Shown: one piece after another, positions 1 to 64,000 of the stretch | How the letters are laid out: every line of letters begins with the position of its first letter | Position numbering within the stretch: position 1 is the stretch's first letter | NCBI GenBank assembly: GCA_010909165.1 | Contig: VJWM01000151.1 | Location: forward strand, 434,001-498,000 | DNA: 64,000 bases | DNA from: Anthoceros angustus | Lineage: Eukaryota > Plantae > Anthocerotophyta | Reading direction: 5' to 3' | Position numbers and translations under genes: made by a program | Notes under the pieces: model-generated | The model's database searches: none | Told to the model about the DNA's origin: nothing | What the model saw: only the letters and a program-made list of their open reading frames with translations

Positions 1-1476
1 GGGCCGGTGGAGGCGGAGGCCGAGAGAACGGCCCGAAGGCGAGCGGTGGCGTGAGCAAGCACGGACAAGTGAGGCTGGAGGCCGGCCCGAAATCAGGGGA
101 CCTCGAGTGCAGAGGTAGAAGGAGGCGGCGGGAGTTGGAGGGGCAAGGACACCTTGGGTTACAACTCCAAGGCAGCGTCGGCGGAATTCTCAATGGGAGA
201 ATCCAGACTTGACGGAGATAGGCGCCTCGGCTCTGCACGAAGATGGAGGCGGGAGGTGGCCAAGGAGGCGGAGGCCACGGCCAAGAAGCGCGACAAGGAG
301 GTGGAGGATCTCGGACTCGGCTCGGGAGGTGGAGGCGGCGGGGAGATGGAGGACCGCAAGGAGACTTTGGGCTGCGGCTCAAACTATCATTGAGAGGAAT
401 GGTAGTGCGGGACATGGTCGCGAACGCGACCGGAAATAGAGCGGCCCGCCTGGGGACGGAGCCGAAGGCGATGGAACAGGAGCAGGACGCCGAGATGGAG
501 AAGAACTGGGTGAAGCCATGATGGTGTTGCCGGCCAAATGCAGGCGGGGAGATGGCGGAGTTATGACAGAATGGACAAGGAGGAGGGCGCCGGAAGGCAA
601 GAAGCCGTCCACCGAGGAAGTCGGAAGGAGCAGCTGCGTTATGGCGGGCAAGCATGAACCAAGGGAGGAGTTGGAGCAAGGGAGCAACAATGACCCATGG
701 AGGTGACGAGGCACCGGTACTCGAGAAGCACCCATATCCAACTCAGGTGGAGCAACAAGCGGGCAATGTGCTCCCCGAGCACTATGGCGGGGAGTACGCT
801 CCGCACGTGGAAGAGGCAATCCAGAAGTGGATTGGACTTTGCCTATTACCACACCGAGCTCCCTGGCTGAGGCCTCTCGCTCACCGCCAATGACGGACCC
901 CGGAAGGCCTTGAGGGAAGAAGGGGACAAGACAGGACCCTAGGGGCCCTGCTTGAGACGACGGCGGGGAGGAGCCCCAAGAGGAGCGGACGCCGGACCCC
1001 AAGGTAAGTTCACCACCACCCGATCCGGTGGCAGGGTAAGGAGGAGCCAACCCAACCAAGACAAGGGTCGGGGTAAGGAGGAGGACCTAAAGACGAGGTC
1101 CACAGAAGGGGTCCGAGTTGGAGACGGACTAATAAGTGACCGAGGTCCGAACCCGAGACGAGGCCGACCCACGGGACTGGAAATAAACCGACCTTGGAGT
1201 TCAGTTCGGAGTCGAGACCGACCGAGGTCCGGACCGCAAGGAGGAGCCCCGACTTACGCTAGGGAGCGACAGGTGGCCCCACCGAGGGACCCACGGAAGG
1301 CGGGAGGATGATGGTAACGGCGGCCGCCGATCACGAGCCAACCCGACAGTGATTCCGGGAGAAAGGAGGGTCCGCCGCGGATCATCCGATTGCGCGCACT
1401 GTGTGGGAGATTGGACCACCAATCCCAAGGCGAACCCGGACCTTCCACCCCACCGGGCGAGATAGGGGGGAATAGG

Positions 1477-2075
1477 ATGGTAGGCGTCGATTAGGCATAC
1501 CGAAATGGGCCTCAAATAGGGGTGTAAGAAAAGGGCGTAGTATAAGAGGGCCGGGCCTAATAAATCATCTTTCTTGGTGTTGATGCCGCTGTTTGCGCAC
1601 TGTGTGTCTTCGCTAACGTGAGTCCCGAGTCAGCGGTGCACGGCGACCGAGGGATTGATCGTGGTCCCGTGACGACCTAACGGTTGTGGTGTGCAGGAAG
1701 GGTGATCTGGGACCCGTGCGTCGCAGAGCCCGCCCAAACGGACCGAACGTGGAGGAGGACTCGGAGGGCGCAGGACGAGAGGCCCGGAACGACGAGGAGG
1801 TCCTGACGTAACCCGCGCCTTTTCTTAAGACCGAGTGTAGCGAGAGAGGAGGGAGAGAGGTGAGAGACGAACGAACGAACGGACGCGAACGGTCCTTAAA
1901 CGCTTGGCCATACCGGCCTCGACTACGCTAGTAGTTAGGCGCGTAGGACCGAGTGGACGAGTAAGACGAGAATCACCAAACGCCGCAAACGGAGCTATCA
2001 TTCCTTTGGGAACGGACTCTTCCTACAACGACACGGATTGGCGCGCCCGGCCGGCTGCCGAAAAGTCGCGCCACA
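1477..2075 (+). repeat. Possible LTR of the left Gypsy element
   Basis: Purine tract agatagggggggaatagga just before ~1477; TATA-like tataag (~1541) and aataaa (~1559); ends ...ccaCA followed by ttttggcgc (PBS-like). No second LTR is in the window to confirm it. Confidence 0.3.
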
Positions 2076-3269
2076 TTTTGGCGCTCGGGAATGAAATCGC
2101 TCAGAAAGCGTGGATGCGTGGAGGACGGAGGTAGTTAAGAATCGATAGAGTCGGACGCCAGATCGCCGAGCGCCGAGCGCGCGCACGTGAGAGACGAAGC
2201 TCGAGGCGACACCACACCAACTGTAAGCGTGGTGGAGTTGTCGGATCGAGAGGAGGACGCAGACCAAGTCAGCGGTAAGGGGCGGTTCTCATCACCGATC
2301 GCGACGATGGCAACAACGCCGACTCAAGCGATTCTCTTTGGAGGTAAGAAGGAGGACGAAACCTTTGGAGGATTTCGCGCGCAAACTTCAACGGAGAAGG
2401 TTCGGATGCAGCCATTCACTGCTCCAAGTCCTCGGGGTACAGCCGCTGGTATATCGGAGGAAATACCGACCGCCCGTAACGCACGCAACCTTCAAGATTG
2501 AAGGATGCCTTCAGAAAGATTCCGCGAATCGATCAAGAAGGCTACGCCTTGTCCAAACTCGAGAACCCGCGAGGAAGACGAGAAGTTGGGATCGTGACAT
2601 CGAACGGTTCTACGCTCCGCGGACCGCACCCCACCACACTACCATGCAAAGCGGACGTGGTTCGCATGGCTTATCCAAGCCAATGGCTAAGCACGTCCGC
2701 TGGCAGAAAGATGTGAGCAAGGTCCGGGCGGAGAACTATGAAGAATCGATGCACCAACGACGGCCGAGGACTCCTCCAGGAGGAAAGAAGAAAAGAAGAA
2801 ACGGGTCGGATCAAGATGAAGAACCCTGACAAGAGGATGATGAGACCGAGGTCGGAGGAAGAGGAAGAGGACTCAAGAAGAACTGAGGAGGTCATGGAAG
2901 AAGAAGAACCACCAAAAATAAGAAGAAGAAGTAGTCGAGGGTGGAAAGAAGGAGGTCATGATGCCCGCACGACGAGAGGTCCCACCGACCACCTCCTTTG
3001 AAGGAAGTAGGGACCGAGGGAAGATCTAGAACGGGTAATGAAGAGGTGGAGGAGTTGACGATCAACCGTGAAGGATAAAGAACGCGTGGCCACCACGGTC
3101 CGACTCATTTGTGGTGTGCGGTGTGTCACCAACATGGGCATTCAAGGCCAACCGCCTCCGCACCTGGAACCGTGGAGTATGACTACGGGGAAGAGTCCGA
3201 GGAACAAAGGGAGGATGCATACCAAGTGCAAGAAGCACAACCGGACCACGTGATCCAACGATGTACCCA

Positions 3270-6200
3270 TGCAGCTGGTCCGTCTGCATCGACTGGCGCA
3301 AAGACCGCATGGGAGCCCCTCCAGAATTCTCGTGGCGGTCGTTGGAACTGTGGAACCCCGGCACTACTCCAACGTGCCCATACCCCACCGCAAGGTAACG
3401 GGACTTTGAACGCCTGTGGAGATGGCGGCACATGGCAAGACCGTGTCCGAACCTCGCCGGACGGCGGCCACGCCACCCCGGGAGCCCCGACCACCCACGC
3501 CCTCCCTAAGGCCTGTATATAAATTGAAGACGCACAAGGCGGAGGAGGAGGCACCGAGGAGCTCGAACGAGGTGGTACGGGCAAGTTCGCCAAGGAGAAG
3601 AAGGCGGACCGAGGTACCGGAAGTGTCAACCCGAGTCGCCAAGGAGCGAAGGAAGGAGACAGTAAGAGGAAGAAAAATGGGGATAGTCCCACTGGATACA
3701 CGGAGGACTAACACTGCAAGGAATAACCCGCCAAAGAGGACGAAGTTAAACCGGCAGCCCGCCAAGAAGAAACCCCAAAAGCCACCGGAGTCTCCGAGAA
3801 GCGACTCACCCACAACGCCAGCTTCCACCGGATGTGGTCCGAGAAGTGACCGAGATGCTTCAAGAAGAACTCCGACAGACCTGTGGTCCGACCACCACAG
3901 GTGGCCAAACGCCGGAGGAGTCAAGGCGACGCGTGACGCAGAGAGAACCACCCGCCCTTTCAAGGTGGCCGACTTGATGATGGACCAACAACACTTGGTG
4001 TCCCTTAGGCGCTTGTTAAAGACAACCCGTATCGGCTGTGAAGTCCGAAGGCCATCAGGAAACGCAACCACGCCGGAACCCCTTGGCCGGGCAAGAACGT
4101 GGAGGTAAGTAGTATCTCATACGGACCACAGGGCGCCGATGGTGCGGTGGAAATTGCGGTGTGTAATTAAAACGTGCCTCTAGACACGGGTCGAGTGAAC
4201 CTCATCAGAGGCCACCGCAAGGCAGGGGGTTCACCACCTTCGAGCCATCCACCAAAACCCTCGTGGATGGGACATGTCGGCGAGCGCCAGCCAGGGAGTT
4301 GTCCGAGTCCAAGCCACCATAGCGGAGCCCCTATACATTAGATTTTGTCACATCGACGCCGACCTCACGAGGTCCCGCTAGCGGCCTTACCGGGCCTCGC
4401 TGCATAAAACTACACTTGGACGGAAGGAAATACACTCTGCCGGACTGGGATCCAAGGTGAGGGAAGGACGGTAGCGACACTGGAGTAAGGACACGATCGG
4501 TGAAACCACACCATGTAGAGGGTACACCTCCGTCAAGACAAGGGGACGATGAGCGAGGATACGAATGAGGACTACCTTTCCCAAAATCACGTGGTCCAAG
4601 AAGAAATGGACTATCGAAGGGACACCTTTGGAGCGAGGTGATCACCGCTTCCAAGTGGAAGTCATGGAGGACGAACAAAAGGCGGAACCCTTTCAAGAGG
4701 AGGACCTCAAGAAGTAACCTGCTTCACTGACGAACTCTTTCGAATGGGGAATGCGTGAAGATGAACCGCGGAGGAGGATGATGGCGGGCGAGCGGAGGGA
4801 GAGAGACTAACCCGACGATGTACCCCGCGGTTGGTCCGTCTGCATCGACCTCGATGCGACCGCCGGAGCCCCTCGAATTCTCGGCGGCGGTGGTCTGCTG
4901 GGCGGAACCCGGACACTACTCCAATGCGTGCCCATACCCCACTCGGCAAGGGCAGACTTTGAGCGTGTGTGGAGTAGCGGGCGGGCACATGCGGCGGTAC
5001 CTTGTGTCCGAACCCTCGCTCACGGGCGATGCGCCACGCCGGGAGAGCGACCACGCCTCCCCTCCTAAGGCGCTGCTACAAATTGAAGACGCTGGTGGCG
5101 GAGTGGGAGGAGGCAGAGGAGCTGAGCAGGTGGTGCAGCAAGTTCGAGGAAGAAGGCGGACTGGAGGTCGAAGTGTCAACCGTCGAAAGGAGCGGAAGGA
5201 AGGAGGCAGTTTAAGAGGAAGAAAAATGGGGATAGTCCCACGGATACGGAGGCGGAACACTGAAGGAAGCCGAACCCGCCAAGGAGGGAGTTAAACCGGC
5301 AGCCAAGAAGAAACCTCCCAAAAGCCAAGAGTCTCGGAGAAGCGGACTCACCTGCGCGCCGCTTCCCGGATGTGGTCAGAAGTGGAGATGCTTCAGAAGA
5401 ACTCCGGCAGACCCAGTGGTCCGACCACCACAGTAGCAAAGCTGGAGGAGACAAAAGGCGCAGCGTGGCGGAGAACCACCCGGCCCTTTCAAGGTGGCCG
5501 ACTTGATGATGGACCAACAACACTTGGTGTCCCTTAGGCGATTGTTAAAGACAACCCGTATCGGCTGTGAAGTCCGAAGGCCATCAGGGAAACGCAACCA
5601 CGCCGGAACTCCTTGGCCCGGAAGGGCAAGAACGTGGAGGTAAGAGTAGTATCTCATACGGACCCTGGGGCGCCAGTGGTGCAGGTGGAAATTGCGGGGT
5701 GTGTAATTAAAAACGTGCCTCTGGACACGGGGTCAGGAGTGAACCTCATCACCGAGGCCACCGCAAGACGGCTGGGGTTCACCACCTTCGAGCCATCCAC
5801 CAAAACCCTCGTGGATGGGACATGTCGGCGAGCGCCAGCCAGGGAGTTGTCCGAGTCCAAGCCACCATAGCGGAGCCCCTATACATTAGATTTTGTCACA
5901 TCGACGCCGACCTCACGAGGTCCCGCTAGCGGCCTTACCGGGCCTCGCTGCATAAAACTACACTTGGACGGAAGGAAATACACTCTGCCGGACTGGGATC
6001 CAAGGTGAGGGAAGGACGGTAGCGACACTGGAGTAAGGACACGATCGGTGAAACCACACCATGTAGAGGGTACACCTCAAGACAAGACAAGACACGAACG
6101 AGGACTAGGACTACCTTTCCCAAAATCACGTGGTCCAAGAAGAAATGGACTATCGAAGGGACACCTTTGGAGCGAGGTGATCACCGCTTCCAAGTGGAAG

Positions 6201-6360
6201 TCATGGAGGACGAACAAAAGGCGGAACCCTTTCAAGAGGAGGACCTCAAGAAGTAACCTGCTTCACTGACGAACTCTTTCGAATGGGGAATGCGTGAAGA
6301 TGAACCGCGGAGGAGGATGATGGCGGGGCGAGCGGAGGGAGAGAGACTAACCCGACGATG
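3270..6360 (+). repeat. ~1.55 kb tandem duplication inside the Gypsy gag-protease region
   Basis: 3270-4818 aligns to 4830-6360 (e.g. cttggccgggcaagaacgtggagg at ~4081 vs ccttggcccggaagggcaagaacgtggagg at ~5611), with many small indels. Confidence 0.85.
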
Positions 6361-7389
6361 TGGAAGATGGAGGTCCCTGTGGAAATTCCTAAAATTCCGC
6401 AAGGGTATGCCGAGAGGAAACAAGACCTCACACGATTGTTGGGGAATTCAACAGGTGTTCGCTTTCAAGGTCACGGACATGAAGGCATTCAAACAAAAGG
6501 CTAACACCGGATAGATCTGAAGCCGTGAGCGTGCCTGCTCGATTAGGCAAGATAAATCAATCCCAAGCACTCGCCAAGGTCAAGGAAGTCCCGGATAAGT
6601 ATCCGAAGCGACATCATCTTCCCAATCGTGAAAGGAGTGGGTGGCGCCCATTGTGTCGCGTCAAGAAGCAAAGGGCGATTCGGTCCAGATCGAGAAAGCT
6701 TAACGCCGCCACGGAAAGGACCATTTCCCATGCCCTTTGTGGACATACATCGGATAAGGTGGCGTGACGAGTACCTACTCCTTCTTGACGGCCATCCGGC
6801 CACAACCATTGCACCTAAGGGAGCCTGACCGATAAGACAACATTCACCACGGAGTGGGGACGCTTGCCTACAAACGGAGTGCCTTCGGATGACAGAGCAC
6901 CGGATCATTTATGCGATGGTGACCAATGCCTTCCGGAATTCCGAGGGACTTCATGGAGGTGTTCTTGACGACTGTGGTGCACGAGAGGAGGACAAACACG
7001 TGACATTTGAAGTGTTGGAACGATGTAGGAGACTCAACTGCCTCGCATCCCGAGAAATGCTACTGCATGATGAGGGAATCTTGTTGGGGCACCGATCGGT
7101 AAGAGGGATAGAGGTGGACCAAGACAAGGTGAAAGTCATCCCCCGCAACGAACTTGAAGGAGTTACGGGATTCCCGGCATGGTGGGTTACTATAGGCGCT
7201 TCATCCAAGATTTTGCAAAGAGGGCTTCCAGGCTAACAGAGCTACTCAGGAAGGAGGAGGAATGGACCTTGACGCCAGAGAGGGAGGCGGCGTCGAGACC
7301 CACAGTACTCGGTGCCTCAAGATTAAAGTGCCTCTTGAGCTCCAACTCACCCATTCGCCCGTTGGATCTCTAGCGTTGCAAAAAAGAAG

Positions 7390-10300
7390 AAAAAGTAAAG
7401 CTGAAACTTTGTCCTTGGCCACATTGGTTGCGATAATGTTTGTATGCTACATCTGTAAAAACTATATGTGCTCGTAATCACCACAACACACCCACAATTT
7501 CACGTACATTCATTACTCGACAATACACCTATACAATCACACAACCATATGCTTATACATTCACACAAACAACAACACTCCCACTTCCTCACGCATAAAG
7601 CTTAATATCGTAAACTGGGATTACTTATCTCGTTGATGTAGAAGGTGTGCTGGCACCCCACGGTGAAAAGCTGGGTTGTCACGGAGGCCTCCACCGGACT
7701 CCGCCCCTCAGTAATGGGTGGCGCAGTACACGGTGTGAGCGCCATGCACGGCCAAGACCGCCACCGCCTCTTGCTCCCACCATTCTAGAGCGTGCTCCAC
7801 CGGCGCAATGACCTCGACCTGTGATCGGGACATATGGGATCACCGATCGCCCTAGTCAGATGTACTTGGCACTCAATCGGGTCCAAGGAGCCGGGGTTGT
7901 TTGGGTGGCCTCCAACCATACCGCTTCTAAGACTGTAGTAGGTGGAGCGCAACAGCATGGAGCGTAGCCATTGCCTACGGCCGATCGCCACATTAATTTT
8001 AATTTTAAAATAATATATATATATAAATTAAAACAGAAATTTTGACATACATAGTAAGAGGAAGGAAAAGGAAAAGGGATGAGGGAGGGAGAATATATTT
8101 TAATCAATATAAATATATACGGCAAGGAGAAATATAAGGTGCATTACATAATTGGTGAAAATTTGTATTGCATGCTACAAATGGCATTCCATAGTTCCTC
8201 ATACTCATCTTCTTGTTCAATCGGAATTTCTTGAGTGAAAAGATAATCACCCACATTTCCAAGGTGTGTTGGAAGTTGGACAATCAGAGTTATGTCTTTC
8301 ATGTCTTTCTCATATTTTCGTTTTCCTCTTCAATAGAAATATCCTCCTCGCATTCATTTTCTTCCTCTCTAGAAATGCCTTTCTTATATTCATTTTATCC
8401 TTAATCTTTAATGAAATATTTTTATCTTATTTTCATAAATATTGAGTACAAATATCTTGAGTAAAAAGGTAGTCACTTCTAAATCTAAGATGTGTTGGAA
8501 GTTCGACAATTAGATTTTCCTCATATTGGTCGTTGCTTCGTTAAAACGTTTTCTTCATATTAGTTTTCTTGTTTACTAAAAGCGTCATGTTATATTGGTT
8601 TACTTCTTGAGTAGAAATATTTTCTCATGTTGGATTATTTCTTGAGTAAAACTATCCTTTCCATATTGGTTTACTTCTTGAGTAGCAATGTCTTCCTTGT
8701 ATTTGTTCTTGAGCAGTAATGTCTTCCTTGTAGTTATTTGCAGAGCGAGATTAGAGTGTAGCTTCTTGTGATGGGTGATGCTGGAGGGTAAAAGTGTTGC
8801 ACCCAAAACTGAGACTGTTCTGCAACCTCAGGAGTATAAAGAACTCAGAAACACGTTGGTTTTTGCGTGTCAGCCAGCACTGAAACACAGTCTCCTGTGA
8901 ATGAGGAACATCTTGTGGAAGCTGCATCTCACCAATCAGCGTGCTCTTGGAAGAGGCGCACAGTGCCGTTTGGGAATGGAGAGTGGGGTTCAGGTGCCAC
9001 ATCAAGGTAAGGTAAGTCCGTACTGCCCGACCTGCATTCTGCTTAAACCCTAGGGCAGCCGTGCCCAGATGCAGACTCATAACCACTTTCGCTGATTTGG
9101 TCATGGATCTACTTGCCTTTTTCAAGTGCTGCGATGCTAGCACATCCGTTCAAACCACTGACAATCTTCAAACTATCTGGCTTTAGTCCTGCCTGATGAA
9201 TGTTATCAAAAGTTCCCAGAGCCTTCTTGCCTTGCCCAAGCTGTGCATACCCCTTGATCATAAACGTCCAAGACATTCTATCCCTCGTGGGCATGTTGTC
9301 ATCATACAATTCCAACATATTCTATCCCTCGTGGGCATTCTGTCCAAGACCAAGTGTGCACCCTCCGTGCTTCCACACCTTGCGTACATGTCAATCAGAG
9401 CATTCGCTATAACAATGTTTGTTCCTTATATGGGCAACTGCCTTTGGAGATAGACAGAGAATGTGGGACTTTTCTGCACGTCATACCTTCGAGAAGTTGG
9501 TGAAAAAGATTTGGTTTCCCAGTCCACACTCCTTGTGGGTCATGCTCAGCATGGATATGCACAGGAATGTCTGCAACTCTTTGAGCAAATGCAGGAGGAT
9601 GGTGTGAGCCCAGCATGATCTCAGTTGCTTCTGCATTGAATGCTTGTGCTAGCAAAGTAGCACTGAAACAGGGAAAGCAAATTCACGACCTAATCAGAGA
9701 GTGATTTTCATGCAACCTCGTTGTTGGAAATGCCCTTGTGGACATGCATGCAAAATGTGGAAGCCAAAGGTTGCGCGAAAGGTTTTTGACTTGATGCCTG
9801 TGTGATGTGGTATCATAGAAAAGTAAAGCTGAAACTTTGTCCTTGGCCACATTGGTTGCGATAATGTTTGTATGCTACATCTGTAAAAACTATATGTGCG
9901 TTCAGAATCACCACAACACACCCACAATTTCACAGACATTCATTACTCTGACAATACACCTATACAATCACACAACCATATGCTTCGCCACATTCACACA
10001 AACAACAACACTCCCACTTCCTCACAGACAAAGCTTAATATCAGAAATCTGGGATTACTTATCTCGTCGTTGATGTAGAAGGTGCTTACCCCACAGTCGA
10101 AAAGTTGCACTAGGAGCTGCCTCCACCGGACTCGTCCGGCGTAGTAATGGGTGGCGCAGCACGGCAGAGCGCGCCATGCACGGCCGACACACCGCCCCCC
10201 TCTTGCTCCCACCATTCTAGAGCCGTGCTCCACCGCAATGACCTCGACCTCGGCATCGGGACATATGGGATCACCGATCTCGTCCCTAGTCAGACCGTGG

Positions 10301-12270
10301 TACTTGGCACTCAATCGGGTCCAAGGAGCCGGGGTTGTTTGGTGGCCTCCTCAACCATCTTCCAAGACTGTAGTAGGTGGAGCGTATGTATCTGAGGCGT
10401 GTAGCCATTACCTACGGCCTTCATTAATTTTAATTTTAAAATAATATATATATATAAATTAAAACAGTAAATTTTGACATACATAGTAAAGAGGGAAGGA
10501 AAAGGAAAGGGGATGAGGGAGGGAGAATATATTTTAATCAATATAAATATATACGGCAAGGAGAAATATAAGGTGCATTACATAATTGGTGAAAATTTGT
10601 ATTGCATGCTACAAATGGCATTCCATAGTTCCTCATACTCATCTTCTTGTTCAATCGGAATTTCTTGAGTGAAAAGATAATCACCCACATTTCCAAGGTG
10701 TGTTGGAAGTTGGACAATCAGAGTTATGTCTTTCATGTCTTTCTCATATTTTCGTTTTCCTCTTCAATAGAAATATCCTCCTCGCATTCATTTTCTTCCT
10801 CTCTAGAAATGCCTTTCTTATATTCATTTTTATCCTTAATCTTTAATGAAATATTTTTATCTTATTTTCATAAATATTGAGTACAAATATCTTGAGTAAA
10901 AAGGTAGTCACTTCTAAATCTAAGATGTGTTGGAAGTTCGACAATTAGATTTTCCTCATATTGGTCGTTTGCTTCTTCGTTAAAACGTTTTTCTTCATAT
11001 TAGTTTTCTTGTTTACTAAAAGCGTCATGTTATATTGGTTTACTTCTTGAGTAGAAATATTTTCTCATGTTGGATTATTTCTTGAGTAAAACTATCCTTT
11101 CCATATTGGTTTACTTCTTGAGTAGCAATGTCTTCCTTGTATTTGTTCTTGAGCAGTAATGTCTTCCTTGTAGTTATTTGCAGAGCGAGATTAGAGTGTA
11201 GCTTCTTGTGATGGGTGATGCTGGAGGGTAAAAGTGTTGCACCCAAAACTGAGACTGTTCTGCAACCTCAGGAGTATAAAGAACTCAGAAACACGTTGGT
11301 TTTTGCGTGTCAGCCAGCACTGAAACACAGTCTCCTGTGAATGAGGAACATCTTGTGGAAGCTGCATCTCACCAATCAGCGTGCTCTTGGAAGAGGCGCA
11401 CAGTGCCGTTTGGGAATGGAGAGTGGGGTTCAGGTGCCACATCAAGGTAAGGTAAGTCCGTACTGCCCGACCTGCATTCTGCTTAAACCCTAGGGCAGCC
11501 GTGCCCAGATGCAGACTCATAACCACTTTCGCTGATTTGGTCATGGATCTACTTGCCTTTTTCAAGTGCTGCGATGCTAGCACATCCGTTCAAACCACTG
11601 ACAATCTTCAAACTATCTGGCTTTAGTCCTGCCTGATGAATGTTATCAAAAGTTCCCAGAGCCTTCTTGCCTTGCCCAAGCTGTGCATACCCCTTGATCA
11701 TAAACGTCCAAGACATTCTATCCCTCGTGGGCATGTTGTCATCATACAATTCCAACATATTCTATCCCTCGTGGGCATTCTGTCCAAGACCAAGTGTGCA
11801 CCCTCCGTGCTTCCACACCTTGCGTACATGTCAATCAGAGCATTCGCTATAACAATGTTTGTTCCTTATATGGGCAACTGCCTTTTGGAGATAGACAGAG
11901 AATGTGGGGACTTGTTTTCTGCACGTCATACCTTCGAGAAGTTGGTGAAAAAAGATTTGGTTTCCCAGTCCACACTCCTTGTGGGTCATGCTCAGCATGG
12001 ATATGCACAGGAATGTCTGCAACTCTTTGAGCAAATGCAGGAGGATGGTGTGAAGCCCAGCATGATCTCAGTTGCTTCTGCATTGAATGCTTGTGCTAGC
12101 AAAGTAGCACTGAAACAGGGAAAGCAAATTCACGACCTAATCAGAGAGAGTGATTTTCATGCAAACCTCGTTGTTGGAAATGCCCTTGTGGACATGCATG
12201 CAAAATGTGGGAAGCCAAAGGTTGCGCGAAAGGTTTTTGACTTGATGCCTGTGCGGGATGTGGTATCATA
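7390..12270. repeat. ~2.43 kb near-identical tandem duplication
   Basis: aaaagtaaagctgaaactttgtccttggcc occurs at ~7392 and ~9819. The ORF track shows identical peptides in both halves (8751..9143 = 11191..11583; 9109..9318 = 11549..11758). Confidence 0.92.
11549..11770 (-). pseudogene. PLS-PPR fragment (duplicated at 9109-9330)
   Basis: MPTRDRMSWTFMIKGYAQLGQGKKALGTFDNIHQAGLKPDSLKIVSGLNGCASIAALEKGK is a P/L-type PPR motif pair. Confidence 0.75.
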
Positions 12271-12620
12271 GAAAAGTATGATAGCTGGATATGGTCACAA
12301 CGGACTAGGCCAGGATGCCCTCACCCTCAACGTTGCTATTTGAACAGATGAAACTGCAAAATGTGAAGCTCAACCCCAAAACATTTCTATCTGTCCTTTC
12401 TGCATGCAACCACAAGGGCTTATGGGATGAAGGGTGCAAGCATTTTGAGTCCATGTCGCAAGAATACGGGATATGTCCTACCTTTTTGGTCGTGCAGGAC
12501 GTCTGGATGAGGCTGAACAAATTTTTGAGCAGATGCCCGTTCAACCTACCATCCATCGCGTGCAGCATCCTGCTAGTTAGTTTGGAAGCGATATCAGTAT
12601 TCAGGCCGGACAGCCAATGA
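11850..12620 (+). pseudogene. PLS-PPR pseudogene fragment (partial duplicate at 9400-9810)
   Basis: GNALVDMHAKCGKPKVARKVFDLMPVRDVVS* and TFLSVLSACNHKGLWDEGCKHFESMSQEYGICPT (P2-L2-S2 region); contains an in-frame stop and frameshifts. Confidence 0.8.
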
Positions 12621-13104
12621 AGTATTCAGGCCGGAACTAGGATGCGTGACGTGCTGAAGGCGCCGAGAAGCTTATAGCCTAGCCGGACATTTCAGAGATT
12701 GGCCGCTCTGTTCACATTTCTCAATTCGTTACTTGAGTGATCTGGAGATCCAGCGGACACAACGATGGGAGACAGTGCTGTGTCGTCGAGGCTGAGGAGA
12801 TGAACCAGATTCATGGCAGAAATTGCTGCCGATCCAGCCCCGGTTGCTGCGCCTGCTCGAAAAGAACAACGACAACCAGAGGACAGGAAAGGAAGCAAGC
12901 AGCTGGCAAGAAGAGTGCAGTTCGTGAGCATGTGGAGCCTGTACGTCCACCAGAATTCCAAGTGCTCACTTGTTGGAAGCTGAGTTTAGAAGTCGTGTGA
13001 AGGCACCAGTGCTTCCACAGGCCTTCCGAAGGCAAGCAAAAGTAAAATGGTCGGCCGAAAGGAGACCCTCCCCAGAACAAGTGCCTCATGTCCGAGCCCT
13101 TGGC

Positions 13105-13190
13105 GGGCATACCCAATCAGGGCATTGAATGTTACCACGTCCTTTGTGTTCAGTTGGCCGTCTTGAACAGCCTCAAGGCCAGCCTCCATA
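13105..13190 (-). pseudogene. Isolated PPR motif remnant
   Basis: KDVVTFNALIGYARQGLGHEAL in ORF 12986..13219. Confidence 0.55.
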
Positions 13191-16100
13191 CAGTCCACAG
13201 CTGGATGAGAGCGAGGCACCTCATCAGCCGGGTCTCACTGCCAAAAATACAATGCTGATTAGGGTTGATCGGGTAGGGGCCCGCATGCTGTCAGCCCCCG
13301 CTCCAAAATTGGTAAAACCATTTATTCTTCATCCCCGTGCAGACCAAGCAAACTGCACGGTTAATACACTCTGGAAGAGCACTAGCTGATAATCCCACAG
13401 GTTGCTCCGTCAACTGAGCGGCCCATTGTGGGGTAATTGTTCGCGCTCCACTCTTCGGTGTTCCGGCCGGTGTAGACATTTACATTGTGCCTGTTGTTTT
13501 AGCATGCCTTGTTTTGGCGAGCAGAGGCAGGCGATATGTGAAGCGCGTGCGGATTGAACACTTTCCCCAAGAAGCTGGCCAGAGGTCTGTCTCAACACTT
13601 GCCGTGTGCCGGCAACTCAAGTTGCCCAATGTGGGGGGATGGCTTTTGCTCGACATCCATTGCTTCGTTCTGTGTAGGACAGCGTCCCTGTCCCCTTTTG
13701 GAGACCTTGTGGAGTCTTGTCGGCTGCCCAAAGACATCATGAGGAGCAACCAAGAGCCGAGAATACAGTGTAGAGACATACCAGCCAGCGGCAGGAGATT
13801 GAATGAAGCAGATCTAGAGCCTTGATGTACCAATTCAGCTGCCATGGAAGAGAATTCAGTGTGCCCTTGGAAGAGAATTCAGTGTGCCCTTGGAAGAGAA
13901 CGGATAGTGGGGTTTAGGCGCCACATCAATGTAAGGTAAGCCCGCACTGCCCGACCTGCATTCTGCTTAAACCATATGGACAGCCGTGTCACACCTAGGT
14001 TTTATGTACTTCAAACGCAAAACATGTTCAAGACTCGGGTAGTGCATGAGGCGCAGTGCATGAGGCGGTAGCATGCCAACTTGTTTGTGCGGAGTGATCG
14101 GAGGGGGAGATTTCTCCAAATGCATCAAGACACAAAATTTCACACGCTCCACAATGTGGGGGCCACATGGATAGCCAGTCCAAGCTCTGCCTGACAGAAG
14201 GCAGAGCATATCAGCTCCTATACAAATTTCACAAAGGGAAAGGCTCTATGAGCAGCCTCTCGAATGGGCCGACGTAAGTCTGGCCGTTCACGTCGCCGCC
14301 TCCAAAGGCTATTGAGGCTGCAGCCAGCTTGTCGGTGACTTTCGGCAGGGAGGGGATGCCGGAGTTAAGAAGCTACCCGAAATGGGTGGTGAACGACAAT
14401 TATCCCACATTGGGCCGCTCAGTGGACGTAAGAAGCTGTGGGAATATTTGGAGTCTCTTTCACACTCGGAAGTTAGGTAGATGGTTAACGTGTGAGCGTG
14501 GGATGGAACTTGTACGAGAGTTGGCTCCTACTCCATTGGTGCGGAATTTATATTTTCTGCTTTCCGAAAGCAGAACATATGGTGATCACTATGGAGCAGT
14601 CTGACGGAAAGCAAAACATAAGGTGATGGCTATGGAGTAGTCTGATGTACGGAATCCGAAGCACATGTGGAAATGGATAAGCCTCCGCAGGAACCAGGGG
14701 CATGCAGCACTACTACTTAGTACTCGCAAGACACTTCACTGTTCCCGATCGACTAGGACTGCATGTTGTTAGCCTGCCAGTACAACAGCTGCGGACCGGG
14801 TGCGGGTTACTGGCATGGGGCCCGGTGGGGTCGGAAAGATTCGTTGCCAGGCAGCTGGTCCTGCGATTCGTGTCTTGGATCTTGGGTCTTGTTCTTCCCT
14901 TAGCTCTTGCTCTTTCTCCTTTTCATGCTTCGGGCAAGGCCTTGCAGGCCGGCCAGGGTTTTAGGTGGCATGGTATTCGAATTGATACCTAGAAGGCATC
15001 CAGGCTCTGTGTCAGTTGAAATCACAAGAGACACGCAAAAACCAACGTGTTCTCTGAGTTTCTTTATACACTTTGAGGTTGCAGTGCAGCCTCAGGTTTA
15101 GGACTAGGGCTGGAAGCATACATAGAAGGCCCTTACCCTATCAATTCTACCGACCGTGATGGGATGATTGTCCGCTCAGTGGATGCCACCAGCTGTGGCA
15201 ATATCACCTACGTTCCCCTCTCCAGGTGGTGGAGGTCTCCTTCTAGACTATCGTGATAACTTATTTTTGGAATGGGGGCCTTACATGCTGGTTAGGATTA
15301 AAGGCTCAATTCTAAGCAGCACGTACATATGTCCAACAGCGCGACAAGTCTGTTTCAGTTTCTGTAGGAGGCCGGCTTCATTCATCTCCTGGCTGGTGGG
15401 TCCCTACACTGTATGCTCGGCTCTTGGTTGCCTCCCCTTTTTGTCTTTCGGCAGCGGACAAGACTCCAAATCTTCGGTAGCCTTTACAAGCAAACACAAG
15501 GTCTGCGAACTTCGAGTGCCGTACAGAATTCGTCCTGTTCACTGGCTTGTGGCTTTCAAGCCGGCAGACAATCAGGCGTCAGGATTCACCTATTCCGGGC
15601 TGACAGAAATGCCTGATGGCCGGTGCATTGCTTTGCATTATCCTCCTGACTGGCTCCAGGGCTATGAGGAGTGCATGGTCGTTCTGCTGAAAAACAATGA
15701 GAGGTAGAGAGTCACGGTCGGTAGGTATCCTGAAGCAAACTGACACGGCACCTCCAGCGGAGCACAATGTGTCGAAGGATCCGGAGCATCAACGTGTTCC
15801 ATGTCCGAGCGAATAAACAACCTCTCCTCCTTGAGCATTCTCTCGTCACAGAAATATCGTCACAGCTCAGGTGTAGGTACAGATAATACGATCAACAGGC
15901 CAGAGGACAAGACCAGCCCCAACCCGAGACCACCGCCCCAAGGCTCCAGTCAAGCACGTTGCAACATCCTCACAGGTGCTTTCTTGATGCGTGTCCGTGG
16001 GCCATTGGTGGACGCGTGGAACAAAATATCCAAACCAGGACTTGGTGGACGCCCGGTCGGCATGGAGCACTGGGATCCCGACGGCGGAGGTTCGAATTCT

Positions 16101-16270
16101 GTGCGCACTGTCCCGGATGAGTCACAGATGATACTCTCTTCTCCCGTACACGGAAGACGGGCGTGCATAGAGCCCGTGACGTCACAGATGAGACGCGCGT
16201 CTCGCTCCCCTACTTACTCCAAGGGACCATGCAGGGAGCCGAGCGAGAGGGCAAGGCAGCAGTAGCAGCG

Positions 16271-18016
16271 ATGGCCGGCATCGGAGCGTGGAGCGCAATT
16301 CTGCTGCTGCTGCTGCTGCAGGGGGAGTGGGGGAGGGCGCGAGCTGGAGGCATCCACTGCGAGGGCCAGGACTCCACCTGCACGATCTCGCCATGGATGT
16401 CGGTGTGGGGAGACCGGCAGGAATGTGCCTTCGCCAACGTGGTGTACCCCAAGACGGAGCAGGAGGTGGTCCAGGCGGTGGCCGACGCGGTCCGCCATGG
16501 CCGCAAGGTGAAGGTCACCCGCGGGTTCCCGCACTCCACCCCCAAGCTCACCTGCCCCGGGAGCAGCACGGGCACCGTCATCTCCACCGCGCGCTACGAC
16601 CCGACGATCGTGGTGGACGAGGGCGCCCGGACCGCGACAGTGGGAGCGGGAACCCAGCTGCATGATCTCCTGGAGGCCCTGGCGGAGAAGGGGCTGGCTC
16701 TCCCGAGCGTGCCCGTCTGGTCCTTCCTCACCGTGGTGGGCTTCATGTCCACGGGAGCGCACGGATCCTCCCTGTGGCCGGAATCGGGCCCGCTCCACGA
16801 CCGCATCGTGTCCCTCCGCCTGGTGGTGCCGGCCTCGGCGGCGGAAGGGTACGCGAAGGTGCTGGAGATCGGGGCTGGGTCGGACGAGGAGGTGCTGGCC
16901 GCGGCCAGGCTCTCGCTGGGCGTGCTGGGGGCCATCTCCCAGGTGACAATCCGGGCGGACGCCGCCTTCAAGCGGAAGCTCAGCTTTGAGAAGGCCTCCG
17001 ACTCCGACCTCCCGGATCGAGTCCTCTCCCACTCCCAGAGGAGCGAATTCGGGGAGGTGTTTTGGTTCCCGTCGCAGCGCCAGGCGGTCTTCCTTCACGC
17101 CAGCAGAGTCCCGGCCTCCACGCCCGGAGATGACATCTACAGCATGGAGGTCATTCTCCCTACCCTCCCCGAGAAGGTGATCCCGGGACGCGTGGTGCAG
17201 GAATTGGCGGAGGAGAGCGGGGACCGGAGCGGGATGTGCGACCTCGCGCCCAAGCTCATCGCCGCGAGCTGGGACACCGAGGGGAAGGAGCCGCTGGTGG
17301 GCTTCAACCACAGGATCCAGAGCAGCCAGGCGTGCAGGGTGCGGAAGCCCGGGGCCGGGACCTACTGCCTCTTCGACGAGCCGGAGTTGCACTGGCACGA
17401 GACCTCCTTCACCATAGCCGCGTCCAAGATCGGGGCCTACGTTCGGGACGTCGCGGCTCTGCGGGACAGGCGGCCGGACAGTCTGTGCGGGCTGGCGTTC
17501 GGGTACGGGCTGTGGTTCCGGTACATCCCGGGCCCGTCGCGGGCGCTGCTCGGGGAGAGCTACGATGTGGTGGATGTGAACGCGCTCTACTTTCGCACTG
17601 GCCGGGGCGGGGCGGAGGAGCCCAGGCTCGACCAGGATGTGTACGACGAGATCGAGCAGCTGGCGATGGTGAAGTACGGCGGGAGGCCGCACTGGGGGAA
17701 GTCCAACCGCTTCGTCTCCTTCCTCGGGACCCAGGAGAAGCTTGGCGAGAAGCTTCAGCGATTTGTGGCGGTGAAGAAAAAGCTGGATCCTGAGGGCATT
17801 TTCTCCAGCCCCTGGTCCGATGCCGTGCTGGGTCTGGGGGGGACCGAGCTCAACCAGCTCAAGCCGCGCTGCGGGCTTGAGGGGCTGTGCATCTGCCAGA
17901 CCGATGAGCATTGTAAACCCAGCGCTGGGTATTTCTGTCGCCCAGGATTGGTGTTTCCTCAAGCCCGGGTCTGCAGGTTTCAAGCCCAGCAAACATCTGG
18001 TAAGGAAGAGTTGTGA
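16271..18016 (+). CDS. L-gulonolactone oxidase-like FAD oxidoreductase (plant GulLO/ALO family), intronless, signal peptide, C-terminal KEEL
   Basis: Open 581-codon frame from MAGIGAWSAILLLLLL; FAD-binding RGFPHSTPKL, GFMSTGAHGSS, LSLGVLGAISQVT; ALO-family GGRPHWGKSNR; Cys-rich plant GulLO tail CGLEGLCICQTDEHC...C.PG. Confidence 0.9.
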   Translation: MAGIGAWSAILLLLLLQGEWGRARAGGIHCEGQDSTCTISPWMSVWGDRQECAFANVVYPKTEQEVVQAVADAVRHGRKVKVTRGFPHSTPKLTCPGSSTGTVISTARYDPTIVVDEGARTATVGAGTQLHDLLEALAEKGLALPSVPVWSFLTVVGFMSTGAHGSSLWPESGPLHDRIVSLRLVVPASAAEGYAKVLEIGAGSDEEVLAAARLSLGVLGAISQVTIRADAAFKRKLSFEKASDSDLPDRVLSHSQRSEFGEVFWFPSQRQAVFLHASRVPASTPGDDIYSMEVILPTLPEKVIPGRVVQELAEESGDRSGMCDLAPKLIAASWDTEGKEPLVGFNHRIQSSQACRVRKPGAGTYCLFDEPELHWHETSFTIAASKIGAYVRDVAALRDRRPDSLCGLAFGYGLWFRYIPGPSRALLGESYDVVDVNALYFRTGRGGAEEPRLDQDVYDEIEQLAMVKYGGRPHWGKSNRFVSFLGTQEKLGEKLQRFVAVKKKLDPEGIFSSPWSDAVLGLGGTELNQLKPRCGLEGLCICQTDEHCKPSAGYFCRPGLVFPQARVCRFQAQQTSGKEEL

Positions 18017-18354
18017 GGCAAGTTTCAGGTAAGTTGTTGAGGCAAGTTTCAAGCGCCTCACAAGTGCCTGAAACTTGCCTCACAATAAGTTTCAGGTAAG
18101 TTTCAGGTTGATAAATGTATGCATGATGTCTTCAAATATGGGACAGAGGAAGATAAAAGTGTTCCTCACTAGTCTCAACATCGATAAAAGTGTTCCGATA
18201 AAAGTGTTCCTCGGTCTCATCCCTGTTCCCTATAAAAGTGTTCCTCGGTCTCATCCCTGTGCCCTGGTGCATAACCTGCATATTCGGGTGTCCTTAGATG
18301 TCTTTGGACCCAGCCTTCTATCATTCTCAAACCTGAGATGGTGGGATCCCACCT

Positions 18355-18610
18355 GAAGATATCCATAATCATCCTAAGCTTGAAGGATAATCCATAATCA
18401 TCCTACTTGAAGGATAATCCATAATCATCCTAGTGGGATCCTGAGATGGTGGGATTCCACCTGAAGATAATCCATAATCATCCTAAGTTTGAAGGATAAT
18501 CCATAATCATCCTAAGTTTGAAGAAGGATAATCCATAATCATCCTAAGTTTGAAGGATAATCCATAATCATCCTAAGTTTGAAGGATAATCCATAATCAT
18601 CCTAAGCTTG
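18355..18610. repeat. Tandem array, ~29-bp unit gaaggataatccataatcatcctaagttt
   Basis: About 7 imperfect copies are directly visible. Confidence 0.9.
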
Positions 18611-18634
18611 AAGAATACGGTGCTTGAAGGACAT

Positions 18635-19155
18635 ATGGGTGCGAAGATAGAGAGGAAACATCGGAGGATACATGGGAGGATATATGGGTGCGAAGATAAA
18701 GGGTGCGAAGATAGAGAGAAACATTGGAGGATACATGGGTGCGAAGATAGAGAGGTGCGAAGATAGAGAGGTGCGAAGATAGAGAGAAACATTGGAGGAT
18801 ACATGGGTGCGAAGATAGAGAGAAACATTGGAGGATACATGGGTGCGAAGATAGAGAGAAACATTGGAGGATACACGGGTGCGAAGATAGAGAGGTGCAA
18901 AGATAGAGAGAAACATTAGAGAGAAACATTGGAGGATACATGGGTGCGAAGATAGCGAGGTGCGAAGATAGAGAGAAACATTAGAGAGAAACATTGGAGG
19001 ATACATGGGTGCGAAGATAGAGAGGTGCGAAGATAGAGAGAAACATTGGAGGATACATGGGTGCGAAGATAGAGAGGTGCGAAGATAGAGAGAAACATTG
19101 GAGGATACATGGGTGCGAAGATAGAGAGGTGCGAAGATAGAGAGGAAACATTGGT
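18635..19155. repeat. Compound tandem array, units gggtgcgaagatagagag / aaacattggaggatacat
   Basis: More than 20 copies of gtgcgaagatagagag, interleaved with aaacattggaggatacatgg. Confidence 0.92.
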
Positions 19156-19989
19156 TTCTCGAAGTTGGAGAGGATGCAAAAAAGTTGTTTGTAAGTTTTT
19201 AGCTTAGTGGGTAAGGGAGAGATTTGTAAGTTTTTAGTTTAGTGGGTAAGGGAGAGATAGGAGGATGTGAAAAAGTTGTTTGTAAGTTTTTAGTAGAGCG
19301 GGGTAAGGGAGAGATAGGAGACCAGTCTTACAAATAGGTAGGTTGTAGTTCAAGGCGAATGGACTTACAGATGGACTTATTCGGGAAAGAAACTGAAAGA
19401 GGGGGTGGGGTGGAAGACTCTCGGAATAAAACCCAAAGTTCTGGAACCAAAGGAGGAAGATTAGAGCCAGGAGGAAGACTGGGTATACCGGCAGGTCTTG
19501 TTTCTTGAGGAGGCTAGCTTCCGGGATGATTGGAATACAAGAAGGAGGTATGAGGGAGTGGAGGTGGGGTGATTAGACTGAGTTTCTTCTAAAGCTTGAC
19601 CAGCTAGGCATGTAGATGTGTTATACTTTTATTTGGGTATATTTTTGTGGTTTTAGTCACCCCTCAGGTTACAATTGGTAGCGGGAATGAGCCACTCTGC
19701 TCTTTGTGGAAGATAGTAGGTTATAATGGCGTTGTCATGAGCATTGAAGCTAGAAAAGGTGTACAAGACTTCATGAAACCCATCACAAGCTTCGGCAATG
19801 GCAAGAGAAGGTGTTGACTTGCAATATTGAAAAGGGGGGAAAAATTGGTGTGTATTTCTTTGAAGCTTGCAATATCAGTTGGGAAAAAATCCTTGGCTGC
19901 ACGAGATAACTGCTTGCATTCATATGAGCACTTCCTCAAGAGACAATCAAGCAAAATAAATCTAGTATTTTTGTATCAAGTAAAATAAA

Positions 19990-20497
19990 TCTAAGATGCA
20001 AACATCTTTGCAAACTAATAACGAGAGAGTAATTGGCATGTCGTGGCACAAATACACTCTCCCGCGAGAACAACACGCAAATTCCTCACACATTGCTCTC
20101 GGAGTCATAGCTTTAGCCTCCTCACAACATTTTTGTATTGCATATCTAGAGGACAAGCTATGATCTAAGTTTGTCCTTTGTGAAAGGGTCTATATATACT
20201 AGCCCTTGGCATCGGCATATTCCTAAGATATCCTATTGACATCAACATATGCCAGAAATATCTTAAGAATATACCATAATATGCAAGAAATATCCTAAAA
20301 CATATTACTTGTGCTTATCTCCTTAACTATTGCTAACCATGTTTATTTAACATGAATTAACATTTAATTAACATAAGTACTTGAGATTAATTAATTATTA
20401 ATCACTTATAATCACTTACTTAAAGGTAAGTAAATAGATTGATTAATATTAATCCAACACCCAAGCGTTCAGTGCATATTAGTGTCACACGGCATGA
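19990..20497 (-). mobile_element. Diverged LTR fragment of the DNMT/PHD Gypsy family
   Basis: Reverse complement aligns to 60815-61420, starting gtcatgccgtgtga(c/t)actaat and including gctatgactccgagagc(a/g)atgtgtgaggaatttgcgtg. Confidence 0.8.
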
Positions 20498-21509
20498 CCT
20501 AATACATCTTTGAAGAATGAACTAGGCACATATAAAATCCTTACCTATTACTATCACATTGATCCCACAAAGCAAAGGAACCACCACCTGCTCAAACATC
20601 ACCAACACTATCACCCTCAACTTTAAACAGGTTCACTAGCAACTTCATGAGCACCAAGGGTATTTGATAAACACATACCACCTTTTAATCATTCAACTCG
20701 AATCTAGACTGTCCATTATTGATTGTCCATTATAGCATAAAATTTTCATGGAAATCACAACCCCGAAAAGCTAGACCGAAAATATCTGAAGAACTTTTTA
20801 GATTCCATGAACAAGGAGATTGGTCTCACAAAATATTATATAGATGAGGATTTTTTTAAGGCAAATATATTATAATTACCTTAGGAAGCTGATTGGTACG
20901 TATTACAAGTGGGTTGATGCTTTTAAGCAAGATAAAGATTCTGGGAAGGCCAGAATAAGATCAAGAACGAAAAATAATTGATAAATATAAATATAAATAT
21001 AAATATATATTTAATGTATTCTGAAATAAATCAGGGAAGAGAAATCTTTTAACAAGGGTTCTGATTCCCCTATGTTTTCACATCGTAATATCGTAGCAGA
21101 GGAGACCGTACTCCCCCAAGCTCATATGTATACACACACAAAAAAGGAAAACTGGATAGTTTCCGATTGTCCCAGATTTGGACTTTGGGTTTAACTTTGG
21201 GTTAAGATGTAGACTTTGGGTTTAGGTTGTCACTACCCAGTCGTTTCAGGCTTGAATTCATAAACAAGAAAGTGCTTTCCACTTCACGGGGAGGTGTCAG
21301 AACTTGAGAAGACAACCAGGTGTGAGAAATGGCATGCGGTGAAGCGGGGATTCGGAGGCCGAGGGCGGGGATGTAAAGAATGGGCTGATCTTGGATGGAG
21401 GTGCAACAGGTCAGGAGGAAGTCCCCAAGCTTGTAGAAGCTTACGCTGGTAGGATGATGCTGTCAGCGGAAACATCGGTTCCGCAATTGTCTGTGAACAT
21501 AGGGTACCC

Positions 21510-23378
21510 GTGCCGGGGAGCATGGCGGAGAACCACAGACAAGACCTTGGGATGGTTTCTGGTGCAATTGAGGATAGCCATGCGCGACACGGTATGGACA
21601 GTTTCCAGCATTCCGGTGTCCATTTTGAGGGAGAGTGCTCTCACTTGGGAGCTGCCTTGCCGGGACAGGTGGAACCGCCGTTGAGATTGGAGACTGACAC
21701 TGCGAGTGTTCCTGTGGTGGAACGGATCTCCCACTATGGCGACCAGAGCTCAGCCCTGCTCGCTGTGGAGGGAGCCGATGCCACAGCAAGTGCTCAGCCT
21801 GTATACAATGAATTCTATCCTATTCCTGACGAAATCGTACAGCTTTTGAGAGGGGACTCCATTGACGTCAACTTCGCGGCCAAGGAAGTGGATGGTGTGG
21901 AATCGTCTACGTCTCAGGAGGTTGCACGGCTTTGCGGAGCTTTTTCCACAGGAATGCCTCAGGCAGCTCAAGGTATGGCTGAGTCTCCGATTGACCGGAC
22001 CACAACGGATCAGCGACTGGGTGTGCTTTTGGGATTGGTAGTTATAGTGTTGCAGCAGATTATTTCCTTGCTTCCCGCAGTGTGGAGTGGGAAAAAACGA
22101 AAGAGGGAGGACGGCGCAGCGCAGCAATTGCTGCTGGAGCTTGATGATGAGACTAGGAGGGTTAGCGATGAAGAGGATGATGAGTATTCCCGGCTGTTGC
22201 CCATCGTATCCATGTACCAGATAAACCTCAACAGTCTACTGCTGGCTGTTGCGAGAGACAGAGAGGATTCGGTGGGCGCCCGGAAAGGTATGGATTGGAT
22301 TCACGACTATCAGATGGGGATGTGCAACGATGAAAAGTGCATCGAGAACTTGAGGATGTCCTCTGGCACCTTCAATTTCATCATGGAGGCGCTAAGGCCA
22401 CATTGCACTAAGCAGATGACGAATTTTAAGAAGCCTATCTGTGTGGAACTGAAGGTGGCTGCATGCATTTACAAGCTGGTAAATGGATCTACCTTGGCAA
22501 AAACTTCGGAGGCATTCAACATTGGGAAGGCTACTGTGTATGATATCATGAGGGAGATTATTCCTGCCATTGTCAAGGTCTTTGGCCAGAAGTTTTTGTG
22601 GCCTTCAGGACAGTACATGCATGAGATTATGGACAACATCCACAGTCGGACAGGATTACCGAACTGCATCGGGTGCATTGGGAGCTCCCACGTTTCCATT
22701 ATGCAGCCGTCCTTGAGCGGACAGGATCGTAAGTGCAGGAAGCAGACTATCAGCTACACAGTCCAAGCTGTATGTGATCACAATTTGAGATTCACAGATG
22801 TGTTTGTAAGTATGCCTGGGTATGGTCACGACAGTAGAGTTTTAAGAAGTTCTGTCCTATGGAAAATGGCTAACAACCATCTACTCTTTGATGACCGACC
22901 GAATACTTTTCCTTCTGGGGTGCTGCTCCATAGCTACTTGTTAGGTGATAACTCTTTTCCCAACTTGCAGTGGTTGATCACACCATTCAAGCACTATGGT
23001 AGAAGGTCTTTGACAGAAGATGAGAAGGACTTCAATAACCGAGTCAATCAGGGTCGGGTTTTGATCGACCAAGCCTTCTTTGTGTTGAAGAGAACATTCC
23101 AGGAGCTTGCACGCCCCAGTCGCCTGGCTGCCGGCTACCTTCCAAAGGTGATCACTGCTTGCATGTGCCTACACAATGTATTGTTGGACTCGAAAGAGTT
23201 AGACGTTGCTGGAGTGGATCAGGATTCTGGCAGGAGTCAGTCTGCACATCATGGTATTGAACAGGCAAGGCCCCATACATTGCATCCGGAGGAGGCAAGT
23301 GGAGACATGTTGCGGGAGGGGCTCCTTCAGTACACCCAGTTTGTTAGGGACATACAGGCAGATGGGCCTCTCCTCTGA
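21510..23378 (+). CDS. PIF/Harbinger transposase-derived protein (DDE_Tnp_4 type, ALP1/HARBI1-like)
   Basis: Uninterrupted 622-aa ORF with LRMSSGTFNFI, ELKVAACIYKL, PNCIGCIGSSHV, QAVCDHNLRFTDV, HDSRVL, YLLGDNSFP, RVLIDQAFFVLK. The true start codon is uncertain. Confidence 0.85.
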   Translation: MPGSMAENHRQDLGMVSGAIEDSHARHGMDSFQHSGVHFEGECSHLGAALPGQVEPPLRLETDTASVPVVERISHYGDQSSALLAVEGADATASAQPVYNEFYPIPDEIVQLLRGDSIDVNFAAKEVDGVESSTSQEVARLCGAFSTGMPQAAQGMAESPIDRTTTDQRLGVLLGLVVIVLQQIISLLPAVWSGKKRKREDGAAQQLLLELDDETRRVSDEEDDEYSRLLPIVSMYQINLNSLLLAVARDREDSVGARKGMDWIHDYQMGMCNDEKCIENLRMSSGTFNFIMEALRPHCTKQMTNFKKPICVELKVAACIYKLVNGSTLAKTSEAFNIGKATVYDIMREIIPAIVKVFGQKFLWPSGQYMHEIMDNIHSRTGLPNCIGCIGSSHVSIMQPSLSGQDRKCRKQTISYTVQAVCDHNLRFTDVFVSMPGYGHDSRVLRSSVLWKMANNHLLFDDRPNTFPSGVLLHSYLLGDNSFPNLQWLITPFKHYGRRSLTEDEKDFNNRVNQGRVLIDQAFFVLKRTFQELARPSRLAAGYLPKVITACMCLHNVLLDSKELDVAGVDQDSGRSQSAHHGIEQARPHTLHPEEASGDMLREGLLQYTQFVRDIQADGPLL

Positions 23379-24425
23379 AGCCGCATACAGTAGCTACTGA
23401 TGTGTGCCGGTAAGGTCTCCAGCACTCATGACCCTGCGGATGATGGCACCGTACCTTGTCGAATCCAGTGCCCGTAGATTCTTGTATTCAGGTACACACC
23501 TTCTCGGTGCTGCATCCCCACTGTGTTTTTTGGATCCGACAGTCTCGATCATTGAAATCAAATCCAGCTTGTAAGACAATTACTAATCAGTTGAATGGAT
23601 GCTCGTTCCGCCTGTGGAAACAGGAAAGGCGTGTACAGTAGATGGGTGAACTGCCTCACATTGACCATTGAGGGACCTACCAAGCGAGGGCTGCAGTGGG
23701 ACCGTCCACGGAGACGCGAGGCCGACGCGGTAGCAACAACGGTAGCAGCTCCAGCAGCATCGCCATGTCAGCCCTAAACCCTTAACCCTGAACCAGCAGC
23801 ATCACCATCTCAACCTTGCTCCCCTTCTGCCTTGTCGGAATGCTGCACCAAAAAGTGCGCATTCGAGACATGCTGCACCAAAATTGCGAACTCTTCTTCG
23901 TCATTGTCCGTTACTGGCAAAGCAGGTTCAAGGTCAGTCGCCTTAGGGAAAACAGCAACACAGCCGCCCATGGAGACATCCTGGCGCAGGAAAAGCATTA
24001 GAAATTGTGTGTCAGCATCTGACAACTATGTAGGAACTGTAACCTAAACCGCCAACAACTGGACCTCCTCCTCCACCGACTTGCGGGCACATGTCATACG
24101 CATCGAGCCATGTCCCACGCATCGAACCATGTCCTGCGGCAAAGCGAAGAAAAAGACGGCTTCCCTCACCTCAGTCCCCAATCAGCAGCAGCTTTAAAAG
24201 ACAGTCACTGCACAGAGCCAGGACGGCGTAAGCACAAAATGGGCAAAAACATGGCACAGGTCCGACCAGCGCATGCCCTCCCTCTCATGGCAGCGATCCT
24301 AGGTTGCTTTCCAAGGTCGCTCTCCAAGCAATGAAGGGACCGTCCAGTTTGGTTTGAACCTTGGAGATTCGAGTCAACACGGGAGGTAAAAGGAGAGTGC
24401 ATTTGGTCTGAACGTTTCGGGCATT

Positions 24426-24506
24426 CGTGGTCGGCAGGATTCGAACCTGCGCGGGCGAACCCACATGATTTCTAGTCATGCCCGATAACCACTCCGGCAC
24501 GACCAC
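24426..24506 (-). tRNA. trnS-AGA: tRNA-Ser(AGA)
   Basis: Reverse complement GTGGTCGTGCCGGAGTGGTTATCGGGCATGACTAGAAATCATGTGGGTTCGCCCGCGCAGGTTCGAATCCTGCCGACCACG: 7-bp acceptor stem, CATGA/TCATG anticodon stem with AGA, long variable arm, GTTCGAATC T-loop. Confidence 0.97.
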
Positions 24507-25156
24507 AAGTTGCGTTATCCAGTGTGACATTATTAAATATAAAGTTATTTATTTTATTATTTATTTTATTTATTTTATTATTAAAAGTTTATAATAGCCC
24601 CATTTTCTTTCTCCGTATCTAATCCCGCCAATCCCTTTCCAGGTGCTTTTACACACCCTACATACATATATGGACAATATGTGTGCTCCGCCAGGTTGCT
24701 GGCATGTGGCCTGCAGCTCGTCTTCCAACGAAAACCACCTGCTGAATTGCAGGTGAAAACCCTCGATGCACATATGTACAGTAATTACATATGTATAATT
24801 ACATTTCATATTGTATAATTATATGTATAATTACATTTCAGGACTGACAAGACTGTACAGCCTGCTTCGGGATGTGTTTGTACTTCATGGTACTGCCACA
24901 GGTCTACGAACTGGCCGCCACTGCAAAACGAATGCGCGCGGGTCCCGAGGTGGTGGGACCTACCATCCTGGATCCCATGCTACATGTTGCCATGCTATGC
25001 AATATGCCCTCGTTCCCAACCGTGCGATCCAGGTTCCCCACATGCTCCGGAAGCAGGAATATATATTTTTGAGAAAAGCACAGGAGCAAATTGCACATCA
25101 TGGGTGACGCGCATACCCACCAGCTAAGCCTTGCACCACCCCCACCATCACCCAGG

Positions 25157-25830
25157 TCCTGAAAACTGCGGAGTGAAGACCAAATACACAACATTGGCTT
25201 TTAAGTGATGAAGAGCATAGCTTGTGAGCATGCCTTCCAAGTTCCAAGCACAAGGCGCTTCGAATCTTGGTAGACTATGTACATAGTAGGCTGGAAACCC
25301 AAGAAAGTCTTGACGTCCCGAGGAAGCGTTCAGGACTGTCAGATTGCTGTCCATGACTGCAGTCAACACGTCGATCCATAAACGAAGACTGTGAGCTCAA
25401 GTGCACGTCATTCGGTGGAGCCACTAACAAAGGGCGGCTTCAGAAGCCTTACACATGCCGGTCTTTCATCCCCACGTCACACTTTCACAAAAAAGGACTG
25501 TCCTGAAAACTGCGGAGTGAAGACCAACTACACAACACTGGCTCTCAAGTGATGAAGAGCAGGCCTTCCAAGTTCCAAGCACAAGGCGCTTCGAATCTTA
25601 GTAGACTATGTACATAGTAGGCTGGAAACCCAAGCAAGTTTTGACGTCACGAGGAAGCGTTCAGGACTGTCAGACTGCTGTCCATGACTACAGTCAACAC
25701 GTCGATCCATAAACGAAGACTGCGAGCTCAGGTGCACGTCATTCGCTGGAGCCATTAGCCACTAGCAAAGGGCGGCTTCAGAAGCTTTACACATGTCGGT
25801 CTTTCACCCCACGTTACACTTTCACAAAAA
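25157..25830. repeat. ~340-bp tandem duplication with substitutions
   Basis: tcctgaaaactgcggagtgaagacc occurs at ~25157 and ~25500. The copies differ by substitutions, consistent with an older genuine duplication. Confidence 0.85.
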
Positions 25831-26810
25831 GGACTGTCGTAAAAGGACTGTCACAAAAAGGAAAAGGCCTGCTACAAAGGACATAGCCGTGAAGATCCCC
25901 ATGAACCCCATTTCCTCAAGGCTAAAAGGAAAGGGATCAGTATAGTTAATGCGAAAAGGAAAAATTGAGCTGCAAGGGGTAGAATTCCAGTTTCCTGTTC
26001 GTCGTAATGGCCCTGATCAAATTGGCTCCTATGAGGAGCTGCTCATTGCCGGGCTTCAAGGCTGAACACCACAGAATTCCGTCAATCAACATCTACCTTT
26101 TAGAGGCAAGTTTGCAGCTTCCAAGAGCTCTGCAAATTGGAACGCCGTCTGCAAATTGCCCCAGACTGACCATTCCTCGCGTTTTACAGCAGTTGCAATA
26201 CCTGTATTTGTCAGAATATTTCCTCAGCTGTGGATTTCATGCAGCGGCGGCCGTGCGTTGATGACATTGAAGCGTGAGTTGTTCCAGATGCTTCAGTTAC
26301 AGACCGAGACATCCCTGGGCCTGGAGTTTACAGATGTTCAACTTTTAACATGAAAACAAAAAGGTAACATACGCTCAACAACTCGTGTACGAGCTTGTTG
26401 TGGCATGAAGTGCTAGCCGTGCGAGGACATTTCAGGACTGACAAGACTGTACATCAAATGATGCATCAGCCTGCTTCGATATGTGTACTCTCACAGGATA
26501 GCAGGTACCTACAAAACAGTGCGTCCATGCTCTGGTGGATTGATCCCAGATGACGCTTTCTTCTAAGGCTGAAGGGATGAACTTGTTACCTTGCTTCTGC
26601 TTCACCAAGACCCTTCTCTTTTCAGGTACTTTACCATCTCGTAGACATATGTATGGGGAGTATGTGTGCACCTCTGGTGCCTGCAGTTCGTCTTCCAGTG
26701 CAAGGATGGCTGTGTTGAGTTGCAGATTTGCTTGCAGGAGGTAGGGTTTTGGAAGTAATTGGTACACGCGTGTAGTGAGCGCTCTGGGTTGCTCTCCAAA
26801 GCTTCACATT

Positions 26811-28240
26811 TCACAATTCGTCCTTGAGAGTAGCAGCAGTCTCCGAGGCTTCGAACCTGCAGACCCGGGCTTCAGGAAACACCAATCCCGGACGACAGAA
26901 ATACCCGGCGCTGGGCTTGCAATGCTCATCAGTCTGGCAGATGCACAAGCCGTCCAGCCCACAGAGCGGCCTGAGCTGGTTGAGCTCAGTCCCGCCCAGA
27001 CCCAGCACGGCATCGGACCAGGGGCTGGAGAAGACGCCCTCAGGATCCAGCCGCTTCTTCACCTCCACAAACCGCGTCACCGATCCCCAAGCTTCTCCTT
27101 CACCCCGAGGAAGGAGACGTGCCGGTTGGACTTCCCCAGTGCGGCATCCCGCGGTACTTCAACATCCCCAGCTGCTCGATCTCATCGTACACATCCTGGT
27201 CCAGCCTGGGCTCCTCCGCCTGCGCCGGCGCGGTGCGGAAGTAGAGCGCATTCACATCCACCACATCCCACGCCTCCCCGAGCAGCGCCCGCGAGGGGCC
27301 CTGGACGAACCGGAACCACAGCCCGTACGCGAACGCCAGCCCGCAGAGGCTGTCAGGCCGCCTGTCCGCAGAGCCGCGATGTCCCGGACATAGTCCCCGA
27401 TTCTAGAGGCGTTCAGGGTGAAGGAGGTCTCGTGCCAGTGCATCCTGGGCTCCTCGAACAGGCAGTAGGTCCCGTCCCCGGGCTCCCGGGCGGTGCAGGC
27501 CTGGGTGGACTGGATCCGGTGGCTCAGACCCACCAGCGGGCGCCTCCGGATCCGCGTTCCAGCTCGCGGAGATGAGGAATGGGGCCAGATCGCAGAGCTC
27601 GCTCCGGTCCTGGGTCGCCTCCGCCGCCTCCTGCACCTCCCGCGCGCCCACCACGGGCTCGGGCCGCAGCGGGAGGAGCGCGGCCATGGCGTAGGAGTCG
27701 TCTCCTGGCACGGAGGCTGCCACCCGGCTGCTGTGCTGGAAGATGGCCTGGCGCTGCGACGGGAACCAGAAGATCTCCCCGAATTCGCTCTTCTGGGAGT
27801 GGGAGAGGACGCGGTCCGGGAGGTCGGAGTCCGAGGCCTTCTCGAAGCTGACCTTCCGCTTGAAGATGGCGTCCGCCCGGACTGTGACCTGGGAGATGGC
27901 CCCCAGCACGCCCAGCGAGAGCCTGGCCGCGGCCAGCAGCTCCTCGTCCGACCCCGGCCCAATCTCCAGCACCTTCGCGTGCCCTTCCGCGGCCGAGGCC
28001 GGCACCACCAGGCGGAGGGACACGACGCGGTCGTGGAGCGGGGCCGATTCCGACCACAGCGAGGATCCGTGGGCTCCCGTGGAGATGAGACCCACCACCG
28101 AGAGGAAGGACCAGACGGGCACGCTCGGGAGCCAGCCCCTCCTCCGCCAGGGCCTCCAGGAGGTCGTGGAGCTTGGCTCCCGCTCCACTGTCGCGGTCCG
28201 CGCGTCTTTGTCGATCACGATTGTTGCGTCGTAGCGCTCG
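26811..28240 (-). pseudogene. 5'-truncated duplicate of the second GulLO-like gene
   Basis: 26350-28240 is nearly identical to 28241-30132; it lacks the signal peptide and N-terminus and has 1-bp indels. Possibly an uncollapsed assembly overlap. Confidence 0.7.
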
Positions 28241-28697
28241 ATGAAAACAAAAGGTAACATACGCTCAACAACTCGTGTACGAGCTTGTTGTGGCATGAAG
28301 TGCTAGCCGTGCGAGGACATTTCAGGACTGACAAGACTGTACATCAAATGATGCATCAGCCTGCTTCGATATGTGTACTCTCACAGGATAGCAGGTACCT
28401 ACAAAACAGTGCGTCCATGCTCTGGTGGATTGATCCCAGATGACGCTTTCTTCTAAGGCTGAAGGATGAACTTGTTACCTTGCTTCTGCTTCACCAAGAC
28501 CCTTCTCTTTTCAGGTACTTTACCATCTCGTAGACATATGTATGGGAGTATGTGTGCACCTCTGGTGCCTGCAGTTCGTCTTCCAGTGCAAGGATGGCTG
28601 TGTTGAGTTGCAGATTTGCTTGCAGGAGGTAGGGTTTTGGAAGTAATTGGTACACGCGTGTAGTGAGCGCTCTGGGTTGCTCTCCAAAGCTTCACAT

Positions 28698-30456
28698 TCA
28701 CAATTCGTCCTTGAGAGTAGCAGCAGTCTCCGAGGCTTCGAACCTGCAGACCCAGGCTTCAGGAAACACCAATCCCGGACGACAGAAATACCCGGCGCTG
28801 GGCTTGCAATGCTCATCAGTCTGGCAGATGCACAAGCCGTCCAGCCCACAGAGCGGCCTGAGCTGGTTGAGCTCAGTCCCGCCCAGACCCAGCACGGCAT
28901 CGGACCAGGGGCTGGAGAAGACGCCCTCAGGATCCAGCCGCTTCTTCACCTCCACAAACCGCGTCACCCGATCCCCAAGCTTCTCCTTCACCCCGAGGAA
29001 GGAGACGTGCCGGTTGGACTTCCCCCAGTGCGGCATCCCGCGGTACTTCAACATCCCCAGCTGCTCGATCTCATCGTACACATCCTGGTCCAGCCTGGGC
29101 TCCTCCGCCTGCGCCGGCGCGGTGCGGAAGTAGAGCGCATTCACATCCACCACATCCCACGCCTCCCCGAGCAGCGCCCGCGAGGGGCCCGGGACGAACC
29201 GGAACCACAGCCCGTACGCGAACGCCAGCCCGCAGAGGCTGTCAGGCCGCCTGTCCCGCAGAGCCGCGATGTCCCGGACATAGTCCCCGATTCTAGAGGC
29301 GTTCAGGGTGAAGGAGGTCTCGTGCCAGTGCATCCTGGGCTCCTCGAACAGGCAGTAGGTCCCGTCCCCGGGCTCCCGGGCGGTGCAGGCCTGGGTGGAC
29401 TGGATCCGGTGGCTCAGACCCACCAGCGGGGCCGCCTCCGGATCCGCGTTCCAGCTCGCGGAGATGAGGAATGGGGCCAGATCGCAGAGCTCGCTCCGGT
29501 CCCGGGTCGCCTCCGCCGCCTCCTGCACCTCCCGCGCGCCCACCACGGGCTCGGGCCGCAGCGGGAGGAGCGCGGCCATGGCGTAGGAGTCGTCTCCTGG
29601 CACGGAGGCTGCCACCCGGCTGCTGTGCTGGAAGATGGCCTGGCGCTGCGACGGGAACCAGAAGATCTCCCGAATTCGCTCTTCTGGGAGTGGAGAGGAC
29701 GCGGTCCGGGAGGTCGGAGTCCGAGGCCTTCTCGAAGCTGACCTTCCGCTTGAAGATGGCGTCCGCCCGGACTGTGACCTGGGAGATGGCCCCCAGCACG
29801 CCCAGCGAGAGCCTGGCCGCGGCCAGCAGCTCCTCGTCCGACCCCGGCCCAATCTCCAGCACCTTCGCGTGCCCTTCCGCGGCCGAGGCCGGCACCACCA
29901 GGCGGAGGGACACGACGCGGTCGTGGAGCGGGGCCGATTCCGACCACAGCGAGGATCCGTGGGCTCCCGTGGAGATGAGACCCACCACCGAGAGGAAGGA
30001 CCAGACGGGCACGCTCGGGAGAGCCAGCCCCTCCTCCGCCAGGGCCTCCAGGAGGTCGTGGAGCTTGGCTCCCGCTCCCACTGTCGCGGTCCGCGCGTCT
30101 TTGTCGATCACGATTGTTGCGTCGTAGCGCTCGGTGGAGATGACGGTGCCCGTGCTGCTCCCGGGGCAGGCGAGCTTGGGGGTGGAGTGCGGGAACCCGC
30201 GGGTGACCTTCACCTTGCGGTTGTGGCGGACTGCCTCGGCCACCGCCTGCACCAGCTCTTGTTCCGTTGTTGGGTGTACCACGTTGGCAAATGCGCATTC
30301 CTGCCGGTCTCCCCACACCGAGAGGTGGGACGAGATGGTGCAGGTCCTGTCATGGTCCTGGCAGTGGATGCCTTGAGCCCTCACCCTCTCCCCCCGCCGC
30401 AGCAGCAGCAGCAGGAGGAAGAGCAGCAGGATGCTCCAAACTCCACTGGCGGCCAT
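28698..30456 (-). CDS. Second L-gulonolactone oxidase-like FAD oxidoreductase, signal peptide, C-terminal KDEL; one apparent frameshift near 29690
   Basis: ORF 29293..30456 gives the N-half (MAASGVWSILLLFLLLLL..., RGFPHSTPKL) and ORF 28698..29852 gives the C-half (RGMPHWGKSNR ... TLKDEL). The duplicate copy has gggagtgggagag where this copy has gggagtggagag, suggesting a sequencing error. Confidence 0.85.
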
Positions 30457-31588
30457 GGCTGCTTGGCTGGGTGGCTGGAAGGATGGCTCTCCTCCCTGCA
30501 GCCTGCTACCTGCTCCTCTTCAGCTGGGCGGAAAGGATCGTGACGCCTCGCTGAGATAACGTAGCTCTCACATGGCCGGCATCTTGTCTGATGCATCCTT
30601 CTTTCCAGGGACGTGTGGCCCGTGATCCGTTGTTTAATCACGGAAATTCTTCTGGGCATCCGGGAAGGTGCTGTCCTAGAGGTACTAAGGGTGCTTGACT
30701 GGCTGGTGTGGAAGACTTGGGCTAATCAGAGACATGGGGCTGATCGCCTCTTCTACGGACACGGTCAGGCCACCTGGTACCAATCAGGTCTCGCCTGTTG
30801 ATCGACATACGTATAAGGGCCTCCTTTGTCCTTGGTGCCACCTGGGCAGTGAAGACTTACGGGGAATCCCGGAAGAGAAGGCTAAGTCGCCATGCTTTAC
30901 AGCGTGAACTGTTACAGAGAACGTTCTACAAGGCCTCTTGTTTTTTCTTTTGGAAGACGACACAAACGGAGGATCGGGATCTGACGTCATATTGTATTCA
31001 GAGGAGGAAGCGATTAGTTGTCCTCTCAAGACTGCTCCTCCTGCTGATAGAGTTCAACATTCATGTCAAGGCAGCTTCAGGCTTTGAAATGATCGCTCCA
31101 GGCAGTAGCTGCCTTGTCTCCACCTGTATTGAGCCATAGACAAGTGGCACCTTCTGTGAAACATGGCCCACAACAGTCTCCTAAAAATCAGAGGCACCGG
31201 CCATCTCCCAGACTCACACTACTCAGAACAGCCAGTTTCAGTTCCGCCTGAAGTTATCACATGGTGCGCCTGGAGGATCTTGAGCACCTGAAATACCGGT
31301 GTGAACAATTCCGTCCACGTTATTAGAGGCATCTGGATGCTTTTGGAGCAGCAAAATGGTGGGAGCGGATGGCAATAGACCTCCAGGTCCCTGCCAATGG
31401 CTGATGAGACTTCTTCGCTGTGCGCAGGCGCCAGAGGAGCCAGTATGTGCCCATACACGCAGGTGGCGACCGCTGGTCGCCGCCCACCCGAGTTAGGGTT
31501 TTGTATCTGACGTGTTTTCGTCCTGTGCCGGGTATGTGGCCGGTTGAAGGCAGATACGTGTGTGCGACGAAGAGGTGAGAGCAAAGCG

Positions 31589-34500
31589 TCAATGCCCATT
31601 CCTACAGGAACAAGAGCCATCGATGAATCGATGAACTCCATGCCCGTCTCTCACGATGATCTCTCGCTTCTCAAGGCGTGACATGATCTTGGTGCTGCTG
31701 TGGCAGTCATTGCACATGCGCAGATTTTTGGTCACAAGCAATGTTGTGCCATCTGGCGTGTGCAGCAGACCATATGCCAAAGCAAGTTTCTCCGCATGCC
31801 CACACAAGGCATCCTCCTTCTCTTGCTCAGACAGTGCCTTCAGCACCAATTGTGTCTGTGCAACATGGCCTCCTTCCTCCCTCAACCGTGTATTCACGCT
31901 CCTCAGCTTTGCTGATATGTCAGACCTCTCTTCCCCAATTGTGAACTCATGCACCTCCTTGTCCACTTCGATGCATGCTTTGGCAGCTTTCTTCATAGCA
32001 CCGGATGACTTCCTCATGCTTTCTATCCTATCTACATCATCGAACCTTCCTGCATCTGCGTACAGGTTCCCTAACAGCACGTAGGAGCTTGCAAGATCAG
32101 GTGCTAATTCAACCAGATGATCAAAGCACCTCTGCCCGCGTTCTAAATCACCGTAGCTCTGGCAAGCAGTCAGCAGCGCTGTCCATCCAACAACATCCCG
32201 CACTGATGTGGTTCGCAACAAAACTTCCGCCTCCTCTAGTTTGCCAGATCTGCCGAGAAGATCAACCATGCAACCGTGATGGCGACCTGAGGGCACAATT
32301 CCATACTCATCGACCATCATCCTGAAGAACCGCTGGCCCTCGTGAACCAGGCCCGCATGACTGCAGGCCACAAGAAGACACGTAAAGGTCGTCTCATCTG
32401 GCTGGACCCCTTGCTGAAGCATGTCCACAAAACACTGGATTGCCGTGTGACCATCACTGTGTTCCGCATAGCCATAGAGCAATGCTGTCCATGTCACCGA
32501 AGTCCTCGTGGGCAATCCGTCAAACACTTTGCGGGCATCCGCCATACTCCCACATTTGGAATACATGTCCACCAGGCAGCTGCCAATGCATGCATCGCCC
32601 TCAAGGCCTCTTTTGCGGATTTGCAAGTGAAGCTCCTTCCCCTGCTGCAATGCTCCCACACTGCTGCACGCTTGGAGAAGGCACATGAAAGTGACATGAT
32701 CTGCTGGGGTGATGCCCTCTTTCTGCATGCTTGCATACAGAGCCAAAGCTTCCCGACCGAGCCCCTGCTGGGAATATCCGGCAATCATGGCAGTCCATGT
32801 CACCACATCCCTCCTGGGCAGCTTGTCAAACACAAGACGTGCCTCTTCTACACTCCCACATTTTGAATACATGTCCACAAGGCAACTGCCAAGGATTGGA
32901 TCAGCCTCCAGGCCTCTTTCCCGGATCTGTGCGTGCACCTCCTTCCCGTGCTGCAGTGCTCCCACACTGGTGCATGCTTGAAGAAGACACACAAAAGTAA
33001 CCTGATCGGCTGGAGTGAGTCCCTCCTTTTGCATGTCTTCATACAGAGACAGCGCTTCCCGACCAAGACCCTGCTGAGAATATCCTGCAATCATGGCAGT
33101 CCATGTCACCACATCTCTCCTGCCCACGAGACCATCAAAGATCTTTCGTGCATCACCTAATGCCCCGCACTTGGCATACATATTGACCAAGGAATTACCA
33201 ATCACCACATCTGCTTCAAAACCCCTTTCACGAATCTGTAAGTGAACCTCTTTTCCTTGCTGCAGTGCTCCCACACTTGCACATGCCTGGAGAAGGCACG
33301 CAAATGTGACATGATTGGCTTCCACCATGCCCTCACGTTGCATCCTGCCATACAGGGCCAGGGCTTCTCCACCGAGCCCCTGCTGACAATATCCTGCGAT
33401 CATGGCAGTCCATGTCACCACATCCCTACATAGTAAACTGTCAAACACTTTGCGGGCATCCTCCAAGCTCCCGCACTTGGCATACATATTCACTAAGTAG
33501 TTACCAATGGCTGCATCTGCTTCAAGCCCTCGTTCTCGAATCTGTGAGTGAAGCTCCTTCCCCTGCTGCAGTGCTCCGACACTTGCACACGCATGAAGAA
33601 GGCACACAAATGTGACATGATTCGCTGCAGCGCTGCCTTCGTGTGCATCCTTGCATACAGAGCTAGAGCTTCTCGCCCCAGCCCCTGGTGGCTGTATCCT
33701 GCAATCATGGCAGTCCAGGTCACTACATCTCTTCTGGACAAACCGTCAAACACTTTGCGAGCATCATCCAAGCTGCCACATTGAGCGTACATGTGCACCA
33801 GGCTGTTGCCAACGAAGACATCCACCTTGAAAGCAGTTGCCTGAATGTCAGCATGCACCTCCTTGCCCAAAATCAACTTCTTTGCAGCTGCACACGCCTT
33901 GAGAGCTGCCACGAAGACATGGCTGTCTGGCTCAACACCCGATTCTCGCATCTGCCGATAGAAGCTGATGGCCTGTAAGGGCTGTCCATGTCGGGCATGA
34001 GCCAAGATGATGGAAGACCACATGTAGATGCTGGGATTGGTCACCTGACCGAACACCTGCACGGCGTCCTCCAATTTGCCATGGGAAGCGTACATGCCAA
34101 TGATGTGAGTGGCCAAGAATGCATTGGACCCGTGCCCCTTCTGAGAGCAAGAGAATGAACAAGACTACTACCACTAACAAGATCTTTTGTGCAACGCACC
34201 TCTTGAGCACACGAGAAGAGAGTGTCGCTCACATAACATCCCTGCTGCACCAGCTCCTCCAGCGCCTCAACAGCCTGGCTCAGCTCTGCCCCTCGCACCG
34301 CTTCAACAAGGTCTGCACTTGAGTCCTGGTCATAATCCCAACTGGCCAGCTGCGAGTCCACCCAAGCTGGCTTGTCAGAGTTGTTCAGCCACAGGGCTCC
34401 CTGGAGGTCTTGTGCCTGAAGTCAGGATGCCGAGGGCTCTTCCTCTCCGGCCTGTTGTCCCACCACTCCCAGGGATTCGAGAAGAAGTGATGCCACAGCA

Positions 34501-34678
34501 GCTCCTGCCGTGCTTTCTGCGTCACTCCATCCGCGTACCCAGTGCTTGCACCAGAAACTGCCCCTGTACGGCGCTGCCCACGTAACCAAACGGGGCTGTC
34601 GCTGTTGCCGGAGCACATCCTGCATCCTTCCAAGAAGAGCTCGGCTTTTGACAAACATAGCTCCAACTGCATCACCAT
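31589..34678 (-). CDS. PLS-class PPR-E-DYW protein A (HAE type, ends CSCRNGH); apparent frameshifts ~33640-34450
   Basis: Repeated P-L-S motifs (VVTWTAMIAGY / VTFVCLLQAC / GNxLVxMYAKCG), E domain, KKAAKACIEV, HAEKLA, CNDCH. The N-terminus matches the open copy at 39667..41796. Confidence 0.85.
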
Positions 34679-35128
34679 GGTTCGCCTTATTGGGTCCGCA
34701 CTTCATCAGGCACATGGGCTTGGTCCTGGGGCTGCCATGCTGCAGCCTTGCAGAAGATGGATGCACAATTCACATACCTACTCCAACATCTCTTCCACGT
34801 ACAAGTCCGCCCTTGCAGCTACAAGAAAAGGTTGGCAAGAATGAGTCTTCTCGCAAATGAGACCAGACACAGTCATCGTGAATGTTCATCGTTGTTTTGG
34901 ATTCCTTACATCTCCTAATCCTATTGGACGACGGTGTGTGCAATCTCGGAAGTGTTTTTCGAGCGACAATAACTGACGGGAAATGTGACACCAAATAAAT
35001 CTGGTCGATAGCTTTCTTCCAGCCATATCCGTTTTCGGATGATGACTTGTGAGGAGCTTGGCTGCACAATGTCAATGTACAGACATGTGGTGATGCAGCT
35101 GCGGTTGCAGTAGGAGCAATCGCTGGAC

Positions 35129-35946
35129 ATGGCATTTGCGAGGCGGTCTCCCACTGTTCCACAATGTTGTCTGCAAAGCCAAATTCTCCTTGCATGGATG
35201 CAGGATGTGTGTTCCGAAATGGCCCAACTGGGCGATCGGGAAGTATGATGCACGCCCAGCTTGCTGTGCGAGCACCTCCGTCACCGAAGGAGTGACACAG
35301 AAAGAGCGGCAGGAGCTCCTGTGGCACCACTTCTTCTCCTACCCCTGGGAATGGTGGGACAACAGGCCAGAGAGAAAACGAAGCCCCGCCATCCTGACTT
35401 CAGGCACAAGACGTCCAAGGAGCCCTGTGGCTGAGCAACTCTGACAAGCCGGCTTGGGTGGACTGCAGCTAGCCAGGGATTTACAGGTAGCCAGGGGACC
35501 CGGGTCTGGTGACCAGGGCTCAGAAGTGCAGAGCTTGTTGGTGCGGTGCGAGGAGGCAGAGCTGAGCCAGGCTGTTGAGGCGTTGGACCGGCTGGTCCAG
35601 CAGGGATTTTATGTCAGCGACAATCTCTTCTCTCGTGTCCTCAAGAGGTGCGTGGCACAAAGGACCTTGTTTGTGGTAGGCGCGTCCATTCTCTTGCTCT
35701 CAGAAGGGATGCGGGTCCAATGCATTCTTGGCCACTCACCATTGGCATACGCTTCCCATGGCAAATTGGAGGACGCCGTGCAGGTGTTCAGTCAAGTGAC
35801 CAATCCCAGCGTCTACATGTGGTCTTCCATCATCTTGGCGCATGCCCGACATGGACAACCTTGCAGGCAATCAACTTCTATCGACAGATGCGAGAGTCAG
35901 GTGTTGAGCCAGACAGCCATGTCTTTGTTGCAGCTCTCAAGGCGTG
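35129..35946 (+). pseudogene. 5' fragment duplicate of PPR gene C
   Basis: Near-identical to 42253-43084 with 1-bp indels; switches into gene A DYW sequence at 35935-35946. Confidence 0.75.
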
Positions 35947-38900
35947 ACATGATCTTGGTGCTGCTGTGGCAGTCATTGCACATGCGCAGATTTTGGTCAC
36001 AAGCAATGTTGTGCCATCTGGCGTGTGCAGCAGACCATATGCCAAAGCAAGTTTCTCCGCATGCCCACACAAGGCATCCTCCTTCTCTTGCTCAGACAGT
36101 GCCTTCAGCACCAATTGTGTCTGTGCAACATGGCCTCCTTCCTCCCTCAACCGTGTATTCACGCTCCTCAGCTTTGCTGATATGTCGAACCTCTCTTCCC
36201 CAATTGTGAACTCATGCACCTCCTTGTCCACTTCGATGCATGCTTTTGGCAGCTTTCTTCATAGCACCGGATGACTTCCTCATGCTTTCTATCCTATCTA
36301 CATCATCGAACCTTCCTGCATCTGCGTACAGGTTCCCTAACAGCACGTAGGAGCTTGCAAGATCAGGTGCTAATTCAACCAGATGATCAAAGCACCTCTG
36401 CCCGCGTTCTAAATCACCGTAGCTCTGGCAAGGAAGTGCATGCTGACATTCAGGCCGTTGCTGGCAAGGCAGATGGTTTCGTGGGCAACAGCCTGGTGAA
36501 CATGTACGCCAAATGTGGCAGCTTTCTTCATAGCACCGGATGACTTCCTCATGCTTTCTATCCTATCTACATCATCGAACCTTCCTGCATCTGCGTACAG
36601 GTTCCCTAACAGCACGTAGGAGCTTGCAAGATCAGGTGCTAATTCAACCAGATGATCAAAGCACCTCTGCCCGCGTTCTAAATCACCGTAGCTCTGGCAA
36701 GCAGTCAGCAGGGGCGACAAGCCCTAGCTCTGTATGCAAATATGGAGGATGAGGGCATCACTCCAGCTAATCATGTCACGTTTGTGTGCCTTCTTCCGCG
36801 CAAGTGTTGAAGCGTTGCAGCAAGGAAAGCAGCTTCAGGCTTTGAAATGATCGCTCCAGGCAGTAGCTGCCTTGTCTCCACCTGTATTGAGCCATAGACA
36901 AGTGGCACCTTCTGTGAAACATGGCCCACAACAGTCTCCTAAAATCAGAGGCACCGGCCATCTCCCAGACTCACACTACTCAGAACAGCCAGTTTCAGTT
37001 CCGCCTGAAGTTATCACATGGTGCGCCTGGAGGATCTTGAGCACCTGAAATACCGGTGTGAACAATTCCGTCCACGTTATTAGAGGCATCTGGATGCTTT
37101 TGGAGCAGCAAAATGGTGGGAGCGGATGGCAATAGACCTCCAGGTCCCTGCCAATGGCTGATGAGACTTCTTCGCTGTGCGCAGGCGCCAGAGGAGCCAG
37201 TATGTGCCCATACACGCAGGTGGCGACCGCTGGTCGCCGCCCACCCCAGTTAGGGTTTTGTATCTGACGTGTTTTCGTCCTGTGCCGGGTATGTGGCCGG
37301 TTGAAGGCAGATACGTGTGTGCGACGAAGAGGTGAGAGCAAAGCGTCAATGCCCATTCCTACAGGAACAAGAGGCATCACTCCTGCAAATAATGTTACAT
37401 TTGTGTGCATTCTTCAGGCATGTGCAAGTGTGGGAGCACTCCAGCAGGGATTCACTCACAGGTCCGCGAAAGACGCCTTGAATCTGATGCATCCTTCTTT
37501 CCAGGGACGTGTGGCCCGTGATCCGTTGTTTAATCACGGAAATTCTTCTGGGCATCCGGGAAGGTGCTGTCCTAGAGGTACTAAGGGTGCTTGACTGGCT
37601 GGTGTGGAAGACTTGGGCTAATCAGAGACATGGGGCTGATCGCCTCTTCTACGGACACGGTCAGGCCACCTGGTACCAATCAGGTCTCGCCTGTTGATCG
37701 ACATACGTATAAGGGCCTCCTTTGTCCTTGGTGCCACCTGGGCAGTGAAGACTTACGGGAATCCCGGAAGAGAAGGCTAAGTCGCCATGCTTTACAGCGT
37801 GAACTGTTACAGAGAACGTTCTACAAGCATGCGCCAGTGTGGGAGCCTTGCAGCAGGGCAAGGAGCTTCACTCACAGATTCAAGAGGCCTAGAGTCCGAC
37901 ATCTGCAGCAGCTGCCTAGTGGATATGTATTGCAAATGTGGGAGTGTGGATGAAGCCCAAGACGTGCCTCTTCTACGGACACGGTCAGGCCACCTGGTAC
38001 CAATCAGGTCTCGCCTGTTGATCGACATACGTATAAGGGCCTCCTTTGTCCTTGGTGCCACCTGGGCAGTGAAGACTTACGGGAATCCCGGAAGAGAAGG
38101 CTAAGTCGCCATGCTTTACAGCGTGAACTGTTACAGAGAACGTTCTACAAGGCCTCTTGTTTTTCTTTTGGAAGACGACACAAACGGAGGATCGGGATCT
38201 GACGTCATATTGTATTCAGAGGAGGAAGCGATTAGTTGTCCTCTCAAGACTGCTCCTCCTGCTGATAGAGTTCAACATTCATGTCAAGGCAGCTTCAGGC
38301 TTTGAAATGATCGCTCCAGGCAGTAGCTGCCTTGTCTCCACCTGTATTGAGCCATAGACAAGTGGCACCTTCTGTGAAACATGGCCCACAACAGTCTCCT
38401 AAAATCAGAGGCACCGGCCATCTCCCAGACTCACACTACTCAGAACAGCCAGTTTCAGTTCCGCCTGAAGTTATCACATGGTGCGCCTGGAGGATCTTGA
38501 GCACCTGAAATACCGGTGTGAACAATTCCGTCCACGTTATTAGAGGCATCTGGATGCTTTTGGAGCAACAAAATGGTGGGAGCGGATGGCAATAGACCTC
38601 CAGGTCCCTGCCAATGGCTGATGAGACTTCTTCGCTGTGCGCAGGCGCCAGAGGAGCCAGTATGTGCCCATACACGCAGGTGGCGACCGCTGGTCGCCGC
38701 CCACCCCGAGTTAGGGTTTTGTATCTGACGTGTTTTCGTCCTGTGCCGGGTATGTGGCCGGTTGAAGGCAGATACGTGTGTGCGACGAAGAGGTGAGAGC
38801 AAAGCGTCAATGCCCATTCCTACAGGAACAAGAGCCATCGATGAATCGATGAACTCCATGCCCGTCTCTCACGATGATCTCTCGCTTCTCAAGGCGTGAC

Positions 38901-39900
38901 ATGATCTTGGTGCTGCTGTGGCAGTCATTGCACATGCCTGGAGAAGGCACATGAAAGTGACATGATCTTGGTGCTGCTGTGGCAGTCATTGCACATGCCT
39001 GGAGAAGGCACATGAAAGTGACATGATCTGCTGGGGTGATGCCCTCTTTCTGCATGCTTGAAGAAGGCACATGAAAGTGACATGATCTTGGTGCTGCTGT
39101 GGCAGTCATTGCACATGCCTGGAGAAGGCACGCAAATGTGACATGATCTTGGTGCTGCTGTGGCAGTCATTGCACATGCCTGGAGAAGGCACACAAATGT
39201 GACATGATTCGCTGCAGCGCTGTCCATGTCACCACATCTGCTTCAAAACCCCTTTCACGAATCTGTGGTGAAGCTCCTTCCCGTGCTGCAGTGCTCCCAC
39301 ACTGCTGCACGCTTGGAGAAGGCACATGAAAGTGACATGATCTTGGTGCTGCTGTGGCAGTCATTGCACATGCGCAGATTTTGGTCACAAGCAATGTTGT
39401 GCCATCTGGCTGGACCCCTTGCTGAAGCATGTCCACAAGGCAACTGCCAAGGATTGGATCAGCCTCCAGGCCTCTTTGCGGATTTGCAAGTGAAGCTCCT
39501 TCCCGTGCTGCAGTGCTCCGACACTTGCACACGCATGAAGAAGGCACACAAATGTGACATGATCTTGGTGCTGCAGTGCTCCGACACTTGCACACGCATG
39601 AAGAAGGCACGCAAATGTGGGAGCCTTGCAGCAGGGCAAGGAGCTTCACTCACAGATTCAAGAGGCCTAGAGTCCGACATCTGCAGCAGCTGCCAATGCA
39701 TGCATCGCCCTCAAGGCCTCTTTGCGGATTTGCAAGTGAAGCTCCTTCCCCTGCTGCAATGCTCCCACACTGCTGCACGCTTGGAGAAGGCACATGAAAG
39801 TGACATGATCTGCTGGGGTGATGCCCTCTTTCTGCATGCTTGCATACAGAGCCAAAGCTTCCCGACCAGCCCTGCTGGAATATCCGGCAATCATGGCAGT
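35935..39900. other. Mosaic of 60-600 bp pieces of PPR genes A/C and their flank, joined at 9-12 bp microhomologies
   Basis: Junction overlaps: tctcaaggcgtg (35935), ctctggcaag (36423), tggcagctt (36516), gcagcttca (36829), ggaacaagag (37364), tctgatgca (37483), ttctacaag (37819). Cycling of gtgacatgat at 38900-39350. Confidence 0.85.
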
Positions 39901-41796
39901 CCATGTCACCACATCCCTCCTGGGCAGCTTGTCAAACACAAGACGTGCCTCTTCTACACTCCCACATTTTGAATACATGTCCACAAGGCAACTGCCAAGG
40001 ATTGGATCAGCCTCCAGGCCTCTTTCCCGGATCTGTGCGTGCACCTCCTTCCCGTGCTGCAGTGCTCCCACACTGGTGCATGCTTGAAGAAGACACACAA
40101 AAGTAACCTGATCGGCTGGAGTGAGTCCCTCCTTTTGCATGTCTTCATACAGAGACAGCGCTTCCCGACCAAGACCCTGCTGAGAATATCCTGCAATCAT
40201 GGCAGTCCATGTCACCACATCTCTCCTGCCCACGAGACCATCAAAGATCTTTCGTGCATCACCTAATGCCCCGCACTTGGCATACATATTGACCAAGGAA
40301 TTACCAATCACCACATCTGCTTCAAAACCCCTTTCACGAATCTGTAAGTGAACCTCTTTTCCTTGCTGCAGTGCTCCCACACTTGCACATGCCTGGAGAA
40401 GGCACGCAAATGTGACATGATTGGCTTCCACCATGCCCTCACGTTGCATCCTGCCATACAGGGCCAGGGCTTCTCCACCGAGCCCCTGCTGACAATATCC
40501 TGCGATCATGGCAGTCCATGTCACCACATCCCTACATAGTAAACTGTCAAACACTTTGCGGGCATCCTCCAAGCTCCCGCACTTGGCATACATATTCACT
40601 AAGTAGTTACCAATGGCTGCATCTGCTTCAAGCCCTCGTTCTCGAATCTGTGAGTGAAGCTCCTTCCCCTGCTGCAGTGCTCCGACACTTGCACACGCAT
40701 GAAGAAGGCACACAAATGTGACATGATTCGCTGCAGCGCTGCCTTCGTGTTGCATCCTTGCATACAGAGCTAGAGCTTCTCGCCCCAGCCCCTGGTGGCT
40801 GTATCCTGCAATCATGGCAGTCCAGGTCACTACATCTCTTCTGGACAAACCGTCAAACACTTTGCGAGCATCATCCAAGCTGCCACATTGAGCGTACATG
40901 TGCACCAGGCTGTTGCCAACGAAGACATCCACCTTGAAAGCAGTTGCCTGAATGTCAGCATGCACCTCCTTGCCCAAAATCAACTTCTTTGCAGCTGCAC
41001 ACGCCTTGAGAGCTGCCACGAAGACATGGCTGTCTGGCTCAACACCCGATTCTCGCATCTGCCGATAGAAGCTGATGGCCTGTAAGGGCTGTCCATGTCG
41101 GGCATGAGCCAAGATGATGGAAGACCACATGTAGATGCTGGGATTGGTCACCTGACCGAACACCTGCACGGCGTCCTCCAATTTGCCATGGGAAGCGTAC
41201 ATGCCAATGATGTGAGTGGCCAAGAATGCATTGGACCCGTGCCCCCTTCTGAGAGCAAGAGAATGAACAAGACTACCACTAACAAGATCTTTTTGTGCAA
41301 CGCACCTCTTGAGCACACGAGAGAAGAGAGTGTCGCTCACATAACATCCCCGCTGCACCAGCTCCTCCAGCGCCTCAACAGCCTGGCTCAGCTCTGCCCC
41401 CTCGCACCGCTTCAACAAGGTCTGCACTTCTGAGTCCTGGTCATAATCCCAACTGGCCAGCTGCGAGTCCACCCAAGCTGGCTTGTCAGAGTTGTTCAGC
41501 CACAGGGGCTCCCTGGAGGTCTTGTGCCTGAAGTCAGGATGCCGAGGGCTCTTCCTCTCCGGCCTGTTGTCCCACCACTCCCAGGGATTCGAGAAGAAGT
41601 GATGCCACAGCAGCTCCTGCCGTGCTTTCTGCGTCACTCCATCCGCGTACCCAGTGCTTGCACCAGAAACTGCCCCTGTACGGCGCTGCCCACGTAACCA
41701 AACGGGGCTGTCGTTGCTGTTGCCGAGCACACATCCTGCATCCTTCCAAGAAGAGCTCGGCTTGGCTGACAAACATAGCTCCAACTGCATCACCAT
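39667..41796 (-). CDS. Second copy of PPR gene A (open N-terminal 709 codons; C-terminus scrambled)
   Basis: Near-identical to 32560-34678; its 3' end runs into the mosaic. May be the same locus assembled twice. Confidence 0.7.
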   Translation of the reverse strand: MVMQLELCLSAKPSSSWKDAGCVLGNSNDSPVWLRGQRRTGAVSGASTGYADGVTQKARQELLWHHFFSNPWEWWDNRPERKSPRHPDFRHKTSREPLWLNNSDKPAWVDSQLASWDYDQDSEVQTLLKRCEGAELSQAVEALEELVQRGCYVSDTLFSRVLKRCVAQKDLVSGSLVHSLALRRGHGSNAFLATHIIGMYASHGKLEDAVQVFGQVTNPSIYMWSSIILAHARHGQPLQAISFYRQMRESGVEPDSHVFVAALKACAAAKKLILGKEVHADIQATAFKVDVFVGNSLVHMYAQCGSLDDARKVFDGLSRRDVVTWTAMIAGYSHQGLGREALALYARMQHEGSAAANHVTFVCLLHACASVGALQQGKELHSQIRERGLEADAAIGNYLVNMYAKCGSLEDARKVFDSLLCRDVVTWTAMIAGYCQQGLGGEALALYGRMQREGMVEANHVTFACLLQACASVGALQQGKEVHLQIRERGFEADVVIGNSLVNMYAKCGALGDARKIFDGLVGRRDVVTWTAMIAGYSQQGLGREALSLYEDMQKEGLTPADQVTFVCLLQACTSVGALQHGKEVHAQIRERGLEADPILGSCLVDMYSKCGSVEEARLVFDKLPRRDVVTWTAMIAGYSSRAGREALALYASMQKEGITPADHVTFMCLLQACSSVGALQQGKELHLQIRKEALRAMHALAAAADVGL

Positions 41797-42252
41797 GGTT
41801 CGCCTTATTGGGTCCGCACTTCATCAGGCACATGGGCTTCTGGTCCTGGGGGCTGCCATGCTGCAGCCTTGCAGAAGATGGATGCACAATTCACATACCT
41901 ACTCCAACATCTCTTCCACGTACAAGTCCGCCCTTGCAGCTACAAGAAAAAGGTTGGCAAGAATGAGTCTTCTCGCAAATGAGACCAGACACAGTCATCG
42001 TGAATGTTCATCGTTGTTTTGGATTCCTTACATCTCCTAATCCTATTGGACGACGGTGTGTGCAATCTCGGAAGTGTTTTTTCGAGCGACAATAACTGAC
42101 GGGAAATGTGACACCAAATAAATCTGGTCGATAGCTTTCTTCCCAGCCATATCCGTTTTCGGATGATGACTTGTGAGGAGCTTGGCTGCACAATGTCAAT
42201 GTACAGACATGCGGTGATGCAGCTGCGGTTGCAGTAGGAGCAATCGCTGGAC

Positions 42253-45200
42253 ATGGCATTTGCGGAGGCGGTCTCCCACTGTTCCACAATGTTGTCTGCA
42301 AAGCCAAATTCTCCTTGCATGGATGCAGGATGTGTGTTCCGAAATGGCCCAACTGGGCGATCGGGGAAGTATGATGCACGCCCAGCTTGCTGTGCGAGCA
42401 CCTCCGTCACCGAAGGAGTGACACAGAAAGAGCGGCAGGAGCTCCTGTGGCACCACTTCTTCTCCTACCCCTGGGAATGGTGGGACAACAGGCCAGAGAG
42501 AAAACGAAGCCCCCGCCATCCTGACTTCAGGCACAAGACGTCCAAGGAGCCCCTGTGGCTGAGCAACTCTGACAAGCCGGCTTGGGTGGACTCGCAGCTA
42601 GCCAGCCGGGATTTACAGGTAGCCAGGGGACCCGGGTCTGGTGACCAGGGCTCAGAAGTGCAGAGCTTGTTGGTGCGGTGCGAGGAGGCAGAGCTGAGCC
42701 AGGCTGTTGAGGCGTTGGACCGGCTGGTCCAGCAGGGATTTTATGTCAGCGACAATCTCTTCTCTCGTGTCCTCAAGAGGTGCGTGGCACAAAAGGACCT
42801 TGTTTGTGGTAGGCGCGTCCATTCTCTTGCTCTCAGAAGGGGATGCGGGTCCAATGCATTCTTGGCCACTCACATCATTGGCATGTACGCTTCCCATGGC
42901 AAATTGGAGGACGCCGTGCAGGTGTTCAGTCAAGTGACCAATCCCAGCGTCTACATGTGGTCTTCCATCATCTTGGCGCATGCCCGACATGGACAACCCT
43001 TGCAGGCAATCAACTTCTATCGACAGATGCGAGAGTCAGGTGTTGAGCCAGACAGCCATGTCTTTGTTGCAGCTCTCAAGGCGTGTGCCTCCGCAGAGGA
43101 CCTGGTCTCTGGCAAGGAAGTGCATGCTGACATTCAGGCCGTTGCTGGCAAGGCAGATGGTTTCGTGGGCAACAGCCTGGTGAACATGTACGCCAAATGT
43201 GGCAGCTTAGATGAAGCTCGGAAGGTGTTTGACAGTTTGCCCAAGAAGGATGTGGTGACATGGACTGCCATGATCGCAGGATATAGTCAGCAGGGGCTTG
43301 GGCGACAAGCCCTAGCTCTGTATGCAAATATGGAGGATGAGGGCATCACTCCAGCTAATCATGTCACGTTTGTGTGCCTTCTTCAAGCCTGCGCAAGTGT
43401 TGAAGCGTTGCAGCAAGGAAAGCAGCTTCACTCACAGATTCGTGAACGAGGCCTTGAGGGAGATGCAGTCATTGGTAACTGCTTGGTGAACATGTATGCA
43501 AAATGTGGAAGTTTGGAAGACGCTCGCCAAGTCTTCGACAATTTGCCCAGGAGAGATGTGGTGACTTGGACTGCCATGATAGCAGGGTATGCTCAGAAAG
43601 GGCTCGGTCCTGAAGCCCTTGCCCTCTATGCTAGTATGCAAAGGGAGGGCATCACTCCTGCGGATCATGTTACTTTCGTGTGCCTCCTTCAGGCCTTTGC
43701 AAATGTGGGAGCCCTCCAACAGGGGAAAGAGCTCCACTCACAGATTCGGGAAAGGGGACTGGAAGCCAATCCACTCATTGGTAACTGCTTGGTGAACATG
43801 TATGCAAAATGTGGCAGCTTAGATGAAGCTCGGAAGGTGTTTGACAGTTTGCCCAAGAAGGATGTGGTGACATGGACTGCCATGATCGCAGGATATAGTC
43901 AGCAGGGGCTTGGGCGACAAGCCCTAGCTCTGCAAATAATGGAGGATGAGGGCATCACTCCAGCTAATCATGTCACGTTTGTGTGCCTTCTTCAAGCCTG
44001 CGCAAGTGTTGAAGCGTTGCAGCAAGGAAAGCAGCTTCACTCACAGATTCGTGAACGAGGCCTTGAGGGAGATGCAGTCATTGGTAACTGCTTGGTGAAC
44101 ATGTATGCAAAATGTGGAAGTTTGGAAGACGCTCGCCAAGTCTTCGACAATTTGCCCAGGAGAGATGTGGTGACTTGGACTGCCATGATAGCAGGGTATG
44201 CTCAGAAAGGGCTCGGTCCTGAAGCCCTTGCCCTCTATGCTAGTATGCAAAGGGAGGGCATCACTCCTGCGGATCATGTTACTTTCGTGTGCCTCCTTCA
44301 GGCCTTTGCAAATGTGGGAGCCCTCCAACAGGGGAAAGAGCTCCACTCACAGATTCGGGAAAGGGGACTGGAAGCCAATCCACTCATTGGTAACTGCTTA
44401 GTGACCATGTTTGCAAAGTGCGGTAGCTTGGATGATGCTCGAAAGGTGTTTGACAGTCTTCCCAGGAGAGATGTGGTGACGTGGACTGCAATGATTGCTG
44501 GTTATTCTCAGCAAGGGCTTGGGCGAGAAGCTTTGGCTCTGTATGCAAGCATGGAACAAGAGGGCATCACTCCTGCAAATAATGTTACATTTGTGTGCAT
44601 TCTTCAGGCATGTGCAAGTGTGGGAGCACTCCAGCAGGGGAAGCAGATTCACTCACAGGTCCGCGAAAGACGCCTTGAATCTGATGCAGCCATCGGTAAC
44701 TGCTTGGTGAATATGTATGCTAAGTGTGGGAGCTTGAGGGATGCTCGCAAGGTCTTTGACAATTTGCCTAGCAGGGATGTGGTGAGCTGGACTGCCATGA
44801 TTGCAGGATATTCTCAGCAAGGCCTTGGCAAAGAAGCTCTTTCTCTGTATGCATCTATGCAAAAGGAGGGCATTACCCCAGCCGATCATGTAACTTTTGT
44901 GTGCCTTCTACAAGCATGCGCCAGTGTGGGAGCCTTGCAGCAGGGCAAGGAGCTTCACTCACAGATTCGGGGAAGAGGCCTAGAGTCCGACACATTCGTT
45001 GGCAGCTGCCTAGTGGATATGTATTGCAAATGTGGGAGTGTGGATGAAGCCCGCGAAGTCTTTGACAGTTTGCCCAAGAGAGATGTTGTGACTTGGACTG
45101 CAATGATTTCTGGATATTCTCAGCAGGGAATGGGTAGAGAAGCCCTGGCTCTGTACGCAGGTATGCAAAAGGAGGGCATTACTCCAGCAGACCATGTTAC

Positions 45201-46302
45201 TTTTATGTGCCTGCTGCAAGCATGCGGTTGTGTTGGGGCACTGCAGCAGGGAAAGGAGCTTCACTTACAGATTCGGAAAAGGGGGCTTGAGTCTGATGCT
45301 TGCATTGGCAGCTCCCTGGTGGCCATGTATTCAAAATGTGGCAGTTTGGAAGATGCCCGCCAAGTGTTTGATGGATTACCCTCAAGAAATTTGGTGACCT
45401 GGACTGCGCTGCTCAATGGGTACGCTGAGCATAATGATGGACACATGGCAATCAAGTGCTTCGAAGACATGCTTCAGCAAGGGGTTCAGCCAGATGAGAC
45501 GACTTTCATATGTCTCCTTGTGGCATGCAGTCATGCAGGCCTGGTGGATGAGGGCCAACGATATTTCAGGATGATGGTTGATGACCATGGAATTGTGCCC
45601 TCGGATCATCACCACAGTTGCATGGTTGATCTCCTAGGCCGGTCCGGCAAACTGGACGAGGCGGAAGATCTGTTGCGAAGCACATTATTCAATGATGTTG
45701 TGGGCTGGACGGCTTTGCTAAGTGCTTGCAAAGGCCACGGTGACTTAGATCGTGGTCTTAGGTGCTTTGACCGCCTGGTAGAATTAGCACCTGATCTGGC
45801 AAGTTCTTATGTGCTGTTGGGGAACCTATACGCAAATGCGGGCAGGTGGAATGATGTGGATAGGATAGAAAGCTTGAGAAAGTCAGCGGGTGCCATGAAG
45901 AAGGCCGCGAAGGCATGCATTGAAGTGAGAAAAGAGGTGCACGAGTTCACCGTAGGGGAAGAAAGATCAGACATTTCATCGAAGGTGAAGAGTGTGAACA
46001 CGAGGTTGAAGGAGGAAGGAGGCCATGTCCCACAAACACAGCTGGTGCTGAAGGCAGTGTCTGAGCAAGAGAAAGAGGATGCCTTGTGTGGACATGCAGA
46101 AAAACTGGCCCTGGCGTATGGACTGCTGAACACGCCAGATGGCTCAACCTTGGTAGTGACAAAAAATCTTCGTATGTGCAATGACTGCCACAGCAGCACA
46201 AAGATCATGTCACGTCTAGAAAACCGAGATATCGTTGTGAGGGATGCACACCGAGTACATCTATTCAAGGACGGGGCTTGTTCCTGTAGAGATGGGCATT
46301 GA
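42253..46302 (+). CDS. PLS-class PPR-E-DYW protein C (1349 aa, ends CSCRDGH)
   Basis: Single open ORF: N-terminal WWDNR..PDFRHK motif, a long PLS array, E domain, KKAAKACIEV, HAEKLA, CNDCH. Confidence 0.93.
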   Translation: MAFAEAVSHCSTMLSAKPNSPCMDAGCVFRNGPTGRSGKYDARPACCASTSVTEGVTQKERQELLWHHFFSYPWEWWDNRPERKRSPRHPDFRHKTSKEPLWLSNSDKPAWVDSQLASRDLQVARGPGSGDQGSEVQSLLVRCEEAELSQAVEALDRLVQQGFYVSDNLFSRVLKRCVAQKDLVCGRRVHSLALRRGCGSNAFLATHIIGMYASHGKLEDAVQVFSQVTNPSVYMWSSIILAHARHGQPLQAINFYRQMRESGVEPDSHVFVAALKACASAEDLVSGKEVHADIQAVAGKADGFVGNSLVNMYAKCGSLDEARKVFDSLPKKDVVTWTAMIAGYSQQGLGRQALALYANMEDEGITPANHVTFVCLLQACASVEALQQGKQLHSQIRERGLEGDAVIGNCLVNMYAKCGSLEDARQVFDNLPRRDVVTWTAMIAGYAQKGLGPEALALYASMQREGITPADHVTFVCLLQAFANVGALQQGKELHSQIRERGLEANPLIGNCLVNMYAKCGSLDEARKVFDSLPKKDVVTWTAMIAGYSQQGLGRQALALQIMEDEGITPANHVTFVCLLQACASVEALQQGKQLHSQIRERGLEGDAVIGNCLVNMYAKCGSLEDARQVFDNLPRRDVVTWTAMIAGYAQKGLGPEALALYASMQREGITPADHVTFVCLLQAFANVGALQQGKELHSQIRERGLEANPLIGNCLVTMFAKCGSLDDARKVFDSLPRRDVVTWTAMIAGYSQQGLGREALALYASMEQEGITPANNVTFVCILQACASVGALQQGKQIHSQVRERRLESDAAIGNCLVNMYAKCGSLRDARKVFDNLPSRDVVSWTAMIAGYSQQGLGKEALSLYASMQKEGITPADHVTFVCLLQACASVGALQQGKELHSQIRGRGLESDTFVGSCLVDMYCKCGSVDEAREVFDSLPKRDVVTWTAMISGYSQQGMGREALALYAGMQKEGITPADHVTFMCLLQACGCVGALQQGKELHLQIRKRGLESDACIGSSLVAMYSKCGSLEDARQVFDGLPSRNLVTWTALLNGYAEHNDGHMAIKCFEDMLQQGVQPDETTFICLLVACSHAGLVDEGQRYFRMMVDDHGIVPSDHHHSCMVDLLGRSGKLDEAEDLLRSTLFNDVVGWTALLSACKGHGDLDRGLRCFDRLVELAPDLASSYVLLGNLYANAGRWNDVDRIESLRKSAGAMKKAAKACIEVRKEVHEFTVGEERSDISSKVKSVNTRLKEEGGHVPQTQLVLKAVSEQEKEDALCGHAEKLALAYGLLNTPDGSTLVVTKNLRMCNDCHSSTKIMSRLENRDIVVRDAHRVHLFKDGACSCRDGH

Positions 46303-46579
46303 AGAATCCATCGAGCTTGAAACCTATGCTTGTAGTTGATGGGTGTAATTAGTCGAGCCCAGTTCCAAAACTATGGCGGATATGCCGCCCATGACCTATG
46401 TCACTTGATTATTGGTTACATAGGCATCCACATATATATTACCTGGAGGCTGCGAGAGCACCATTCAATGGTCGTGCTCTGGCCACTTTATCACCCAGCG
46501 TTCTCACATAGCGTCTCAAATAGCTCTTGTCGGCAGCGGCATTATTTGCATTTGCATTACAACTTGTTCTAAGATTAAA

Positions 46580-48360
46580 CCATTGTAATGCCTTCAACAC
46601 TGTGTCTAGGGCTATCATTTTCTCGGAACTCAATGATGAGGTGGGCACCTAGCGGGCTTCATTCCATTTGTTCACTCCTTCTACAGTTCTCCGTCCAATC
46701 TCTACTATCAACATGGTCCAGCTACGGAAGGTGTTTCGGCTCTCCACTCGGCGACGGGCACAAGGCAAGGGGATCCATTGGGAGGCGCCCTCCTCGCCAT
46801 GGCGCACTTTAGGGCGCTGTCCTCCACAGCCTCTGCAGTTCGGGAGTGCCTTTTCCCATCCGTGGCTGACGAATACCCATATCCTCGGGCCAGGGGACAA
46901 GGTGAGGGCTACCTTTGATCTTTTCTCCTTGGAGCTCTCCCGTATGGGATTAAGGGTCAAGATCGATAAGTGTAGGGTGTAGTCCCCTTCCGGCAATAAA
47001 CCCCCTCTTCACTATCCAGGGGGATATTATTCTCCGCAAGGGCTTCAGGTCCTCAGAGTTCCGCTGGGTCCCCCTAACTTTATTCAAGGGTTTGTGGACG
47101 TGGCTCTGGAAAAAGACCTGGCTTACATTGGGGACCTTTCACAAATTGGGGACCCTTAGGTTGCGTTTGGTATTTTGTCTTCCTGCTTCGCACGTCGACC
47201 AGGTTATCTTACTAGGATGGTTGCTCCATCCCCGACCTTTTTATCAAACTTGAGGCATTTTGATAAGCAGGTTATGCAGGCGCTTGGGGATATTATAGGT
47301 CCCGGCACCTTCGAATGCGCCGACGGTGACTTGGCACAGAAACAAGCATCATTGCCAGTGGCCTTTGGAGGCACTAGCTTGCTGGCCATGGAGGCCTCAG
47401 CTCCGGCCTCGGGAGTTGGGCCCTCTGTGCCCCAATTTGGCCTCTCGATTCTTAATGCAGACTCCCTCCCGGTCTTGGGCCGCTGTGTTCTGTGGAAGGG
47501 GCATGCTCTGCTTTTGGCTCGGCCTTGCATTCCAGCGTTCCAAATCGCACCAGCGTCCTTTTCGACCGCGATGAGGGTCCGCCTCGGTTTGGCTCATTCT
47601 TTGGCCTCTTCTCTTTCCACGTGCAGTTGTGGAGCTGCCATCGACAATTCCGGATCCCATTTGGCCCGTTGTCCCGTGGGGGGGCAACGTATTGCTATGC
47701 ATGATGCCGTTCTCGACGTCATGTTTTCGATAACTATGCAGAGCGGATTTTTTCCGTACCGGGAGCGCCCATATATATTGTGTAATGCCGTGTCACTCAA
47801 GGCGGACTTTTTTTATACTAGGGGGGAGCAAATTTATATCGTTGATGTGGTTGTCACGGATCCCACGAGAGACTCTAAAAGCGAGCATGTCATCATCAAC
47901 CCCCTGGGCTGGGCGGCGGGCTTGTGCAACTAGCAAGACTCACAAGTACTCTCCTATGCAAGACGGCCATGTTTTCATCCCCCTCGCCCTCGAGACTCAT
48001 GGGGCTATGGGCAAGGACTTCTCTAGGTTAATTAAGGAGTGTGCAAAAGCCTATCACAGCCACAAGAATTGGAGGGGCCTCCCCCCTTCCTCCGTGGTGG
48101 CTTTCTTTCGCCAACGGGTTTCCATAGCTCGCAGAAGCGGCTAACATTTATAGGGACTCGTGCGCAGCGGGACTAACTTCTTCGCACCGGTGGTAGGTAG
48201 GCCCTTCATCATCCCTGATCACGACGATATCCTTGGTGCAGTAGGTAGTTACGGGAAAGGCATTCGAGCTAGTCCTTCCCCTTTTACTATTAGCCCTTTT
48301 CGGGTTGTTCCTCCTTGGTCTTCAGTGGTAGATGGGATTCCCCATCTCGCCTATTAATAA
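46580..48360 (+). mobile_element. 5'-truncated, degenerate non-LTR retrotransposon with restriction-like endonuclease (CRE-like clade)
   Basis: RT motifs CNAFNTVSR (~46584), GTRQGDPLGG (~46756), FPSVAD (~46855), GLRVKIDKC; CSCG..HLARC knuckle, MHDAV, KADF..IVDVVVTDP, KY..FIPLALETHG (47600-48010). Confidence 0.82.
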
Positions 48361-48709
48361 CGTCTACTCTTCACTTATTTAATGACACGAACATTATACA
48401 TGAAGATCAATATGATTAATGTCATCATTTGATTACTTGAGTTTATCTATATAAACATACTTTTTATTAATTTGGTATGTTGAAACTCTGTCATTCACCA
48501 AAGGCATAAAAAGAATGAAGCGATATTGATATTATGATAACTTTCATCTTTGGAGATAAGATCTTGACTACCAAAATGTTACATAGAGCACCATCATGAA
48601 AGAGAAGTAACAATCTCAACAACCTACAAATGTGTGTCCAAATGGCTTAGGCCAAATGGACACACATTCATCAGAACGCCGTGATTAAGCATCCTGAGCG
48701 TAGAGAGCT

Positions 48710-48915
48710 TAGATTTTAGATCGGTACTTAGATGGGGTGCCTAAAGGGAGTGGATGCCCTTGGTGCAAGTAGCTTAGCTCACCATGGTACAAGTTGTTAA
48801 GTACCAAGTCCCTAGATTTTAGATCGGTACTTAGATGGGGTGCCTAAAGGGAGTGGATGCCCTTGGTGCAAGTAGCTTAGCTCACCATGGTACAAGTTGT
48901 TAAGTACCAAGTCCC
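48710..48915. repeat. 103-bp direct tandem duplication within a 5S-like element
   Basis: tagattttagatcggtacttagatgggg...gtaccaagtccc occurs at 48710 and 48813. Confidence 0.9.
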
Positions 48916-49695
48916 ATGACGGAAATTCGTCCTTAGTGGACTTAAATAGAGTTTTTCTTCTTCTTCTTCTACACACTTGCCTATCCATAGGATAGAGTTC
49001 TTCTTCTTCTACACAATTGCCTATTCATAGGCTCTTAAGGGCAACGTCAAGTAATTGTAAACATAGTATAATATTTTTATCTATTATTTTTTCCTTCTTC
49101 CCTATTGAAGCATTAATTAAAATTACTATACCACTAAGTAAAATATATCTGTCAACAAGAATAAGATTAATATTCTACTTATACCAATACCTGTAGGTAT
49201 ATAATCCTAAACCCTTTACTTCCTATCTCAAAAGGTAACTCCTATGGAATATCGATCTGGTCACTCAGCTTCGTGTGTGACTTTGTTTTTTTTTTGGGTG
49301 TATGCTATGGAAATATACCACGACATCTTTCAGATACTTGCATACAATATTCGTGTAATACATACCACATCAGCTTCCATAGGTTCGTACATGGAATTGC
49401 CACAACCATGAATGAATTTCTCTTGTATAATTAGGCATTGTGAATGAAGTTCTTCTGTATCATTGGATCATTCAGAATTATCATAGGACTTCTAAAGGTA
49501 TCTGTGGCGGTATATGTAGGTGTGGCACAAACACCTAGCAGGCTATGCTGCTGAGAATTAAGGGCATGGCCATAGATACACGGAAATGCCCTTAATTAGG
49601 TCTACAATGGAAGTTATCGATGTCCGATCCCTGCGAGCAACATATCTGACCGGGGCGAAAGGAGGTCCCAAAGCACACGAGGGTCTCACCGTTTC

Positions 49696-52548
49696 TCAAT
49701 GCCTGTCCCCACACGAACAAGACCCATCCACGAATCGATGCACTCGATGCGCGTCTCTCACAATGATCTCTCTCATCTCAAGGTGCGACATGATCTTCGT
49801 GCTGCTGTGGCAGTCCTCGCACATACGCAGATTTTTCGTCACCACCAAAGTTGTGCCATCCGGCGTGTTCAGCAGACCATATGCCAAGGCCAGCTTTTCT
49901 GCATGCCCACACAAAGCATCCTCCTTCTCTTGCTCAGACACTGCTCTCAGCACCAACTGTGTGTGTGGGACGTGGCCTCCTTCCTCCTTCAACCTTGTGT
50001 TCACACTCCTCAGCTTTGACGATATGTCAGACCTATCTTCCCCTACAGTGAACTCGTGCACCTCATTCTTCACTTCAATGCATGCCTTTGCTGCCTTTTT
50101 CGAGGCACCGGCTGACTTTCTCAAGTTTTCTATCCTATCCACATCATCCCACCGGCCTGCATTGGCATAAAGGTTGCCCAATAGCACATATGAACTTGCA
50201 ATATCAGGTGACAAGTGTACAAGGTGGTCAAAGCACCGTTGCCCGCGCTCTACATCACCGTAGATTTTGCAAGCAGTCAGCAAAGCCGTCCAGCTCACAG
50301 CATCATTCACTATGGTGCTCCTTAACATACTTTCTGCCTCATCCAGTTGGCCAGAGCGTCCAAGAAGATCAACCATACAGCTGTAATGATAATCCTTGGG
50401 GACAATCCCATGGTCGTCAACCATCATCCTGAAATACCTCTTGCCCTCAGCCACCAGGCCTGCATGACTGCATGCCACGAGGAGACAGATGAAAGTCGTC
50501 TCAACTGGTTGTGCACCTTGCCGAATCATGTCTTCAAAACACCGGATTGCCATGTGACCATCACCGTTTTCAGCATAGCCCTTGACCATTGCTGTCCATG
50601 TCACAGAATTTCTGGTGGGCAATCCGTCAAATATTCTGCGGGCCTCATCCAAGCTCCCACATTTTGCATACATGTCCACCAGGCAGCTGCCAATAAATGC
50701 ATCAGCCTCCAAGCCTTTTTCTCGAATCTGTGAGTGAAGCTCCCTCCCCTGCTGCAGCGCTCCCACACTCGTGCAAGCTTGGAGGAGGCACACAAATGTA
50801 ACGTGATCCACTGCCGTGATGCCCTCCTTTTGCATATTTGCATACAACGACAGGGCTTCTTTACCTAGAGCCTGCTGGGAATATCCTGAAATCATGGCAG
50901 TCCATGACACCACATCCCTTGTGGGCAGAGCGTCAAACACTTTGCGAGCATCCTCCAAGCTCCCGCATTTTGCATACATGTTTACCAAGCAGTTACCAAT
51001 AGCAGCATCAGCTTCAAGGCCTTCCTCACGAATCTGTGAGTGAAGCTGCTTTCCTTGCTGCAAGGCTCCTACACTTGCACAAGCCTGAAGAAGGCATACA
51101 AACGTAACACGATTCGCTGGAGTGATGCCCTCGTGTTGCATACTCGAGTACAGGGCCAGGGCTTCTTGACCCAGCCCCTGCTGAGAATATCCTGCGATCA
51201 TGGCAGTCCATGAGACCACATCCTTCCTGGGCAAACTGTCAAACACTTTCCGACCCTCCTGCAACCAACCGCATTTAGCATACATATTCACTAACGAGTT
51301 AGCGATGATTGCATCTCCTTCAAGGCCACGTTCACGAATCCGTGAGTGAAGCTGCTTCCCTGCCTGCAGCGCCCCCATACTGGCACAAGCCTGAAGAAGG
51401 GACACAAAAGTCACTTGATTGGCTGGAGTAATACCCTCATTCTCCATATTCGCATATAGAGCTAGAGCTTCTTGCCCAAGACCTTGCTGACTATATCCTG
51501 CGATCATGGCAGTCCATGTCACAACGTCCTTCGTAGCCAAACTGTCAAACACTTCGCGAGCATCATCCAAGCTGCCACATTTGGCGTACATACTCACCAG
51601 GCTGTTGCCAACGAAAATGTCAGCCGCGACAGGACTAGCCTGAATGTGAGCATGGACCTCCTTGCCAGCAACCAGGTCCCCTGCAGAAGCACATGCCCTC
51701 AGAGCTGCCACAAAGATATGATTGTCTGGCTGAACACCTGACTCTCGCATCTCTCGATAGAAGCTGATGGCCTGTGTGGGCTGACCGTGCCTTGCATGCG
51801 CCAAGATGATGGTGGACCACATGTGCAGGCTGGGCGTGGTCACTGTACAGAAAACCTTCACTGCCTCCTCCAATTCCCCATGAGAAGCATACATACCAAT
51901 GATGTGATTGGCCAAGAATGCGTTGGACCCGCACCCACTTGTGAGAGCAAGACAATGCACACGCCTGCCACTAACAAGATCCTTCTGTGCTATGCATCGC
52001 TTGAGCACACGAGAGAAGAGCGTGTGAGTGATAGAACATCCCCGCTGCACCAAAAGATCCAAGGCGTCAACAGCATCCCTGAGCTCTGCTTCCTCGCATC
52101 GTTTGACCATCCTGTGAACCCAAGAGTCTCCTTTATCATCACCAGGTCCTCTGGCCAGCTGCGAATCCGAATCCCAACTGGGTAGCTGCAAATCCACCCA
52201 AGCCGGTTTGTAAGAATTGTTGAGCCACAGGGGCTCCTTTGAAGTTTTGTGCCTGAAGTCGGGATGGCGTGGGCTCTTCTTGTCCGCCCTGTTGTCCCAC
52301 CAGTCTGAGGGATATGACAACCAGTGGTGCCACAAGAGCTCCTGCCGCGCTTTCTGCGTCGTTTCTTCATTACAAGTGCCTGTGGTGCCATTTTGCCAAG
52401 CAGCGAGACATGCATTCCCTTGCCCCTTGCGGAACACACATCCTGCATAAATAAAAGACGAGCTAGGCTTCGCTGCCAACATGCTGGAATCATGCAAGAT
52501 CCCATCGGGAATTGCCACACCCAGCAAGAACTCCAGCTGGAACGCCAT
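49696..52548 (-). CDS. PLS-class PPR-E-DYW protein D, DRH type (ends CSCGDRH)
   Basis: Open ORF (in frame from 52704; likely start MAFQLE at 52548) with WWDNR..PDFRHK, PLS array, KKAAKACIEV, HAEKLA, CEDCH. Confidence 0.93.
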   Translation of the reverse strand: MAFQLEFLLGVAIPDGILHDSSMLAAKPSSSFIYAGCVFRKGQGNACLAAWQNGTTGTCNEETTQKARQELLWHHWLSYPSDWWDNRADKKSPRHPDFRHKTSKEPLWLNNSYKPAWVDLQLPSWDSDSQLARGPGDDKGDSWVHRMVKRCEEAELRDAVDALDLLVQRGCSITHTLFSRVLKRCIAQKDLVSGRRVHCLALTSGCGSNAFLANHIIGMYASHGELEEAVKVFCTVTTPSLHMWSTIILAHARHGQPTQAISFYREMRESGVQPDNHIFVAALRACASAGDLVAGKEVHAHIQASPVAADIFVGNSLVSMYAKCGSLDDAREVFDSLATKDVVTWTAMIAGYSQQGLGQEALALYANMENEGITPANQVTFVSLLQACASMGALQAGKQLHSRIRERGLEGDAIIANSLVNMYAKCGWLQEGRKVFDSLPRKDVVSWTAMIAGYSQQGLGQEALALYSSMQHEGITPANRVTFVCLLQACASVGALQQGKQLHSQIREEGLEADAAIGNCLVNMYAKCGSLEDARKVFDALPTRDVVSWTAMISGYSQQALGKEALSLYANMQKEGITAVDHVTFVCLLQACTSVGALQQGRELHSQIREKGLEADAFIGSCLVDMYAKCGSLDEARRIFDGLPTRNSVTWTAMVKGYAENGDGHMAIRCFEDMIRQGAQPVETTFICLLVACSHAGLVAEGKRYFRMMVDDHGIVPKDYHYSCMVDLLGRSGQLDEAESMLRSTIVNDAVSWTALLTACKIYGDVERGQRCFDHLVHLSPDIASSYVLLGNLYANAGRWDDVDRIENLRKSAGASKKAAKACIEVKNEVHEFTVGEDRSDISSKLRSVNTRLKEEGGHVPHTQLVLRAVSEQEKEDALCGHAEKLALAYGLLNTPDGTTLVVTKNLRMCEDCHSSTKIMSHLEMREIIVRDAHRVHRFVDGSCSCGDRH

Positions 52549-52925
52549 CTCCTCCTGCCTGGTCCACCGTTCAGGTCTGCTGCCTACTCCTGGTGCTTGT
52601 CTTGCTGCTCCATCCTCGGGCTCCCGACATGTTGCTGTGGCGAAACTGGTAAAATCGAGAGCGAGGCAAAAACGATGCCTGCACGTCCTAGGGTAAGCTG
52701 TCAAACCAATGCGATCATCCGCTGAATGTTAGAAAGATATCTCGGTCCGAAGCCAGGACAAGCCTTGAGGTCCTTCACCGTGTTGGATCAACTACATACA
52801 TATGTAACCTGTCATTGCTGTCCAAGTCTGGCTTGTGGCAACAATATCTGACACAGAGACAATGAACTTGCCTACCACAATCAAGAGACTTCAGTGACAT
52901 CTTGCGACCTACTCCCGTCCACATA

Positions 52926-53864
52926 ATGGCTCTTCAGTCCGACGAGCACAATCTGAGGCCGCTGGAAGCTCGTGACTTCCACAAAGGTGAGGGTCTCGAT
53001 GTGCTTCTGTCTTTCTGTTGAGTTGTTGCTTTGGGTTGTAACTCTGTTTGTGCCCAGGTTATTTTGACTTGCTGGAACAGCTCACGGTTGTGGGTGACGT
53101 CTCTGAAACACAGTTCGTTGGTAAGGATGCTGTGTCGGTATCCGGTCGTGATCAATGTGATCTGGTGGAGGAGCAGATGAAGTTGGAATGTGCTGACCTG
53201 ATGCAGGTCGGTTGGAACAGCTGCAGAAACGAGGGGACCTTCATCATGTTGTTGTCGTTGAAGGTGGGATGTAACCCTGTTGAACCCTGTTATTGCCAAG
53301 CCCAGCCCTCATCTGTCCTTTTGTCTACGATTGTTTGAACAGATGTGCGAAGAAGCAAAGTAGTGGCCACGGGAAGCCTGATGATAGAAGAGAAATTCAT
53401 CCGCAATTGTGGCAAGGTAAGCCATCTCTCAAGGACTCTCTTGTGCTGTGTCTGTAACTTTCACATGCTTACCGTGTCCTGAAATCCTTTCTCCAGGTGG
53501 GGCACATAGAAGACGTTGTAGTAGACAAAGGTGCTCGCGGCTTGCACCTTGGGCAGAGGTAATAGCGCAACTCTCCACCTTTCCCCCTTTCTAAGGGGAA
53601 GCTAATCCGGTTTCTTCAGTTTGTTCACTGAACCCGAGCTGATGTAGGGTGGTGGAAGCTTTGACAACCAGAGCAAAAGAAGCAGGATGCTACAAGGTAC
53701 GTGCCGGCGGGTTTGCAAAGAATGTTCAAACATATTGCTCAAGCCTGAAAAGATGGTGTGGCAATGCAATGCAGGTGATACTGGATTGTACTGCCGAAAA
53801 TGCTTCGTTCTATGAAAAGTGCGGTTTCTTCAGAAAAGACGTCCAAATGGCGCTCTATTTTTAG
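52926..53864 (+). CDS. GNA1: Glucosamine-6-phosphate N-acetyltransferase, 7 exons: 52926-52986, 53058-53120, 53207-53263, 53343-53416, 53497-53558, 53648-53696, 53775-53864
   Basis: All introns are GT-AG. The spliced 456 nt gives 151 aa: MALQSDEHNLRPLEARDFHKGYFDLLEQLTVVG...KFIRNCGKVGHIEDVVVD...GCYKVILDC...FYEKCGF...QMALYF, the GNA1 signature. Confidence 0.93.
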
Positions 53865-55823
53865 GGTTTCCAGACATCTCCCTTCCTGTGTGGGCAGCCT
53901 TATTGCCTGTAGGACCTATTGAATCACAGAGCCACAGACAAGCTTTATTCACAGTGGAAGTGGTCGTGTTTGCTGTTCTTGCGAACTACAAAGTCCTGCC
54001 TAAGTTCACTGTTCTGGTTCTGCCTGATACAACCTTCAGTGTATATCAGGCAGAATCTTACATGAGGTGCATGTGCACCCATTGCAGATCTGCAATGTGA
54101 CAACTTCCCTCAACTGGAATGATCCTGTCACACTCAATGAAGCTTTGAACAACTCAAGGATACTTATAACGGTAGGCAAAGGCCATGGCAACTGGATTTC
54201 ATGTCAGGTCAGGGCAACCGCATGCCCCTGGGGTCTTGGCAAACAGGCCACGCATATGCACGCAGACGACAGGCACGTTAGTGAAAGAGGATTGCCACTT
54301 TCACTCAGCAAAGGCCGACTCGATGCATCTGACTACTGAATACTGAAAGCAGGTCTCGCACAGTCATCCCGCACGCATGTGCGCATGTGTAGCATCCTAT
54401 CCATGCAGAATCCCACCAATTTGCCTTCAAGAACGCATGCCTGCATGCTCAAACGTGTGCAGCTTCTGCCGTGTGGGATTCTGTTGACAAGGATCCCACA
54501 CGGCAATGGCGAGCGCACACGGTGATATCGTCGGGCGGGGGATGCTCTCCCAGCCTACGGGTAATGTGTGAGAGGATGCCGATGTAGCTGTAACCTAATA
54601 TCATGTGACATGGGTCATGGGCGCATGCATATTCCGCCATAATTTGGGAACTCCGCCTACCTACACCCGAGGCAGATCGGGGCGGAGCCGTCCAGGGCGA
54701 AGCCATTGCAGCGACGGAAGACACGATCTGGGCGGAGCCGTTGCATCGACGGGCGATTCTAGCGGTTAGCCTGGTGAGCGGGCGATTAAGTATTGGACAG
54801 AAAATAGTTGCAGACCGATGAGGTACGGGCAAGGCATGTTAGGAACCATGTCCTCTTCTGGGCATGCCATCCCGTAAGCGGGTGGAATGTGCATTACGAG
54901 CTCAAAGAATTCTGTCACCCTGAATTGTGGGAGTCTGTTGGCTGAATTGCGGTTGTGTGCATTGCCGCTTTCAACAATGCCAGTTGCGGGCATCAAAAGG
55001 CCATGGACAATTTGTGTCAACATTGCGGCTCTCAACCAAATTGGCCCTGTTCCTTGATGCAGACACAGTGCGGATTTCAACATTACAGCCGTCCATGGAA
55101 AGCCGAGCAACCGGTTCACGTTCAGATTAGCAGGTGTGGCACTAGTTCCAGTTGTTTCCTCGTTCCAGTTCCTGATGTTTATATTCAGTTCACGATTGCA
55201 TCGGTTCCCCACTCCAGTTTCTGATGTTTAACTCTTGTTCGTGTTGCCCACTCCAGCGTGTATGATATTTCTAACTCTTGTTCTTGTTATTTCTTTGGCC
55301 TCCTCCTCGGAAGCGGGGGATCCTTTGGATCCATGTGCCATTGGAGGCAGGCCCGCTTCCCAAGAAGCTTTATGAGTTGCCTCGCTGCACCTTTACTTGG
55401 GCACCTTGTGCAGTCCCAGCCACCTTCCACCTTCAAATTCCCCTTCCTTTCCACCAGCCTCTCCAGTAACTCCTTTTCCTAACCTTGGACAGCCATCAGT
55501 GTCCAGCAACCCTTGTATAATAGACTTGGAAGCTCCTTCCCTGCCTCTTGGGAAAAGCTCCTTCCCTGCCTCTTGGGAAATCGTGTGACGGATCTAAGAA
55601 GAAGTCGAAAACTTCAAAAGCTGGCAGTAGCTATTGGCAAGAAAAGGCCGAAGATGTCGGAATCGAGATATTTTAGGGGTGGGAAGACCACCACATTTAG
55701 AACCTAATAGTGTTCAGGGGATCAAAGGATGCAGAATTTGACAAGTCCCGCAAACAAGGTACTTGCTTGTCCATCTAACGCATTGAGTACTGAGTTAGGG
55801 AAGCTTGATTTGTATAAGTTGTT

Positions 55824-56070
55824 GTGTTGGTGTTCCACGAGGTGGACATTTGGAATAAGATGGCTACAAAGGTGGCCATGGTTTGTGCAAACTTTGACAA
55901 GTCTGGTGAGGCTTGTCAAAAATGGAAATCAATTTACAACGATTACAAGATAGAGGAGGTAGCAAATTTTGTTTTTGGTAATGCTAGGTCCGAATGTTAT
56001 CATGGTATGACCTTGTTGATCAATTCATGCAGCATAGGGCACATGTAGTATGTGAGACTCATGTTGATTC
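55824..56070 (+). pseudogene. Myb/SANT (trihelix)-like fragment
   Basis: WNKMATKVAMVCANFDKSGEACQKWKSIYNDYK fits the WxxxA...CxxKWxxxxxxYK helix pattern; short and frameshifted. Confidence 0.5.
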
Positions 56071-56324
56071 ACACCAAGCTTTGGAGTCAGTGTGGAGTCA
56101 GTGGACAAGATATGAGAGTCCTATGTTGACACCTTGGAGAAGGTGTCACAAGGTAGCTATCGCACGAGGTAAGTACTTGCATTCATATGAGCACTTCCTC
56201 AACAGACAACCAAGCAAGAACATCAAATATGCAAATATAGGTGCAAACCAATTCTCCCTTGAAAATGTGAGACTCCAAGTCAAAACATTATCATTAGTAG
56301 GATTACTTACGTATAAACCTCATG

Positions 56325-56465
56325 TAGCGAATTGTGCACAAAACCAATCTTCTTCGGGAACCTCATCTGGAGGTGGCTAAACACAAAACATATAAAATCC
56401 CCTATTGCACCGATCACAAAGAAGCATCACATCATCTTCTTTAGTACGTCCACAAACTTGTCACA
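56325..56465 (-). pseudogene. PHD finger at the integrase C-terminus
   Basis: Manual translation: *QVCGRTKEDDVMLLCDRCNRGFYMFCV*PPPDEVPEEDWFCAQF. Confidence 0.8.
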
Positions 56466-57869
56466 CTAACTTTTTGATTGGACATCACATTGTAGGTTGC
56501 AGTTGAGGGTCCAAATTGGCTAAGTAGCATGGTGCGCAATCCTTAAGGTGTTGGCTGGCTTCCGATGCAGGTAGACATAGTCTCCAACTTCGAACTTGCG
56601 CCCCTTGGGTTTTTATGTCCCTCCCCTTGTGTAAGCAAAGCGCAATTGATCTCTTGGCTGCATTATGGCAAGGTTCTCCATTGCCATAGGCATGATCCAT
56701 CTGAAAAGCTCTGCCTGCCTTTCCAGGTCTCGTAGGCAGTCATCAGGATTGCGCCAATCCATTGGTGCTTGTAGCCTTGCTTCCCTCACATTTGGCAAAA
56801 ATGGTTGTCGCCATATAACAAGTAGTATGGCGAAAAGTTGCTCAAGGCCGCTTGATTGCTTACCCTATATCCTAGCACTAGATACGACATCCCTTGATGG
56901 TCAGTGATCAATCAAAACTGATGTCCAAACAAATACAGATGAAAATATCCGACTACCCACACTGCTGCAAGACATTGTCCATTAGGTAGTTGGACTCCGC
57001 CTAGTTGTTTCTCAGACTCGCATAAGCAATGACATGTTCCTCTTCCTTGTCATTGATCTATGCCAAGATTGCCTCTATGCCGTACTTGCTCCAATCAGTG
57101 TAAAGTACGAACGGCTTACTAAAGTCTGGATAACCAAGAATTAGCGAGCTCATGAGTCTACCCTTCAACTCCATGAAAGCTAACTCCTCCTCTTGAGTCC
57201 AACGCGAAGTAACAAACTTCTTCAATAGATCGTTCAACGGTCGCGCAATCCTGCTCATCCGTGGAATGAACTTTCTGTAGTATCCTGCCAACCCTAAAAA
57301 TGCCCTCAATTTCAAGGTGTCATTTGGCCTGGGAATGCACGCGATTGCCTCCATTTGGTGAAACCCTAGCCTCAAGTCCAATGTTGAGAAGAACTTGACA
57401 GACCCAATGGTGTCGAAGATCTCTTCGACTGTTGGCATGGGATAGTGGTCATGCGGGATTCGTTCGTTTCTCCTCTCCGTCCACAGTCCATTCTCATCCT
57501 TCTTCTTTGAAAGCACTATCGCAACTGTCTACTACGAATTAGATTGTCGAATCAGCCCTAGCTTGACAAGCTCTTGGTATGGATTCTCAACCAAGGCCCA
57601 CCCAAGTGTGAAAGCAAACACATGTCGCAATGCATCCAGCAACTCCTTCAGCTGACGCCATTGATTGCTCTTCTCCTCGGCACATGTCAACCACTCATGT
57701 GGTTGTGGCTCGGATGGCTTGCACGCTTCCTCTACGCGCTCACCCCCCTTGACCTCCAAACTCGCCTTCTCTTCTTGAGAAGCGAGTGCTGGAATGTCCT
57801 TTGCCCACCAAACCTTTTGGTTCAAGCCCGCCTTCTTTTGGTTTCGAAGTTGACAAGCGACTCTAGCGC

Positions 57870-58900
57870 TGAACAACCAGGTCATCATGTTCATGTCAAA
57901 TGCTTGCCCAAGCAATCGACACTGTTCCTTCTCGGTCACTCCCGGTGTCTTCATGGCTCGATGGCAATATCTGTGTAAAAGGGGTTTCTCCACAAAACCC
58001 CTTTTACACACCTGACGTCGGACCTTTTGCACTTGAAAAAATCCGCACTACAATCAGCCTTTTTGGTGTTTCTCTGCAGACATGTCACACGCAACCTTTT
58101 GAATAATTGTTTTGATACACGTTATTTGAGATTGTAGATTGCAAGTACGTGGCAAAAACCTATTAGACTTGGACATAAATGTTAGCCAAGCCGCTGTGGG
58201 GTGTCCAGGCGTGTTCATAGGGAAGTGCAGCAACTTGCCAGTCTTGATGATTTGCTGGGCATGCCTTCCCGATGCTAGCACATCCTTGACAACATGATCA
58301 AGCTGCTTGGTGAACGACCTCGCCAACTTCAGATGTTCTAAGGGAGCAAGGTTAGTTCACATGGACCTCTCCTACGAGCTCTCGAACTAAATTGAGCTGC
58401 ATCCAATAACAACTTTGACCCAACAGTCCCTGGATTGTGCCAAAGTCCTCCTAGACTTACTTTTTCACGCTCATGCATGTTGGCACATTCTTGATCATGT
58501 ATCCACAAGGCCTTTCTTGCCCATTCTGGATCAAGCGTAAGATCCTCATCAAGTCATAGAATGTTGTTCGTGGGTCCTTTAGACCCTGATCCTTGCCTGT
58601 AGAAGAGAGTCCCTGACACTCGCAATCTGCGATGACAAGGTCAATTGATTGCTCAGAAAGAGCTCAAATAGGACAACCCTATAATGCGAACATCCTTCGG
58701 CACCGCTGTCTGGTAACCCTTCACTAACTCCCACGTTAGGAGATTATAGTACTCCCCTATCAAGACCCGCATGCGCTTCTGTGACAATCCTTGCTTTCGG
58801 ATCCGGGTCACAATGCACGTATCTTCGTACTTTGGTGCCACTTTTCAGCATTGCTTCCAAGCCTGTACTGATGCCTTCAAAGAGTTCCACTAGCATTATG
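57870..58900 (-). pseudogene. C5 cytosine DNA methyltransferase domain (DNMT3-like) within pol
   Basis: Motif I/II IMLVELFEGISTGLEAMLKSGTKVRRYVHCD; IV IDLVIADCECQGLS; V GLKDPRT; VI YMIKNV; VIII LDAAQFSSRARRR..*TNL; X RLLGQAFDMN. All are in canonical order. Confidence 0.82.
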
Positions 58901-61480
58901 TCATCTTTCCAAGGTCGCCATGTGATCACCTGGGTGTTAAGGTTACAAACAGGCTCAACCCTAAGCAAGAACTTGCAGCAGTTCTTTGGCTAGAGGTTCG
59001 AGCAGGTATGGTGTGTCCGTCACCATGGTCCCAACCACTGGGTAGATGCTCTTGGTAATGAGATTCTCATGATCCTTGCCATGTAACTGCTGAGAAATGC
59101 GGGCAATCCGTTGATCAGTTTTGCTCCAGCTTCTCCAGCCTAGTCGAGAGTACATTATCTCCATCCACAAATCCACCATGACTCAAGGTTTGTACAAAGC
59201 GTTCACTCCCAGCAAAACATCGAATGTGTCTGCATTAGTGACCAAGCAGTGTACCTCGACAAAGGTGAAGTCAGCTGTTCGTAGTTTGAATGAAACCTTC
59301 AGCTTGTACCTCGTCACCCCCAACACACGCTCTGTGGTCCCGGCTACAATCTGGATCCTCTACTTGGTTTCCTTCAACTTGTCTTGGTGGAGACCCAATA
59401 CTTCCTTCACTCTTCTTCCAACGATCACCGGCTGTGCCCCGGTATCAAATAACACCCTCTTGGTACGAATCCATTGATTTCAATGTCTCTCCCGATTGTT
59501 GATCAAAGCCACCCCCACTCATGCAGCATGCCACTTCTTCACCGAAATGCTTAGCTCCAAGGTTAGCAAAGACGTCATTGCTACGTGCTGTGGCACATCG
59601 TGGACTTTTGCTTCATTTTCAAGGGTTGTCAACATCCGTCAAGTCAAAACCTTGACTTCCTTCACGCTCAGCCCCATATCTTGTAGGCTGAAACATGGCA
59701 TCTTCAGAAGCCTTTGCGCCATCGTCTCCATCAACAGTCTACGCATGGGTTTCCCCACGTCGCCCACTCCGGACTTTGATGTTGCTCCCACAATTGCTCA
59801 TGTTGGCAATGGCTCAAACGACTGTGGCATTGGCTCAAACGACTGTGGCATCTTGGCATTGGTTCGGGAAGAGGATCATGAAGCTTCCTTATGTGTCTTC
59901 CGCACTGCAGGTGGCAAGACATCCTCTTCTTCCTTTGAGCTATCTTCTCTCGTAGCTGCCAAAGGTTTCTTGCCCTTGCCCTTGGATCTGGTCATTGTCG
60001 CCATGTATCCAAGCTTGTGTTCATCTTCTTCGTCCTCTGATGATGAGCTGCTGCTCTCCTTGATCTTCGCCTTCCGCACCAACTTCTCCAGCTTTGCGAG
60101 ACGTGCCGCGTACTTGTCTATCATCTTTGTTGATGCTTCACATTTCTTCTGTCCCCGGGACTTCGCCAGTGCCTTCTCCATGGCGCCTCTGCTCTTTGCT
60201 GATTTTGTGGATGAGGTTGAAACAAATGCATTGGCCGGGGTTGTTGCTCGATAACTCGTAATTCGTAATTTCGGATGCTTCTCCAAACATATGGCTTCAT
60301 TGTGCCCGTACCTCCCACAGCTAGGGCACGGCTCCTCACCCTTGACTCCTCCAAATGCATGCTCACACTCATGAGGGGAATGGCCATCCCTCGGCACCTC
60401 ACATAGGTGCTCGTCATTTGGGCTGTGTGGGCTGGCTTGTTTCGTCGAGCTCCTCCACTATGACCTCCGCGTCGGTCACATTGTGCACCACTCCTACTTG
60501 GGCTGGAGTGATTACTTGCAACAGCACGAGAGAAAGTATTAGCAGGCCCTATCTTGTCAGCCATCTTGTATACTTCCTTGAGCATGTAGTGTTGTTACTT
60601 CGTGCTGTGCTCCGCTTGTTGCACCTTCATGTATAGCGCATATGGCAATGCTTGCAAGTACTTTTCTGCAGCCAGTCGATCACTCATGATCTTATAATCG
60701 TGTACCAACTAGTCGATTCTTCAGCTTGAAGTGTGTCAGCTCGAAGATCTTCTTATCCGTGCTTGCAGGAAACTCTAGTTAGAAGATGTCAAACATTTCT
60801 TGGATGAGATCTTGTGTCATGCCGTGTGATACTAATCTCTGCACTTGGGTTTAGTGTTTGATTAGCATTAGTTAATCTAATTACTTATCTTTAAGTAAGT
60901 AATTAGTGTTAATTAATCTAAGGTGCTTATGTTAATTAAGCATTGATTAGTGTTAATTAATCTAATGTGCTTATGTTAATTAAGCATTGATTAGTGTTAA
61001 TTAATCTAATGTGCTTATGTTAATTAAGCATTGATTAGTGTTAATTAAACATGGTTAGCAATAGCTAAGTGGATAAGCTCAATATGCTTTGGCATATTCC
61101 TTGCATATTATAGTGTATTCTTAGGATACAATAGCTAAGTGGATAAGCTCAAGTAATATGCTTTGGCATATTCCTTGCATATTATAGTGTATTCTTAGGA
61201 TATTTCCGGCATATCGATGCCAATAGGATATCTTAGGAATATGCCGATGCAGTCTAGTATATAGACCCTTCCATTGAGGACAAGCTCAGATCATAGCTTG
61301 TCCTCTAGATATGCAATGCAAGAGCGTTGTGAGGAGGCCAAAGCTATGACTCCGAGAGCGATGTGTGAGGAATTTGCGTGTTGTTCTCGTGGGGAGAGTG
61401 TGTTTGTGCCACGACGTGCGAGCTACTCCCTCCTGTTGTTACAAGCTATGATCTCGTGTGTGTACACTAGATAGGCTGTG

Positions 61481-61590
61481 CTAGGCGATGCTAGGCGATG
61501 CTAGGCGATGCTAGGCGATGCTAGGCGATGCTAGGCGATGCTAGGTGACGCTAGGCGATGCTAGGCGATGCTAGGCCGTGCTAGGCGAGG
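61481..61590. repeat. Decamer array (ctaggcgatg)x11
   Basis: Directly visible; 8 perfect and 3 variant units. Confidence 0.97.
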
Positions 61591-61669
61591 CTACGCGAGG
61601 CGACGCTCGCTCTTTAAGCAAGTAGGCAAGGGACTCTCTGAAGTGTGCCCAAGGCTTGAGGCCTAGAGA

Positions 61670-61910
61670 GGGGACCAAGCCCAAGGCGAAGGAGAGGAGG
61701 AGAAGAAGCTCAAGCCCAAGGCCAAGGAGAGGAGGCAAAGAAGCCCAAGTCCAAGGCCAAGGAGAAGAGGCGAAGAAGCCCAAGTCCAAGGCCAAGGAGA
61801 GAAGGAGAAGAAGCCCAAGCCCAAGGCCAAGGAGAGGAGGCAAAGAAGCCCAAGCCCAAGGCCAAGGAGAGGAGGCGAAGAAGGCAAGAAGCCCCTACCA
61901 AGGAGAGGAA
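61670..61910. repeat. Purine-rich leader repeat ccaaggccaaggagaggaggc(a/g)aagaagcc
   Basis: About 6 imperfect 33-39 bp units. Confidence 0.85.
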
Positions 61911-62059
61911 TGAGGCCTCCACAAGGGGGGCTGGCCTTTTAAGGCCAACCAACCAAGGGAGAAACAAGAGTATTTTACTCTTGGGCCCCGGATTCCAAGG
62001 GATAAGGGGGAAGCGGATAGACATGGGTATGTCATCAGTCCATTTCACTTTCTGTCCAA

Positions 62060-62130
62060 AACTCCTGGTTAGCCAGCACCCCATCCAAGTACTGATCCAC
62101 CCCACGGGTGCTTAACTCTGGAGTTCCTAT
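62060..62130 (-). promoter_or_regulatory. 5S rRNA-derived internal Pol III (type 1) promoter-like sequence
   Basis: Reverse complement gaactccagAGTTAAGC-16 nt-AGTACT-tGGATGGG has the same box order and spacing as plant 5S (AGTTAAGC-16-AGTACT-AGGATGGG). The 5S 5' and 3' ends are not conserved. Confidence 0.72.
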
Positions 62131-64000
62131 GCCTTTGCTATCCAACTCACCCAGCTCACATTTTTGGATTGAGATATAGCCTGCAGAGTATTTCTATGCA
62201 ATTTTAACATGCATAGATACTTAGAGGTTTCACTAATCACGATCTAAGATAGCGGGGTGTGTTAACCTTGATTAAGGGTTTGATCTAGCCACTAACCGCC
62301 TGGAGTGCATGCTCGACACACTCGATCCGGACGGAGCTACCAACCAAGTCCATCGAGCGAATTCAAGTCCCGACCAAGAGGAGAAGTGCGAACACTCGAT
62401 TTTGGTACCACCGAAGGACGCGGAGGAACCCAGCGACACAATCAACAATCTTTGAAGGATCTGGTGGCAACACACAAGACACGTTAGTCTTCGGACAACT
62501 CGGTGAGCGGCGAGGAGGACTTGTCTCTTGGAGTCGTCAAGATGGGAGGAGACAAGGATCGAATGGAGTTGTTCACAGGACGAGCGGGCACCTTGCCACT
62601 GGAGGACTTCATCGAGAAATGCAGTGCGGTGTGTGCGGAGATGGAATTGAAGACCGGATACACGAAGCGATACGGCTTCATCCAAATGCCGAAGTACTTG
62701 GGGGATGAAGCATTGGCGTGCTATCGCGAGCACAAGGCGAGGCTGTTGAGCGGCACAGCTGGAGGACCAGTGAGTAGCAGTTCAAGCTCCGAAGGAACCA
62801 GTGCAGACGGAGCAGTGGCACCGAGTGGGCACGATCCCATCGAAGAGATGTTTGACATCTTCCGGCTGGAGTTTCCTGCAAGCACGGATGAGAAGATCTC
62901 CGAGCTGACACACTTCAAGATGAAGTCAGGCGAGACTGCGAAGATGGCTTACCGAAGAATCGACCAGTTGGTACGTGACACCAAGATCATGAGTGACCGA
63001 CTGGCTGCAGAGAAGTACTTGCAGGCATTGCCATATGCGCTGCGCATGAAGGTGCAACAAGCGGTGCAGACGAAGGGCAACACTACACCCTCAAGGAAGT
63101 GTACGAGATGGGCGACAAGATAGGGCCCGACACTTTCTCTCGTCTTTGTTGCAAGTGATTACTCCGGCAAGTAGGAGTGGTGGACGACATGACCGACGCG
63201 GAGGTCGAGTGGAGGAGCTCGGCGAGACAAGCCAGCCCACAGCCCAAGTGGCGAGCCCTGCGTGAGGTGCCGAGGACGGACCATTCCCTCATGAGTGCGA
63301 GCATGCATTCGGAGGAGTCAAGGGTGAGGAGCCATGCCCTAGGTGTGGGAGGTACGGCACAATGAAGCGGCATGTTGGGAGAAGCATCCGAATTGCGGCC
63401 TCACGGGTTATCGAGCAGCAACCCGGCCAATGCATCTGCGTCAACCTCATCCACAAAATCAGCGAAGAGCAAAGGCGCCGTGGAGGAGGCACCGGCGAAG
63501 TCCCGTGGACAAAAGAAACGGGAAGCATCAAAGAAGACGATGGCACAAAAGCTTGGATACATGGCGACCTCGGGCCAAGCATCTCGTGGAGAAGCTGGAG
63601 AAGTTGGTGCGGGCGAAGATCAAGGAGAGCAGTTCATCATCGGAGGACGAAGAAGATGAGCACAAGCTTGGATACATGGCGGTGACCCGGATCCAAGGGC
63701 AGGAAGAAACCTCTGGCGCTACGAGAGAAGATAGCTCGGAGGAAGAAGAGGATGTCTTGACACCGGTCACGGAAGACACGGAAGGAAGCTTGGGATCCTC
63801 TTCCGAACCTATGCCAAGATGCCAAAGTCGTTTGAGCCATTGCCAACAGGAGCAACTGGGAGCAACATCAAAGTCCAGTGGGCGATGTGGAGAAACCCAT
63901 GCAGATTCTTGGCGGAGGCGATGGCACAAAAGCTTCGGAGATGCCATGTTTGACCTACAAGACATGGGGTTGAGCGTGAAGGAAGTCGGGGTTTGACTCG

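Follow-up and report, generated by a model that had tools for sequence, protein, structure and literature searches.

A decayed Ty3/Gypsy retrotransposon copy with a DNMT3-like cytosine methyltransferase domain in the hornwort Anthoceros angustus

Introduction

Hosts hold transposons in check chiefly by methylating DNA, a defence that is turned around by an element encoding a methylation writer of its own. A 64,000-nucleotide stretch of the Anthoceros angustus genome (contig VJWM01000151.1, positions 434,001 to 498,000; hereafter the window) raises the question of whether such an element resides in a land plant, as the original prediction, made from the nucleotides alone, placed a DNMT3-like cytosine methyltransferase between the protease (PR) and reverse transcriptase (RT) of an LTR retrotransposon. 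Here, we ask whether the domain is there, what kind of element and enzyme it represents, whether it is family-wide, and what it might do.

Results

A broken C5 cytosine methyltransferase domain in pol

The minus strand of the window from 58941 to 57847 holds a broken C5 cytosine methyltransferase domain within pol, divided into six pieces by four frameshifts, plus stops, with its motifs spread across three minus-strand frames in six-frame translation. It is recognised by PF00145, by a profile of the family, and by tblastn with the related proteins P0082, P0086, and P0102. A Pfam scan of 60 pieces, seven of them from this region, matched PF00145 in one of the seven (58460-58663, minus; E 6.2e-5), scoring 23 bits against a curated cut-off of 22, so the profile check proposed for the domain gives a match; the same piece is similar to the part of HhaI that surrounds the catalytic Cys (E 0.009). 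The motif I piece has a weak phmmer match to the N-terminus of DNMT3B/3C (E about 1), and the family profile, built from 90 relatives with the window sequence excluded, matches motif I with an E of 7e-12. This profile matches six stop-free pieces, all within 58989-58047 and in profile order, with E values from 2e-13 to 0.06, and its best match elsewhere in the window has an E of 2.8. Read through with X at the breaks, the domain scores 179 bits, compared with a maximum of 1.3 among 200 shuffles.

All of the motifs that had been placed by manual translation are found on the minus strand at their predicted positions: the SAM-binding motif I (IMLVELFEGISTG, 58861-58899), seen both in six-frame translation and with the family profile; motif IV (58613-58639, with IDLVIADCECQGLS starting at 58639 and the catalytic Cys codon at 58618-58616), located by translation, PF00145, and the HhaI match; motif VI (YMIKNV, 58484-58501), where relatives have EN; motif VIII (58348-58403), reading DAAQFSSRARRR at 58403-58368 and then TNL at 58356 beyond a frameshift; and motif X (RLLGQAFDMN, 57889-57918), which like motif VIII was found by translation and tblastn. 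The linear order I, IV, VI, VIII, X is kept. Motif IX is present in relatives and replaced here, with about 186 bases unlike the family (57970-58155) standing at the place of the GPG..EP..ERE region; an imperfect palindrome of 39 bases (57972-58010) lies inside this stretch. The window copy departs from its relatives in the Asp-Cys preceding ECQ, reading DCECQ where other copies and relatives have G-W-E-C-Q, and in the Lys of KNV. The Glu before the catalytic Cys is no sign of decay, being the usual state among relatives.

The domain lies in a dead Ty3/Gypsy element

The element is a member of the Ty3/Gypsy group with the order gag-PR-DNMT-RT-RH-INT-PHD, collinear with the intact relative P0082, which has 2358 residues in a single ORF and protease, DNA_methylase, RVT_1, RNase H (RH), integrase (rve), and PHD (PF00628) domains. 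P0082 is the best match for the RNase H and integrase remnant in the window and second-best for the RT N-terminus, and this collinearity bears out the proposed location of the DNMT3-like domain between protease and RT. All parts lie on the minus strand: gag (59642-60814; self-comparison and tblastn), whose 5' end is cut where a plus-strand copy begins; an aspartic protease (59165-59455) with LFDTGA, one stop, and broken edges, matching P0082 residues 672-769 (E 2e-9) and P0086 (E 8e-19); an RT N-terminal remnant (57349-57600; P0005, E 5e-20); the RT connection and RNase H (56846-57357; PF17919, E 1e-11; P0082 residues 1608-1780); an integrase C-terminal remnant (56544-56881); and a broken PHD finger at the pol end (56296-56568; P0082 residues 2265-2351). 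The claim of collinearity with protease upstream and RT-RH-INT-PHD downstream thus holds for domain order and fails for completeness, since only the N-terminal part of RT remains and the integrase core is gone. Relative to P0082, the alignment jumps from residue 1495 to 1608, with the loss of about 113 RT residues including the YxDD core, and from 1780 to 2126, with the loss of about 345 residues, a gap that takes in the linker between RH and integrase as well as the integrase zinc finger and core. Because of the four frameshifts, the stops, the replaced motif IX, and the deleted RT and integrase cores, the window copy is unable to make protein and is dead, as anticipated.

A Myb/SANT-like remnant (PF13837, E 0.02) lies past the 3' end of the element at 55711-56048, perhaps belonging to another Harbinger element. 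A decayed second Gypsy remnant with protease and RT is present on the plus strand at 5600-7300, and the DNMT profile has no match on this remnant.

The DNMT domain is family-wide

We compared the region with contigs from four of seven sequencing runs, X1, X2, and X3, from three organisms, and X7, which is putatively RNA. Contigs from the three organisms matching 55500-64000 number 3027, 6323, and 5655, covering all five bins of the DNMT domain, and 43, 243, and 192 contigs match 58330-58930 alone; run X7 has seven contigs, mostly with less than 90% likeness. Motif IV reads G-W-E-C-Q in three contigs of X1 and in six to seven of X2, and among the 40 of 65 differences listed, contig indels fall at at least two of the window frame breaks. 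No run contig spans the whole element, and no intact copy from the window's host was seen in the contigs examined.

A direct homolog search with the C-terminal DNMT frame of the window yielded none among 129 candidates; a HMMER scan of representative proteins gave one match, P0004 (E 4.9e-4), which opened the family. Protein searches then led to 96 relatives, drawn from 7993 scored candidates of 834-2380 residues. The DNMT domain stands before RT or directly after the protease in 13 of these (order A) and between RNase H and integrase in 75 (order B), with the other eight unassigned. The split is tilted towards order B by the query profile, which had the same leaning, and by the restriction of scoring to 7993 candidates. 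Of the proteins with a named source, six of order A come from Closterium sp. NIES-53/54, and those of order B from two chlorophytes, Haematococcus lacustris (P0097) and Tetradesmus deserticola (P0027). A PHD finger follows the integrase in 61 of the 96. With the domain carried both by these relatives and by contigs of other copies from three organisms, it is a family-wide feature of this many-copy element and not a one-off host insertion. Scans for the DNA loci of the relatives gave 174 and 20 pattern matches in metagenome contigs and 12 in viral contigs, none of which was confirmed.

We also note that P0094, P0095, P0096, and P0099 are divergent DNMT-RT-RH-INT-PHD polyproteins, far off in the DNMT tree and with an altered motif IV, and that three order-B polyproteins (P0042, P0057, and P0061) have an extra G-patch domain (PF01585) in their precomputed annotation.

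DNMT and RT trees

The DNMT tree comprises 91 rows (a quick search, unrooted and without bootstrap or outgroup, with six short rows left out) and places the window domain in a 10-row group with P0082, P0086, P0005, P0006, and five Closterium rows (SH-aLRT 97). It remains with the same four proteins (SH-aLRT 98) after trimming that took out nine rows for being long or odd, along with 31 of the 71 in order B. Four order-A rows form a second, divergent group that stands apart. The RT/RH tree (67 rows; likewise a quick, unrooted search) separates all ten of its order-A rows, including the window, from 57 order-B rows (SH-aLRT 99). The window branch is long, at 1.3-1.8, and the nearest relatives of its DNMT domain are retroelement domains with 30-36% identity. 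The simplest reading of these trees would be one move of the DNMT domain within Pol, and two separate captures could also account for orders A and B.

A DNMT3-like enzyme with an unusual motif IV

When the family profile, here from alignment A2 with five window pieces among its rows, is run against solved structures, DNMT3A comes out on top (E 3e-16), followed by DNMT3C, DNMT3B, HhaI (5e-10), and DRM2 (1e-5). A model of the relative P0021, predicted from 50 sequences with a pLDDT of 88.9, has DNMT3B and DNMT3A as its best Foldseek matches, and superimposes on DNMT3B with a Z of 27.9 and an rmsd of 2.7 over 280 residues; the Z scores for M.MpeI (25.2) and HhaI (24.4) put the DNMT3B lead at under 4. 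By profile and predicted fold, the family is DNMT3-like.

The usual catalytic dipeptide of C5 methyltransferases is Pro-Cys, as seen in HhaI in its alignment with the window piece. Among the 96 relatives, motif IV has Glu-Cys in 69, Pro-Cys in ten, and Ser-Cys in one, so that the catalytic Cys is present in 80, and the remaining 16 are unreadable or lack the region. The Pro-Cys members fall inside the same DNMT tree. The Glu-Asn of motif VI, often within ENT, ENA, or ENS, and one Arg of motif VIII are invariant in 50 relatives. Intact relatives retain the catalytic Cys, the motif VI Glu-Asn, and the motif VIII Arg, from which we take live copies to be probably active methyltransferases.

The CpG observed/expected ratio is 0.61 in the element, between those of a neighbouring Gypsy fragment (0.85) and the host PPR genes (0.45-0.54), and thus gives no sign of self-methylation. 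Tallied by codon, 38 differences gave no information about selection; the 21 shared differences are distributed 8/3/10 over the codon positions, with 14 non-synonymous and seven synonymous, and are mixed with the decay of the window copy.

A sister copy and the terminal repeats

A sister copy begins at 60815 on the plus strand, abutting the truncated gag of the minus-strand copy, which fits a nested insertion. It opens with the 5' part ('A') of a terminal repeat (60815-61463, plus), beginning TGTCA and matching 20498-20023, and its gag (62536-64000, plus; 79% to the minus copy; P0086 residues 1-206, E 4e-21) exits the window ahead of the protease. The two copies are 79% identical with gaps over 1233 columns, and 88% identical over 1109 aligned bases (K2P 0.13). 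In the sister copy, the terminal repeat and the leader are separated by about 850 bases (61464-62315) with 10-base and 35-base tandem arrays, a stretch with good coverage in run X1 and poor coverage in X2 and X3.

In the minus copy, the 3' part of the repeat ('B') immediately follows the PHD, at the element end (56158-56250, minus), where it is 91% identical to 19899-19954 and where joints in run X3 end at 56160. Self-comparison also reveals a solo terminal repeat of the same family (19899-20498, minus), with A then B, and the plus copy has A alone at its 5' end. Part B was sought in 61400-62600 and gave scores of 17-19, with shuffles reaching 22; one contig of run X7 hints at a coding-then-A arrangement, with a score (26 against a background top of 25) that does not stand out from background. 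The layout fits DIRS-like split repeats (A-coding-B-A-B), and deletions in ordinary LTRs would fit it too. No primer site or target-site duplication was found at the window copies, none of which has both ends.

Neighbouring genes

The window also contains an intact L-gulonolactone oxidase-like gene (16121-18016; GC 0.67) with an inverted broken duplicate at 27400-30519 (83-88% identity), an open 641-codon Harbinger-type transposase (21453-23378; DDE_Tnp_4, Plant_tran), a tRNA-Ser(AGA) gene (24425-24507, minus), and a frame at 53500-53900 that we take, by eye, to be a glucosamine-6-phosphate N-acetyltransferase (GNAT). A cluster of intronless PPR-DYW genes of the KP type, candidates for U-to-C editing, occupies 31589-52728 together with broken paralogues; it is duplicated internally with a step of about 306 bases and contains stretches copied at 100% identity. 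It includes genes identified by Pfam at 42256-46302 (plus) and 31589-33745 (minus), and a host gene at 49696-52728 (minus), identified by Pfam, HAE, RMC, and its C-terminus, which ends DRH. HAE is present in all four DYW domains of the window; RMC occurs in the three that are complete, whose C-termini are DGH, NGH, and DRH. According to passages of PMC9478123, HAE is specific to DYW:KP proteins and found only in hornworts, lycophytes, and ferns, and DRH is a hornwort variant. This one gene family thus points to a probable hornwort host, with a lycophyte or fern less likely.

Discussion

What would a live copy do with its methyltransferase? We favour the reading, with a probability of roughly 0.6, that the window holds a decayed copy of a Ty3/Gypsy element with a PR-DNMT3-RT polyprotein, whose live enzyme is likely packed with RT and methylates double-stranded cDNA before insertion. 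The DNMT would enter the particle together with RT and would methylate the new double-stranded cDNA in cis, ahead of insertion, as suggested by its fusion to RT and as argued for similar elements by de Mendoza et al. 2018 (PMC5890265, here and below from its passages on these elements). The target is probably CG, given the likeness to DNMT3 and to SymbioDIRS-Dnmt3, which in yeast adds de novo methylation at CG sites (PMC5890265). The integrase carries a PHD finger that may read histone tails and choose the insertion site, and the likely gain would be a new copy that arrives resembling methylated host chromatin.

It is unlikely, in our estimate, that the domain is kept as something other than a working DNA methyltransferase, such as a binder of cDNA, RNA, or SAM, an enzyme acting on RNA, or a structural part of Pol. 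The Glu-Cys at 69 of the 80 readable motif IV sites would suit such a role, as would the frequent ENT, ENA, or ENS of motif VI, the two different positions of the DNMT in Pol, and the inactivity of KnitGypsy-Dnmt3 in yeast, where no methylation was detected in an experiment termed inconclusive (PMC5890265). However, the Cys is kept in 80 of the 96 relatives with the motif VI Glu-Asn and the Arg invariant, Pro-Cys members sit within the same tree, the P0021 model has a complete DNMT3 fold, and human DNMT3B failed in the same yeast assay (PMC5890265). A working enzyme could instead have host chromatin as its main substrate, during or after insertion and at flanks or other copies, with the PHD finger as its guide, and either damp the element or reshape its site. 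The PHD finger after the integrase in 61 of 96 relatives is in keeping with this, and self-limiting and chromatin effects are raised in PMC5890265, but fusion of the DNMT beside RT favours action within the particle. Moreover, CHH methylation is near-absent in Anthoceros agrestis (passages of PMC10952607), which, if our host is similar, gives no sign of stray non-CG DNMT3 activity, and we regard action mainly on host chromatin as rather improbable.

The original prediction also raised the element as a source or sink for plant DNMT3, and one could imagine a single capture of a host DNMT3 gene or retrocopy in the lineage of the window, carried along as a passenger, as land plants possess DNMT3 genes (passages of PMC6453930) and the window copy is decayed. 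The suggestion of exchange with plant DNMT3 finds no backing here: the domain is intronless and runs into RT and not DUF3444, and its nearest relatives are retroelement domains. These same features tell against a passenger, as do the same domain position in Closterium and metagenome relatives and the agreement of the DNMT and RT trees, leaving such a single capture very improbable.

Methylation of cDNA by a packaged enzyme, our preferred reading, can be extended to the family as a whole. A tentative proposal, to which we give somewhat less than an even chance, is that DNMT3-bearing, PHD-tipped Gypsy elements are one old green-plant lineage spanning chlorophytes, Closterium, and hornworts, in which the DNMT changed its place in Pol a single time (RH-DNMT-INT in chlorophytes, PR-DNMT-RT in streptophytes), uses an unusual Glu-Cys active site, and lets copies insert premethylated in land plants. 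If the family does reach both hornworts and chlorophytes, the capture would have a much greater age and spread than in the 2018 description, which knew a single green alga, and the idea of self-methylating cDNA would become approachable in species for which genomes, methylomes, and cultures exist. The Glu-Cys motif poses a concrete biochemical question, whereas the window copy itself is a fossil, of value as a marker only.

Among known systems, the closest precedent is KnitGypsy-Dnmt3 of Klebsormidium nitens, a Gypsy element with DNMT3 in Pol (PMC5890265). Like the window element, it has an intronless DNMT3-related domain in a Pol ORF without rearrangement and a streptophyte host, which supports the predicted kinship with an algal element. 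Split repeats are reported for the Klebsormidium element. The two differ in that the window host is a land plant and the window copy is dead, and the kinship we infer draws on its description only, no Klebsormidium-labelled protein being among the relatives from our protein searches. Capture in the K. nitens lineage was called independent (PMC5890265), whereas the present relatives span Closterium and two chlorophytes. No account of a land-plant or chlorophyte DNMT-Gypsy was found in the literature searched, which lay outside subscription journals and the 2018 supplementary figures, and none is described in the passages of PMC12344493, PMC10952607, and PMC6673714; those of PMC12344493, a 2025 survey, cite only streptophytes and dinoflagellates for DNMT retrotransposons. 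New here are the chlorophyte relatives with DNMT between RNase H and integrase, the wider host range, and the mostly Glu-Cys motif IV.

SymbioDIRS-Dnmt3 and SymbioLINE-Dnmt of Symbiodinium share with the window family a DNMT3-type domain beside RT and two coexisting domain orders, although, as described in PMC5890265, they have tyrosine-recombinase or LINE backbones, and the window family is a DDE-integrase Gypsy with PHD. Host plant DNMT3 (PpDNMT3a/b; passages of Yaari et al. 2019, PMC6453930) and animal DNMT3A/B have the same motif order and fold, and the modelled relative has 20-27% identity to DNMT3 catalytic domains; however, the plant enzymes carry DUF3444, whereas the element domain is intronless, fused to protease and RT, and mostly Glu-Cys. 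Chromatin-reader retrotransposons with PHD, chromodomain, or CopiaMBD (passages of PMC6673714) share the PHD at the pol end, a proposed integration guide; unlike these, the window family joins a writer, the DNMT, and a reader, the PHD finger, in one polyprotein.
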